DNA of 62,771 bases, filler included, from Chrysochromulina tobinii (Eukaryota), in assembly GCA_001275005.1 (NCBI GenBank). It is 7 parts of 7 records of this genome, joined end to end, with 100 filler letters (N's around TTAATTAATTAA, not from the genome) between each part and the next. Parts side by side here need not be neighbours in the genome. Positions count along the whole stretch, not along the records: positions 4,682 to 21,987 come from JWZX01000986.1; positions 22,088 to 39,557 come from JWZX01000987.1; 5 more parts are not named here. One strand, 5' to 3'. The notes under the pieces were generated by a model, which saw only the letters and a list, made by a program, of their open reading frames with translations, ran no database searches and was not told where the DNA came from. Positions 1 through 62,771 of this stretch are shown piece after piece. The translations under genes were made by a program, and so were the position numbers. Within the stretch, counting starts at the first letter, position 1. Every line of letters starts with the position of its first letter.

Positions 1-529
1 CCCCGTGGGGAACGCAAAGACGCACTCGACACCGTCGCATTACGACGGAGTCGAGCACAAGTGGTGGCTTCCATCGCCGCCGCCGCCGCCGCTGCCGCCT
101 CCGTGGGCGTCAAGCCGCAGGCCGAGGCACCACATTCGGCGCCGGTTGCGCCGCGCAACGCGCTGCGTCGACGCCTTCGCCGCCGCACTTGTACAGCACG
201 CGCGCGCGCTCCGCGCCATCGATCCGTGCTGCGGGCACGAGCTGGCCCGACTTGAGAGTCCGAGTGCAGCTCCTCTGTAGCGCGCGCGCGTCAAGGCGCG
301 TGGCGAAAGGGGCGGGCAAGTCGATGGCAAATGGAGAGATGGTTCGAGGCGGCGCCGTCCTCCGACGCGCCTGGAGCCGGCCGCAGCGGGACGCGGATGC
401 GCGCGCATGCGCGCGGAGACGCAAAAAAAAAGGTAGGCACGCACGCACGGACGAATTAAAGGGGGTCCGAGTCAGTACCCTGAAAGGCTGCTGCGCTCGC
501 CTTTTTCAGGGTCCCCAGGATAATTTCCC
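1..529. mobile_element. Right-hand part of a dispersed hairpin-rich repeat (putative non-autonomous DNA transposon), copy 1
   Basis: Closely similar over about 520 bp to 31578-32090 on another contig; similarity stops just after GGGTCCCCAGGAT. No credible ORF. Confidence 0.75.
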
Positions 530-958
530 AAAGTTGCGGCTCAGTGTGACACTCGAGTGTGCGATGATTTTAGAGAGAAAGGGTTCACACGAGACAAGGT
601 CGGTTTCTGGTACAGTACTGGTACTGTACGACCAGGGGAGCTTGCAATCTGCCGAGTGAGACCTCTCCTCTCATTCACAAGTGAAGAGTGTGACAAGCGA
701 AGCGGCATTGCCCGAGCGTCAAATAGCGTGCTGTGGGGAAAGAGAAGTGTTTTCATGACAGGGCTTGCAAGCGTTGGATGGTCTTCATCAACACAGTAAG
801 ATCGCGTGTCTGCGCCAAGGCGCTGCCGCGCGGAGACAGAACACGGCGCCGCACGTGCAGTCATGATATGGAGATTCACGGGCCGGACCGCTAGGACCAA
901 GGTGATTCGCGCTAGCACTCACTGTTCAATCCACGCGGGGGCACTGAAAGCCCCGTGC

Positions 959-3103
959 ATGATGACCAAAGCACGACCGACAATCCCCTCGCAGGTCCAT
1001 GTTCCCCCCAAGGTCGATGACAAAACCGTGGGCGATAAGGAAGAGACCAAAGAGCCTCAGATGCGCCGCCACAAGGCGTTGGTATTCTTGCGCGTCCTTC
1101 TGGCGCTGCCCGGACCCGTCTTCTTGGCGTTCTCAATCCAGCAGTACTTTGACGGGATCGGTTCTTTGAGGTCTCTCGTACAGGGCCATATCGGGTTAGC
1201 GTTCGCAGCCGCTGTGACGTTCGCAACCCTTCCGTTGTGGCTCTTTTCGCTTCTCCTTGCTCAGATCCATCACACGGTCGATTTCGATAAACCAGAGTCT
1301 CTTCATGGAAGACGCGTCTGGACACGGGTGAGGGCCTTTGAAAGTGCTTTGTTTTTGCTGACCGCCTTTGCATACATTCTACTCTACAGTCAAGATCGGG
1401 TGTTCTACGTGTGGGCCATACTCGGCTTACAGCCCGTCGTGGCACTGGCTCTCTATTCGATTACAAATGTTGTTCGCGCCATCATCAATCACCAAGGTAG
1501 CGGTTACCACACGTTTTTGCTCTCGCAAGGATGGCGGGTCGTCGTCAACGCCATTTTTTGCGCATGCGTGATGCTCTATGCTCTGTCGGCGATGTCGCGC
1601 ATTCCAATTGACGCCCTCTCGATTGTGGCCTTTTCCGAACTATCATTTAGTGGCATCGCCTGTTCGGACGAGAGTGCATTTTTGAATGCCTTTGGGGCGT
1701 CTGGAGCCAATGCTAGCTGCCCTGCGAAGCCCCATTGCGGCTACCGTACGTACGAGGAGCTATGCCAGGCCGTGCAGTACTCGACGATGGCGAGAGGGTT
1801 GACCATTGACTTTGAGTTAATTCACTACTTCGTCGCCGTAACCTGGGTCGTTGTCTCGCTTTTCCTTAAGGGCACTGGCCGTTTACGCGCAGACAACGGC
1901 TACTCGCACTTGTTCTCTCGCCATATGATCGTTGGGATGCTGTTGTGCTTGGTGCAACTGATGAACATGATCTTCTCATGCATGCGCCTCCTCCTTATTG
2001 TGCCTCGGCTGCAGTCTCCACGCCAAGCAGCCTACTTTGTTCGAGAGGACTCGATGGAAGAGGAGCTACCTCTGTTCTGCTACTCAAGCGATTGTATTTT
2101 TTATCACCTGTGGGGCACTGTCTGCCTGTACGTGCTCATCATCGTCGTGTTAAACTTTGACTTCCTCGCCAAATATGCATCGCAACTGGGCGGAAACGCC
2201 GACAAAGAGCTGCAAAAGGCAATCGACGAGCTCAAAAATCATGAGAACCCTGGGGAAAAGTGGGAGGAAGACGCTCCATTTTTCTACTTCCTTCCCGCAG
2301 AATACGTATGCAAGCCATGCGTTGAAAAGACGTTACCTCGCATGCAGACAATGCGAGGAGCTCGCACCTATAAACAGATTTGCGCCGAAAAGTCGTTACC
2401 TCGCATGCAGACACTGCGAGACGCTGGCATACTGAAAAAGATGAAGATCCCTCTCGTCGCCGCGTTTCGCGGTGAAGGCATCATCAAGAACATCCTCTTC
2501 GTGAGCCATCGGTGGGAAGAGTTTGGTCGGCCCGATGTCAACGGCGTGCAGCTCCAGGCCATTCAGGAGTACCTGCACGACCATCCAGACATCAAATGGG
2601 TCTGGTTTGATTACTCGTCGATGCCCCAGAACACGGGAGGCTTTGCCTTTGACACTCGGACTCCCGAGGAGAAGGCTGAGTTCCAACTGATGCTCAGCGC
2701 CATCGCCGACCTCTACCTGACCGCGCGCGTCCTCATTCTCCTCGACGGGTCGTACGCGTCGAGGTTCTGGACGCTAACCGAGGCATGGTGCTCGATGCAG
2801 ACGGCCACACCCGAGGGGCTCCGCCCCGCAACGGAGGCTGAGCGTCGCTACACGATCAGTTGCATCCACAACGCTGACGACGAGTATGATGCCAAGGGCC
2901 TTGTCAGCAAGGTGTCCACAAAGACGCCCGATGAAATGTATGGTATCCTCGAGAAGCCGGACGTCAATGTCACCAATGCAAAGGACAAGGTGGCCATGCT
3001 TCCCGTCATCCAGAAGACCAACCAGCGCGTCATTGAGATGTTTCAAAAGCTAGTGGCGCGTTCCCTTTCCGCTTCCGAAGCCGACGACAGCGACTTGCAT
3101 TAA
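959..3103 (+). CDS. Multi-pass membrane protein with C-terminal HET (heterokaryon incompatibility)-like domain
   Basis: ORF 806-3103, first in-frame ATG at 959. Many hydrophobic helices at about 1075-2160, then LFVSHRW..PD..WVWFDYSSMPQ..ADLY..VLIL..YASRFWTLTE, resembling HET-domain motifs. Confidence 0.7.
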   Translation: MMTKARPTIPSQVHVPPKVDDKTVGDKEETKEPQMRRHKALVFLRVLLALPGPVFLAFSIQQYFDGIGSLRSLVQGHIGLAFAAAVTFATLPLWLFSLLLAQIHHTVDFDKPESLHGRRVWTRVRAFESALFLLTAFAYILLYSQDRVFYVWAILGLQPVVALALYSITNVVRAIINHQGSGYHTFLLSQGWRVVVNAIFCACVMLYALSAMSRIPIDALSIVAFSELSFSGIACSDESAFLNAFGASGANASCPAKPHCGYRTYEELCQAVQYSTMARGLTIDFELIHYFVAVTWVVVSLFLKGTGRLRADNGYSHLFSRHMIVGMLLCLVQLMNMIFSCMRLLLIVPRLQSPRQAAYFVREDSMEEELPLFCYSSDCIFYHLWGTVCLYVLIIVVLNFDFLAKYASQLGGNADKELQKAIDELKNHENPGEKWEEDAPFFYFLPAEYVCKPCVEKTLPRMQTMRGARTYKQICAEKSLPRMQTLRDAGILKKMKIPLVAAFRGEGIIKNILFVSHRWEEFGRPDVNGVQLQAIQEYLHDHPDIKWVWFDYSSMPQNTGGFAFDTRTPEEKAEFQLMLSAIADLYLTARVLILLDGSYASRFWTLTEAWCSMQTATPEGLRPATEAERRYTISCIHNADDEYDAKGLVSKVSTKTPDEMYGILEKPDVNVTNAKDKVAMLPVIQKTNQRVIEMFQKLVARSLSASEADDSDLH

Positions 3104-3249
3104 GAATAGTGTGATCAATGATGCATGCGCACGTGAGTGAGTGCTGACAAGAAGCCCCCGTACGTTCGGGGATTACCAAGTGTGAACGTGGATCACCACA
3201 CGCATGGAGTGTGAACGTGGATTAAGAACGTCGCTACTCGATTGGTCAG

Positions 3250-3360
3250 CGCTACGCCATCGGCAGCAGCATGTACGTTAATCGCAACAACGGGGAGGAG
3301 ACGCTCGCCTATGTGAAGGAGTGCGATGCGGAAATGGTGCTCTACACGGTAGTGGCGACG
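3250..3360 (+). pseudogene. Possible short SH3/Tudor-like gene fragment
   Basis: Reads RYAIGSSMYVNRNNGEETLAYVKECDAEMVLYTVV, a beta-barrel-like pattern, then becomes non-coding-looking. Confidence 0.25.
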
Positions 3361-3886
3361 ATTGACGTGCTTTGGCAACACGTTCCCAGCTCGAGCGCCC
3401 TCAAGGGAGGTACCAGGCAGGGCAACCAAGGCACCAGGGACCTCGAGAGGTACCCCGGCCATGGAACATGGGGGGCAAGAGCGATATATGAAAGGTCCCA
3501 GCCAACGCAACTCTCCAGTCTCCACCGCTCTAGCCCATGCTCTACCGCTCTTGTCTTTCGGTCGACATTCACACGTTCAATGATTATAATTCACAGCCAA
3601 TGTTTAAATTCGACACCATCCTAGTGAGCACGAGCTGAACTGTAACGTTTTTCCATGCTGTCGGACAATGCTGTCGCGGGCACAGCGGGCCCCATTCGCC
3701 ACATGGAGCTTTTGTTGCCGCATTACGCCGACGAGGAGCAGCTTGCCGCGACCATGGAAAGCATGCTTCTTGGCACGCCTGAGGGACAAGCGGCGCTCTA
3801 GGCGCCTATTACCGAGGCAATCAGCACATTCGCGTCCTTGACGTTGAGCCCGTCGGCATCATGTACCTCGGAACAGGCAGTTGATT

Positions 3887-3946
3887 GCGAGTGATGGCGA
3901 GTAACGGCGAGTGACGGCGAGTGATGGCGAGTGATGGCAAGTGACC
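3887..3946. repeat. 10-bp tandem repeat (GCGAGTGATG variants), intron-type
   Basis: About 6 degenerate units, adjacent to a minus-strand CAG|GT-like site. Confidence 0.7.
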
Positions 3947-4581
3947 TGACTGCCTCCTTTGCTACTGATCAGGCTGGTCGGACCGCGCCCTTACCAGCCT
4001 GCTGACTCAGGTGCGGAACTCTTTGAACGCGAACACCTGGCCCGGGGGGTTGGGCAGGCACCAGGGTGCTTAGTGTGAAGAGGCATGTGGGGCTTCGTGC
4101 CTCACCTGCCCCTACACAGGTGGAGCTCCGTGCTACAACTGACCACTTTGCCCTCTTCTGCCGCAGCGAGGGCCTCCTTTTTTTACCCAAGGCACGGCAG
4201 TGGGCGACGTGGACTGGGCATGGAAATGAAGAGCACGCCTGATCCTTCTTCGGGGTGCTTGGATCCATTCTGGTGATCCACGTGTTCACGATCCGGGTGA
4301 TCCCGTCCTGATCTCACACGGGCCGTCAAGGCAAGCGATCCCGTTCTGATCTCGCTTTGCCGCCGAAGGTTTTTTGGGGCCCCACGACCTGCACATACGT
4401 CCCGGTCTACTTTTTTTCCACCCGCAGAGGCGTGGTTTTGGACCGAGACGCCGAGGCTCTGCGTGACGAGCGCTCATTTTCTTTTCTCTTTTCTGGCTGG
4501 CTGTCTGGCGGCCTTCTCTGGTATCTTTGGAGGCACATGCGGAGCTCCCGGGGTGATTGCCCCTGGGAGGGGAGAGCTCGA

Positions 4582-4681
4582 NNNNNNNNNNNNNNNNNNN
4601 NNNNNNNNNNNNNNNNNNNNNNNNNTTAATTAATTAANNNNNNNNNNNNNNNNNNNNNNNNNNNNNNNNNNNNNNNNNNNN
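4582..4681. other. Artificial contig linker
   Basis: N run, TTAATTAATTAA (stops in all frames), N run; 100 bp. Confidence 0.99.
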
Positions 4682-5078
4682 CCTCGGAGCCCTCGGCTTC
4701 ACCAACTACCAGCTGCCCATCTACTCGTGCGAGGTGGCGAGCGCCGTCGCGGGCGCCGCACCGGGGACAGTGGACCCCGAGCTGCTTGCGAGTAAGAAGC
4801 TGAGCGGCACCCGGGCGGATCTCTTCCTGGCGGATCTGGCTCCGAGCGATCCTCGGACGCCCTTTAGTCAGATGCTGCGCGAGTTCGCCGCTGGCTACGT
4901 CGGAGCGCACAGCGTCTACAGCCCGGTCATGACGGACGATCCTGCCTTCCGAGCCATGGTCGCGTTCGCCGACTCGTTGCCGCAGGAGGGGGACGACGCC
5001 ATGTACGACAAGATCCATGCGCGGGCGAAGCTCGGCGCGCGCCAGTACTGCGCGCAGTCGGGCCTCAGTTTGGTATAG
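4682..5078 (+). CDS. 3' end of a hypothetical protein truncated at the contig edge
   Basis: Open frame with natural amino-acid composition ending YDKIHARAKLGARQYCAQSGLSLV*. Confidence 0.4.
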
Positions 5079-5564
5079 AGCGCTTGATCGAAACCTGTGG
5101 ACTGTTCTGCACAGTGAACGTGCGTGGGGGAGGGGCTGAGAGACCTGAGTCATGGATGAGTGACATCGCAACGGGGGCCGACGGCACATGTCGATCCGGA
5201 TGAGGCGAGATGCTGAGAGAGCCAGTGTGGAACCCCGGAGGCCTGTTGGAGCCTGTTCTCGTCTCGTGTTCTGGAAATCTCTGAGTTGGGTCCAGCAAAC
5301 AGGTGTGTGAGTGTGCGGTGTAAGACTGAATTTGTGAAAAGTTGTCCTACAGTTTCGCACATTTGCATGCGCCAAATTTCCAAAAAGATGCCAATCGGTG
5401 TGCGAGTTTGTGCAGGAATGCAGGGTCGGAGTCGGGCTGTGTACCAGACGCCCTCGCCACGACTTGCACCAGCGCGGCTGTTTGAGGGCTGGAGGTCCAC
5501 TCGAGGGCAGACAGCACTGAAAGCGCCTGAGCCTAGCCGGCTTCAGGTCTGGTACGTGGGTGCC

Positions 5565-8500
5565 ATGCAGCGCAGCCTGCCGCCGTCGCCGTCCCAAGCC
5601 GAGCAGCACACACCCCTCAAAGATCGGCTGCCCTCGCCATACATCGATGGTCTCGAGCTCTATGGCGACGGATTTTCGCTCCCCTTGCCAAGACGCCGCG
5701 AGCTCTTTGACAAGGGACCTCTGCAGGTGCCTCCGGATCCGCTCGACGACGTCCTCGAGCCCGAGACGGCGCGCTTACTGACTCACGTGAGCCTCCGCAA
5801 TGCCATGCGCCACAAGTTCAGACGATGGCGCACGTCGCGAGACACTGCGAAGGCACTTCAGTATCGCGCCACCCTCGCCATTCGCGAGCTCGACCGTCAC
5901 GCGATGGTGCGGCGGTGGCTTAGCTGGACGTCGCAGACCATCCGGCAACGAGCTGGCGCAATCGCCGCCACCGCACGGCCGCAGCTTGCACAGTCCGCCG
6001 CCTTCTGCGCATGGGCGCGCCGTGCCGCCGCGCAGTCCATGATCGAGGCCATCGCAAAGTCCATCCGTCAGACTGCCCGGCTTGATGGCCTCCGAGAGGC
6101 ATCGGCCGTGTGGAAAGTGAATGCCTGGCGCGATCGACGAACCGCCATCCGACGGCAGCAGGCGGTGGCCGCATGCCGCGTAGCGGGCCGTGAGCTGCGC
6201 AAGGGATGGCAGTGCTTGGTGGCCCATTGGCGACGCTGGCGGGGCCGCCTCGATCAATGGCGGCTGCTGTGTGGCTCACGATCAATGCTCAACCGGCGGC
6301 TGCGGCGCGGAATGAACTGCTGGCGTGCGGCGCGGTGGCTAGCTTTGCGCCTTGCGGCGCAGCGCGCGACCGTGCCTGCGTATCTGGAGGCGCGCCGTAT
6401 CGAGCGTCTCTGTGCCGCCGTGAGCAAGATGCGCGTCGCCCTCGCCGCCGAGACGCAAGCGCGTCGGCGCGCCCTCGCGCTACTCGGTGCGCTGGCGCAA
6501 ACGAGCGTGCACCGTGCCAGGCACCGTGCCATGCGCCGCTGGTGCAGCGTGGGGTCGGCGCGGCGGGCCTGGTGGGCGCTCAGTCGCACGGCGCGCGCTC
6601 ACGTGCTGAGCTACCCGTGTATACGCGCGCTCGGCCGGTGGCGGGAGAGCATCGATGGCCAACTCGCGGTCTGGGCGGCGGCCGGCATTGCGATGAGGCG
6701 TTGGCGAGCAGTTGTGCTCGCTACGAGTCTCGAGAGTTGGGTAACAGCCGCGCGCCGGCGCCGGCACGCGGCAGTCCGTTGCAGCGTGAGGCGCTCGCGT
6801 GAGCAGCGGAGGGGGCGGCACATGCTTCGGCGCAGCCTCGACGCAATCATGTCCTATGCGCGCCGCGTGAGCTTGTGCGTGGCAAGCACTCAGCGGCAGA
6901 GACGCCACCTTTACCAATGCGGCTTGTCAGCATGGGCAGCGCAGCATCGGAGGCAGCTGCGGGAGGTCGTCCTCTATCGGCGCAGCCAAGGCGCACTCCA
7001 GTCACGCCTCCTCGGGCTCAGCTGGGGCCAGATGAGGCTCAACTATACGCAAGAGGTACGCGGACGCGCGGCCATGTTCCAGAGCCACCTCGCGCTCGTC
7101 ATTAGGCGCGAGCGCCAAGCCTTGAGCTCGTGGTACCACTTTGCCGAGCATGTCCGACGGGATCAACGGCTGTGCAGGGGCATGGCGCGCAAGCAGGAGC
7201 GCGCCGCGTTGGCTACGTGGAAACATCGAGTTGGCGCACAGTCGCGCCAGCTTGCAGCATCGTTCCAAGTGATCGGTGCAGTCATCCATCGTCATGCCCA
7301 ACGTTCATGGGGCGCATGGCGGAGCATCGTTAGCGAGCGGAAGCTTCTCGGAACGCTCGCACGACGTGGCCTGATGGCGCTCAGCCGGCGTGCCGAGCGA
7401 GAGGGCTTCAACGGCTGGCGCTTGGCGGTGTACGAGCAGCGGCGCTTGCGCGCCCTTCACCGACGGAGCGTGAGCGTGATGGTGCATCGGAAGGCAGCGA
7501 CGGCTTGGCATTCGTGGGCTTCGTTTGCTGCCGAGAGGCGGCGCAAATTGTGGCTTGCACGGCGCGGGATCGCGCTCCTCTACCAAAAGGTGCTGCGCAA
7601 GGGGTTGAACAGCTGGGCGGCCCTGTGCATCGCTCGCCGCATCCGACTTCTCGCGACGCACACGGCGGGGCGCCACTTGTTTCATCGCAAGCTCTCGGGC
7701 GGCTGGCTTGGCTGGCGTGCAACGGCGATGGCGCTCCGGGCGTCGCGCACCTCGATGCGACTGAGCCTCGGGCGCATGATGCACCACCACCTCTCGCGAG
7801 GTTGGGTGGCCTGGCGCGCGTACGCCGTGGAGCGGTCCACGCTCCTTCATACGCTGCGATGCGGCCTCGCGTTGTTCATGTACCAGCGCCAGGCAGACGG
7901 GTTTCGAGGGTGGAGCGCCGCGCTACATCGGCACACCGATCCCGAGACGCGGGCGCTGCAGCACTGGTGCAGCAGCACCTACTCGCGCAGCTGGCACACT
8001 TGGAAAGTGATCGGTGCCGCCTGGGGGCGCCAGGAAGGTGCGATGGCGCGCAGCGGGCTCCGCATGCTCAACTTGCGCATGGGACGCGCCTTCAATGCCT
8101 TTCACGAGCTCGTCGAGATCCACAAGATGGCGATGCGTCGGTTGCGTGCCGGCAAGAGAGGTGTGCTCCTGGGGAGGATCGCGCGCGGGCTGGGCGGCTG
8201 GAGGGCGGCACACGCCGAGCTGGCACGCCTACGCGCTTGTCTGATGAGGACGACGGGCGCCGTCACGGGCGCGCTGGTTCACCGCGCATGGCAAGCTTGG
8301 CAAGGGATGCTCGAGAAGCACCTGCACAAGTGCGCGCTCGCAGACCGCGCTGCCAGCGTATCCCGGCACCATGGCACGGGGCGCGGCGTTCTGACGTGGC
8401 GCGGCTTGACACGCGAGCGGCAGTGGCGCGCACAACAAGTGCTGCACGGATTGCGTAGGATGCACCGCCGCCGCTGTGAGCAGACGTGGCGCGATTGGTT

Positions 8501-9704
8501 CTCACACGCACGCGAGATTCACCGACGCGGGCGTACTCACAACCAAATGGTCTGCGCCTGTATCTTCCGTCTCACGCGGCAAGGGCTCAACTCGTGGATA
8601 GCCCTGGTCGCTTGCGAGCATCGGCATGCGCAGCTGACGATGAAGACCTGGCGCGCGCTGCGCCACCAGCATGAGATCCGTGCTTGGAATTCGTGGACGC
8701 GCCGGTGCGACCGATTCCGCGAGCGGCAGCGGCTCGTGCGTCGCGCGTGGACCCACTTCCTCAAGCGGCGCGAGCGACGGGGGTGGGTCGCGTGGCACAC
8801 ACTGGTGCTGGACCGCCGGAGTGCGGCGAGGATCGCGCAGCGGAGCTCTGCGGGGCGGGGGGAGCATAGGGTGGCGCTGCGAGCTCTGGGGCAGTGGACA
8901 ATGCACGCCCGAGCGCTGTGGGGCGCCCGTCGGAGCGTCGAGGTCATCCGGTGCCTTGCAGCTGATCGCGCGGCTCTGCGGCTGTGGAAGAGCTGGTGCT
9001 TGGCCTATCGCAAGGCGCGTCGGCTGCGCTCGAGCTTCTTCCGTCGGAGTTGTGTGCACGGCGCGCTCGCGCCTCGCTTCAGCCAGTGGGCGCTCGAGGC
9101 GCGTCGCAACCAGAGTCGCGGGCTGCACGTACTCGCCGTCGCAGGCGCCACTCGAGACAGCTGCACCGTTGGCACGCAGACGGCGACCGTCCCCTCGGTC
9201 AGAGACGGCTCGACGATTGCATCACGGAGCAGGCGGCATGGCTCGAGCCCCGAGTGGGCCACTGAGGTGGAGTCGTGCGCAGTGGACAGGCAGCTTGTGC
9301 AGCTCAAGGCGTTGAGCCGCCCTATCCAGCCGAGCATCAGCCAGCGCACACGTGTGAAGACCCCCGGCGAGCGGCGACACGAGCTTCGAGCGAGCGAGCG
9401 CAGCTCGAAGCCCGCTTCGCCGCTCGATGCTTACCAAGCCGCGGAGACACTTCGCACGCCAGCCGCTCTCGACGAGAGTGTCAGGGCGCCGGGTTGGGCG
9501 CCGCGCTCGCCTAAGGATGTTCAGTACGCTCATACTGAGTCCATGTCGGCGCAGAGCGCGGACCGGCACCCATTTACTAGTAGCTGGCGTGCCAGCGACA
9601 GCGGCAACGGCTGGCGACGGCGGCGACCTCCGTCTACGCGCGGCGTCGATCTAGACGGGACTCTTCAGCGCGAAGAACTTCGTCCAGAAGACTCGTGTTG
9701 GTAA
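5565..9704 (+). CDS. Sfi1-like Trp-repeat helical protein (putative centrin-binding, basal body)
   Basis: Long Arg/Ala-rich ORF with dozens of repeats such as LSRGWVAWR, LRKGLNSWA, ERRGWVAWH; likely ATG at 5565. Confidence 0.7.
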   Translation: MQRSLPPSPSQAEQHTPLKDRLPSPYIDGLELYGDGFSLPLPRRRELFDKGPLQVPPDPLDDVLEPETARLLTHVSLRNAMRHKFRRWRTSRDTAKALQYRATLAIRELDRHAMVRRWLSWTSQTIRQRAGAIAATARPQLAQSAAFCAWARRAAAQSMIEAIAKSIRQTARLDGLREASAVWKVNAWRDRRTAIRRQQAVAACRVAGRELRKGWQCLVAHWRRWRGRLDQWRLLCGSRSMLNRRLRRGMNCWRAARWLALRLAAQRATVPAYLEARRIERLCAAVSKMRVALAAETQARRRALALLGALAQTSVHRARHRAMRRWCSVGSARRAWWALSRTARAHVLSYPCIRALGRWRESIDGQLAVWAAAGIAMRRWRAVVLATSLESWVTAARRRRHAAVRCSVRRSREQRRGRHMLRRSLDAIMSYARRVSLCVASTQRQRRHLYQCGLSAWAAQHRRQLREVVLYRRSQGALQSRLLGLSWGQMRLNYTQEVRGRAAMFQSHLALVIRRERQALSSWYHFAEHVRRDQRLCRGMARKQERAALATWKHRVGAQSRQLAASFQVIGAVIHRHAQRSWGAWRSIVSERKLLGTLARRGLMALSRRAEREGFNGWRLAVYEQRRLRALHRRSVSVMVHRKAATAWHSWASFAAERRRKLWLARRGIALLYQKVLRKGLNSWAALCIARRIRLLATHTAGRHLFHRKLSGGWLGWRATAMALRASRTSMRLSLGRMMHHHLSRGWVAWRAYAVERSTLLHTLRCGLALFMYQRQADGFRGWSAALHRHTDPETRALQHWCSSTYSRSWHTWKVIGAAWGRQEGAMARSGLRMLNLRMGRAFNAFHELVEIHKMAMRRLRAGKRGVLLGRIARGLGGWRAAHAELARLRACLMRTTGAVTGALVHRAWQAWQGMLEKHLHKCALADRAASVSRHHGTGRGVLTWRGLTRERQWRAQQVLHGLRRMHRRRCEQTWRDWFSHAREIHRRGRTHNQMVCACIFRLTRQGLNSWIALVACEHRHAQLTMKTWRALRHQHEIRAWNSWTRRCDRFRERQRLVRRAWTHFLKRRERRGWVAWHTLVLDRRSAARIAQRSSAGRGEHRVALRALGQWTMHARALWGARRSVEVIRCLAADRAALRLWKSWCLAYRKARRLRSSFFRRSCVHGALAPRFSQWALEARRNQSRGLHVLAVAGATRDSCTVGTQTATVPSVRDGSTIASRSRRHGSSPEWATEVESCAVDRQLVQLKALSRPIQPSISQRTRVKTPGERRHELRASERSSKPASPLDAYQAAETLRTPAALDESVRAPGWAPRSPKDVQYAHTESMSAQSADRHPFTSSWRASDSGNGWRRRRPPSTRGVDLDGTLQREELRPEDSCW

Positions 9705-11254
9705 GAGAGCGCGGGAGCGGCCCGCGGCGACGCATACTCCGTCGTACGGTTTCAAAGTGCGCTCGCTGATGACAGAGTCACTGAACAGTGTGTACGTCGT
9801 ACTCGAGTCAATCGTCTAGAATGTAGAAAGCATGGTAGAAAGCCGCTACGTAGCAAGACGAAAGACTTAACAATACCGAGTACGCTTAACATACGTCATA
9901 CCAATGCGGGGAGCTCGCGCTCGCCCAGATCGAGGGCAAAAGACAGCAGCCCTGCGCGTTGCATCTCCAGCGAGGGCAGCTTTTGGCCCCATTCCGAGGC
10001 GCTCCTGATGTCGAGATGATGCCGGAACCCTCGGCGCGACTCGACGATGACTATTCCCTTACGCCTCCAGACGTTTGCGGTGGTAAGAGGCAGGGATCAG
10101 CGTAGCCTCAGCGAAGCCGTGTGGCACGCTCACGTTCACAGCATCTGATGATGGTCGACAGGCCTCTCCCCCTCATGACACGCCCGCGAGAGCGAGAGCC
10201 GCCCAGTGCCTCTGCGGCTCAGAATCGAGATTGCAGCCTTGCCAAGTCGCATCGCCTGGGGCAGGTCTGAGCTCGGGTACGTTGGGTCGTTGGCGTCGTG
10301 CCACGCATCTGGCTGCCCCGTACCATGTAGCCCAAGCTGGGCTCATCGACTGCACTCGCGACTGCTCGATGCCGCTACGATGCCGCGTCTCAGTAACGGA
10401 TCATTGCATGGATATTGAAGGCTCGAAAGGGTAACGAGTGAGCCATCCATTTGCACCCGTATACAGAAGGCGTTATTATAGCCATACTTGCACATCCCGA
10501 GCCGCATGCCGATGACGTTCGCGCCGTCCACGCGTAAGGTGAGCACGTCAAACTGCCGATTCATAGCCGATAGAGCGTCCGGCGGTCGGCAGAAATTCGA
10601 CCATCCAGGATTCTTTCATGCAAGAAATAGATAAGGCCAATCGGCGTTCTTGTCGTTGACGCTCATTGCGAAGCAACCGACACCCGTGGCGTGCGCAAGA
10701 GCCGTCGGCACGTTTGCAAGTGGCTGGAGGAGAGCGAAGTCGCCACGAAGCTGCGTGAACCCACCCCTATCCACGCACCTACCACGCACCTTTCCAGTTG
10801 GAGCCGAGAAGATCTGTATTCAGGCCGGCCATGGTCTGTGCACGGTCTCCACCGCTGTAAACGGTCAACTCAACCGTGTACTGCCTGGCGGAGCGCAGCA
10901 GCGCGATGTGGCGTTCGGTGTGCTGTGCCATATGGTCGGTGCGAACGCCAGTGTCCAATACAAACGTTCTCTTGTCGATGTCACAAATGATGAGGCGGTA
11001 CGAGTCCTGCTGCTGGCTAACGCAATCACCGAACTCCGTTACAATGGAGGTCCCAAGTGGAGGTGAGCCTGCGCGAGTCAACAGAGATCGACGGACTGGC
11101 GGGCAGCCGGAATCAATGATGCAGCGTCCACTAGCGCCGAGAGCCGAGCGAAAGAAAAGGAGTGCGCGCTCCTTACCGGTAAAAAGACACCGGGGGAGCC
11201 GAGCCGCGGGGCGGTACTCAAAACCACATCACACTCTGGATTCCGCTTTACGTC

Positions 11255-12406
11255 ATGAAGCTCGAGGACAGCAAGGACATGGCGGAAATGGAGGACATCG
11301 TGGAGAGCGGCTACCGGATCATGATGAGCGACAAGCTCCGCGCGACCGACTCGTCCGGAGCGTCGTGCACATCCGAAGCTTTCGGAACGTCCGTCAAACC
11401 GTTCGAGGAGGGGTCCGAGGAGGCGCTCGAGGAGGCGCTCGACGCTGTGCCCAGCCTCGAGGAGTCGCTTGACGAGAAGTGCCCGCTGTACGCACTGGAG
11501 TCCTCCGCTCGCGTGGGCCCCGTGCTGCGCACAGCCGTCGAGGCGCTCACCGCCGACTCGGCCTACCTCGCCGATCTCGACGTGGTGCTTGACGATCCTT
11601 CAGACAGTTCCTCAGAGGGTGCAGATATAGACGGCTTCGTCCTCGCGATGGGGCTCCCGTCCAACGGCAATGAGCTCCTCGACTCCAAAGGGCTACGCTC
11701 CGTGGGCAGCGTCATTCCCAAGGGCGGCAGTAGCAGCGGTACCCACACGAGGTCACCCGCGCGCGACCACCTGAAGAAGGCGAAGCGGCCCCTCGCTTCC
11801 GACAGGTGGCTCGCCAAGGTCAGGCGAGAGCCGATGGCGAGCGCAGAGGACGCATCGGATAGCCAAACGCCGAAGCGCATCAGGAGCGGGAAGCCGATGG
11901 CCGATGGCAAGCCTATGGCCGAAGGAAACCCGATGGCCGATGGCGCCGCCGACGTGTCGGGCAAAACGTCCAAAAAGGAGCCCAAGCAGCCAAAGGCGCC
12001 TACGGCTGGCAACGGGCTGTCGTGGCAGCTCTCATGGCGGATGACGACTTTGGGGCCGCAGGGGCTTCAGCAGGCCCCCGGGGCACCGCCCGACGCGATG
12101 GCGGGGCGGGCACGAGCTCCGCCGACGCCGCCGCAGCAGCAGTCGCATCCGCAGCCGCACGAGCCGCAGCCGCAGCCGCAGCTGGCGCCGGGCGCCATTT
12201 CGGACGCCGTCTCGCCCCCCGCCACCCCGACCAAGAGTTTCTTTGCGCCGGGCCATGCGCCGACCGCCCCCGGCGCCAACGCGAAATCCGCGGGCAAGCC
12301 AGCCACCGCTCCTCGCGCCTTCTCGTGGCAGACCCTCAAGATCTTCTCCGCGGATGTGCCCAAGAGGGATATTTCATGTCCTCGCCCGATTCACGGCCCG
12401 ATTTGA
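11255..12406 (+). CDS. Hypothetical low-complexity protein (acidic N-terminus, Pro/Gln/Ala C-terminus)
   Basis: 383-aa ATG-initiated ORF with GC-rich third positions. Confidence 0.6.
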   Translation: MKLEDSKDMAEMEDIVESGYRIMMSDKLRATDSSGASCTSEAFGTSVKPFEEGSEEALEEALDAVPSLEESLDEKCPLYALESSARVGPVLRTAVEALTADSAYLADLDVVLDDPSDSSSEGADIDGFVLAMGLPSNGNELLDSKGLRSVGSVIPKGGSSSGTHTRSPARDHLKKAKRPLASDRWLAKVRREPMASAEDASDSQTPKRIRSGKPMADGKPMAEGNPMADGAADVSGKTSKKEPKQPKAPTAGNGLSWQLSWRMTTLGPQGLQQAPGAPPDAMAGRARAPPTPPQQQSHPQPHEPQPQPQLAPGAISDAVSPPATPTKSFFAPGHAPTAPGANAKSAGKPATAPRAFSWQTLKIFSADVPKRDISCPRPIHGPI

Positions 12407-13415
12407 GGGCGGGCCGGTGGGTGGCTGTATGTGCCGGGTGACTTACCGGGTGACGAGCACTGACGAATAACAAAACCATAACTCGGGATACTCGCGCGCC
12501 ACCGCCCGCGGCGCCCTCGCACGTAACGGCCTCTAAAGGTTTCGCTTGAAAAGTAAGTCGGCGTTTGACTGCCTTCAAGCGCCGCTGGTTGTGGATGGGC
12601 ATCGCGTAGACCGCTACCGGTACCGCGTACCGACTACCGTACGGTCCGCGCCAAAGACGACCGGACCGCGAGACTGTTCGCGGTCGGAGGATCTGATTGC
12701 AATCCAATCGAATACAGACAAGGTGACAACTTTGTCTCCGTTCAGATACGTTTTGTCTTTGTCTCACCGGTCCGTACCTAACGCGTCGGGCAATGGCGTC
12801 GGGGCTCGGGCATACGGGCAACAAAGGATGTAAGGATCAAATTAGATCGCGCACATCCGGCTGACAGTAGAACGCCCCCCCCTGCGTCCTGGCGTGTCGG
12901 TGTGGCGACCTGGGCGGGTTCGTTTGGAACCCCCACAAGACACAAGTAAGAGCCAATACGCGAAGCCCCGGATCCCGCACCGCTTAAATAACAGCCTACA
13001 CGGCCAGAGGGGTACTTCCGGGTTCGTCGAGCAGAGACTGCACCCACTTCCACACGCCCAAAGCTTCGAACCCTACCTACGCCTTACCTACGCCTCGTCG
13101 TGGGGGGTTCGGGGAGGATGTTTGGGGAGGTTTCCGTTGCGAGCCCAGACCTTCATCAATGCTTTGAATTGCGTGTCCACGTGCGTGGGTCTCGTCGCGA
13201 CCCGCCCCGCGATGCCGCGTACAAGACAGGGGGCCGGCCCCACTCTCGACCCCCCATGGGGGAGGGTGTGCGTGACGCCTAGCGTCATGGTGGTACTCGT
13301 CATGGCTGACCCTTCGTCGCTTACTTTCGAGGATTCAATCAACTTTTTTCCGTTTCATTTCCTATATCGAAAGATGGTTCATGTTGGGGCTGGGAAAATC
13401 GCCGGGACGGTCGGT

Positions 13416-14465
13416 ATGGCGAACATGCAGCTGGAACCGCCGCCATACCGGCCGCCCACCTTGCAAGAGCTCAAGTTGCGCTGGATCGATCGCCTTGAAG
13501 AGCGCATCAGGGGAAAGAGTCGCACGTGGGCAACCGCGCTCAAGGATTGCTGGATTGCAGTCGTCGGCGTGTTTGCGCCCGGCGTTACCACGACGCCGCC
13601 GGCGACACTGCTTCACTTCAAGCTCATGATTCAGCGCACCGGAAACTGCTTCGACCAAGTCGAGGGGATGCGGCTGTACCGGGCGTGGGCGTCCGCTGAT
13701 GGCACGCTCTCCTTTGAGACGGTGCTTGCCGACCTGCGAGGCGCGCTGCAGCCCGAAAGACCAATCTTCGCTCTGCACGCCATTCATGGAAGCTTCGACA
13801 CAAAGCCGGTCATCCCAGGGCTTTTTGGGAAGTCCAACATCGAGTCGCATGAGAACTCGCTCTCGTTCGAAAACATCAAGTGATCGGCACGAGTCTCGAA
13901 CGACACTGATGAGCCTGGCTGAGTCCACACCTGGCTGAGTCCAGCACCTTCACTCACCGTGTCTTGTACTGACGCGCCCATCGCTCAACTGCTCCCTGTG
14001 CCCAGGGCCGAGCAAGCAGCTCTCGAAGCGGCTGCGCGCTCTCCTCCGAAAGGTTCGCCCAAAAAAGGATTCGTGGCGGCCAATGTCCCGAGCGAGTCAC
14101 TCCCTAGGGCGGGGGTCGCTCAGGTGACCGGCGGCGTGATCAACAATGGGAGCAGCGTGCCCGGCGGCATCTTCGGCGAGGATTTCCACAGGCCGCAGCC
14201 CACCAGTTACAAGGGAGATCCGATCGAGCTGAAGCCACGCCCCGGAGAACGGGGCCGCAATGGACCCTCGATCGCGGGCGGCATCTTCCAGATGCAGGAG
14301 CTGGAGCAGCTGCCGGCTCGCGCTGTCCCGATGCCTATCTGGGGCCGCGGCTGGGGCGATGAGAGAGCGAACACCTCTGACTATGGCCAAAACAACTTTC
14401 CCAGGAAAGGCCTCGACGTGCTCAACGCCAAGCGAGTGCACGGCTTCGATCCGATGAAACATTAG
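13416..14465 (+). CDS. Spliced hypothetical protein with degenerate EF-hand-like region and repeated S(V/I)xGGIF motifs
   Basis: Exon 1 lies in ORF 12894-13883 and exon 2 in ORF 13959-14465; intron about 13880-14006 (boundaries approximate). Confidence 0.5.
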
Positions 14466-14874
14466 AGCCGGAATAACAAGAGCTCGTCGAGGACGAGGTC
14501 TCGGCACCCGCAAATCGCATTGTGGAGTCGGGACGGGTTCGCGCTCTTAATCGGTGTTTCCAGAAAAACTCGCCACATCTACACGCTACCGGGAACCGGC
14601 ACAGCTATACCAATTACCATGTGCCGAACACGACATCGAAATATCGAATCGTGAAAAGAGGCGGGGATCGCGGGGGATGTGACCCGGAGGGTACCGGCCG
14701 CGCGTATACCGTATAGTCGTCGCTCGCCGTACCGTCTTTCAGCGCGCGCGCAACGGCACGCAGGCCCCACCCGGCCCGCTCTGGCGTGGAGACGGGAGAG
14801 CCGGTAGCGGGTAGGCTTGCGCGGGATAGGTATAGGCGCACACGACTTCCGAACCTTTCGACATGCCGGATGTT

Positions 14875-16223
14875 TCAGCGCTGGTCCAACTTCCCCTTAG
14901 GTGTCGTTCTGTCTCGCGCGCGTGCTACCTCGCCATTCGCAGTGAGGCTGTACTTGTCCGCATCATGCCACCGCCACCAAAGGGGCGTAGGTTGGTTCTT
15001 CTGCTCGCGACTCAGCGTTTGTCGCACGTCGGCGCGCAGCAACTCGACCGAGATCCCCTCACCATAGGTCGACCACGCATTCTTACCTCGCGTGTTCGAC
15101 TCGCCGTGGCATGCCACGTGGTCGAAAATGGTCGCACGCGTCGAGTGGCCGGCGCACATGGCGCGAAAGACGTCGAGGCGCAGTGAGCCCTCGGGCGGCG
15201 GCTCGGCCTCCGCAGACCACTGCTCCTCGTCCTTGACGTCCTCCTCCTCCTTCGCATACTTCTCGTCTTTCTCGTCCTTCTCTTCGTACGCCTTTTCCTC
15301 CTCCTCAGCCTCCTCCGCCTCGTCGTCGAGCCGCTGTACGAATTGTGCTTGCACGCCCTGCTCGACCACCTTGTCGTCGTACTCGACGTCGTACGTGACG
15401 CCGCCTGCGCCCACCGCCACGATCGTGCCGCGCCACCACTTATTCGCGCCTGCCTTCTTGCGCCGTACTCCTTTGGGCTGTGAGGCCAAGAATCGCGCGA
15501 GAACGCGCGTGCCCAGGCCTAGCACGGGCGCAGCCTCGGCGACGGCCGGGGCAGCAGCCTCGCCACAGACGGAAGCCGCTCCTTCACGGGACGATGGATT
15601 CCTGCTGGCCTTCGACGGTGTGGGTTTCCTGCTGGTCTTCGACGGTTTGGTCGGCAGCTCACTCTCGCCGCCTCCGCCTCTGCAGCCGCCATCGCCATCG
15701 CCGCGGCCACCGCCGCCGCCGCCACCACCACCGCTGCTGCCCAAACCATCACCACCACCGCCGCTGCTGCCATCCCCGCCGCTGCTACCACCACCACCAA
15801 CGCCGCCGCCGTCGCCACTGCCACCGCCGCCGCCGCCGCCGCCTCCAGCTAGCAGCTCGACGTGTACCTCCTCCAAATCATGCACGAACTTGCCACCCTC
15901 ACCTCCACACGGCTGGACTAGGTCGTAGGTGACTTCGAAGCTGCGGGTGAGCCATCCGGGGGCACGCTTGCGCCGCGGCAGCATGGGTGGGCCCAAAGCC
16001 GTGACCGTACCGTACTGGAAACGCTCCAGATGACCTGCCATCGCCTTGGTCCACCACACGCGCACGCGCGCGCCCTCGGTGAGCTCTTGGACCCCAAGAT
16101 TGAAAATGTGAGGGGCGTATGTGGCCGCGAGGTCTGATGCCAGTGCTGCCCCAGGCGGCGGTTGGGCCGGGGGCGCATGCACCGCCGCCTCTAGCGGCTG
16201 GTCGGCCTCCTCCTCTTGCTTGA

Positions 16224-16263
<40 letters not shown>

Positions 16264-16557
16264 GTGCCCATGCTTGGGCTTCTTGCGAGGATCGTTTGTG
16301 GGTGGCATCCGCTCGGGCAGCTTTGACCTCCGCCGCATGGTTCCCCAAGCTTCCGTCGTCCCCCACGCATCCGTCGTCGCCCACCATGCAGCGTCGCCGC
16401 CTTCGAGTTGGGCCGCCGCCGCCGCCGTATCAGCCGCCGATACGGCAGCCTGCTGCGGCCTGCAGCCCTCGTCGACTGCAGCCATCGTCCGTCCTGCCTC
16501 TTGCGCATTGGTCGCGGCCGCTACTTGGGCGCGGAGGTTGTAATCAATCATGTCCAT
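14875..16557 (-). CDS. Two Tudor/Agenet-like domains, polyQ and polyG tracts, possible C-terminal winged helix
   Basis: GARVRVWW..YGTVT..FEVTYD and GTRVLARF..WWRGTIVAV..TYDVEYDD; CAG tract at about 16223-16261. Confidence 0.65.
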
Positions 16558-16964
16558 TTTGAGAGTTCGAAGGAGAAGAGCTTGACGGCCCCTGTTCCAA
16601 AATCGGAACGACCTCGGCTCTGAATCTTTGTTGCAAATTCTTCGTGGGGAAAGACGCGGTGTGAAGAGGCGCCGTGATCGGTGGACTCAAGTGATATAAC
16701 GTGCAGATGGCTTTTTCCTGTGTAGTGATACACGCGTTCACACGGCTACTTGACACACCACAACACTCAATACTGTGGTGATTACACTGTACGTCATCGT
16801 CAAGGAGCAGCCCCGTGCTACTGTTGAACAATATGGAGTCCATGGCGGCGTCCCCGCGCCTCCTCTCCTTGCTCCCCCCCCATGCAGCACGTCTACGGCA
16901 CGTTTCACTTCCTACCGGCAGTGGCTCAGTGCGGTGCCACAAGTGTTTGCAACAAAGAGATGGC

Positions 16965-17018
16965 CGGATCCAACACGTAACGGTCGGATCCAACACGTAA
17001 CGGTCGGATCCAACACGT
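16965..17018. repeat. 20-bp tandem repeat CGGATCCAACACGTAACGGT, about 2.7 copies
   Basis: Seen directly; no spacers. Confidence 0.85.
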
Positions 17019-17135
17019 GTGGAAAGCGCGCATCTGTATCCGCTCCGGCCATACGCATGCCAGGCACCTGCCCGGCAGCGCCCTGAAGCAGCAGCACACA
17101 AGAGAAAGGCTCGTAACGGCTCGCTGACGGCTCGC

Positions 17136-18987
17136 TCAGCTGAGCCGCACGAGTCGCATGAACGAGTCACCGACGGGCTCTCCATCCTCAGCAAGGGCCG
17201 CCGCGCTCGCCAGCAGCACGAGCGCCGTCCCGAGCACGCACGCAATCCCCATCGCGAGATAGCTGCTCCCTCCGCCACCTCGGCGCCGCTCCTTCTCCTT
17301 GCCGTAGTAGTCTTGACGAAACCCATTCTCATCCGCGTCGCGGCTGTCGAAGCCGAGCTCCATCGCACGCTCGTAGTCGCGGCCGCGGTTGGGGCCGCCG
17401 CGCCGGCGCATCTCGTTGGGTCCGACCGACGCGAGCTCAGCGTCGGTCGGTGGGCGCGGCGGTGGCGGCGGCTTCCTATTTTGGGTTGAGGGCGCGACCG
17501 GTTTCGTCAGATCGGGTTCGTCATGCGGCGCGAGGTACTGGCGCACGTCCCACACCATGCGCTTCCGGTCCTCATATGGCGCCCGATCAAAGTCCGGATT
17601 CACTTCGGCGGCCTCTTCAGGTGGCACGTTGCTCATCAGCTGCGCCCACTCCCTCTCCAACTGCCGTTCGGAGGGGGTCCACGCGTCGAACTGAGCTTGG
17701 TCCTCAGGAGACAGCATCGACCCCTCCTCCTCCTCGCCCTCCTCGCCCCCGCCTAGGAGGTACGAGCGTACGTCGACGAGGATGCCCCACTGCTCCTCGG
17801 GCGCCTTGCCCCTCAGCTCGCCCTCGAGCCTGCTCGAGAGGTTCTCAGGCGTCATCAGTCAGTGGTAGTCAGTGGTAGTCAGTGGTAGTCAGTGGTAATC
17901 AGGGGCACTCAGGGGCACTCAGCGGCACCGGATGAGGTCCTCCTCGACGCACAACGACTGGACCTGCTGAAGCAGCTGCCGCAGCGCGTCCGGGCCCAGG
18001 TAATTGCCGGGGTCGAGGTCGTCTGCGCCGTTCTGAGCATCGCCCTCCTCCTCCTCCTCGCCCTCCTCCGTAGCCTCCTGCGGGTTGCGAAGGTACTCGA
18101 GTACATCTACCAGCACGCGCCCTCGCTCTTGCACGTCACGACCAGCCAACTCGGCATCGAGCTCCGCGTACCTGATGAAGGAGACCATCAGGGGCCATCA
18201 GTGGCAATCGATGGCAATCGGGGCGACATGGCGTACCTGATGAGCGAGGCCATCCGGCATGCACTCAGCGACGCACTCCGCAGGGCACTCAAGATTCGTC
18301 AAGATTCGCAGCCAGATTCGAGCTCCCGAGCTCTGCGTACTGTCCCTCGAGGTCCTCGCCATCAACGGTCTCACTGAGTGCCTGGCGCGCGTCGTCGTAC
18401 AGCTGCTGCACCTCCTCCTCCGTGAACGGCTCCTCCTCCTCGACAGCCTCGCGCAAGTCGTCTGGGTGCGGCAGCTCCTCGATGGCAGCGTCGTCGAGCT
18501 CCGCCGCACCCGCCGCGCTCATCGACTCGTCCTCGGAGATGAGTGCGGCCGCTCGCGGTGTGCGCGCCTGCGACGGCGGGTCAAAGGGCAGCGACTCGAG
18601 CGACTCGCCCACTGCCTTGCGCGTGCTGTTCGCCCAGCTGCGCACGGCCTCCCTGACCTTTTCGGCGGCAGCCTCCTTGACGCTGTCGGCAGCGCTGCCC
18701 TCGGCGACGTCCAGGTCGACCTCGAGGTCGTCGAGCATCTCCAGGCTCAGATCTGGCAGGTGCACGCTTCCTTTGACCAGCGCGCCGTTGACCGTGCCCG
18801 AGAAGGGCACCACAACCTCGAGCGAGTAGATGGGGTAGGACTTGCCCTTCCGGTCTCCGATGGATACCTCACCAGACACCCAGCTCGAGAGGTTATCCTC
18901 GACGAATAGCCCACTGCCGAGGTTGAGCCCCCTCAGCTTTTCCTTAAGCGCCGAGGTCGCGTAGCCAGTGATCGTGCGCTCTCCCAT
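17136..18987 (-). CDS. Aha1 N-terminal-like domain protein with acidic repeats and C-terminal TM; spliced
   Basis: ERTITGYATSALKEKL..VSGEVSIGDRKGKSYPIYSLEVVVPFSG..KGSVHLPDLS resembles Aha1_N. Introns 18172-18340 and about 17856-17925. Confidence 0.65.
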
Positions 18988-19632
18988 CGCGATTCACCGC
19001 CAATCGGAATCGGGTTGCGTCCGAGCAACTGTGAAACACAACTTTGCGTCGTGTGATCAAATCGGCGTTTTTTTTCGATGACGGTTGACGGGAGCTGTCG
19101 GCGAATATGCAAGCCCAGCGCTCGTCCGTTCCCGCTCGAACGGCCAACCGCACCACGAACCTACGCCAAGCGCGACTCATTTTTGGCGCGAACTCTCAAC
19201 TCATCACCGAAGAGATGAGTGTGGACCACGTCCGCGACCGTTTACGGGTGACGCTTCCATCCAGCCTTTGCCCATCTGAGGGGAGCCCACCGGCCGATGC
19301 TGTAGTCGTCGCCGTGCTTGGATCTCAACGGCATCGGATGTGGGTGCTCAAGCCGCAGTGTAACGCGGCAGCAGGGGCGAGACGTGTCGGAGAGCCCGAG
19401 CGAGCGGTGTATGACAAAAGCCGGCAAAACTGCTCGTGGGGCGTCCAGTGTCAAATGAAGAAGCTTAAGTAGCCACTGCTCCTAGCACCCAGGTACACCT
19501 CGCTCAGCACTACTCACCTCGCCAACACATCACAACCCATCACAACCGCCGACCCCACTGTGGTCGGTGCCGTGCACAAAGGGCAGGCTCATACTTCCCG
19601 TCTGCCGCCGCCACCATTTGGCGCGCGTGCGC

Positions 19633-21146
19633 TTAGTAGGGCGTGGTGGTGAGGGCCGAGAGGGGCGTGTCCGTGTACGCGATCTTGTACACGGTCGTGA
19701 AAAAGGGGAACTCATGCTCAAGGCCCTTCATCTTGAGGATGTGGTTGACCTCCTTGGCCGTGAGAGTTCCCTGCAGCTTCTGGCCGCCGAGCAGCTCAGC
19801 CTCGATCTGGTCGAGCGACTTGGTCTTGCCGTGCTTGGCGAAGGCCTCGGCGCACTTGCGGTTGCGACCGCCGTAGCACGTGGTGATCAGGTCCGCCACA
19901 CCGCACGACTCCAGGAAGGTGTCGTCGCTGATGCCGGCCGTGGGGTAGAACATTTTGCAGAACTTGACCTGCCGAGCGTTGTGCCGAGCGCGAGAGGGGA
20001 CACGCGCAACTCGCTTCGTCAGCACACAAGGGAGAGGGGTAGAAGAAGGAGGAGCCGAGAAAGGGGAGGCCGACGCGCTCCTGCCTTGCATGCAGACGCT
20101 CACCACGGCGCCCCGCTCCCCACAGCAAGTGCCAAAGGGGATGCAGCGAGCAGGGGATGCAGCGAGCAGGGAAGGCAGAGAGCAGGGGAGGCAGCGAGAA
20201 GGGAGGCAGACAACAGGGGATGCAGAGAGCAGGGGAGGCAGACAACAGGCTGCCGAGAGCGTTCGAGCGCCGCCTCGGTCACCATCTCCTTGAGGCCGAT
20301 GCGGATGATGGCGGCCTTGGTGTTGCCGCCCATGCCGAGGCCGTCAACGAAGCCCGCGCCGATGGCCACAATGTTCTTGAGCGCGCCGCACAGCTCGACC
20401 CCCACCGTGTCCTGAACGGTACCGACCTTGAGCGAGAAGTCATCATAGGCAAGCTTGAACAGCTCGCCGTTCTTCTGGTCACGGTAGCCGATCGTAGTCT
20501 CGCAGAAGGCGTCGGAGGCCATGTCGTTGGCCACGTTCGCACCCATGAGCACCGAGCAGTCCGCGTTCAGCTCCTTGCGCAGGATGTCCGAAATGAGCAC
20601 GATGCCGTTCTCGTCAAAGTCGATGCCCTTGATGGCCGAGAGCACCTTGACACCCGGCGCCGCCGCCGCCTTGATCTTAGGCATCATGGGCTTGAGGAAC
20701 TGGTGGGGAAGGCAGAAGCAAATCATGGTGGCGCCCTTGGTCGCGCTCTCGAGGTTGGGGTCGGCGATCACGTTCTTCGTGAACTTGGCGCCCTTGAGGT
20801 ACTTGACGTTCTCGTTCGTCTCGTTGATGATCTGGGTGAGCGGCTTGCCGTCGATCATCTCCTCGTGCACGTACATGCGCACCTCGTTATCGAACACGTC
20901 GTGACGCAGCGCGTTGCGGCCGAGGATGCGCACGAGCGCCGAGCCGAAGTTGCCTGCGACACGCGATCCACCCCTCCACGTGAGTTGAGTGAGCTGACGC
21001 TAAGTGTCGGCCCCGCCGCCTGCGGCCGCTCCGCTTTTAATGTGACGAGCGCACGCACCCGAACCGACCATGCAGATCTTCTCCTTTTTGGTGCTGTACG
21101 CGCGGCTGAGCGCGCGCTGCTGGACCTTCGCCATTCGAGAGAGCAT
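19633..21146 (-). CDS. GPD1: Glycerol-3-phosphate dehydrogenase (NAD+), 3 exons, basic N-terminal presequence
   Basis: [73 protein letters not shown]. Introns about 20955-21058 and 19970-20282. Confidence 0.95.
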
Positions 21147-21354
21147 GATAAGCTTCGACGAAGTGACCTCGCTTGTCGGTGATCTCGCGAATCCTCGAGC
21201 CAGTTCCTCGAGCCATCTTTGGTGTGTCACTGCAACAAGTCGTCTGCAGATGGCGAGTTAGAAAAGGGTGAGGGTCAAGGGTATGGTGCTGTTTGGGTGG
21301 GTGGTGGACCGTCTTTGAGTCTTGAGTGGTGGGTCCTGGTGGACCCGTCTTGGA

Positions 21355-21770
21355 GTCAAGTCAAGTCAAGTCATGTCGAGTACATTGTACTTAGAAAATT
21401 TGCACTCCACACACACTATGCAAGTGCGTATTTTGAACGGGCAGTAACAGTGTCGTAGCACCCGGTTGTCTCGTGCGTCGCGAACGTTCACAAGTTCAAG
21501 TTCAAGTTACTACATAAACAACAGACAACCTAACGGAAGCCTATCGAATGTGCTCTCGAGGCTGAACTTGAACTTGATCTTGAACTACGTTCACACCCCG
21601 CAACGGCAGCACACATCTGAGCGGGCAGTAACAGTGCCGTAGTCGGAGCGCACGGCGAGGCGCACCGGATGCCACGCGGTGTGACGTGAGAACGGCGGAC
21701 AGCCCTTGTTGTTTGACCTTTTCCGCTAAACGATGTGTGTATTCTGAGCGGGCAGTAACAGTGCCGTAGG
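21355..21770. repeat. Cluster of short direct and inverted repeats (possible transposon relic)
   Basis: CGGGCAGTAACAGTG(T/C)CGTAG three times (about 21438, 21622, 21749); (TTCAAG)n facing its complement (CTTGAA)n at about 21490-21585. Confidence 0.6.
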
Positions 21771-21987
21771 TCACGGGGTGGTGCATAGTGGTGGCGGAGC
21801 TTTGAGAATGGTATTCAGGGGGTGATTGGTTTTCAGTGTGACGACGGGCGTGTTAACGTGTTCACAAGTAAGAAGAGCTATCTACTCTAACTGCACTATC
21901 GGTACTGCGGGAGAACGTTACTATAGGACGGTAGGTCCCTCACAGTACCACAGTTATACTCACGGTTTGCTACTGGAAGCCGTCTAC

Positions 21988-22087
21988 NNNNNNNNNNNNN
22001 NNNNNNNNNNNNNNNNNNNNNNNNNNNNNNNTTAATTAATTAANNNNNNNNNNNNNNNNNNNNNNNNNNNNNNNNNNNNNNNNNNNN
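21988..22087. other. Artificial contig linker
   Basis: N/TTAATTAATTAA/N, 100 bp. Confidence 0.99.
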
Positions 22088-22729
22088 CGTATCGAGGGTC
22101 GAGTACGAAAGCGCCACCGCTCCGGCAAACTTGCTCTCCAAGTTCTTGCTCGTCGCCGCACCCACACTCTGCAGCGTACGCACCTCGTTCCAAACCATAT
22201 CAACCACGGTGGCCAGAAAGGCCCTCGTGCCGAGGAGCTGGGCGACCTGCTCGCGCGATTTCAGGCCCTTGACGAACTCCAAGGCAGCGCCGGGATCGCT
22301 GGCCCGCTGCTCAGCTGCCAGCGGGGCTAGCAGCGCAACCGCGACCGCGCGATGCACGCCCACGCCCTTGATCCACTCGACGATGCGCCACTCCTCCGTC
22401 TGGCTCCCGTCCTCGTCCGCAAGGAGCTCGAGAGTGACGTCCTCGGCTTCAACTCCTCGAGCTGGTGATGCTGCGTCTGCCTGTTGTGTTGCTGCGGGCG
22501 GCGGCGATGGAGGCGTCGCAGCACCTTGCAGTTTTGCCACCGTTGCGGCGAACGCCTGGGCTGCCTCGAGCTGCGCCTTGAGCTGCGTGACAGTGTCATT
22601 GGCCAGTCGTCTCGCGTCCTCGACTGCGTCCTCCTTCAGTAGTCTGATCTCACTGACAGCGAAGCTGAAGTGAGCCCCGCCCTCTGCCAGCTTCTGCTCC
22701 ACCTGTCGCACCCTGGCCGCTGTCGACAT
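22088..22729 (-). CDS. N-terminal part of a hypothetical protein (coiled coil plus helical domain), truncated
   Basis: ATG at 22729, open to the contig end, ending ESKFAGAVALSYSTLDT. Confidence 0.6.
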
Positions 22730-23298
22730 TTCCCACGATCGTAAGTCGCGGCCACCGTGGTAAGCGCGGTCCGCTCGCTTTTCCCACAGAACACTGAAAC
22801 ACCAATTCAGTCACACAAACACGTATGAACGAACTCGCGCACTCTCATCTTCTCATGCTCGCGAGACTCGAGTCTGCTGAGCCGTGCAGCGTGCACGAAT
22901 TGCCAATCGTTGTGTAATTCGTTGTATTGAGCCGGCCCGCCATCCGGATCCGGTTTCGTTTACCAACCCACCGCCCCTCCATACGCTTTGGATTTGGGCA
23001 TCGCATCTGTGTTTCGTAGGGTGGAACACGGTGGCCGGTATAGAGCGGTTTGTTTGGTTGTGTGACCCCGGTAGGCATGATGAGTCTGTGTAAGTCTCGT
23101 GTGGGCCGGTTCAGAACAGTCGAGTGCGTCGATTCCTACGCCTCCGCTACTAGTCTACCAGGCCCGTAGTACGCGTACCAGGCCCGCTACTCGACTTGGA
23201 CTACGCCCGTTGTGCGATGGCAGGTAAGCCGGAACCGTTACTCAGGAGACCGGCGGCGGCGGCGCAATACGACTTCCGTGTGCAGCCCCCCAGCACTC

Positions 23299-26076
23299 CT
23301 AGTCGTCCACGTCGCACAGCCCGGGCAGCCGTACGCCGTCCGGTGGCGTGAGCTGTAGCGCGCCGCTGCGGCCGATCCACATGTACGGCACGACGTGCTG
23401 CGCAAACCACTCGTGTGTGATCTTGCCGCTGCGCCTGTGGTCGTCCCAGTTGTCATTGGTGACCACATAACACTCGTGCCCGAGGCGTAGCTGCAGCTTA
23501 GCCCACACGATCTGCGCATCGTCGTCGTCGCGCCGCGGCGGTGTGAAGGTTATGTAGTGCTGTGAAGCATCGAGTCGCTCGGGGGGGCGCCGTGGTGAGC
23601 GCGTGCACACAAGGCAGATCATCAGTGGCAATCAACGTACCTGCCAAGCGTCGAGTCGCTCCGCGTTGAAGGCCTTGAGCGCGCCCGTGCGCCCGCCGTC
23701 GCGCACCCACTCGACGAGGAAGGCCATCGGCAAGTATTCGACCCCCGCCGCACGCGCCTCCTTCGAGTCGTTCGCCTTGAGGACGGCGGCAATGGCCGCA
23801 ATCACGCCGAGGGCGAGCAGAGGGGGCGACCTCTCGCCCGCGCGCGCGCGTACTTCGTCAAAGGCGAGGCGCTTCGGGTTCGTCAAATCCTCGAACTCGG
23901 GGTCAACGGTGCTTCGGTTGCGTCCGACATTCATGCCGTCGATGACCACGACGATCGTGCGCCTCGAAGGCCGCGCTGTCCCCGCTTGGGCGCGTTCGTT
24001 CACGACGGGCGTCGCCGCCGTCGTCGCCGCAGCAGGCGGCACCGCCGCGCGGTGGCTAGTAATCCGTTGCACCTCCTCTTGATGCAACGAGCGCGCCAGC
24101 TCCTCGTCGCTGATCGTCATCCCGGCGGCGCCGGCATTCAAGTGCTCACCACGGCGCCGCTCCTCGTCGCTGATCGTCATCCCGGCGGCGCCGGCATTCA
24201 AGTGCTCACCACGGCGCCGCCCCTCGTCGCTGATCGTCGTCCCGGCGGCGCCGGCATGCAAGTGCTCACCACGGCGCCGCCCCTCGTCGCTGATCGTCAT
24301 CCCGGCGGCGCCGGTGGCGACGACGGATCCGCGACCGCCGCCGCGCCCGCCACCGCGGCCGCCATCGCTGCGACCACTGTGGCTGCCGCCAAGAGCGCCG
24401 CCACGAGCACCCCTTCCTTTGCCCGCGCCGCCAGGGGCAGCGGCTGCGGAGGGCGCGGGCGCAACCGCCGACCAATCGAAAGCCATGGTGGACGGCCCTG
24501 CGCTAGGGAGGGTGGACGGCCCGTGCATGCAAGTGCTCACCACGGCGCTAGGGAGGGTGGACGGCCCGTGCATGCAAGTGCTCACCACAGCGCCCTCGGC
24601 GCTAGGGAGGGTGGACGGCCCGTGGCTGCCCTTGCCGTGGAGCCGCGCATGCTGCCGTCTCTCGTCGGCGCCGTGGTGAGCACTTGCATGCTGCTGCCGT
24701 CTCTCCTCGTGCATCTGCGCCTGGAGCTCGAGCGCGGCATGCACGTGCTCACCACGGCGCCGCGCCTCGGCGATCTGCGCCTGGAGCTCGAGCGCCTCGC
24801 GCGCCTCAGCTGCTCTCGTGGCCGCCGCCGCCGCCGCCTCGGCTTTCGCCGCCGCCGCCGCCGCCGCTCTCGCGGTCCTCGCGGCCTCAGCCTCCTCTCT
24901 CGCTTGCACCTGCCGGCGCAGCTCCGCTGCCTCCTCGGCTTGGCGCGCATGCAAGTGCTCACCACGGCGCAGCTCCGCTGCCTCGTCGAGCTCTCGCGCC
25001 GCCGCCGCCTCAGCCCGCTGTGCCGCCTCCTTGATCGCCGCCTCCTCGGCTTGGCGCGCATGCAAGTGCTCACCACGGCGCAGTGCCGCCTCCTCGGCTT
25101 GGCGCGCGAGCTTGCGCACGTGCTCAGCGCGGCGCTCACTCTCGAGCGCCTCCGCACGCATGCGCTCGACCTCACGAAGCCGCACGAGCTCCTCCTGCTG
25201 GTACCGAAAGGCGAGCGCATCGGCCTCGCGCTGCTCGGCCTCGCGCCGCTGCGCATGCAAGTGCTCGGCTTCTCGCTGCTCGGCGTCGAAGAGAGCCTGC
25301 AGCCGGCGCGCCTCGCGCTCGTCTGCGTCGAGCGGCGGGTCGCTCTCCCACTGTGCATGCAAGTGCTCGGCTTCTCGTTGTAGCCGGCGCGCTTCGCGCT
25401 CGTCCAGGTCGAGCGACGGATCGCTCTCCCACTGCGCATGCAAGTGTTCGGCTCCTCGCTCGTCGGCGTCAAACGGCGGGTCGCTCCCCCACGAGTGCAG
25501 GTCTGGTACGGCCGGCGCTGCGGAGGAGGACGAGGCTGCCTGTGAAAAGGCACGAGATCCCACAGGCACGAGGCTCTGTGGGATCTGCGAGAGCGACGCA
25601 TGAGGCGCCATGGGCGGCGGCGTCGAGGACGCGTCACGCAGGGAGGCCTCGAGAGCGCGGCGCAGCTGCTCCTCTTCCTCCCACTCGGCCACCGGCCGCG
25701 GCGGCGAAGGAGGCCGCGCTTGGTTGAACTGCCGGAGCAGCGCCTCCTGCTGCGAGTACGGATCGAGCGTAGTCAGCGAGAGGCTCGCCGCGACTGCCTC
25801 CTGCTGCGAGTACTGGTCCAGCGTAGACAGCGTGAGGCTCTCGGCGATGGCCTGTGCGATATCGTCGCGGCCCGCAGCGTCCACCGATGGCTGGCGCTCG
25901 AGGCTCGCGAGCAAGGCCGCATTCAGATCGGCATCCTCATGCGCCTGCGCACCATCGACACGCGCGCGCGGAGGCTGCTCGGCGACGCTCGCTGCCAGTG
26001 CGCGGCGGAGATCTTCGTCCTCGTCGTTGTCGTCATCATCAACGTCGGCCGCGGTGTTATCAGAGCGAGTCCCCAT
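23299..26076 (-). CDS. UIM-containing protein with C-terminal Regnase/Zc3h12a-type NYN (PIN) ribonuclease domain
   Basis: UIMs: EDEDLRRALAASV, EDADLNAALLASL, DDIAQAIAESL, EEEQLRRALEASL. NYN motifs: VVIDGMNVG, TPPRRDDDD, YVVTNDNWDDH. GT-AG intron 23560-23640 joins the frames (WQ|HYITF). Confidence 0.8.
24104..24313. repeat. 60-bp coding tandem repeat, about 3.5 copies
   Basis: Encodes GAAGMTISDEGRRRGEHLHA on the minus strand. Confidence 0.9.
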
Positions 26077-26140
26077 TTTCAGGCGGGGGACCGTGAATGA
26101 AGATCGTGAATGCATGAAAACTTGACAAATCAGGGACAAC

Positions 26141-28354
26141 TCAGAGGAGGATCTCTCTCGGCGTATGCCTTGTGGTAGTACCCGCGGGAGTTGTGACGGT
26201 GTACATGAGGCTCCGCGACAAGAGCGCGCTGGGTGACATCCTGCCGCCGTCGCCACCGACGCCGGCCCCGTTCCTGTCGCTGCTGGGGCTGCTCCTGCCG
26301 TTCGCGGCGCCATGCTCGCTGCCGCCTGCGTCCGCCCCCGTCGACCAGCCGCCGCTCCTTTCATCGCCGCCCGTCTCGATGATCCACGCGTGATGTTCGG
26401 CGAGCCGTCTGGCTGGGTTCTCGAGCGGTTTGCTCCCCGTGATCCAGCGCCAGCATTGACGAAGCCCGCGCCACGAGCAGACCGACCAGAGCGCCTGGTA
26501 CCACGTCTGCTCGGACTCGAGCCCTTTTTGGACCACGTATGAGAGGCCCAAGGCGCCCATGGGTGCCCGCGGAGGCGCCGTCGTGGGCAACGCCGTCGGG
26601 CCAGCCGCGGCGCTTCGCGTCGTCGTGGGCATCGGCAGCTTCCTTGGCGGCACGATGGTGCCGAGGGCCCCGGCCGCCGGGTCGGTCTCCACAAGCAGAT
26701 CGTCAGGAGGCACGCCGTTTGGGTACAGGCGCGCCGTGTTGAGCAGCAGGGCGAGCTCGAGGTCGGCTAAGAAGGGCGGGAGGGCGAAGACCTCGAGCAG
26801 GTGGGGGGTCAGCCAAAGAGCCCACAGGAGTAGCGTCAAGAGTTTCGGCAACTCGCCTGAAGGCAGAGGCGATCGGAGGCGATCGGAGGCGATCAAGGCG
26901 ATCAGAGGCGATCGTGGCGGCACTCAGCAGGAGCCTAATTAGGTCACTCACAGGCCTAATTAGGTCACTCACGGAAGAAGAGGTCCCAAAATGGCAATCA
27001 GAGGCAATTAACGACACTCACGGAAGAAGAGGTCCCAAAATGGCCACGCGTTCACCGGATCGGTCAGGTACGCGCCCACTCGATAGAGCTGGCAGAGCAA
27101 GGCGACTTGCATGCAACGGCAGCCTACGGCCTGAGAAGGACGGCCGCACGGTCGGAAGCCGGTTACTCCCGGACCGATGAAGAGGAAGGTGAGCCGATCG
27201 ACGAAACCGTAAGGCCAGCCGTGGGCGAGCTTCACACCCTCACCGCGCATCGGCTTGCCTGATGAGGGAGACAACTTGCGGTCCGTCAAAGGCACTCATC
27301 GGCACTCATCGGCCATCATCAGCCATCATCAGCCATCATCAGCCATCATCAGCCATCATCAGCCATCATCAGGCGTGCCTTCGCGCCATCGGTCACGCTC
27401 CATCTTTCGCAAGATGAAGTTATGATAGATCAGCCGGTAGCTGAGGTAAACGCTCGTGCCGTACCAGAGCCAGTCGGCGAACAGCGTGAGCGAGCGCCAC
27501 GGCGCGCAGAAGAAGAGCGCGCCGCCGAGGGTGCCGAAATAGACCATCAAGATAGCCCAGGACGACGGCGTGAAGTCGGTCAGAGTCTTGAGCTGCGCGT
27601 GGTACACCTGGCTGAGGTAGTAGCTCACGTAGAGGCAGCTGCTCTCGACGGTTTTCTTGAGCGCCGTGTCGCGCTCGAGCTTGTCGCGCGACAGGGTACT
27701 GCATGCATCGAGAAGCTGCACTCGCATCGCGTCCAGCTGACGGGAGGCTAACGTCTCTGTGGGATTGCGTGGCTGGCCACCGGTCTCGAGCCGCTGGTAG
27801 ATGGCGAGCCACTGCTGCATCGCCTGCAGCGCGATCGCGATGAAGGCGAAGTAGAGGAACATGGCCACGAGCAGCGCGAAGATCACGTCGTTGAGGAGGT
27901 AGAGCAGCGTCTCCGCATCAGGCGGCATGCGCGGGTGGCATGAAAGTGATGTCTGCATCGGGATGGCGCTGGCGTTGGCGAGCGACGCCGGGGCATGGAC
28001 GTCTGAGATAGATAGATAGATCTCCACGCGAGGCCACCGGCGCGCGGTTTCCGCGAGGACGTCGAGCAGTCCCGTGCGCGTGGCTATCCAGCTCATAATC
28101 GGGAGCGTTGCGAGCACAGTCATCTCGCCTTGGAGCCGACTCCACACGAGAAACTTTAGCTGCACCTCGTTACTTGAAACGCCCGGCGCGGCCCCGTCCT
28201 TGGGCGGAGAGAGCAGGTGCGTAATCGATCGGCGCGCTGCATCGAGGAGCAGCACGAGGAAGACCACGCCGAGCAGCATGGTGAAGTGAGCCAGACCGTA
28301 CTCCTCCTCTGTGAGAGGCCACTTTGAGGTGGTGTAAGGTTCGGCCGCTGGCAT
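26141..28354 (-). CDS. MLO-like multi-pass membrane protein, spliced
   Basis: VVFLVLLLDAARRSITHLL..WSRLQGEMTVLATL, LLNDVIFAL, YYLSQ..LTDFTPSSW parallel MLO family helices; further hydrophobic exons at about 27020-27240 and 26141-26857. Confidence 0.5.
27292..27371. repeat. Intronic 10-bp tandem repeat (AGCCATCATC)n
   Basis: About 8 units seen directly. Confidence 0.9.
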
Positions 28355-29111
28355 CTAGCAACGTGTACCTTCGTCCGATGCGAGCTCCTCTTCGTCGGGA
28401 AGCAGACAGAAGGGAAGACAAGGGAGAGGAAGAGGAGGTCAAGAGCAGCCACAAGCGAGAAGTTTGTTGAAATCAAACTAAGTATGCTTCGTCAAAAACG
28501 GAAGGTCAAGCGACCTGTGTGGCGCGTCTTCCACGGTGTACAGCGAACCGGCGAATCACGGTGATCACATCACGTGTTATTCAGTGCATGCAACTCTGCC
28601 TGAACGATCATCGAGGGTTTCGAGGCCGAATAAAGGCACCTCCCTGACTTCTTGCTGGACCGGCTCCTGTTTGGGAGCACGGAGGTCTCTGAACGTCGCA
28701 AAAATGGCCGTCCTGTTTGACGCGCTTCATCATGCGGCGCTAGGCACGCCATTTTGCTCGACCCCCTTTCACACGCCGAACGGCGCAGTGAGTTACAAGT
28801 GCAGGCATCAGTTCGACCAAAGTCGAAAGTGCAGAGGTGGCAGACTGATTTGACTGAGGCCCGGAGCCCCACGCCGTCTCGCGTCTGATCTGCAGGACTG
28901 CATCATGAAACCACCGGCGCGGTGGAGATATGACATAAAATATCATAAATATGCGTGCACTACCAGTGTAACAGCGATGCATCTCTGATCACCACACTCT
29001 GGGAGACACTGTGAGTGTCAGCTCAGTGCTCAGGAGACACACGACGATGCTCGGACTGGTGACGTGAGAGCGTCAGCGTGCGTCGACGGGGAGCGCTTGC
29101 GCTTCGAACCT

Positions 29112-29753
29112 TCAATTGACCGCACCGGATTCAAAGTCGAAGACAAACCTATCGCTCACGAATGGTTCGAGGAAAGAACTAAACTCAGCGCGCTCGGCGC
29201 TTGAGAGGAACGCGCGGCGTTCGGCTGTGCCAGCAAACGACACGAGCATCCCCAATGAGTGGCCGCGCGACTCCTTCTCCGTCGATGAGGGACTGCTGCT
29301 AATGAGAGTTCCAAGCTCGACGGTGCGCACTGAGCTGAGAGAGTCGAGCGTGAGGAAGCGCGCGACGATCTCGTCCAAAGGCGCGCCCTCGGATAGCCGC
29401 ACGGACGTGAAATGGCGCAGCCGGCGCTCACGCGTTGGCGTTCCTGGGCTGGCGAAAGCAGCAGTGGAGGTGACGGAGCGCAAGCCGAGCAGCCAGCGCC
29501 GCAGCGAAGCATACACCTCCGCAGCGACAATGGCGATGAGCCACCATGGAGCCTCGCCATACGTCAGCACGGCGAGAACGGATGCCGACACAAAGAGCCA
29601 CCACATCGTTGCGGACCATGAACGGGCCTGCGATTCGACGTTCATCAACTCGTCCTCGTTCTCATCGGGCATGGCCACCCAGCCGGGCTGGTGGATGGCG
29701 TTAGCAGGTACGGGTTCGTAATTGGAAGACGGTGTACGCCGATGCCGCTGCAT
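29112..29753 (-). CDS. Membrane-anchored stress-responsive A/B barrel (Dabb) domain protein
   Basis: LRHFTSVRL..IVARFLTL..VELG..RGHSLGMLVSF..FLEPFVSDRFVFDF, preceded by hydrophobic helices. Confidence 0.7.
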   Translation of the reverse strand: MQRHRRTPSSNYEPVPANAIHQPGWVAMPDENEDELMNVESQARSWSATMWWLFVSASVLAVLTYGEAPWWLIAIVAAEVYASLRRWLLGLRSVTSTAAFASPGTPTRERRLRHFTSVRLSEGAPLDEIVARFLTLDSLSSVRTVELGTLISSSPSSTEKESRGHSLGMLVSFAGTAERRAFLSSAERAEFSSFLEPFVSDRFVFDFESGAVN

Positions 29754-29874
29754 TCGCAACAACCTCCGACGCTTTGTGTGATCGATGTGTGCCTCGCATT
29801 CGGCACGGGAAAATGACGAAACGCGTGCTTTTCGTGGCGCACTTTGACGACGCGACTGTATGTTGAACCCAATC

Positions 29875-31016
29875 CTACGACGCAACGCTAGCCCCCATGC
29901 CCCAATCACGGTAGACGTGCGCCCTTTCAAAGATGAGACGGGGTGCAAAGCGCCGCCGGAACGCCCGAATGCGGCGCGTGGCATCTGCAAGCGCCCCTGT
30001 GCCCATCGGTCCGAATGAGCTATAGCTGTGAACAAGGGCCTCATACGCCGTGGCGATAGCGCTCATGTTGTCATAGAAGCTGATGCCCAGGCCAGCAAAC
30101 TCGGCCTCGTCCTTGGGGTGTGAGCGTTCAGAGAGGACCAGCCGGCCGGCGAGTAGGGCTTTGGAGACCTGATGATGGAGGCAATCAGAGGCACTCAGAG
30201 GCCTCTCAGAGGCACTCAGTACGGATACCCTGAGCGTGATCGTGATAATGGAGGCAATCAGAGGCACTCTCTCAGAGGCACTTGAGAGGCACTCAGTACG
30301 GATACCCTGAACGTGATCGGGTTGTGCGAGTCGCCACATCCCTTGTGCAGATTGAGCCAGATGGCGTGCTCGCGCAAGAGGCGCTGGTAGCTCTCATCGT
30401 CCCAGGCACGGAACGTGTTGGTCAGCTTCTCGCCGACCAGCAGCCCCTGTAGCTCCTTGAAGCACGCATGCCGCGGAGGCCCGTCGCGCACGTTGCCAAA
30501 GAACAGGAGCGCTCCGGGACGCACCATCGGAAGTGGCACTCGCTCCGTTGGGAGAGCGTACATGCTCGCCGCGCCGAGAGGCACGTAGCGCAGCAGCGGA
30601 GCGGTAGGCGCGCTCGAGCACGCCTCGAGATTGTGCCAGGCGAAGTCCCACATCTCATCTACAGCATAACGGCCTACCCTACGTGATGCACACCGATGCT
30701 CAGGCTCACATTGGTAGAAGACGCGTCGGACTCCACGCTGGCCGAGCTCAGCCCACGGTGTGGCGGCATCGGCAAAGCCCCACCCGACCCATATGAGAGC
30801 GTCACCCGCGCGAAGCGTGGACAGATTGCCCTGATAGGCTGCGCTGTGCCTGCGGCGTACACCCTGACCGTAAACGACAACCGGCGGCTTCGAAACGCTA
30901 TGAAAGCCATCCATGAGGGTAGCGACAACCTGCTCGTACATGTACGCGTGCGCCGGCGTGTCCATGCTGTGCCAGATCATCACGAGTGAGGGCGGAGGCC
31001 ATGAATGGCCCGACAT
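29875..31016 (-). CDS. Putative GT-B glycosyltransferase-like protein, 2 exons
   Basis: VFYQCEP, DEMWDF, LLFFGN, IWLNLHK..ITFR|VSKALLAGRLVLSERS; intron about 30169-30306. Confidence 0.55.
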
Positions 31017-31161
31017 CGCGTTGTTTGTCCGAAGATGCCGTTGTTTGTCCGAAGATGCCGAGAGTCAAGACGGGCCGCCACCCTGTGCGCACAGCGCCGG
31101 TGGCCCCACGCGCGGAAAACAAGTCCTTTTTGGTTTTTAATATGGGCCCAGGGGGCGAGGG

Positions 31162-32094
31162 CTGGGGACCCGCTTTTCTTTTCGTCTCTCTATACATAAA
31201 CATGCACCCGGACCCGGACAGCGGAAACCGCGGACGCCACCTACGGACGCCTCCCACGCAGTTGGGCGGATCGGCGGGCGCAGGCCTGCGGCGCACCGCC
31301 GCGCCGACATCGGAGCGAGGCAGCAACCTCTGTGGGTTACGCACACGCACCAGGCGGGGAGGCGACGATGGCGGGGCGCGGCGCGTGGAGACTAGATGGC
31401 GGGGCGCGGCGCGTGGAGACAATGGCGCCATCGTCGCCTCCCCCGGTTCTGCTCGGACGCCGTCCCACATCGCCTTGCAATGCGCCGACGCTTCCTTGCC
31501 ACCGTGCCCGTCGGGGCGGCGTTGGAGACGCCGGCGGCATCAAACCTGCGTGCACCGACGCGCCCGATGGCGCGCGCCCCCGTGGGGAACGCAAAGACGC
31601 ACTCGACACCGTCGCATTACGACGGTGTCGAGCACAAGTGGTGGCTTCCATCGCCGCCGCCGCCGCCGCCGCCTCCGTGGGCGTCACGCCGAAGGCCGAG
31701 GCACCACATTCGGCGCTGATTGCGCCGCGCAACGCGCGGCGTCGGCGCCTTCGCCGCCGCACGTGCACAGCACGCGCGCGCGCTCCGCGCCATCGTGCTG
31801 CGGGCACGAGCTGGCCCGAGTTTGAGAGTCCGAGCGCAGCTCCTCCGTAGCGCGCGCGCGTCAAGGCGCGCGGCGAAAGGGGCGGGCAGGTTGATGGCAA
31901 ATGGAGAGATGGTTGGGAGCAACGCCGTCCTCCGACGCGCCTGGAGCCGGCCGCAGCGGGGCGCGGAGGCGCGCGCGCATGCGCGCGGTGCGCAAAAAAA
32001 AAGGTTGGAGGAGCACGAATTAAAGGGGGTCCGAGCCAGAACCCTGAAAGGCTGCTGCGCTCGCCTTTTTCAGGGTCCCCAGGATTTATTCTCT
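31162..32094. mobile_element. Dispersed hairpin-rich repeat, longer copy 2
   Basis: 31578-32090 matches 1-529. CTGGGGACCC (31162-31171) is the reverse complement of GGGTCCCCAG (32073-32082). Left boundary uncertain. Confidence 0.65.
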
Positions 32095-32102
32095 CTCTTC
32101 GC

Positions 32103-32630
32103 TCATCCAGCTCCAATCGCCAGCGCCCCGCTCACGCCGCCGCCTTTGAGCGCTGCGTACCGCGCCGCCTTCGCGTCCCGTTCAGCCTGTTCAGCTTTTT
32201 GGAGGGCCTCTACACGCAGGTCCCTGCCCTCGCGAAGTAGCAACGGGCACGAACTGACGCGCGGCGCGAAGTCGTAGTAGAAGGTGCGCGGCTCGTCCGG
32301 TCCGGACGCGGCGAAGTCGAGTTCGCTGATCGGCGTCGACGGGTCGCTGAGCTTGTTGGTCGGGTGCACCTCCTCCTTATAAAGGGTGAAGTCGGTCACG
32401 GTGCCACCATGCCTCTGCTCGATGAGGCTTTTGAGCTCGAAGACGCACATCGAGGCGGGCACGCGCACCGTGAAGTCCATCACGCGCCACACGACGCCTC
32501 GCACTTGCAACGTCAGGTGCGACACGATCGGCTTCCGAATCATCAGAGGCTCCTCGGGCACTGCTGTGGGTTGCCAGCCAGCTTTGCCTCCTTTCTCCTT
32601 TTTGCCGCCACCTTTGCCCTTCTTCCCCAT
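32103..32630 (-). CDS. Small ubiquitin-like-fold protein with Lys-rich N-terminus
   Basis: MGKKGKGGGKK..LTLQVRGVVWRVMDFTVRVPASMCVFELKSLIEQRHG..FYYDF..PLLL. Confidence 0.6.
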   Translation of the reverse strand: MGKKGKGGGKKEKGGKAGWQPTAVPEEPLMIRKPIVSHLTLQVRGVVWRVMDFTVRVPASMCVFELKSLIEQRHGGTVTDFTLYKEEVHPTNKLSDPSTPISELDFAASGPDEPRTFYYDFAPRVSSCPLLLREGRDLRVEALQKAEQAERDAKAARYAALKGGGVSGALAIGAG

Positions 32631-32918
32631 CGCAGATCGCGCCGGCGACTCCGCTTGGGGGCGCACGGGGGGGGCCTAGCAAGGTGGCCGGCGGCGGCAG
32701 TCCGTCTCGGTAAGAAAACGAACGAGAGAATGGGCGCCCACTAAGGCGCTTTTCTCAAAGATACCATCCAAGAGCCTACATGTAGCTCTTTTCTTTTCAC
32801 GCTGGATCCTTCCTCTTTCGGCAGTCTTTCGGCGGCGTCGAATGTTGTCGAACTTCTCACAGAGTTTGCGTCGGGATTGCACTTCGGGTTCCGTCCCCGC
32901 CGAGTGTAGTCGTACAAC

Positions 32919-35900
32919 ATGTCAATCCACCCGTCCACACGCCTCCTGGTGAAGCTGACGACGCACCCGAGCAACTTTGGAGTGGACCCGGAGCCCCTTG
33001 ACTGGGGCAACCGCGATCCGAAGAAGCGCGGGCCGGTCGTCGCGACCGTCTCGAAGCCGGGAATGCGGAACGCCATCGGGGCGCACTCGGGCACGTACTG
33101 TGTGTACCGCGCGGTCGCGCTCGCGGTGCAATCGGCACCAGCCGACTTCCGGCCCGACTTCACCAACACGCTGCCGCCGGTTAAGATCGGCCCCTTCGAG
33201 AGCTGGTTCGACACATCGAAGATCGCCTCGCTCGACCCATGGGGCCACGTGCCGCAGTCCATCTTCGGCGACCGCCTCGCGAACGGGACGCTCGACATCC
33301 GGCCGACGATCTCGGTGACCAAGTCGCACCTCGAGCTCCCCGAGCTTCAGCTCGCCGTCAAGAACGGCACCCTCAAAAAGGACGGCACCGTGATCGTCGA
33401 CACCGTGGGTGCGTTCGAGAGCTCGGTGGTCGTCACGAAGGCGGCCGTTGAGCCGGTCTGGTACCTGCCCGAGGTGGCGAGGCGGTTCAAGTGCGACGAG
33501 ATGCAGCTGCGTCGCACCCTCTACGAGCAGACTGGCGGCATGTTCCCTGAGCTCGTGACGCGGAACGATCTGAAACTCTTCTTACCTCCGGTGAACGGCA
33601 TGACGGTCTACATCATAGGCACAGTCGAGTCCATCCCGGATGTGCGAGAGCCGCCGCGCTGCTGAGTGGATGTGCTGAGTGGATGTGCTGAGTGGATGTG
33701 CTGAGTGGAACCCTGATCCACCCTGATCGACCCTGATGGAAATGGCAATTACCTGCTCCACCCTGACCCTGTTGGCTTCGGATGTCAGGTGAGCAAGCCG
33801 CTCGTGGTGCGCCTCCACGACGAATCGGCAGACTCGGACATTTTCAACGCGGATGCTTCAACGTGTCGGCCGTACCTGATCCACGGCATCGTTGAGTGCG
33901 TGCGCGCGGCGCAGGCCGGCGGCGCCGGCCTGATCGTGTACAACCGCGCGGAGGGCAACGCCCTCGGAGAGGTCGCCAAGTTCCTCGTGCACAACGCACG
34001 CAAGGTGTGGGCGAGCCTTGACGAACCCTGACGAACCCTGACTAATTCGCAGCTCCTCGTGCACCTTGCACACAAGGTGCGGCCCACGCCGACTCGGTCG
34101 GCGTTCAGAGTGCCCTCGATTGCAACGGACGAACCCGTACCAACCCTGACGAACCCTGACGAATTCGGATGTCCCCGGGCAGGTGCACGGCGACTCGGTC
34201 GACACTTTCTACGATCAGCAGAAGAAGGTGGCAGGCGCTGACGACGCTCGGCTGTACGAGCTGCTCCCCGACGTGCTGCATTGGCTGGGTGTGACGCAGA
34301 TCGATAAGTTCGTCTCGCGATCGGCGGCCAAGGTGCACCTTGATGACCCTTGATTGCGGCGGACGAGCCCGCCGCGGCCACTGATGGCCTGCCTGATGGC
34401 CTGCTTGATGGCCTGCCTGATAGCCTGCCTGAATGCGCCGCAACACAGGGGCACGCCGTCGAATCTTCCCTGACGAACCCTGACGAACCCTGACGAATTC
34501 GGGTCCCGGGCAGGTGCACGCCGTCGAATCTTCGGGCATCAGGATAGTCGAGGTGACCGGTCTTCCCGAGCGCTTCGTTCCGCGGGCCGCCACTGTTGAG
34601 TCGGCGGCCCGGTCGCCGCTCGCCGGCCCCGTGAAGCTCTCGCCCAAGCGCGCCATGCTCGACTCGGCGGGTCTGCCGGCCAAACGCCCTCACCTCCCCG
34701 ACTCTCTGGGCGAAGTGGGGGCCCCGCCACCACCCCTCGAGCTCAACCGCCGTCGGATCGATTTGAAGCGGCGTGTGGTGCTCACGACGCATCCGCTCCA
34801 GTATGGATCTCGGCCCGCCCAGATTGTGTGGGGAGCTCCTTCCCCACAGGCGCGTGGGCCGGTCATTGCAACTTTGGTGCGCCCTGAGCTGCGCAATGCG
34901 ATCGGTACCCACAACGGGCCGTACGCCATCTACCGCGCGGTTGCCGCCGCCAAGGGCGCCTTCGAGACGACGAAACGGTCCGACCTCGCATTCACAGCTC
35001 CGCCCGTGAAGATCGGCCCGTACCCTTCGTGGTACGACCCGAGCAAGATCGCATCGATCGACCCATGGGGGCATCTGGCTGGCTTCCAGGACGGGCCTGG
35101 CGCAGCGATGGCGGCCGCGGGCGCGGAGATCCAGCCGACGATTGCCATTACGGAAGCGACTCTTCGCATGCCCGAGATCATCGACGCGATGAAAAAGGGA
35201 CGGCTCAAGGCGGACGGCAAAATCTTGCAGGTGCGCCTTCATGACGCCTCTGATTGCGCCTTGATGGCGCCTTGAATGGCGCCTTGCTTGTGACTCTGAT
35301 TGCCATCCTGCAGGAGGACGGCACTCTCTCATGGCATGCTGATTGCCTCCCTCATTGCATGCTGATTGCCATCCCGCAGGAGGACGGCACTCTCTCAGTG
35401 GTCAAATGCGCCATCGACCCTGTTTGGTTCCTACCGGGCATCGCCGAGCGGTTCAAGCTCGAGGAGGCCAAGCTGCGTCAGAACCTCTTCGAGCAGGTAC
35501 GGAGCACGAGCCCTTATTGCATGCTGATGACCTCCCTTATTGCATGCTGATGGCCTCCCTCTCATTGCACGCCTCTGCGAGCAGACTGGCGGAATGTTCC
35601 CTGAGCTCGTCACGCGGAACGATCTGAAAGTGTTTCTGCCCCCCATTGGGGGATGCACGTGCTACATCATCGGCGACCCGGCGAGCTTGCCTGACACCTC
35701 GATACGGCTGTGCGTGCGCGTGCACGATGAGTGTAACGGTTCGGATGTCTTCGGCTCGGATATCTGCACGTGCCGCCCGTACCTTATCCACGGCATCGAG
35801 GAGTGCGTCAAAGAAGCACAGGAAGGCGGTGCCGGCCTCATCGTCTACAACCGCAAGGAGGGCGTGCTCTTGGGAGGTGACCAAGTTCATGGTGTACAAC

Positions 35901-36643
35901 GCGCGCAAGCGGCAGGAGGGGGGCGACACCGCAGCCAACTACTTCAAGCGCACCGAGATGATCGCAGGCGTACAGGTCTGATGGCCACTGAGTACATGTT
36001 GATGGCCTCTGAGTGCCTCTGAGTGCCTCTGATGACCTCTGATGACCTCTGCTTGCCTCTGATGGCCTCCTCGTCTTCCTTTGGGCGCTCTCAGGATATG
36101 CGCTTCCAAGAGTTGATGCCTGACCCTCTGCACTGGCTCGGCGTGACACGAATCGACAAATTCATCTCGATGTCGGATATGAAGTACGACGCGATCGTGA
36201 GCAGCGGCATCGAGATCATCGACCGTATCGACATCCCTGATGAGCTCATCCCACCAGATGCCAAGGCGAGTGCACATGATGCCTCCAGATGCCTTCAGAT
36301 GCCTCCAGATGCCTCCAGATGCCTCCAGATGCCAAGGCGAGGGCGCCGCCGAGAACACATGATGGCCTCTGGTTGTCACATGGTTGCCTCTGATTGTCAC
36401 ATGATGGCCTCTGGTTTGCAAATCATTGCTTCTGATGGCCACACGATTGGGTCTGAATGCACGAGCACATCCCTCCGGTGGGCATCTCCGCAGGTCGAGA
36501 TCGACGCCAAGGTGTACGCGGGCTACTACGCGGGCTCGAAGGAGGTGAAGACCATGGAGCAGCTCGCGTTCACCGTCGGACGGGTGAACGAGTCGTGGCG
36601 GGCGGCCGAGCCAGTGAGTTCTGCACCACCGAGCCATGAGTAA
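32919..36643 (+). CDS. Tandem two-unit Urg1 / GTP cyclohydrolase II-like protein, multi-exon
   Basis: Two copies of LTTHP..RGPV..RNAIG.H.G.Y..DPWGH..QTGGMFPELVTRNDLK.FLPP; unit 2 has RVHDECNGSDVFGSDICTCRPYL. Apparent frameshift near 35860-35876. Confidence 0.9.
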
Positions 36644-37246
36644 ACAGAGTGATCAGTGACTCAGACCTCTCGGCACCACCGAGCCATGAGTCAGCGCGTT
36701 GGCAATTACGAAGCGAGAAATTACCAGAGTGCCAGAGGTGACGGCTGCGCGCGAGGACCGAGAGGTTTGAGGTGCGGGGACGGACGGATCGCACGGCGGC
36801 GCGCCGACCGCGCGGCCGCGGGCCCGGCCGTGGCGAGTGGCGCCGAGAGAGTGCGAGACAGAGGACAGTCCGGCGCTCCGGCGGGGTGAATGCTGAATGG
36901 CCACCAACCCGAACGCAAAGCCGAACGGTCGATCGCGCGGGAACTGTTTCAAACCGTTTTGCGAAAGGATTTTAGGCTAACAATCTGGCCCACAACGGAC
37001 TCTGGCAGATTTGGGGCGCTGTGTGGCACAGCAAGTGAAAGCGCGGAAGACCAGACCGGGATCCGCGTGGGCCGGTGCCGCGTGCGCGCCGCTCAGTGTG
37101 TCAGAACACAGAACTAGCGCAAGGTGCGCACACACAGGCCAATCGCACACTGGGCAGTCGTCCGATTGTAGCGGCACCTCTCTCCACACGGAGAGAGCGG
37201 CGCACCGCCTCACCGCCGCTGGCTGTTCCAGCACCGGTCGGCCAGC

Positions 37247-38133
37247 TCAGTGCTTGGGCAGGAGAGACATGAAAGCGGTTTTATCGAGGAGCTCGCCTTC
37301 CCGCGACTGGGGCGGCATCGTGACTCTCACCCCCAGCGCATCAAAGGCTTCCAAGCACTGCGTGCGCGTGAGTCCGCGGCCCGAGACGTCGTACATCGAG
37401 TACAGCGTCTCGATGTCCTGCCCGCTGAAAAAGTTCATCGGCGAGCTCGGCGTCTTCGTCTCCTTGAGCTTGGCTAGCTCGGCGATGAGGTACCCGCGCG
37501 GATCGCTGGGACGCTCGGAGACGAGCTTCTGGCTGAGCAGGTCGAAGAGCTCGAGCAGCTTGTGCTGCTTCAGGTACTCCTCCGCCTGGTACACGGGGTC
37601 ATCCTTGCGGCGCTGAGCCAACGCCGCGGCCTCCTTGCGAGCCTCCTTGCCGCGACGGGCCGCCTGGATGCGAGTCGACGCCGCCGCAATCTCCTCCTTC
37701 TCCTTCCTCTGCTTTTTCCGCTGTATGTAGCCCTTGGCGCCCGCTCCCAACCGTGCGGAAGCTTCCGCCTCCGCCGCCTCCGCCGCCGCCTGCGCCGCCG
37801 CCGCTGCCGCCTCCCGCTGTGCACGGACCTGGTCCCGAGCGTCCTTGCCGCGCTTGACGGATTGCAACTTCGAAGCGGCCGCGTTCTCCTCGGCCCTCAT
37901 CTGCTTCACCTGCGCCCGGGCCGCCCTGCGGAAGGCAGCAGGCAGATCACGGGCAAGGGTGAGCGCGAGCACAGGTGCAGAGCCGCGGGCACAGGCAGAG
38001 GGATGCCCTCTCGGAGCTCTCCTTGTAGCGCCGAGCGTGGCCGTGCGCTGATGGTTCAAGAGGCTCCGCTGCGAGCGCACTGGCCACGCTTGACGGATTG
38101 CAACTTCGCAGCGGCCGCGTTCTCCTCGTCCAT
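37247..38133 (-). CDS. IQ-motif protein with RIIa/Dpy-30-like docking domain and EF-hand (EFCAB10-like)
   Basis: AASKLQSVKRGK, ASTRIQAARRGK; AEEYLKQHKLLELFDLLSQKLVSERPSDPRGYLI; DIETLYSMYDVSGRG. 5' exon structure uncertain. Confidence 0.7.
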
Positions 38134-38370
38134 TGGAAGCGCTGCGTGGCCGTGCGACGGCTCAGCAACACCAGTGCGCCAGGGTGCGCAACGACCGTCC
38201 TTTTGATGCGATGCGTGAACGGAACGAAACTCATGCCGTGAAAATGTGTTCACGTATTTTGGTAAAGTCCTTGGAACCAAAGCCAAAATATTAAAAGAAA
38301 CTACATAAAACTCCACGCGCCTTTTAAGGCAACTCTGCTTGCGCGAGCAGAGTCGGTCCACTCAATTCCT

Positions 38371-39322
38371 ATGCTCATCGACAAGCTCCTCCTCGCCGAG
38401 TTGGAGGATGTGCTCGTGCTGCTGCTCGAGATCTTCGTCGGCCTCGCTTCGTTCGTCGGCTGCCTCGTCGCCGTCGACAAGCTCTACCTCTTCTACGCGA
38501 CCGTCTTCTACAAGGCGATGGCGATGTGGCGGCCGGCTTGGGAGCCTACGCTCCGCTACCCGAAGCGCTGGAAGCGCGGCGTCAAGCCGCCGCGCGTGTG
38601 CGTGCAGCTGCCCATGTTCAACGAGACCCACGTGGCACGGCGCGTGATCGACTACGCGTGCAGGATGGAGTACCCGCGCGACAGGCTCTATGTCCAGTGC
38701 CTGGACGACTCCACAGACCCCGAGACGCGCGAGGTCGTCGACGAGGGCGTGCGCCACTGGCAGGCGCAGGGCATCAAGATCGAGGCCATCCGGCGTACGA
38801 ACCGGAAGGGCTACAAGGCGGGCGCGATGCACGAGGTCCACGACGCCATCCCGGCGGAGTTCATCGCCATCTTCGACGCGGACTTCTTGCCCGAGCCTGA
38901 CTTTCTACTGCGCGCGATCCCCCCCTTCCAGGACAAGAACGTCGGTTTCGTCCAGGGCCGCTGGACTTACCTCAACGCAGACGAGTCGCTCTTCTGCCGC
39001 TACCAGGAGATCTGCCTCAACGCTCACATCAAGTGCGAGCAGGTGAGTGCCGCTGAGTGCCGCAGAGTGCCGCTGAGTGCCGCTGAGTGCCGCGGAGTGC
39101 CGCGGATTGACACGGATTGCGTCCGATGGCTACTAACGCGCACCTCCACGGCGCACAGTACGCGCGCTTCTCGACGGGCAACTTCTTCAACTTCAACGGC
39201 ACAGGCGGTGTGTGGCGCAAGGCATGCATCGACTCGGCGGGCGGTTGGAATGCACGCACGCTTGTGGAAGATATGGATCTCTCGCTGCGCGCATTCCTCA
39301 AGGGATGGCACTTTGTGTGGCG
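38371..39322 (+). CDS. GT2 cellulose-synthase-like (CSLA/CSLC-type) glycosyltransferase, 3'-truncated
   Basis: VQLPMFNE, LDDSTD, NRKGYKAGA, IAIFDADFLPEPDFL, VQGRW, FNGTGGVWR, GGWNARTLVEDMDLSLRA; intron 39043-39158. Confidence 0.9.
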
Positions 39323-39336
39323 GTACGTGATCCGCT

Positions 39337-39557
39337 CTGATGGCCAATCTGATGGCCTCCTTGATGGCCTCCTGATGACCTCCTGATGACCTCCTGATGA
39401 CCTCCTGATGGCCTCCTTGATGGCCTCCCTGATGACCTCCTGATGGCCTCCTGATGACCTCCCTGATGACCTCCTGATGACCTCCTGATGACCTCCTGAT
39501 GACCTCTCTGATGGCCTCCTTGATGGCCTCCTGATGACCTCCTGATGACCTCCTGAT
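39337..39557. repeat. Intronic 10-11 bp tandem repeat (CTGATGACCTC variants) running into the contig end
   Basis: About 20 units seen directly. Confidence 0.9.
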
Positions 39558-39657
39558 NNNNNNNNNNNNNNNNNNNNNNNNNNNNNNNNNNNNNNNNNNN
39601 NTTAATTAATTAANNNNNNNNNNNNNNNNNNNNNNNNNNNNNNNNNNNNNNNNNNNN
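39558..39657. other. Artificial contig linker
   Basis: N/TTAATTAATTAA/N, 100 bp. Confidence 0.99.
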
Positions 39658-42600
39658 ACCCTCGCCGCCACCGTCGCCACCGCCTTCGCCACCACCGTCA
39701 CCGCCACCTTTGCCGCCACCATCTCCACCGCCTTCGCCGCCACCATCACCTCCGCCCATGCCGCCCCCTACACCGCCACCCTCGCCTCCACCCTCACCGC
39801 CGCCTCCATCGCCACCGCCATCCCCACCTCCGCCCTCGCCGCCTCCCACTCCACCAGGCGGAATGTCTGTGCTCGTCGTCTCGGCCACCTTTACAATTGC
39901 AGGTGATCCCTCCGACTTCACCGGAGCCCTCCAACTGCAGTTCCGCACCTCTCTTGCCAGTCTGCTGGGCGTGAATACTAGCGACATCACAATCCGCGTC
40001 ACCGCGGGAAGCACCATCATTCAGGTCACCATCATGGTGCCGTCGCTCGCCTCCTCCCAGACGACTGTGTCGACGCTCCAAGGTGACACGGCCCAGCTCT
40101 CGGCCAGCCTAAACGTGACCATAACCTCGGCCACCGGCGTGGGAGCGAGTTCCGCCGTGCTCGCGGCCCCCTCACCACCACCGCCGTCGCCTCCGCCACC
40201 GTCGCCACCGCCGCCCTCGCCGCCTCCACCCTCGCCGCCGCCTCCCTCGCCTGAGCCATCTCCACCACCGCCGCCAAGCCCAACGCCACCACCTCCGTGG
40301 CCTCCACCGCCCTCCCCTCCGCCACCTTCACCACCACCGCCTTCGCCGCCGCCTCCATCACCACCGCCTCCTTCGCCACCGCCACCCTCGCCTCCTCCTC
40401 CATCACCGCCGCCTCCATCACCACCACCACCGCCGAGCCCCTCAACTCCCGAGCCCTCGCCTCCGCCCTCGCCTCCCCCTTCCCCTCCCCGCCACTCCCC
40501 GCCTCCGCCCTCACCTCCACCCTCGCCTCCGCCCCCATCCCCGCCTCCTCCATCACCACCACCCTCACCGCCCCCGCCATCTCCGCCTCCACCCTCGCCT
40601 CCACCCTCGCCCCCCCCACCGTCACCTCCTCCACCGTCTCCACCGCCATCTCCGCCTCCACCCTCGCCTCCTCCGCCGTCACCGCCGCCATCTCCGCCTC
40701 CATCTCCACCGCCGTCACCACCACCATCACCACCTCCATCTCCGCCTCCGTCACCGCCTCCAGTTCCACCGCCATCACCTCCGCCGTCACCACCGCCTTC
40801 GCCGCCGCCTTCCCCGCCGCCCTCGCCGCCACCATTCCCACCGCCATCGCCACCACCGTCGCCGCCGCCATCGCCTCCACCCTCACCACCGCCCTCGCCA
40901 CCGCCCTCGCCCCCACCCTCGCCACCTCCGTCGCCACCTCCCTCGCCACCGCCGTCACCGCCGCCGCCATCACCACCACCACCCTCGCCTCCCCCTTCCC
41001 TCCCCGCCATCTCCGCCTCCGCCCTCACCTCCACCATCGCCTCCGCCCCTTCCCACCTCCACCTTCACCACCACCCTCACCGCCGCCGCCATCTCCACCA
41101 CCACCCTCGCCTCCACCCTCGCCACCTCCACCTTCACCGCCACCGCCGTCTCCGCCACCGTCTCCTCCTCCACCGTCGCCACCCCCGCCCTCGCCACCGC
41201 CGTCACCGCCGCCGCCATCTCCGCCTCCACCCTCGCCTCCACCCTCGCCCCCTCCGCCGTCACCGCCTCCACCCTCGCCGCCGCCATCACCGCCACCACC
41301 CTCGCCGCCCCCGCCCTCACCGCCGCCGTCACCGCCGCCACCGTCGCCGCCTCCACCGTCGCCTCCACCCTCGCCCCCTCCACCGTCACCGCCGCCTCCG
41401 TCTCCGCCGCCGTCCCCTCCATCGCCGCCGCCGCCCTCGCTGCCTCCCTTGAGTCCGGGTGCAACATACAGATACGAGCTCCTGTCGCAGATGAACCTGC
41501 GTTCAATCGACGGGTCGCTTTTGAATGCAGAAATCTTCATCTACACTGACTTGCAGAACAGGTTCAAGTCCGCCATGAGTGTTCTGCTGCGGGTCAGCCT
41601 CGGCAACGTGCATGTCCGGTCAGTTGCAGCCGTCACGCCCACGGGTCGACTTCGGCAACTGCAGATGACTCAGATAGCGGTCGATTATACTGTGAGCTTC
41701 CCAAACGAGACAGCTGCCACGGCAGGCATGAACACAATGAGTGGTTCGGCCTTTGACATTCAGGCCGGCTTGATAGCCGCAGGCTTCAATACAACTGTCG
41801 TTTCCGTTGCCGCGCCCTTTTTGACGGCGCAAGCGTATGACGCTCCTTCGCCGCCCCCACCATCACCCCCGCCATCGCCACCGCCACCGTCCCCGCCGCC
41901 GCCTTCTCCACCACCATCACCACCACCATCACCACCACCATTGCCACCACCATCACCACCGCCAGACCCGCCATCACCGCATCCATCGCCACCGCCATCG
42001 CCACCGCCACCAAGCCCACCACCACGTCCACCGCCACCCTCGCCACCACCCCCCTCGCCACCGCCACCCTCGCCACCGCCACCCTCGCCACCGCCACCCT
42101 CGCCTCCGCCACCGTCTCCACCTCCCTTGCCACCACCACCTTCGCCTCCACCCTCACCTCCGCCACCACCGTCGCCGCCACCCTCACCGCCGCCACCGTC
42201 CCCTGCTCCGCCACTCGCCGTCATGAATCGCCGGCAAGTACCACGCTTGAGTGCCAATCAGAGTTCAACGCATGAGTCTCACGTGGCGGCGAATTGCATC
42301 GACGATGATCTGAGCACCATGTGCCACACGAATCGCGGCCCCAATCCGTGGCTCTCTATTCGAGTGCCAGGTGGCACCCTCGCTGAGCCTCTCTCAACCA
42401 TTCAGTATGTGATCATCTACAATAGGGTGCCGTTGGCTGAACGGCTAGCGCCATTTCAATTATGGGTCGGCTTGTCCGACGGCGACTACGATTCGAACAC
42501 TTCCAGTGCCTGCCCCGTCCACGACCAAGTGGCCTCGGCGGGGCCGTTCGCGTTCAGTTGTCAAGATCGTGCTGGCACCCATGTATCAATCGTCCTGCCG

Positions 42601-45600
42601 GGCAACAACCGCATCCTCCACCTCATGGAGGTCAAACTGTTCTCGGAGTTCACCTCGCCTTCTCCGCCCCCGCCGTCGCCGCCACCACCTTCGCCTCCTC
42701 CCCGACCGCCACCTCCGTCGCCGCCGCCGCCGTCGCCTCCGCCTCCTATCCCACCTCCGCCCTCACCCCCGCCGCCGATGGGACCTTCCCCTGTACCGCC
42801 AGTTGCAGACATGTTCGCCGTGCCGCTGCTAGGTGCGCAGATGTCGTCGACACATATGCCACACGTCGCAACAAACTGCATTGATGGCGTGCTGGACACA
42901 TTCTGCCATACCGCACTTGAAGGAAGCTCTAATCCGTGGCTGTCCATCCGAATCCCCGGTGGCACACCCTCCGAACCGCCATCGTCGATCCAGCAGGTTC
43001 TCATCCACAATCGACAAGACTGCTGCCAGGACCGCATGCTCCCCTTCCAACTATGGGTGGGGGTAGCTGCCGGCGAATACAACTCCTCCACGTCTGTGTC
43101 ATGCTACGTGCACGACCGGGTCGTGACGGTACAACCGTTTACGTTTGATTGCCGGGGGGCCAACGGCACTCACCTGACCATCGTGCTGCCTGGCGAAGGC
43201 CGCATACTCAATCTGGCTGAGGTGCAAATTTTCTCTCCCCACTTCTCGCCCTCACCACCACCACCGTCACCGCCACCACCGTCACCTCCCCCGTTGCCTC
43301 CTCCACCATCTCCGCCACCGCCTTCGCCTCCACCACCGTCGCCGCCACCGCCATCACCGCCTCCGTCACCACCACCACCGTCGCCACCCCCACCCAGCCC
43401 GCCGCCACCATCGCCGCCGCCCCCGAGCCCTCCGCCGTCACCGCCGCCGTCACCGCCGCCTGCTCCTCCTCCTCCGTCACCCCCGCCGCCATCGCCCCCT
43501 CCATCACCACCTCCTCCATCTCCACCACCACCTTCTCCCCGTCCTCCATCTCGACCACCGCCATCTCCCCCGCCGCCGTCTCCCCCGCCGTCATTGCCGC
43601 CATTGCCGCCGCCGTCGCCGCCACCACCCTCCCCTCCGCCCTCTCCGCCACCATCGCCACCTCCACCCTCACCGCCACCTCCCTCCCCTGAGCCCTCGCC
43701 ACCGCCGCCGCCAGCCCCGCCCCCCCCAGAGCCATCGCCCCCTCCGCCTTCCCCTCCGCCACCCTCACCACCTTCGCCAATACCGTTGCCGCCGCCACCC
43801 TCGCCTCCACCACCATCACCACCACCATCTGCGCCACCGCCTCCCTCGCCATCTCCACCATGCCTGCCACCTGTGCCGCCTCCCTCACCACCGCCGTTGC
43901 CACCACCATCCCGACCCCCCACATCTCCACCGCCATCTCTGCCGCCATCCCCACCCCCTCTGCCGCCGCCGCCCTTGCTGTCTTCGCCGCCCCCCTCGCC
44001 ACCGCCGCCGCTCTCGCCGCCGCCACCCTCGCCGCCGGCGATGAGCGTCGTCGACTTCGCCCTCCGACTCGCCGGCGACGTCTCCTCCTTCACCCCGAGC
44101 GTGCGGGCCGAGATGCAGAGCGCGATCGCGGCCTGGGCGGGCGTCGAACCATCGGCGGTGATGGTGACTGTCACGTCGGGCAGCGTCATCGTCGGCGTGC
44201 GCATCCAGACACCCACGACGATGGCGACCTCGGTGCAGTCGGCGATGGCGAACGCGACGAGCAGCCCAAGCAGCGCGACCACCATGCTCGCGAGCGTCAC
44301 CGGCGTCTCGATCGCCGTGCTCGCGGTCGTGACGGCTCCCATCGTCGCAATCATCGTACCTCCGCCGCCGCCGACCCCACAACGGCCGCCAGGCGCACTG
44401 AACAGCGCCGGCGCCGACAAAGACGAAGGCGCGCCGAACACCATCATCATCATCGTCATCGTTGGCGTGCTCGCGGCAATTCTTGTGCTGCTGTGCTGCC
44501 TGGCAATGGTCTGCTGGTGGAGGCGCAGAGAAGTCGAGCTGCTGCGCAAAGACGTCGACCTCTGCAAGACGTCCGCGAACACGGTCTCCGAACACGAGCT
44601 TCATCCACAGCCCTCCATCCCCAGTGGCAGCGGCGGCGGCGCTGGCCGCGACGGTGGCGTTGGCATCGAGATGAGCGGTCGCTTCGAGCGTCAGTCCTCC
44701 GAGACGGAACGCTCGTCCCGCGCAGACGGTGCCGAGGGCGGCGCACGGCCGGCAACGGCGGGCGTCATCGACGCATCGGGCAGCAACACAAATCGCACGC
44801 GGACAATGGCGGAGCGCTCGCGCATGCAGCAGGACAAAGTACGCCAGCAACAGGAGGCGGCGCGGCAAGCGAACCCGCCGAAAGCCAAACTCGCGAGGTT
44901 GCTATCGCCATCAAAGTTGCCATCGCCGGCAAGGTTGCCATCGCCTGCAAAAGTCAAGGCGACCTCCGCGTCGATGATCGACTCCAACATTGTGAGCTGG
45001 AGTGACCTGAGACTGCTCGATCCTCTAGGAGCGGGTAGCTTCGGTGAGGTGCGCGTGGCCGTGTACAACTCGACACGATGCGCGATCAAGAGCCTACAGG
45101 CTGCGACAGCGCCGGGGGCGCTTGAGGAGCTCCTGCAAGAGTTTGAGCTCACGATTCGCCTGCACCATCCAAACGTGCTCCTCACCATGGGCATTGCACA
45201 CAACAGTGCCGACGGCAAGACGGGGATTCTGATGGAGCTCATGCCTGCGTCGTTGCTCGATTTGCTGCATCACCATCGCCAGCGCGAGCAGCTCGCCACG
45301 TGGGAGGCATCCCTCGTCCTCATCGCCCTCGATGTGGCAAAGGGCATGACATACCTACATGCGAAGGGTGTGGTACATCGAGACCTGAAGCCAGGCAACG
45401 TTTTGCTCACGGAGCACTGGGTTGGCAAGGTGGCCGACTTTGGCACCGCACTCTCCAAGTACCATTATGCCGGCGAGGCGGAGGGGCCCGTGGGCACACC
45501 GCCCTACATGGCTCCCGAGGCGATTGCACTCACCTCGGGCGCGAAAGAGAAGCCCACCGACGTGTGGAGCTTCGGATGCCTGCTCGCACACATGGGGACA

Positions 45601-46251
45601 CGATCCATGCCGTACAGCCATGTGCAGCTGCCCGCCGGAACGCCTCCGAAGGACGCACCACGCGCGCTCATGGCGATCATTGTTGAAGGCCAAGTGACCC
45701 CACTCGACCAACTACGCAACGCGCGCACATGCCCATCTCGCATTCTCGCGCTTGCTACACGGTGCGTTCTGACGGAAGCGGCTCATCGGCTTGACTTCCC
45801 TCTCATCGTCGAAGAACTCGAGCGCATACAGGGCAGCGTGCGCGCTTCCCGCCCCTGGACTCGGCTGCGTCGAGCTGATATTCGGCTCACAGATGCGGGG
45901 ACTGCTCGAGCATTCGTTGATGTGGCTGGGTATGTCGCCACATATGTGGCAACAAATCCACTAGCCTTCTCTTCGCCCGGCCCGGCTCTTGCGGGGTTCG
46001 AGAGAGAGATGGCGCAGTATGACGAGAGTGCGCCATCCACTTCCAGGCGAACGCACGCCTTGACCGGTCCGGCTCTTGCGAGAAACGAAGATATGGCAAC
46101 CCTTGGTACAACCTTAGGTGCAACCTTTGGCGCAATGACTTTGGCAGCAGGAGCGGAAGAGCCCGACCCGAGCTCACCAATCATATCCACGATCTTTGGG
46201 ATGTTTTCGCCAAAGCCAGCTGAGGTGAGAAGCTTCAGTCAATATGTGTGA
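39658..46251 (+). CDS. Pro-rich receptor-like kinase: (PPSP)n stalks, 3 SEA-like modules, 2 F-type lectin domains, TM, TKL-type kinase; 5'-truncated
   Basis: Lectin motifs ANCIDG..FCHT..NPWL..HNRQDCCQDR..ILNLAEV; TM at about 44440-44520; kinase GAGSFGEV, AIK, HRDLKPGN, DFG, GTPPYMAPE. Frame slips within the repeat near 40990-41050. Confidence 0.85.
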
Positions 46252-46933
46252 TGACTACGAGGGGGCTATGGCCTGCGACGACACATGCTTTTATGCACAT
46301 GTACAGCAACATGAAGAGGGAGCATCCCAGAGATCGGTGAGCGCAGAGGTGTGGACTGAGAAGGTGGTTGAGTATGTGTGTTGTATGTGTGTCCGCCACG
46401 GTCCACACGCCAGTCAGGCGAGGTGGTTGCACGGGTTCAGACCCGGGGTTGACCCGGGGTATGGCGACTCTGAACCGTGTCTGTGAGCGCGGTATGCGTT
46501 CCACCTCGCGAGCATGAGAATGAAGCGGGTGTGTTCGACTGTTCTTGTACAAGGTGTGGCCCTTCATGTGTGCGCGATTGCGTTTGTACGTGTTGGTGCG
46601 TTGTGAATGAACTGTTAAGCTTTGGGGCGGGCTTTTGGCCTTGGGCGGCGGCGATTCGGCCACGACCGCAAATTATGCCCGTCTGCGCGGTTGACGTAGG
46701 GCCCGCTCTTGCAGTTGGGCGCGTGCACTAGTCGTGCAGCGTCTGGTCTTGGGGCGGGGGTGGGGGGATGGGACATCGAACGGTTTCTTGACGCGTGAGT
46801 GCGTTCGGTATATGTATAACGTTTGATGGGCTTGTGGTGAGCAAATCCGGTCAACCAACGCGTGACACAAGAATACACACGCAGCCACTAACGACTAAGC
46901 GCTTTCTCTCGGTCTCGCACGGCCGCACCAGCC

Positions 46934-47723
46934 TCAGCGCTGCGTCGAGGGCCTTGAGAGAGCGCTCGCGCTCACGCCCGCAAGCAGAAGGGTTCCCAAC
47001 GCGCTCCCCGCTCCGCGCGCCGCGGAGGCGGCGGACACGGCATGCTCCAGGAGTGCCGCAGCCTCAAGCCTTGCAACCTCCTCGTCGGAAAGCACTTCAC
47101 AGCTGATGAAGAGGCATCCGACATTCGGCGGCAGCGGCGGCGGCGAGGGCGGCAAGGGCGGCGAGGGCGGCGGCGGCGCGCCGGGCGGCGAGGGCGGCGT
47201 TGCGTCAGACACATCGAGCACCGTCCCGTTCAGCAATCGGAGCGGGCATGTAACGTTCTCCGGGTGCGTGCCCTCGGGCTCGCCGCTCACAGCTGCGAGC
47301 ACCGGCGACGGAGGGAGCCCGGCGGTGGCAGGAGTGTTCGCGCTGGTGCTGTACATGCGAGCGTACATTCGCGCGATACGCCGCGGCGGTGAGGGCGAGG
47401 GCGAGGGCGGCGGCGAGGGCGGCGACGAGGGCGGCGGCGGCGGTGGCGCAGGGGGCGCGCCGCCCGCGCGCCGCGCACACAGCCGCATCCACTCGCCCAT
47501 CCACTGAGCCACCAACGCCGTCGGCCGCTCGTCACTCGAAGGGTCGCCCAGCGTGTCAATCAGCCAGGCATGGAGTGTCAAGCGCCTCGAGTCGGAGTCC
47601 ACCTGGCTCGTCTGCACGACGATGCGCCGTACCGGCAGCTGCAGCAGCGCAGCGAGCGCCTCGATGGCCGCGGCCTCATACGTCTGCCGAGCCTCCGAGT
47701 AGAGCCACCTGACGTGCCCCGCT

Positions 47724-47762
<39 letters not shown>

Positions 47763-48382
47763 CCCACCTCCGCCGCCTCCTCGGTGGTGGAGCTCGCGTT
47801 GCTGGTGTTGCCAGCACTGGCGCCGCCGTCGGCGCCGTTGCTGCTATTGCTGGAATTGCTGGCATTGCTGCTATTGCGCCCCTCCCAGAGAGAGGTTTCG
47901 TATCCGATGGCCTCGACGGCACCATCAAGTTGGATGATAAGACGAAGCTGGAGGAAGTTGGTGGCGAGTGAGGGCAGCGTGGCGACCGGCGGCAGCGGCG
48001 GCGGCGGCGAGGGCGGTGAGGGCGGTGGTGGCGAGGGCGGTGGCGGCAAGGGTAGAGGCGGCGAGGGCGGTGGCGAGGGTGGTGGTGGTGATGGCGGTGG
48101 AGAAGGGGGCGTTGGCGGCGACGAAGGCTCGGGGGGGGTTGGTGACGGTGGAGGCGGGGGAGAAGGTGGTGGACGAGATGGTGGACGAGGTGGCAACCCC
48201 GGCGGAACCGGAGGCGATGGCGGCCGTGGCGGCGGTGAGGGCGGTGGGGGTGACGGAGGCGGAAATGGAGGCGGAGAGAACGGAGCCGGTGGTGGCGGCG
48301 GATAGGGTTCCGGCGATGGTGGTGGTGGTCGCGATTGGGCGGTCGCTTGGGCGATGGTTAGAATCAAGCAGGAGAACTTCAT
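46934..48382 (-). CDS. Secreted or surface Pro-rich (extensin-like) protein
   Basis: Signal peptide MKFSCLILTIAQATA, PPSP tracts, poly-Ala, hydrophobic C-terminus. Confidence 0.7.
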
Positions 48383-48645
48383 GATGGAGGATGTTTGCAT
48401 TCTTATTTGCATTCCGCAAGCATCTGCCTCGAGGAAGCTATCCTGGCGGCGGGGCGGGCGATTGATGCCGACGATGATGGGAGCACGAGAAAGCCCTTCA
48501 CCGTTTCTGTTTCATATAAGTTGTTTCATTCCGTTACAGATGGGCTTTTTCGCTCGCAAATTTATTAATTGGGACCCGCCAAAAAAGGGCGCCGGAGTGG
48601 CGAGCTGGCGAAAAATTCTCCCCTAACGCCGCAGTGCGTGCATTT

Positions 48646-49596
48646 TTATCTCACATGATTGGCGGCCGGCGGGGCGGGAGGGTGGAGCTCGAGGAAGACG
48701 AAGTACGTGCCCTCCCAGTTATCAGACCCTCTCAGCAGGATGCGCCCGGCCGGGAAGGACTTCGTGAACACGGGACCCGAGTACGGGCCGTTGGGGACGC
48801 CCGACGAGACGGTGCTCTCAATGGTGGTGTCCAGGCGCCAGCCGTGCGCGGCGAGCCAGGATTGCGAGCCGCCGTTGTGCACGTGCTGCTCTGACCGGAA
48901 GTTGAGATGCACGGTCGTCGGGTGCTGCGTGACAATCGTCCACATCGTGCGCGACGCGGGCGTCTTCCGGTCCTCATTCGAGGCCATCACGAAGAGCATG
49001 CCGGGCCGGCTGAAGCCGCCCAGCGACTCAAAGTAGTACGGACGGTCGAAGTGGCAGCGAGCACCCGGCGGTGGCACGGCTACCACCTCGATGGCTCGGC
49101 CACTCGTCGCCTCAGCTTCGACAGGTAGCGGCGCATGCACACTGCTCCGGCAGAGCGGACAGCGCGCTTTGGTGCCGGGCTCGCACGCGACGAGAAAGTA
49201 TTGGTCAAGACATGCTTGATGGAAGTAATGCGAGCACGGTGTCCTGACGCACGATGCACTCAGAGCCGCGAGGCAGATGGGACAGTCGTCCTCGCGCGGC
49301 TCGCACAGCTCACATGCTGCATCGCCAGAACTGGCCTTGACCGGTTCCGCGCCAAGCTCCTCGTGATCGGAGCCAATCGAGTTGTGCCCGATGCTCTCGC
49401 TCATGACCGCGTTGAACAAGCGACGGGCAGCCTCAACGAGTGTGCGCGTCCGCGATGGGGACGATGGGGACGGGTCGGGTGCAATCGTGGTCGGAGTAAC
49501 AGCGGATGCGACTGCACGACCGATAGCGACAGCATGGCTGACGTTTATCATACGGACGGCGCAAGAGCCAGAGAGCGCGCGCGCGCGCTTCGTCAT
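48646..49596 (-). CDS. RING-H2 finger protein with C-terminal beta-rich domain
   Basis: CPIC..PCSHYFHQAC..CPLCR; start codon uncertain. Confidence 0.8.
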   Translation of the reverse strand: MTKRARALSGSCAVRMINVSHAVAIGRAVASAVTPTTIAPDPSPSSPSRTRTLVEAARRLFNAVMSESIGHNSIGSDHEELGAEPVKASSGDAACELCEPREDDCPICLAALSASCVRTPCSHYFHQACLDQYFLVACEPGTKARCPLCRSSVHAPLPVEAEATSGRAIEVVAVPPPGARCHFDRPYYFESLGGFSRPGMLFVMASNEDRKTPASRTMWTIVTQHPTTVHLNFRSEQHVHNGGSQSWLAAHGWRLDTTIESTVSSGVPNGPYSGPVFTKSFPAGRILLRGSDNWEGTYFVFLELHPPAPPAANHVR

Positions 49597-49730
49597 TCGA
49601 TCGGGACTTTTACCGGTACCGGTACGTCTCGTGGTTGTTTTCGTTTTTTTGGGGCGTCTCCGTTCTTTTTCGACCTCGTGCTGTCGGTGACGCTCGCGGC
49701 GACCACACGGGCTGTCTGCAGCTACTTTGA

Positions 49731-49830
49731 NNNNNNNNNNNNNNNNNNNNNNNNNNNNNNNNNNNNNNNNNNNNTTAATTAATTAANNNNNNNNNNNNNN
49801 NNNNNNNNNNNNNNNNNNNNNNNNNNNNNN
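49731..49830. other. Artificial contig linker
   Basis: N/TTAATTAATTAA/N, 100 bp. Confidence 0.99.
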
Positions 49831-52800
49831 TCAGACTGCACCTTTGAGAGGCCGCCCGCCAGCGAGAGCAGGTGCGGCGGTAGCACCACCTGCATCTCCA
49901 GGTTGTCCGCGTCGAAGTCCACGCCAAACTCGAGAGTGCTGAAGAGCTCCCTGTCGGGGTAGTCGCCCGAGAACTGGGCGGCGAACTGCAAGTTGAGATG
50001 AGTGGTGGCAGGCGCCGACGTGTCGGTCAGGACGTACTCGTCGCGCGCGGTGCTGTACTCGTACAGCCGCCCACGAAACTCGGGCAGCCTCTCGTTGTCG
50101 GAGAAGAGGAGCGCCTTGGGCGGCTTGACCGTGCACGCCTCGCCGTGCTCGAGCGCGTCGAGCAGGTACGCGTGCTGAGCGAGCAGCCAAGGGTCAGCCT
50201 TCGACCTAAAGTGGCCCGGCGGGTAAAAGCCCTCGTAGCTCCGCGGGCCAGGCGGCCCGGATCGCTGACCGGCAGGGGGTGGCCGTCCGGTAGTTACCGG
50301 CGGCCGGCACCTAGTCGCAAACGGCGCCATCGCCAGCGCGTCGTCCGTGAACGACGCCAGCGCCCCTGCCTCGCGCAGCGCCAGCGGGATCTGCTCAGGA
50401 TCAGCCTCGCCCACCCGAGCGTGCCACGCAGGGCAGTCAGCCGCCCAGATCGCGTCGAAACCCACCGCGAGCGCGCGCGGCGCACAGGGCAGTCCCGATG
50501 CCCCCGAGGCATCGCCGAACCCCGTGGCGAGAGGCCCTGCAAGACGGTCAGCCTCGGTCGCGGTGAGGATGGGCCCTGGCGTCGAGAACACCTCCCTCAG
50601 CTCAGCCACCTCTGACCGATGTACGGCCCACATCTCCTCGAAGCTGCGCGGCTCTCTCTCGAAGCCCTGGGATGGCCCAGGCAGCGGCGGCATTGCCGCC
50701 CGCTTGCCCACCTCGTAGAGGCCGCCCACGCCCAGCGCCTCGTCGATTTCGTCGCGCTCCGAGGCGTCGAAGATCGGGTCGAGACTCGGCAGACTCGGGA
50801 GGCTGTAGAGGAGGCTGTGGCCGCGGTACGCCGCCACCGCTGCCATCGTGTGCTCGGGAGTTCCATCGAGCTCGCCGAGCTCACGCCACACAGTGCCGGG
50901 AGCTCCCTCGAGCCCGGGCGAGACCAGACACACAGCGAGCCAGTTGGTGCAAGCTGCGGGGAATGACAACGTCGGGGAACGTCTGGAGCGGCGCGCGTCC
51001 CGACATGACCGGGTACCACTCCTCGCGCACCGAGGACCACATCTCCTTGAAGAAGGTCTGGATGATATCGATGTCATCCGTGCGCGTGAGCTCGGAGTTG
51101 CAGTTGTCCTTGAAGTACTCGTGCGCCTTGTCGACGCCGCTCGAGAGCGAGTTGGTCGCGGCGGAGTCGAGAGAGAGTGCGTTCTCGATGCGCTTGACAA
51201 CCATCTCGAGGCTCGTGAAGTGGTCGATCTCGGAGAAGTGGATCTCGGCGGGCGCCCGCATAAAGTCCGTGTCGCCCTGGACCCCGCGCACGTCGTAGAT
51301 GAGCCCGAACCAGTCAATCTCATCGAAGCGGTAGTCCACGATCGCCGCGGCCGTGAGCGCATCGATGCGCCACTTCTCAGCTGTCTGCCTGACCTTGCCG
51401 GACTTGTCCGCCGCGAGCCGCATGCTCAAGTTATAGCGCCACTTGTCCTTCAGCACGTGAAGCGACGCCCGGTCGAACTCGTCGCGCCACAGCGTGGACG
51501 TGTACGAAGCGGGCGGCGCGACGCCCGTGCCCATCCGCTTGATGAACGCAATCGGGCTGCTCGTGAGCTTACGCGAGATGGTGAGCGAGTTGGGCGGCGC
51601 CGCGTCCAGGAGCGCCCGTAGCTCCGTGAAGAAGACGCGCGCCGCCGGCGTCGAGAGGGCCGCTCGAATCAACGTCATGGTGCCAGGGTCGGAGGGCTCG
51701 CCTGAGCCGGACGACGCCCCACCGCCGCCACCGCCACCGCCACGCGCGTGCGCGTCCTGCATCATGCTGCATATCCAGGCAACGCGCTGCGTCGCGGTCA
51801 GGAGGTTGTGCTCCTCCATGGGAAATATGAGCTTGAGGCACGCGTCCTCGATCGCCACCAGGTCCTGGATGGACTCGGGCAGACCCCGAGCTGGCTTGAA
51901 GCAGCCGGTAGCCAGCGCGGCCAGCTCGTTTGTAATGGCCTGAGACGACAGCAGACCGTCGAGCACCACGTGCAGGGACGGCAGCGCAAGGCGGAGCTCA
52001 TCGAATCGGCGGCATACGACCTCGAGGAAGGCGCGCCCGCCGCCGGCTCCGATCTGTGCGGCGCCTCCAGCCATGCAGCAGCGGTCAGCCCAGTCCAACG
52101 CGCGCCGGTCGAGATCACCTAGCGTGCCGTTCGGGCCAAGAAGCTCCCAGTCGCGCCCCGGGGGCGTAGTCGCAACGAACGCCTGCGCCGCCGCACGGGC
52201 CGTGTTCATCGGGCTCGACGACGCCACCGAGGCATACGGCATGCGTGCGTCCTGCGCCCGTCTCTGCGACTCCTCGAGCACGAGCCGAAACGTGCACCCC
52301 GGGAGGTCGCGATCGGCCGTGCAGAAGATACCCGGCGTCAGACGGTAAAGGTCAGCCAGCGGCGCCAGGCTGAAGAGACCTGGTTGGCCGCGCACCGGTG
52401 TAGCAAACGATCGGATAGTGGTGGAGCGGATCCACAACGTGCCCGCGCCACCCACCGCGCCAGCCGGCACCTCTGTCGGGAACATGTCCGCGGCAGTCAC
52501 CAGGTAACCAGCAGCCAGTGCGGCATAGTCAAGGCCAGATAGGATCGAGTCGCGCTCGTAGCGGAACCGCTTGCTCGTAAGAGAGACAGCATCGTCCAGA
52601 CCATCGGCAAGAAGCCGAAGCCAGGCCACCCGCATCTTCGCTGGGTCAATGACGGCGAGGATTGTGGCGGTGTCAAGCACGGCGGGGTCGCTCGTGAACA
52701 AGGCGCCCACGAGTTCGCCGGCCACGTTTGAGTAAGCCGCCTCCACTTGCCCAGCCGCCCCAGGAATCACACAGAGTGTGGCGCCAAGCGTCGTGTTGAA

Positions 52801-52990
52801 AGAGTCAGCCGCCGCAAAGGACACCGACGGGTCCGCGCCGCGGAGAGCCAGCGCGGCCACGGGCAGTGTGCCCGCAGGAACTGCGACGAAGTCCACAGGG
52901 TAGGACACAACAACAGCAACACGACAGAGCGCACGAGACGCGAGAGCGGATTCTCGAAGCTTTCTCGAAGCTCTCACTGAGTGCCGCACT
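49831..52990 (-). mobile_element. Probable DIRS/Ngaro-like retroelement fragment with two overlapping ORFs
   Basis: Intron-less ORF1 (52989-50881) overlaps ORF2, which is open to the contig end and finishes DYPDRELFSTLEFGVDF..VLPPHLLSL, resembling the pre-RT segment of tyrosine-recombinase retroelements. The RT core is not in the window. Confidence 0.45.
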
Positions 52991-53090
52991 NNNNNNNNNN
53001 NNNNNNNNNNNNNNNNNNNNNNNNNNNNNNNNNNTTAATTAATTAANNNNNNNNNNNNNNNNNNNNNNNNNNNNNNNNNNNNNNNNNNNN
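52991..53090. other. Artificial contig linker
   Basis: N/TTAATTAATTAA/N, 100 bp. Confidence 0.99.
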
Positions 53091-53095
53091 GCGAT

Positions 53096-55475
53096 ATGCA
53101 GCGAGAAGCGAGAGGCAACGTGTCTCTGCTCCAGCGGCTCAACGCTGCGCTCCAGCCGCAAGCGCCGAAGCAGACGATCAGTGTGATGGGCATCGATGAG
53201 GCGACGGTGCTGCTCGAGGTTGACGGCGTCTCTCCAGTCTGGAAGTGGCCAGAGTTCGGCTCGCTGGGCGCTGACCAGGATCAGGACCATCAGCCGCGGA
53301 CCGTGCTCCATCCGGAGCCATGGGACTATGATAACATGCACCACGACCCGTTCAACCTGATTCGCTTCTACCTGCCGTACCTCGCGCCGTTCAGAGAGCT
53401 CGATTCCCTCTTCTTAGGTGATGACGACATCGTCATTCAGAAATCCATCTCCATGCTCGAGGTACCCATGGGTGATGGCCTCATCATCGCTGCGACGTGC
53501 AACGGATGGCTGTGGGCCGAGGACTGCATGCGCAACGAGCCGTACTACAATGGAAAGGGCTGGTTGGACTACCCGGCCACGTATCTGGGCAAGGACAAGG
53601 CACACGGATATAGCGGGTGCACGCAGACGGCTTCGGAGAGCGGGAACCGCATCTGCCAGAAGGATGAGTTTGCGGAGACGGTGCTGCGCTGGACCCAGAA
53701 GTTCAACGGCAAAGAGCTTGACGTCAACGTTCAGCCGCGCTGGAACTTTGGCGTGTCGCGTATCAACCTGACCGAGTGGCGGGCGCAGAACATGACTCAC
53801 GTCTTCGATAACTACATGCGCGCCAACTACGAAGCCAAGCTGATCCCCGAGACGTCCCTCGCGTTCGGCCTCGGGATCCCGTACTTCGCGTTTGCGGACA
53901 AGATTATGTGCTGGAACGACGTTGTGGGCGACCCGGCCTTCGTAGACGGCCTCGGGTACATCTCTAAGGCCGACTTGAAATTGAACAACCTGAACGCGTC
54001 GAAGTTGCTTGGAGAGGCGACCGTGCTCCACTGGTCCGGGCGCAACAAGCCGTTCGACCCAGAGTCCGAGATGGACCTCGAGCTCTACAAGCCGTTCGAT
54101 GCCGTGCAGGAATACTATGTTGCGAGGCCGGGTACGCAGTCTCTGGAGCAAGGGGCTGGCCTTCACGCCATCGTCAGGCAAGTTCCCGATGCGTCGAAGC
54201 AGACCGCTCGCGCGCTCTTGTACGCAGACCCTTTTGCGGGAGCGGAGTGGTTCTTGGAGCTGCTCGATCAGACGCCTGACGTCTGTGCGTCGGGCTCGAC
54301 CGGCAATCCAACGGTTGCCTTCGCAGGAGAGAGCTTCATCCCGCCCCACTTCGAGGCCGTCGAGAACGCCATCCCAGTTTGCGCGCAGAAGCGCGCCTGC
54401 CTCTGGAGCTTCATCGCAGAAAACGTGCCCCGGTACGTGGAACAGCGTCGCAGCTGGTGCCAGAGCACTCACAATGAAGGTATCGAAAGAAAGGGTACCT
54501 TGGCAGAGTTTCAGGTCCACGGAATGCACGGCGAAACGCTTTGCTCTTGGACCGATCGCTTGCTGACCATGTACCCCAATCGCACCAGCTACTCCGACCT
54601 GGGCGGGATCCAGGCGCTCTGGAACCTGTACGAGCACAACGTCTTCTCCATGGCAACGGATCTCGTCCCGTGCACACAGGCGTGCGGGTACAAACCCGTC
54701 CGCATGCTCAAGTTCATGCGCGCGTGGGCCCAGCCGATGATGAACGGAAGCGAGCCGGCTTATTCGTGGCGCGATAACGGCGATGCGCCTATGACCTTTG
54801 TGGGCGACTTTGCGGGCGAGCACTGCGATGGCGAGGCCCTGCCGGGAGGAGGCTGCGACGGCAGCGAGTCTTACTTGCCAAAGATCAACTGGGACGCATA
54901 CAAGGTGGTCGAGCTCACGCGTTGGAACCTTCTCGATCGTTGCCTCGCACAGACTGAATTCGCAATCGGGATAACTGAAGACCCAACTGTCACTATTCAG
55001 CCCGAACGCACCTCAAACATAGCGGAAGGCGCCGTCGACTTAGACGACCTGATGCGCTGCATCAGATACTCCGGCGCGCAGCGGGACGCGGACCTTCTAC
55101 GACTCAACGTCTATTCTGGCGAACGCCTCGCCGATTGGATGACGCTCCCCTATGAGGTATGCGCAATGCCAAGCTTTATCCAGGCGTGTGTGGATGCCAC
55201 GGTGGCCCACGTCAGCCAGGCGCCCTTCATCCCCCACACCGTGGCAGCCAGCAACGTCGACTCCACCCTTGCCGAGTTATTGAAGCGTCGACGCTGGCGA
55301 CGAGCGAAGGGGAGTCTATTGACATCTCGCCGGCGCCCCCTTGTTCAACCTACCTCGAAGTACGTGGAGACGCTGGACGCAAATTGGTTGTCAAACTTCC
55401 AAGAGGACAGCTTCGTCTCAGCGCTCCAGCGGCGGAGAGAAAGAGGTGGTGAAGAAAATGGAGAATTAGAGGCGC

Positions 55476-55514
<39 letters not shown>

Positions 55515-58500
55515 TGAAAGGAGCAAGAGTTGCGAAGGCGTGTTGCAACGATGAGATATTGAAAGGAGCTGCTTTCACGAGATGTCGTTCCAAGGGCGTT
55601 CCTGTTTGCTGCAAACCTTGGGATAAAGTGTGCCTCAAGATGCAAGCCGGCGGTCGCATCGATCCAATTACTGGCGTGTATATCCCTGGACCGAACTTCG
55701 ACTCTAAGTATGACCCAACCGCGATAGGTCCTCCTCCTGCAGGCTGGAAAACTCCCAGTCGTAGCAGTGGAGACACCTATTCCTATTCCTACGATGACGA
55801 GAATGGCGGTGGAAGAAAGAAATGTAAGAAGGGCAAGCCATGTCCCAACGGAGAGGGCGGCTCGTATAGCTATTCCTATTCCTACGACGAGGAAAATGGT
55901 GTTGGCGGAAGAAAGAAGTGTAAGAAAGGCAAGCCGTGTCCCAACGGAGAGGGCGACAGCTATTCGTATGACGAAGATGAAGAAGGTGGTGGCGGGAAGA
56001 AAAAGTGCAAACCCAAACCAGGCATGCCATGTCCCGCCGGAGATGACGACAGCTATTCTTACGACGATGAAGGTGGTGGCGGGAAGAAAAAGTGCAAACC
56101 CAAACCCGGCAAGCCCTGTCCCGACGAGGACTCCTACTCTTACGACGAGAATGGAAACAAACGGAGAAAGAAGCCCGGAGCAGAAGGTGAAGAAGGCGAT
56201 GTGAGTGGAGGACGCAGAAGGCGGCCCGGCGGTGAAGACTCCTATACTTATGACGAGAACGGGAACAGGAGAAGGAAGCCCGGAGCAGGTGAAGACGAGG
56301 ATGATGGTTCGCGGAGAAAGAAGCCCGGAGAAGGCGATGAAGACGACGATGGAGCAAGGAGACCCCGCGGGGCTGGTTACGGTTTCCACGGATTCACTCG
56401 CCGTACCATTCGCCGCGGCACCGTGCTCGAGCTGGCCGCTGCCGATGTAGAGCATGGTCGCACGTCGCGCTCCTCTCGATGGATGGGTGTTGCCAACGCC
56501 GAGCAGCTTTCCGCCGGTCTCATCCACGCTGGGTTCGCCACCTTCATCCAGCCGATCTACTGCTTCGCGTGGGAGGCGCATGCCGACGGCAACGAGATCG
56601 CAAAGTACCTCGCGCTTCTACCTGAGCAGTACATTGTTCCCGGCTCGAGCGCGATGACGACTTTCGACGAGCATGTCTTCAAAGCCAGCTTCGAAAAACT
56701 AGCAGTCGACAGTCGGACGCACACGCTCATCGCATTTGGCCAGGTCTCTAACGACACGTGGGTGCACTCAGTACGCGCTGCTACGAGCCGACCCATCGTG
56801 GTCCTTGGCCTCATGCGCGACGTGCTCGCTCATCGCGTCCAGCTCTTCTATAGCGACGACTCGCGGCGCCAGATGGCTGAACGGTCGTCGTCGACGTTTG
56901 TGAAGGCGATGATGCATTCGTGGATGCAGAGCGACGAATACCCACGCGATGCTCAGCTCGAGTACATGTACGGCTTGAACGCCACTCTTCGCGACCTCCC
57001 CATCGACGATGTCTGGAAAGCTCGCAACGCGTCCGCTATTGCGTCCGGTGTAGACCAGGGCGGCACCACCTCCACTGCCTCCGTGTATCTGGGTCCCGTC
57101 GGAGACTCGCAGAATGTACGCCGGAGCCTGTGCGTGTTTGCGCACTCGACCTCGCTGCCGATTCCGTGGATGCGTTATGAGACTGCCACAGAGACCTCAA
57201 GCAGCTTCGTGCCGTCGACGTACGTCGCGAACGTCGACGAGGACATTGTTGCCGCCATGCTCGCCAGGGAGCCGAGAGAGTTCTACTACGTCGCTCGCGC
57301 TCTGGATACGTTCGAAGCCTTTGCGGAGGAGTACGGGTGCTTGGAGGAGCCAACGGAGATGGCCCTGTTGCCGCCAAAGTACGGTGCTGGACCGCTCTCA
57401 TACAGGGGCATCGCTCGTGAGGCGCACTCCTCCGACACACTCGGCAACGCGTCCTTGGGCACTGTCACCTCAGACACGATTGGTGACGCTTTCTGGTCCA
57501 GTATGAAGAAGCCATTCACTGGCAGCTCGCCCTCAGAGTACCCGCTCTACTACTTCCACCACGTGCCGAAGACAGGCGGGACCACGCTCAGTGACCATCT
57601 CGTGCAGCTTCCACCAGAGTACATCGTTCCCGGGTCGGAGCGCTCGGGCGCATTCAACGAAACTGTCTTCCGGAGGGCAGAAAATGAGGTGGCCGCGCGA
57701 CGAAACTGTCTCATCGCATACAGCCACATGCAAGTGCGTGCGTTCACGGACATTGTTCGTGTGTCCAAGCTGGGACACAGGAAGATGGAAGTCATCTTTA
57801 TGATGCGTGACGTTCTACCTCATCGCGTCTCGTTCTTCCACGAAATGATCGGACCAGCGGCGCACGGCCACGACCAAGCAGACCTCGATGCCGGAAAGAC
57901 CGTCGCACGCCCATATGTGAATTTCGCCACATGGGCTGCGAAGGACAAGAACCCTGAGATGGCGCGCGCGGCTTGGCTGACAAACCATTCACGCGAGGAT
58001 GACTTTGCACCGATTGCCACCTCCGAGTGCGTGAACAATCAACACTGCCGTGACCCGAAGATGGACAGCTTCCAGCTCAGGGCCATCTACAAGTTGAACT
58101 TTGCCTGGTCGAATGAGCCCATCCAGGATGTGTATACGCAGCTTCATGCTGAGCGTCCTCTCGAATCGTGCGCACACTGGCAAGCTCCGGACGGGCAGGG
58201 CAACGAGGTGCTCTTCCGTCATTGTCCGAATGCCACCGCAGACGTGGGCCTCGCTCTCATCGGGCACCTGAGCTTGATGCGCGAGACGCTCTGCCTGATC
58301 GACCGCATGCTCGGCGTGCCCGTGTCATGGAATGGCGTTGCCCACGAGGGAATGAACTGGCGCTTCAAGAAGCTCCGGCCGATGGATGCCGAGAGCAGCT
58401 TCGACAGCTCGTCGGCCAACGAGCTCCTCTCGCGCGAATCTCGTGAGCTCATCTTCAACTCGATGACCAAATCCAAGCTCATGGAGCAGGCGGCCATCTA

Positions 58501-60314
58501 CCATTGCGGCCCGCCGCCGCCGCCACCCGCCGCAGAGCCGCCTTCGACGATCCTACCACCATGGGATGCGGCCGCTGAATTACCACGCGAGAGACTCTAC
58601 TTGGCCGACGAGATGTCGAAGCTAGCTGGAGGAACGGTGGAACCTCCCTGGCGGCACCGGACCTCATTTTCGAAGTGCGGGGAGGAGAGAATGGTCACCA
58701 GCGAAGAATCCGCAGCTGAGGTCGGTCTCCTCTCGACGTGCGATCCAGAGTCGTGCCTTGTCATGTCGTCTGGCTGCGGCTCACGTCCCGAGTGCCAGGG
58801 CTGCGGCTCGCTGTGCCATGGAAGCTCCTCGTTGGACGCCAGTGCGTGGTCCTTGGATGGGCTGGCCACAGGGCTCTCAGTGTATGGTACGGACCCTATT
58901 GGCACCGTGAAGCCAGCAGAGAACCGCTCGATGTGGCGCAATGTCAACCTCGTCGTCAGGTGGTCGGAGTTTGAGCCGAAACCAGACGAGTTCGACTGGG
59001 CCGCTTTCGACGCGCTGCTGCTCGACGTTACGAAGAGGAATGTGCCGTTTGCAGTGGGGATCACCTTTCTCTCGGGTCCGAACTACTACCCTCAGTGGCT
59101 CTTTGAGTCGCCGTTCAATGTGACCAAGTATGTACAAGTCTGTGGCCAAGGGCACCGTGCGGTACACTTGAGCACTGGGGTGTACCGCACGGCGCCTTTG
59201 CCCGCAGACTATGGCGCTGACCCAACCCGGTGCGACGAAACTGAATTCGCGGTACCCAGCTTCTACGATGCCGCCTACTTGGCTCGCTACAAGCGCGCGC
59301 ACATGGCGCTCGCGGCGAAGCTCAGTGATATGCGCATCATCAACAGCCAGCTCAGGCTACTTTACTTGCAAGCGTCCCTCGGTACAGGCATCCAGAACGC
59401 GCCGGTCTACTTCCACCCAATTCGAACCGAAGCGGACTACGTCTGGACGGATCCTCAGGGCCAATCGACGCCCACGGATGCAAGATGGAATCGCTGCGGC
59501 AGCTGCGAATTCGATGCGTTCGCTCCGCCTCGCAATGTGTCCTTGGATCAGTTCATGTGCCCCAGCGGTGCTACCAGCACAGGTCTCATCGTGTCTCGGC
59601 GGCCGGCCTTCGAGGAGTACGCCCAGAGCGTGACCGCATTCCTGTACCATACCGTTTATGCGTCGCATCGCGAGGACGCCGGGCTGCGGCTGATGGTGAC
59701 GAGCGACGATCCGAAGACATGGGTTAACTTCGCGAACGGAATGAATAGTGCCAGCCAGACTGATAAGCGGATGCAAGATGTGCAGCTGTTTACCAATGAT
59801 TGGCTCGATACTAATGCGCCCGGCACGTGGCTGATGCGCAACAAAGAGGGCGAAGGCGCCGGGCTGTCAGGCGAGCGCACGCGCGTCGCCCACTCAATCC
59901 TTAACGTCTTCAGGGTGACGCAGGATGGACCCGTGCGCGCCCGCGCCGACCTGGACAAGTTCTGGTGCTGGACAGGCGAGGAGGGCAGCCGCGGACAGCT
60001 GGGCGCGGAGCCGGTCGCTCCAAGCTGCGTGATGCAGAACTGGCACCTGTATGCTGCGGCCATGTGGGCGCTCACGACCCGCATCGACTACTGGAACATT
60101 CCGCTCACAGCTGCAAAGCAGCAGCTGACGGGAACTGACTTTGATGGCGTGTGGAGGTTTCTGAATCGCTACAGTGGTGTCCGCTGGGGCTGGCAGTCTC
60201 CGGGGGCTTGGATTGGCTTCCGGGACGGCCTCGACACGCTCGACGCCGAGCGCTTCCCCGAGGCGGAGTTCGGCGCGCTACCCCAAAACTGGCGAACGAT
60301 GTCCTTGCGTACAT
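53096..60314 (+). CDS. Giant multidomain glyco-enzyme: GT8, sulfotransferase-like x3, YSY/KKCK repeat, GH-A-like domain; incomplete
   Basis: GT8: IRFYLPYL..GDDDIVIQ..WNFGV..INLTEWR..VLHWSGRNKPF. Sulfotransferase: FHHVPKTGGTT and MRDVLPHRVSFF. GH: VRWSEFEPKPDEFDW..YPQWLF..PSFYDAAYLARY. Confidence 0.8.
55770..56350 (+). repeat. Coding repeat DSYSYD(D/E)E-GGG-KKKCKPKPGKPCP / RRKKPG
   Basis: About 8 degenerate purine-rich units. Confidence 0.9.
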
Positions 60315-60414
60315 NNNNNNNNNNNNNNNNNNNNNNNNNNNNNNNNNNNNNNNNNNNNTTAATTAATTAANNNNNNNNNNNNNNNNNNNNNNNNNNNNNN
60401 NNNNNNNNNNNNNN
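60315..60414. other. Artificial contig linker
   Basis: N/TTAATTAATTAA/N, 100 bp. Confidence 0.99.
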
Positions 60415-60741
60415 GGACCACTGAAAACATGAAGCTCGGAACCGCCCAGGAGAGTTGCTGAGGGTTATTGGAGACCCCCTGGGCGGGTTGTAAGGGGCAC
60501 TCCTTGGAGTCGGCATAGGAACTGAGATCCGTGAGTTGACTGTGCGAGAAGAGTACTGACAAAGAGGTACGTTTCGTTTAAAGATCGAAACTTGATCCGG
60601 AAGATACGCGGGCACAGTACGAAGCGTGAAACCGAACCTGCAGGCCCGAGGCCGAGCATCTTGTTAGCATCTCGATTCTCGTTTGCATCTCCCGTGCTAC
60701 GTGCTGGGCACAATGCCGGTAAGGGTTGTTTGCTGGTTATT

Positions 60742-60810
60742 CCCTCTCTGGGATTCGAACCGCGTGCAGCACGTTCCGTGTTACCTGCACTGACCACTCT
60801 GCCACAATAC
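60742..60810 (-). promoter_or_regulatory. tRNA-derived Pol III A/B box pair (SINE-like head)
   Basis: Minus strand TGGCAGAGTGGT (60804-60793), then GGTTCGAATCC (60761-60751); no complete cloverleaf. Confidence 0.55.
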
Positions 60811-60816
60811 CGCAAT

Positions 60817-60900
60817 GTGAATATAGACCAGTGGTTAAGCGACCATCTATACTTGCATGCATAATTGCCGTCCGGAAAAGAACCGGGGTTCGAGTTCCGA
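60817..60900 (+). promoter_or_regulatory. Second tRNA-derived Pol III A/B box pair, divergent from the first
   Basis: TAGACCAGTGGTTAAG at 60824 and GGTTCGAGTTCC at 60887-60898, with a short T-stem. Confidence 0.5.
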
Positions 60901-61603
60901 GAACGTGTCGGTCGGGTAAAAGATAACGGGGGTGCTGTTCAGCGCTGTGACCCGCAGAACCGGCGGAATAACGGCGGAATTCGGGGCGCACTGGTGGGTG
61001 CTTCTGACCTGACCTTATGTGCCGTTCCATGTTCCCATGTCGCATGCCGCCTTACTCTCACGCCGACATCCCCTTCAAATTCCCCCCCGCAATTCAGGGG
61101 GTCCTGCCAATGTGTAGGTGGCTTGGTAAGTTACAAAGTTCTCTCTCGTCGAGCTACCCCTCGTCCTTCATCCAGCGCGCGCTGCACGCTCCGCCGGCCC
61201 CAGAGCAACAAAACGCGGGCAGCGTGCCCGCAGGCTGCCAGCTCGTCAGCGCCCTGACCTTGAAGACTTGCCACGACATCCTAGGCGGTGATCTCCTCTC
61301 GCATGCGAAGAAGCTCCACGACAGCGAGCTCTACGCGATCGAGTGCGCCAATGGGGTCATCTCATTCTTTGCCAGATGGGGCGTGGCGGCGGCGCCCCTC
61401 GCACCTGCTGAGCACGGTGAACGGCCGCTGCCCGCTGGCCACCTTGCCTGAACAGCGGCGTTGTCGCTTGTTGCGACTCCGGCACCGGGTCGATGTCGAG
61501 CAGCGGAGCAGGTGCTTGAGCGCACGCACCGGGTCGAGGAGTGTCCCCCCTCCACCGAGCACGAGCGGGACCGTCTTGGTCGCGCCCTACATCGACCTTG
61601 GAT

Positions 61604-62243
61604 ACACAGACGCAGCTCTCGTGCTAGACGCATCTACACGTGTACCAGCGGTCGCACGAAGCGGCCTGATCGATCTGCACTTGCATTGTGTAATCGACCA
61701 TGCAGACAAGACGGATAGGAACCCCCCCCCAAAAGGATAGGAAACCCCACGTCACCCCCGTTACCGTACCGTTACCGTACACGTCAGCCAACCAACAAGC
61801 CAACCAATACCCAAGCTTCGGACGGAATCCTCAAATGCAAAAGCAAGCCGCTCGCTCGCGGCATGAAGACGCGCTACGATACATGAGGGATACATAATGA
61901 GATACATGAATCTCAATTGTATCCAGAGAGGTACGTCTGCAAATGTATCTTGTTGTCATGCTTGTTGTCTTGATGTATCTTGATGTATATAAACGGGACA
62001 CATCAAGATACGATCAGGATACATGCAGGATACATCAAAATACATCAGGATACGTATCCGGTTGCAGGTTGCATCAACCGTGCTCATGACCTTGCGTGCA
62101 TCATGTCGATCTGTGACGCTGAGCAGCTATCGACACAGACGCAGCTCTCGTGCTAGTCGCATCTACACGTGTACCAGCGGCGGCAGGAAGCGGCCTGATC
62201 TATGTGCACTTGCATTGCGTCGTCGACCATGCAGACGAGATGG
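61604..62243. repeat. Diverged direct repeat of about 110 bp (61604-61713 and 62134-62243)
   Basis: Both copies read ACACAGACGCAGCTCTCGTGCTAG..CGACCATGCAGAC. Confidence 0.85.
61878..62059. mobile_element. GATACA/TGTATC motif cluster, possible MITE or subterminal region
   Basis: About a dozen GATAC(A) motifs in both orientations in an AT-richer patch. Confidence 0.5.
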
Positions 62244-62771
62244 GTTGGGTTGCAGGTTGAGGTGCTCGAGCAGCTCGGGTCATCGGCCCAGAAGTGGTAC
62301 TCCACGCCTGGGATGCTTTCGTCGATGCCATGCTGGTCACCAACGGGGGTGATGACCGTGACGAGGCGCCCTAGCCCAGGCGGTGCCACGGGGCGACCGC
62401 CTGGGGAGACTCCGGCGGCGGCTCGCTGCGCGCCGGCGGTAGCTTCGTGCGGTTGCGCGGGCTGTGTCGGCCACACCTCCGTCCACATAGCGACCGTGGC
62501 CTCGTGGCTTGGGGGTCCGGAGTGTGTGCGCGCGTTGTGTTGAACAGCAACGCCACGTTGCGGGCCCAAAGCCCCCCGAACACAGGCTCCACGATACATG
62601 TACCGTACCGGGTATTCAGTTCATCGAACTTTCTGGACGTTTGGGTGTCTTTTCCCAACCGAACTTTCCCTTGGGTCTCTCCACAACCGCGAAAGGTGAA
62701 GGCGTCTCGTGCTAAACCTGTTCGTCTTGGGATGGAAGAGATGGAGGCGGAAGCGGAGTACATCGGCTGGA

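What the first reader, a model, noticed from the sequence alone, without database searches (positions are those of the whole stretch)
18158..36341. Introns repeatedly contain copies of their own splice junctions
Near-identical pairs: 18158-18171/18327-18340, 26966-26995/27015-27044, 30208-30242/30285-30319, 34446-34468/34511-34533, 35296-35331/35362-35397, 36254-36270/36325-36341. That is six cases in four genes, each duplicating an exon edge into the intron. Inference: an ongoing slippage or break-repair route to intron gain or growth that also creates competing splice sites.
Basis: partly seen in the sequence, partly recalled or inferred. Interest (0 to 1): 0.7.

Follow-up and report, generated by a model that had tools for sequence, protein, structure and literature searches.

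The report
Algal introns copy their own edges
In a haptophyte alga, 11 of 21 introns examined carry a short copy of their own exon edge and near-identical strains carry different copies, so the duplications are likely still arising; the RNA examined is spliced normally, and copies lying exactly at intron ends likely mark how those introns were born.

Summary
All six pairs are real. Cases 2-6 recur letter for letter in other assemblies and lie in introns confirmed by RNA contigs; case 1 rests on protein homology. The host is a Chrysochromulina-like haptophyte. Own exon-edge copies occur in 11 of 21 introns against 7 of 420 swapped pairs. There are two layers. (A) Cases 2-6 are 49-77 nt duplications across one junction, like amphioxus 'mirages'. 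Near-identical strains carry three other such duplications in the same gene, and a relative lacks case 4, so existing introns are likely still growing. (B) Case 1 and about a dozen other introns have a 6-32 nt direct repeat at one end that supplies the GT or the AG, a likely birth scar. Case 4's new acceptor resembles the neighbouring intron's end. No competing junction appears among 10 joints in 4 RNA runs. This scan noted mirages in a sea urchin and a repeat-flanked intron elsewhere in this genome. New variant of a known kind.

The parts
18172..18340 (-). Intron of an Aha1_N-family gene (case 1); its first 14 nt (18327-18340) repeat the next exon's start (18158-18171); layer B, donor side
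   Evidence: family from homologue P0194; no RNA laid
26857..27021 (-). Intron with a 49-nt-period duplicate of its donor junction (case 2; inner copy 26966-26995); layer A
   Evidence: (1 of 4 runs)
27259..27378 (-). GC-AG intron of the same gene; first 7 nt match the next exon at 6
   Evidence: (3 of 4 runs)
30169..30305 (-). Intron made of two 77-nt units that include 14 nt of exon (case 3; inner copy 30208-30242); layer A
   Evidence: 1 of 4 runs, depth 2.4
32919..36643 (+). Two-domain GTP cyclohydrolase-like gene (GTP_CH_N + GTP_cyclohydro2), 8 exons, 7 phase-0 introns
   Evidence: (transcript-like L001)
33642..33788 (+). Intron U1; first 13 nt match the next exon at 10; other strains carry a 23-codon donor-junction duplication
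34005..34182 (+). Intron U2; holds a 24-nt AG/GT-flanked copy of the upstream exon end (34053-34076), then a copy of the next exon's start; its 3' end resembles that of U3
34333..34513 (+). Intron U3 (case 4); inner acceptor copy 34446-34468 followed by about 45 nt resembling the U2 3' end; P0152/P0153 lack this block; L007 adds a 69-nt donor duplication
35231..35379 (+). Intron U4 (case 5); inner acceptor at 35313 would add 22 codons in frame; L008 adds a 53-nt donor duplication
35497..35584 (+). Intron U5; last 13 nt match the upstream exon end at 12; layer B, acceptor side
   Evidence: (3 of 4 runs)
35976..36094 (+). Intron U6; 10-nt repeats, no clear edge copy
36266..36493 (+). GC-AG intron U7 (case 6); inner donor copy 36325-36341, 71-nt period
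23560..23640 (-). Predicted intron; last 21 nt match the upstream exon end at 18; layer B
   Evidence: lay in the stretch but gave no joint (thin cover)
39043..39158 (+). Predicted intron of a GT2 glycosyltransferase gene; last 24 nt match the upstream exon end at 17; layer B, decayed
   Evidence: no RNA joint shown
36623..36691 (+). 50-nt-period duplicate of the last codons and stop into the 3' UTR: same size class, no splice site

Best explanation
The introns of this alga hold direct copies of their own exon edges, likely made by short local DNA duplications and kept by selection only where normal splicing survives. Layer A: duplications of about 50-80 nt arise by slippage or template switching (mechanism inferred). 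In coding sequence they persist only in frame. Across a junction they persist at any length, because the extra copy is spliced out with the intron when the outer site is used; this lengthens old introns and leaves unused inner sites. Layer B: a 6-32 nt repeat at exactly one end of an intron, supplying its GT or its AG, is likely the scar of the same duplication-plus-filler event happening inside an exon, which would create the intron. In case 4 the filler was likely copied from the 3' end of the neighbouring intron. Shown: the copies, their excess over controls, the junctions used, the strain differences. Inferred: the enzyme route, the direction of the case-4 change, and birth for layer B.
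For: Copies are anchored at the junction and direct only. Strain differences at fixed intron positions: L008 has a 53-nt and L007 a 69-nt donor duplication, with exon 4 identical to the window at 693 and 694 of 699 nt. 2 of 18 genomic read-throughs of exon 1 (P0157, on 5 contigs from three sources, and P0168) repeat 23 codons over the U1 donor, with exon 1 identical at 241 of 241. P0152 and P0153 (230 and 227 of 239 identical) run from the inner acceptor straight into exon 4. All these units join exon and intron letters as in DNA. Close repeats inside long reading frames have periods divisible by 3 in 23 of 23 rows, those across an exon edge or stop in 1 of 6. With introns of 81-314 nt, 46-64% of placements touching an intron would cross a junction by geometry alone. 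Layer B: anchored 5' match 0 of 100000 permutations, also within the 10 GT/GT introns; anchored 3' match 119 of 100000; exons ending CAG and next exons starting GT exclude each other (0, 5, 11, 5; Fisher p 0.012). None of the 7 intron positions is shared between the gene's two paralogous halves, and four relatives at 74-76% identity on 8-55 kb contigs have an unbroken gene. Neighbouring introns are more alike than introns of different genes (median 18 against 9.5).
Against: 21 introns from one window and one extension, 11 of them without an RNA joint; no genome-wide count. 10 of 21 introns show no copy at score 10. L007 starts with what looks like an assembly loop, so its duplication is the weakest of the three. 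The strain evidence is short-read contigs and predicted proteins, not reads. No close strain lacks a whole intron, so birth is not caught. Intron-free relatives could have lost introns. 15 of the 23 in-frame rows lie in one repetitive gene, and the neighbour test has non-independent pairs. Several intron repeat motifs are high-copy in the DNA run (bins at depth 2780 and 15741 against about 40), which fits a mobile family as well. Why the outer site wins, above all in case 5 where the inner one is in frame, is not explained beyond survivorship.
Confidence: 0.68

Rival explanations
1. Layer B introns are Introner-like insertions: a short mobile sequence carries one splice site and takes the other from an unusually long target-site duplication. 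Layer A is unrelated later growth.
For: One-sided supply of GT or CAG is the pattern described for Introners (passages). A Chrysochromulina sp. MAG has Introners with 4-bp TSDs and no TIRs. Several terminal repeats are 12-14 nt long, some intron motifs are high-copy, and all 7 introns of one gene are phase 0. An unchecked note on this genome (e1-2577349) reads a 15-bp flanked intron this way.
Against: Repeat lengths run from 6 to 32 nt, whereas the TSD lengths quoted in the passages read are 3-8 nt and fixed per class. Case 4's filler resembles the adjacent intron, and its bins are near single-copy depth (56 and 186). The interiors are 10-23 nt arrays, not a shared body.
Confidence: 0.3
2. Layer B is not a birth scar. 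Old introns get exon-edge copies at their far end later, by repair templated on spliced cDNA or by a duplication followed by deletion; only versions that keep a GT or AG survive.
For: U2 holds upstream-exon-end and downstream-exon-start copies side by side, like a spliced junction. Layer A shows that edges are copied after introns exist. In one search's alignment two exon-4 differences between the window and L007/L008 fall inside the duplicated 20 nt and make the window's exon match the intron copy, which hints at cross-talk between copies.
Against: All strain-variable units seen contain intron letters, so they were copied from DNA or pre-mRNA. Intron positions are not shared between the gene halves or with intron-free relatives, so the introns are young enough for scars to last.
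Confidence: 0.2
3. The copies are selected alternative splice sites or micro-exons used for regulation.
For: The case-5 inner acceptor and the U2 pseudo-exon are in frame without stops.
Against: No alternative joint among 10 in 4 runs. Inner sites in cases 2, 3, 4 and 6 shift the frame, and the copies differ between strains.
Confidence: 0.05
4. Assembly artefact or chance match in repeat-rich, GC-rich DNA.
For: The window has at least two missing letters, and case 1 was not checked in other DNA.
Against: Cases 2-6 are identical in other assemblies; swapped, distant and inverted controls are near zero.
Confidence: 0.02

Closest known systems
Amphioxus 'mirages' (globins BflGb6 and BflGb9, Adh3, PGBD5; passages of PMC3087553 and PMC3902484)
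   Same: Tandem duplications of 5' or 3' exon-intron boundaries that keep splice signals, vary between haplotypes, do not disturb splicing, and were proposed as a route to new introns.
   Different: Here a haptophyte; two copies only; units of 49-77 nt in introns of about 150 nt; about half of the introns affected. They co-occur with one-sided terminal repeats and with filler resembling the neighbouring intron, neither described in the passages read.
Introners and introner-like elements (Chrysochromulina sp. MAG, Symbiodinium, Polarella; passages of 10.1101/2022.06.06.494994 and 10.1101/2020.10.14.339549)
   Same: One splice site taken from a duplicated target and the other brought by the insert; lineage-specific introns; phase-0 bias.
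   Different: Duplications here are longer and variable (6-32 nt); no shared element body was shown; inner junction copies are not part of the Introner model.
Intron gain by NHEJ at staggered breaks (Daphnia) and by tandem genomic duplication (Rogers model) (passages of PMC3443670)
   Same: Direct repeats at intron borders; duplication of exon sequence that supplies splice sites.
   Different: The Rogers model needs AG-GT at the junction and an intron that is wholly exon copy; 3 of 21 junctions here have AG-GT, and the interiors are repeat arrays. The Daphnia filler is not copied from a neighbouring intron in the passage read.

Membership tests
Mirages (layer A) | Repeat unit spans an exon-intron boundary | tested here: met
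   Cases 2-6 against RNA joints; case 1 is not of this type
Mirages (layer A) | Both donor and acceptor boundaries can be duplicated, splice signals kept | tested here: met
   Donors: cases 2, 3, 6; acceptors: cases 4, 5
Mirages (layer A) | Normal mRNA is still made | tested here: met
   10 joints, one per intron, 4 RNA runs, contigs only
Mirages (layer A) | Copy number differs between haplotypes | tested here: met
   L007, L008, P0157/P0168, P0152/P0153
Mirages (layer A) | Arrays of three or more units (usual, but BflGb9 is a single duplicate, so not taken as defining) | tested here: not met
   Two copies in every case
Mirages (layer A) | Somatic instability | not testable with these tools
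   Only contigs were served
Introners (layer B) | One splice site recruited from a target-site duplication | tested here: met
   Anchored repeats and CAG/GT exclusion
Introners (layer B) | Short duplication of fixed length per family | tested here: not met
   6-32 nt; decay blurs lengths, and families were not separated
Introners (layer B) | Many whole-length similar introns across the genome | tested here: inconclusive
   Shared repeat motifs only; no genome held
Introners (layer B) | Empty site in close relatives | tested here: inconclusive
   Intron-free only at 74-76% protein identity; the close strains seen have the introns
Introners (layer B) | Terminal inverted repeats or a transposase | not tested
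   Reported absent in the Chrysochromulina example
Rogers tandem-duplication introns | Both sites from a duplicated AG-GT, intron wholly a copy of flanking exon | tested here: not met
   AG-GT at 3 of 21 junctions; interiors are repeat arrays
NHEJ-gained introns (Daphnia type) | Flanking repeats commoner in gained than in conserved introns | not tested
   No conserved-intron set could be defined; the review asks for this control

The most novel reading that the evidence does not exclude
Introns beget introns without a transposon: a DNA template switch duplicates 6-30 nt of exon that starts with GT or ends with CAG and fills the gap with a copy of a nearby intron's end, giving a precise new intron in one step. 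Case 4 is such an event caught at an existing junction, and it still segregates. This would account for most intron gain in this haptophyte lineage.
Probability: 0.3. Interest if true: 0.82.

Novelty: new variant of a known kind. Interest (0 to 1): 0.6.

Why it matters
The source of most new introns outside Introner bursts is an open question, and clear cases at population level are few (PMC3443670, passages). Here about half of the introns carry readable scars, and one gene shows four segregating junction duplications. A cultured alga with natural strain variation would make duplication-driven intron growth and gain directly countable. It also shows a spliceosome that passes over near-perfect inner splice sites in introns of about 150 nt, and warns that such copies can mislead gene models.

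Tried and rejected
No whole genome is held, so no genome-wide count. Two motif scans of viral contigs found nothing. The first read-laying was swamped by repeats from other loci and showed no true joint; the stricter RNA-only one did. The predicted intron 23560-23640 gave no joint (thin cover; no evidence either way). The Emiliania genome paper, which I recall describing 10-11 nt intron repeats, is not held, so that point is recall only. The passages of the C. tobin genome paper and of an E. huxleyi transcriptome paper say nothing on junction copies; the latter reports many GC donors and much intron retention. Searches listed no paper on junction copies in haptophytes; I saw listings and abstract starts only, subscription journals are missing, and no supplements were read. 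Left out of counts: the repeat arrays at 17856-17931 (no clean AG) and about 3876-3972 (doubtful gene), 8 of 37 repeat rows (6 intronic, 2 intergenic) and everything in 39300-44100. The first 120 nt of L007, which look like a second U3, were set aside as a likely assembly loop. Whether the U2/U3 end motif occurs in other fetched loci was left open.

Full report
Observation. The six pairs are at the stated places, with 0-1 mismatches each. The window is eukaryotic, 62% GC, with introns full of 10-23 nt tandem repeats. The closest named protein to exon 4 of the main gene is from Chrysochromulina tobinii, 99% identical over 54% of the query, so the host is a Chrysochromulina-like haptophyte. No whole genome is held.

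The introns. Contigs of four RNA runs laid on 22100-37400 gave exactly 10 joints, none hidden, each fitting one GT-AG or GC-AG intron: 26857-27021, 27259-27378, 30169-30305 and the seven introns U1-U7 of a two-domain GTP cyclohydrolase-like gene. Cases 2-6 lie in five of them, and in all five the outer site is used. Cases 2 and 3 rest on one contig each. Case 1's intron (18172-18340) is fixed by homology: 10 of 13 relatives have the expected residue count across it. Six further window introns and four from L005, beyond an N gap, are inferred from reading frames.

Real and above chance. L005, L006 and L003 are other assemblies of what may be the same strain. L005/L006 cover cases 2-6, and L003 covers cases 4-6, without a difference there; X2 unitigs span cases 3 and 6. 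A 25-nt exon edge aligned to its own intron at score 10 or more in 9 of 17 cases, against 5 of 272 swapped pairs, 0 of 17 for the next 25 nt out and 0 of 17 for inverted copies. The four unselected L005 introns gave 2 of 4 against 0 of 80, and the total is 11 of 21 against 7 of 420.

Layer A, duplications across one junction. Cases 2, 3 and 6 repeat the donor and cases 4 and 5 the acceptor, at periods of 49-77 nt. They are still changing. L008 has a 53-nt duplication of the U4 donor (18 exon + 35 intron nt) and L007 a 69-nt one of the U3 donor (37 + 32), both absent from the window, with over 99% identical exons. Two of 18 genomic read-throughs of exon 1 repeat 23 codons across the U1 donor; P0157 is on 5 contigs from three sources. 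P0152 and P0153, about 95% identical, go from the inner U3 acceptor straight into exon 4, so they lack case 4. Intron positions are the same in all these strains, so this layer is growth of existing introns. No targeting is needed: close repeats inside long reading frames have periods divisible by three in 23 of 23 rows (15 in one gene), those across an exon edge or the stop in 1 of 6, and for introns this short about half of all placements cross a junction. The stop codon of the same gene is duplicated the same way (36623-36691).

Layer B, repeats at the very ends. Case 1's intron starts with 13 of 14 nt of the next exon. Others do likewise (U1 10/13, U3 6/6, three GT2 introns 12/12, 7/7 and 24/32, and three weaker ones), or end like the previous exon (U5 12/13, U4 7/9, 23560-23640 18/21, 39043-39158 17/24). 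The repeat is on one side only. Of 21 introns, 5 follow an exon ending in CAG and none of these precedes an exon starting with GT, whereas 11 of the other 16 do (p 0.012). Each intron thus seems to take one splice site from duplicated exon sequence. The introns look young: 0 of 7 positions are shared between the gene's two halves, four relatives at 74-76% identity have the gene unbroken on 8-55 kb contigs, and fragments from other relatives break elsewhere. Two homologues of the case-1 gene are unbroken on 120 and 214 kb contigs. Loss in those relatives is not excluded.

The link between the layers. In case 4 the 20-nt exon start is duplicated, and the 45 nt between the copies align closely to the 3' end of U2, 330 nt upstream; exons 3 and 4 share their first 7 nt. 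The DNA-run depth over U2 and U3 is 56 and 186 against about 40 for single-copy stretches and thousands over U4-U7, so a local template is likelier than a dispersed family. Neighbouring introns are more alike than introns of different genes (median 18 against 9.5; non-independent pairs). The same event inside an exon, at a GT, would give a layer-B intron. That step is inference.

Competing sites. Inner sites would shift the frame in cases 2, 3, 4 and 6, with a stop inside the added piece in cases 2, 3 and 4. The case-5 inner acceptor (+22 codons) and a 24-nt pseudo-exon in U2 are in frame. None appears, though contigs drop rare forms. Intron repeats are strand-biased: TGA 186 sense against 45 antisense, and the branch-point-like CTGAY (consensus recalled) 93 against 10; 13 of 21 introns have stops in all three frames. 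This would likely send mis-spliced RNA to decay; that is untested.

Known kinds. Layer B works like an Introner insertion (passages) but fails the fixed short duplication test, so I do not file it there; note e1-2577349 on this genome favours a mobile family and remains the main rival. It also fails the Rogers model and could not be tested against the Daphnia criterion. Ten literature searches listed nothing on junction copies in haptophytes, within the library's limits. For each paper I read search listings or term-matched passages only, and no supplements.

Verdict. Observation confirmed and extended. Ongoing junction duplication is well supported, intron birth by the same route is plausible but unproven, and active splice-site competition was not seen. 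New variant of a known kind, interest 0.6.

Noticed in passing
window 23632-26766 (-), 19969-20282, 23560-23640: A roughly 25-nt element recurs many times in frame inside a 1044-codon open frame and also in introns; it is high-copy in the DNA run. P0145 and P0146, spliced elsewhere, switch into what looks like this element about 30 residues into exon 4, possibly a strain-specific insertion or a chimeric contig.
   Followed up: no
window 17856-17931: Intron-like 10-nt repeat array interrupting the case-1 gene, with no clean AG acceptor in the window; assembly slip or non-canonical end.
   Followed up: no
window 35859 and 35871: The window lacks one G at each place; four RNA runs and L005 have them, so the apparent frameshift in exon 6 is an assembly slip.
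   Followed up: yes
window 32919-36643: All seven introns of this gene are phase 0; the gene is an internal duplication with halves identical at 205 of 381 aligned residues.
   Followed up: partly
window 31100-32050 and 1-521: A high-copy non-coding element occurs twice in the window at about 90% identity.
   Followed up: no
window 39558-39657; L005 16370-18500: L005 continues the GT2 glycosyltransferase gene past the N gap with four more introns, whereas the window resumes with unrelated proline-rich sequence, so the scaffold may miss about 3 kb or more here.
   Followed up: partly
window 33642-33788: The start of intron U1 reads in at least six forms among 18 genomic read-throughs of near-identical strains: fast turnover of intron interiors.
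   Followed up: partly
window 21438-21770: Three spaced copies of a 15-27 nt intergenic repeat next to the glycerol-3-phosphate dehydrogenase gene.
   Followed up: no
window 53039-60370 (+): A 2443-codon open frame without an evident intron, including a lysine/glycine/aspartate-rich repeat region; not identified.
   Followed up: no

Follow-up and report, generated by a model that had tools for sequence, protein, structure and literature searches.

How introns originate without an evident transposon is an old question, and in the accessible part of one review most gained introns are described as untraceable to a source (PMC3443670). The closest described systems include Introners, or ILEs (Roy et al., bioRxiv 10.1101/2020.10.14.339549; Gozashti et al. 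2025, PMC12130899), whose target duplications, according to the accessible sections of these papers and of PMC9860276, measure 3–9 bp and are fixed within a family. Introners of marine Chrysochromulina MAGs are given a 4-bp duplication, no TIR and a donor of their own, with a 70-bp example, in the available text of Gozashti et al. 2022 (PMC9860276). Excerpts of two further sources describe introns of Daphnia pulex attributed to staggered-break repair, which have exon–intron repeats of 4–12 bp and are polymorphic in populations (PMC4202315; review PMC3443670), and a tandem genomic duplication model in which both splice sites come from a duplicated AGGT (PMC3443670). The C. tobin genome paper, in the portion available, mentions introns once (PMC4580454). 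A literature survey of partial coverage, with most subscription journals outside it, yielded no description of the motif reported below or of long-duplication introns in haptophytes.

The window analyzed here is a stretch of 62,771 nucleotides from Chrysochromulina tobinii (GCA_001275005.1), in which seven parts of seven records are joined end to end with filler. A 25-bp motif in this window, found also in metagenome contigs, accompanies predicted introns that resemble Introners in being many, similar and recent at unrelated sites (at least 287 distinct copies in at least 133 loci), in showing recent gain with empty sites (locus L072 filled and L011 empty, together with protein alleles), and in carrying one splice site while drawing the second out of the target duplication, in either arrangement. 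In contrast to the duplications fixed at 3–9 bp in the Introner literature available, duplications here are variable at approximately 10–50 bp (median 26, range 0–50, in 98 introns of class A, defined below, among the matches listed). There are also no fixed ends or, by inspection, TIRs, inserts being 37–81 nt long with graded 5′ ends and a variable linker and pyrimidine tract; copies descend from neighbors and carry host bases; and one cassette gives both arrangements plus in-frame coding inserts. As in Daphnia, new introns are flanked by a direct repeat of the adjacent exon and are polymorphic, whereas the repeats are longer and what is inserted is one splice cassette that recurs and can be traced to a neighboring intron. 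As in the tandem duplication model, duplicated exon enters the intron and provides a splice site, but only one site comes from the duplicate, the inserted cassette giving the other and a likely branch point.

Rickettsia palindromic elements are short repeated non-coding DNA of bacteria, measure ∼100–150 bp, form a strong palindrome, and sit in frame within protein genes, where more than one frame and either orientation is used. Set against these features, the present motif shares in-frame insertion, five open readings (translation being predicted here) and both orientations, and differs in being 25 bp long, weakly folded (−5.1 kcal/mol for 25 nt) and mainly intronic, in coming with a host duplication, and in having no exact match in a prokaryotic genome collection. 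The analogy holds for the outcome only. A first-pass annotation of this DNA had proposed either a micro-mobile element analogous to these elements or a templated insertion motif from which introns as well as new protein sequence are built. The templated insertion is supported by what follows; the mobile element and its analogy are not, given unfixed ends, the lack of a strong palindrome, and copies derived from neighbors in cis.

Motif copies in a coding exon

With up to three mismatches allowed, the motif had 10 matches in the window, with 0.00 expected and none in 100 shuffles. Nine start at 24134, 24194, 24254, 24525, 24570, 24737, 24947 and 25058 (plus strand) and 24667 (minus strand), exactly where nearly full copies had been annotated, and the tenth occupies 20088–20112. 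Looser matching added 23586–23610 (minus strand, four mismatches) and three 5′-half copies at 25253, 25355 and 25436, previously listed as partial. Twelve coding copies, 11 antisense and one sense, fall within a minus-strand exon of 812 codons (26076–23641). The three readings earlier reported for one ORF recur inside this exon, full copies encoding RRGEH[LV][HN]A (six), AVVSTCM (two) and HASAHHGA (one), and all three half copies give AEHLHA. The encoded protein comprises a UIM, a low-complexity linker and an NYN domain (Zc3h12a-like) split by an intron; the Pfam matches to UIM (E = 0.0027) and PF11977 (E = 0.0063) are each below the cut-off. Exon 1 (23641–26076, minus strand), which contains the weak UIM, is an open frame throughout with alleles 87 to 98% identical, while exon 2 (23299–23559, minus strand) encodes the C-terminal NYN half, with homologue P0003 contiguous over the junction.

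Every near-full coding copy (9/9) lies between two direct repeats, 18–42 bp long, of the host sequence, a feature absent from the first-pass annotation, as compared to repeats of at least 15 bp at 4.6% of 394 random window positions. The seven distinct periods in the exon (60, 45, 54, 42, 60, 51 and 48) are all multiples of three, a regularity that is partly circular within long ORFs. Copies 24134, 24194 and 24254 (24093–24314, plus strand, antisense to the gene) belong to a 60-bp unit of duplication and motif that was then tandemly amplified, reading RRGEHL[HN]A. Copies 24525 and 24570 (24500–24624, plus strand, antisense) lie among three host repeats of 26–31 bp with periods of 45 and 54 and read AVVSTCM. 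The single sense copy at 24667–24691 (24650–24709, minus strand) has 18-bp repeats with a period of 42, is without a pyrimidine–CAG tail, and reads HASAHHGA. Repeats of 23 bp surround each of three further plus-strand, antisense copies: 24737–24761 (24713–24795, period 60), 24947–24971 (24915–24988, period 51) and 25058–25082 (25037–25107, period 48). The half copies (25253–25449, plus strand, antisense) include two within an 81-bp tandem repeat. Three of the nine full copies were re-duplicated in plain tandem from a neighbor (60-bp unit, 3.7 times; 45-bp unit, 2.1 times).

The coding copies are without usable splice sites and keep the frame, which they do in several alleles, contrary to the possibility that all copies are spliced out. 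These unspliced copies likely add new protein sequence to the NYN gene. An in-frame insert of 36 nt without the motif (25540–25575, minus strand), absent in allele P0002, contains an inverted copy of adjacent sequence and represents a local templated insert of another kind.

Introns of the host gene and of GPD1

The gene's own intron (23560–23640, minus strand, 81 nt) has its own donor and consists of a 30-nt head (23611–23640), the sense motif (23586–23610) and a 3′ end of 21 nt, acceptor AG included, that duplicates the last 21 nt of exon 1; the exonic member lies at 23641–23661 and the intronic member at 23560–23580, with a period of 81. Head and motif align with five introns from unrelated loci. 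The position of the intron is confirmed by P0003, which reads WQ directly followed by HYIT. P0003, P0004 and P0005 (contigs of 3.4–5.5 kb), as well as P0106, a more distant sequence, run over it without interruption, and the P0001, P0002, P0107 and P0125 proteins continue into it. Either the intron is possibly polymorphic, or the uninterrupted records could represent transcripts.

GPD1 of the window has 99% identity to its counterpart from Chrysochromulina parva (P0006), which places the window in a freshwater Chrysochromulina; P0006 reads KEM directly followed by VKF across a 314-nt intron (19969–20282, minus strand). Contiguous homologues thus place both motif variants annotated outside the exon, 23586–23610 and 20088–20112, in introns as claimed. 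The GPD1 intron contains an 82-nt antisense fragment (20060–20141, plus strand) made up of the motif, a pyrimidine–CAG tail and both flanks, and 77 of 83 aligned columns, flanks included, match the unrelated locus L044:3520. The captured sequence extends 16 nt past the CAG. Upstream of GPD1, a direct repeat of 21–27 bp occurs three times with unrelated spacers (21438–21458, 21622–21642 and 21749–21769; 0 expected by chance), and its 14-base core was found once in the 133 loci (L015).

Alleles of the host gene

Three homologues of the host gene (87–98% identity) differ in the motif copies that they carry. In P0002 the 60-bp site and the HASAHHGA site are both empty; the 60-bp site has one copy in P0001 and P0107 and a single empty form in the outgroup P0111. 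Comparison of orthologues, suggested in the first-pass annotation, yielded filled and empty sites (P0001, P0002 and P0111). The 24947 site is empty in P0001, and the AVVSTCM copies occur in the window only, being absent from P0001, P0002 and P0003. The 24737 copy is present in all alleles, with a tandem doubling in P0001, and the 25058 copy is likewise common to all. P0003 carries inserts of its own, including a fourth reading, MQVLTTAP, between duplicated peptides. Many in-frame gains distinguish the alleles, and the frame is kept open across independent assemblies with differing copy sets, among alleles that were found as proteins, a search in which frame-broken alleles could not show up. 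Selection at the peptide level was rejected, since five readings are used and a motif peptide occurred in only one of 50 homologues newly listed by a representative search, that one being a close allele.

Motif copies outside the window

The 354 motif matches listed represent at least 287 distinct copies in at least 133 loci (132 metagenome stretches and one viral contig), in diverse eukaryotic host genes. Exact motif matches numbered zero in a prokaryotic genome collection and one among viral contigs, and the class B head described below gave no matches in a search of the same kind; a prokaryotic or viral origin is unsupported. The analyzed set comprised 250 of the listed copies with up to three mismatches and 90-nt flanks, 37 being dropped, and a flanking duplication of at least 15 bp was present at 187 of these 250, as compared to 38 of 300 control positions. 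Of 248 listed copies (the 250 minus two redundant rows), 175 have a pyrimidine tract and YAG within 45 nt after the motif, with GT next in 137 of the 175; in most listed copies the motif stands 12–24 nt upstream of a pyrimidine–CAG acceptor.

Class A (117 copies among the matches listed) is defined by a duplication that begins at the base after AG; in 98 of the 117 its upstream duplicate starts in register with GT (90) or GC (8), so that typically the duplicated exon gives the donor and the insert the acceptor. Within this class, and among the matches listed, the duplication reached at least 15 bp in 106 of 117 copies, AG preceded the donor in 43 of 117, and predicted introns were 55–95 nt long, with no bias toward multiples of three (37 of 106). 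Of 68 cases among the matches listed that could be scored, 54 kept a continuous reading frame once the predicted intron was removed, as compared to one third by chance. In class B (10 listed copies and the 81-nt intron of the window), a 30-nt head starting at GT is followed by the motif and a duplicate of the upstream exon ending in AG. Class C comprises 64 listed copies with neither splice site, and a further 59 listed copies have an acceptor and no clean in-register duplication. A Pfam scan of 69 unjoined exon pairs among the matches listed left most pairs without a hit on one or both sides; many domains end at the donor or start at the acceptor of predicted introns, and the same single-copy profile spans the junction in one of the 69 pairs, a myosin (L100) whose match ends at profile position 370 and resumes at 372.

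Among 137 listed copies that are not exact matches, motif positions G11, C12, C14 and A15 (within GCTCA) vary in at most three, a constancy inflated by the selection of loci from metagenome contigs with an exact 24-mer. Their near invariance, together with the position of A15 approximately 25 nt from the acceptor, points to a predicted branch point. The motif is likely the conserved core and branch-point cassette of a large Chrysochromulina intron family; most pasted copies are predicted to become new introns. Its main role would be intronic, and the coding copies look like by-products. Of two candidate conserved hairpins, a stem closed by a GCAA loop was rejected because common variants break its pairing. 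In the other, a stem of positions 9–13 with 20–24, pair-keeping changes are one-sided only, and 19 of 278 listed copies carry G21A, which disrupts it.

Thirty-three listed class C copies combine a duplication of 15 bp or more with the absence of an intron signal, and only 18 of these 33 have a period divisible by three. Seven other ORFs, each 800 codons or longer, contain 12 listed class C copies in frame, with the readings ACKCSPRR, HASAHHG, MQVLTTAP and GAVVSTCM. Over the window, its alleles and these ORFs, five of six possible readings are used, and the sixth has a stop. Eleven of these 12 copies are sense while 11 of 12 in the window exon are antisense, a difference that suggests that insert orientation follows the local founder. 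The ORF of L007 (1510 codons) holds at least five in-frame copies in two readings, and long ORFs in L009, L014, L026, L034 and L075 also carry the motif in frame, mainly sense.

Evidence for gain and local copying

Loci L072 and L011 are 98.3% identical and differ by an 81-bp insertion in L072 alone, composed of a duplication of 33–34 bp starting with GT, the motif, and a pyrimidine–CAG tail. Other allele pairs have equivalent insertions carrying different cassettes. That the motif is confined to the window locus and explained by local tandem duplication, the other reservation in the first-pass annotation, is rejected by this pair and by copies in many unrelated genes.

Copies are clustered, with 6.9 per 10 kb within 0.5 kb of another copy as compared to 0.56 at 3–4 kb, and 82 of 91 neighboring pairs lie on the same strand (both among the matches listed). 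Internal variants are shared by 56 of 136 within-locus pairs as compared to 759 of 6746 between-locus pairs among the matches listed, an excess that strain differences may inflate. Of 148 listed copies, 35 have 8 nt or more of 5′ flank in common with another copy of their locus, with 13.7 expected. In two loci the daughter intron holds 6–7 bases of the parent's exon (L043, 4001 to 6535; L061, 2402 to 704), with 5-nt microhomology at the switch points and parent–daughter distances of 2.5 and 1.7 kb, respectively; in L014, one daughter copy (6355) is inverted. From the 17-nt left flank common to the two, we infer that 25058 is the probable parent of 24947. Clustering, private variants and bases from the neighbor's exon argue for copying from nearby and not for a transposon. 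An exclusively local origin is harder to reconcile with two observations: only four of 36 introns among the matches listed had their nearest insert within their own locus (0.68 expected), and the pyrimidine tract varies even between neighboring copies, suggesting that copying is imprecise or that many copies come from elsewhere. The GPD1 fragment, which matches an unrelated locus, also speaks against a purely local source.

Proposed mechanism and alternatives

The duplication–insert–duplication anatomy, the filled and empty alleles, the clustering and the carry-over of host bases are best explained by DNA-end copying of nearby copies through template switching, with exon copies that lack functional-looking splice sites and would be translated; we assign this reading a probability of about 0.6. 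A staggered or nicked DNA end would prime on a nearby motif copy by short-homology template switching, synthesize 20–80 nt, and then re-anneal upstream, leaving the target duplicated around the insert. In class A, a duplication from GT and an insert running to the template CAG would allow splicing to restore the exon exactly; in class B, including the 81-nt intron of the window, an insert beginning at the template GT and a duplication ending in CAG would restore it likewise. A class C product, with neither site or with an antisense insert, would survive only if it adds a length divisible by three that the protein can tolerate. Selection would retain exactly spliced or in-frame products, and each new copy would serve as a local template, such that the family could spread without a transposase. 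Exact splicing of classes A and B and frame survival of class C are the presumed outcomes, and splicing, branch-point use and translation of the copies are likewise presumed, on sequence grounds. Most templated inserts in the NYN gene carry the motif, although splicing cannot select it there, and random template switching does not explain this dominance in exon inserts.

The leading alternative, which we consider unlikely, substitutes an RNA template: a reverse transcriptase primed at staggered nicks would copy the gene's own pre-mRNA or released introns, in a SINE-like or retrohoming-like manner, which would yield duplications of long and variable length and place the 3′ end at the CAG of the intron. 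Class A inserts stop at CAG with graded 5′ ends, as would fit a fixed 3′ end and variable 5′ truncation, class B inserts begin at the template GT, and 21 of 98 class A junctions among the matches listed have no common base upstream of GT; a nascent transcript would, moreover, give the bias toward the same gene and strand. Selection for exact splicing alone, however, accounts for the precise ends and confounds the class A pattern, and classes B and C have no such 3′ end. Inserts of both intron classes run across the presumed branch adenosine, the GPD1 fragment continues past the CAG, and an Rfam scan of four of the 133 loci gave no match over the cassette and hence no known structured RNA, its only weak hits (two, E = 0.21) falling far below the gathering score. 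Junction sequences are compatible with either kind of template, and unspliced pre-mRNA may have served as one. A DNA template is favored over an RNA template by local inverted copies (6355 in L014; 24667 and its neighbors in the window) and by exon-to-exon copying (25058 to 24947).

Quite improbable, in our estimation, is a non-autonomous Introner of ∼70 nt, a MITE-like DNA transposon of which the observed classes would be truncated copies. Such an element would agree with a common 55-nt head and motif in unrelated genes, with a 69-nt copy at L009:4540 in which both ends are present and the flank repeat is short, and with the Chrysochromulina MAG Introners of 4-bp duplication, no TIR and own donor (PMC9860276, available text). 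The duplications are nevertheless long and variable as compared to the fixed 3–9 bp described for Introners; ends are ragged, inserts contain host bases of neighbors, and other cassettes occur in the same architecture. Two words from the motif were not found in the part of the Introner supplement searched, which may omit sequences (PMC9860276). That the coding copies are instead unrecognized introns or assembly artifacts, with no new protein sequence, draws on a donor-like GTGAG in the antisense motif and a pyrimidine–TAG in the AVVSTCM repeats and is very doubtful, as the candidate introns of 38 or 83 nt are predicted to shift the frame by 7 or 16 nt, the remaining copies have no acceptor-like tract, and the frame is open in independent assemblies with different copy sets.

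Returning to template switching at DNA ends, a more far-reaching form of it can be put forward only tentatively. Intron gain in Chrysochromulina would be self-propagating and free of transposase, with cassettes preferentially copied from neighbors into staggered breaks, each intron seeding the next along the gene and its genealogy written in the host bases carried over; the same process would continually generate protein sequence that stays in frame, in any of five readings, and could be the origin of most introns recently gained by the lineage. Source, target and failures are all visible here: alleles occur with and without inserts, a single gene can hold a parent intron and its daughter, and unspliced by-products persist in exons, which makes the process testable in a culturable alga. 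Intron birth would in this way be linked to the origin of new protein sequence. Where GEHLHA, AVVSTCM, HASAHHG, MQVLTTA or ACKCSPR appears in a gene model of Chrysochromulina, the peptide may reflect a genuine insert or an intron that was overlooked.

Other cassettes and additional features of the window

The same duplication–insert–duplication form is seen with other cassettes in the window (18166–18254, 26966–27044, 30208–30319, 34446–34533 and 35296–35397) and in many loci. These cassettes contain 10-bp repeats of the TGATTGCC or TGATGACC type and end in CCTCATCAG or CCTAATTAG. Among the matches listed, 86 of 389 spaced duplications in the loci contain the 25-bp motif, and many others contain words of the 10-bp repeats. 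The process therefore appears wider than the 25-bp motif.

In the viral contig (L001), a phage-like gene, a 670-aa frame that is presumably primase/helicase-like, has algal-type inserts: a 39-bp duplication around 10-bp repeats, followed by the motif and a pyrimidine–CAG tail (1874–2060). The contig is either a chimera or phage DNA that resides within the genome of a haptophyte. Elsewhere in the window, 39600–44100 is a long proline-rich coding tract of low complexity (PPSPPP type) with strong GC skew, and an unannotated open frame of 2443 codons at 53039–60367 includes Cys-containing repeats of 87–96 bp near 55800–56100.
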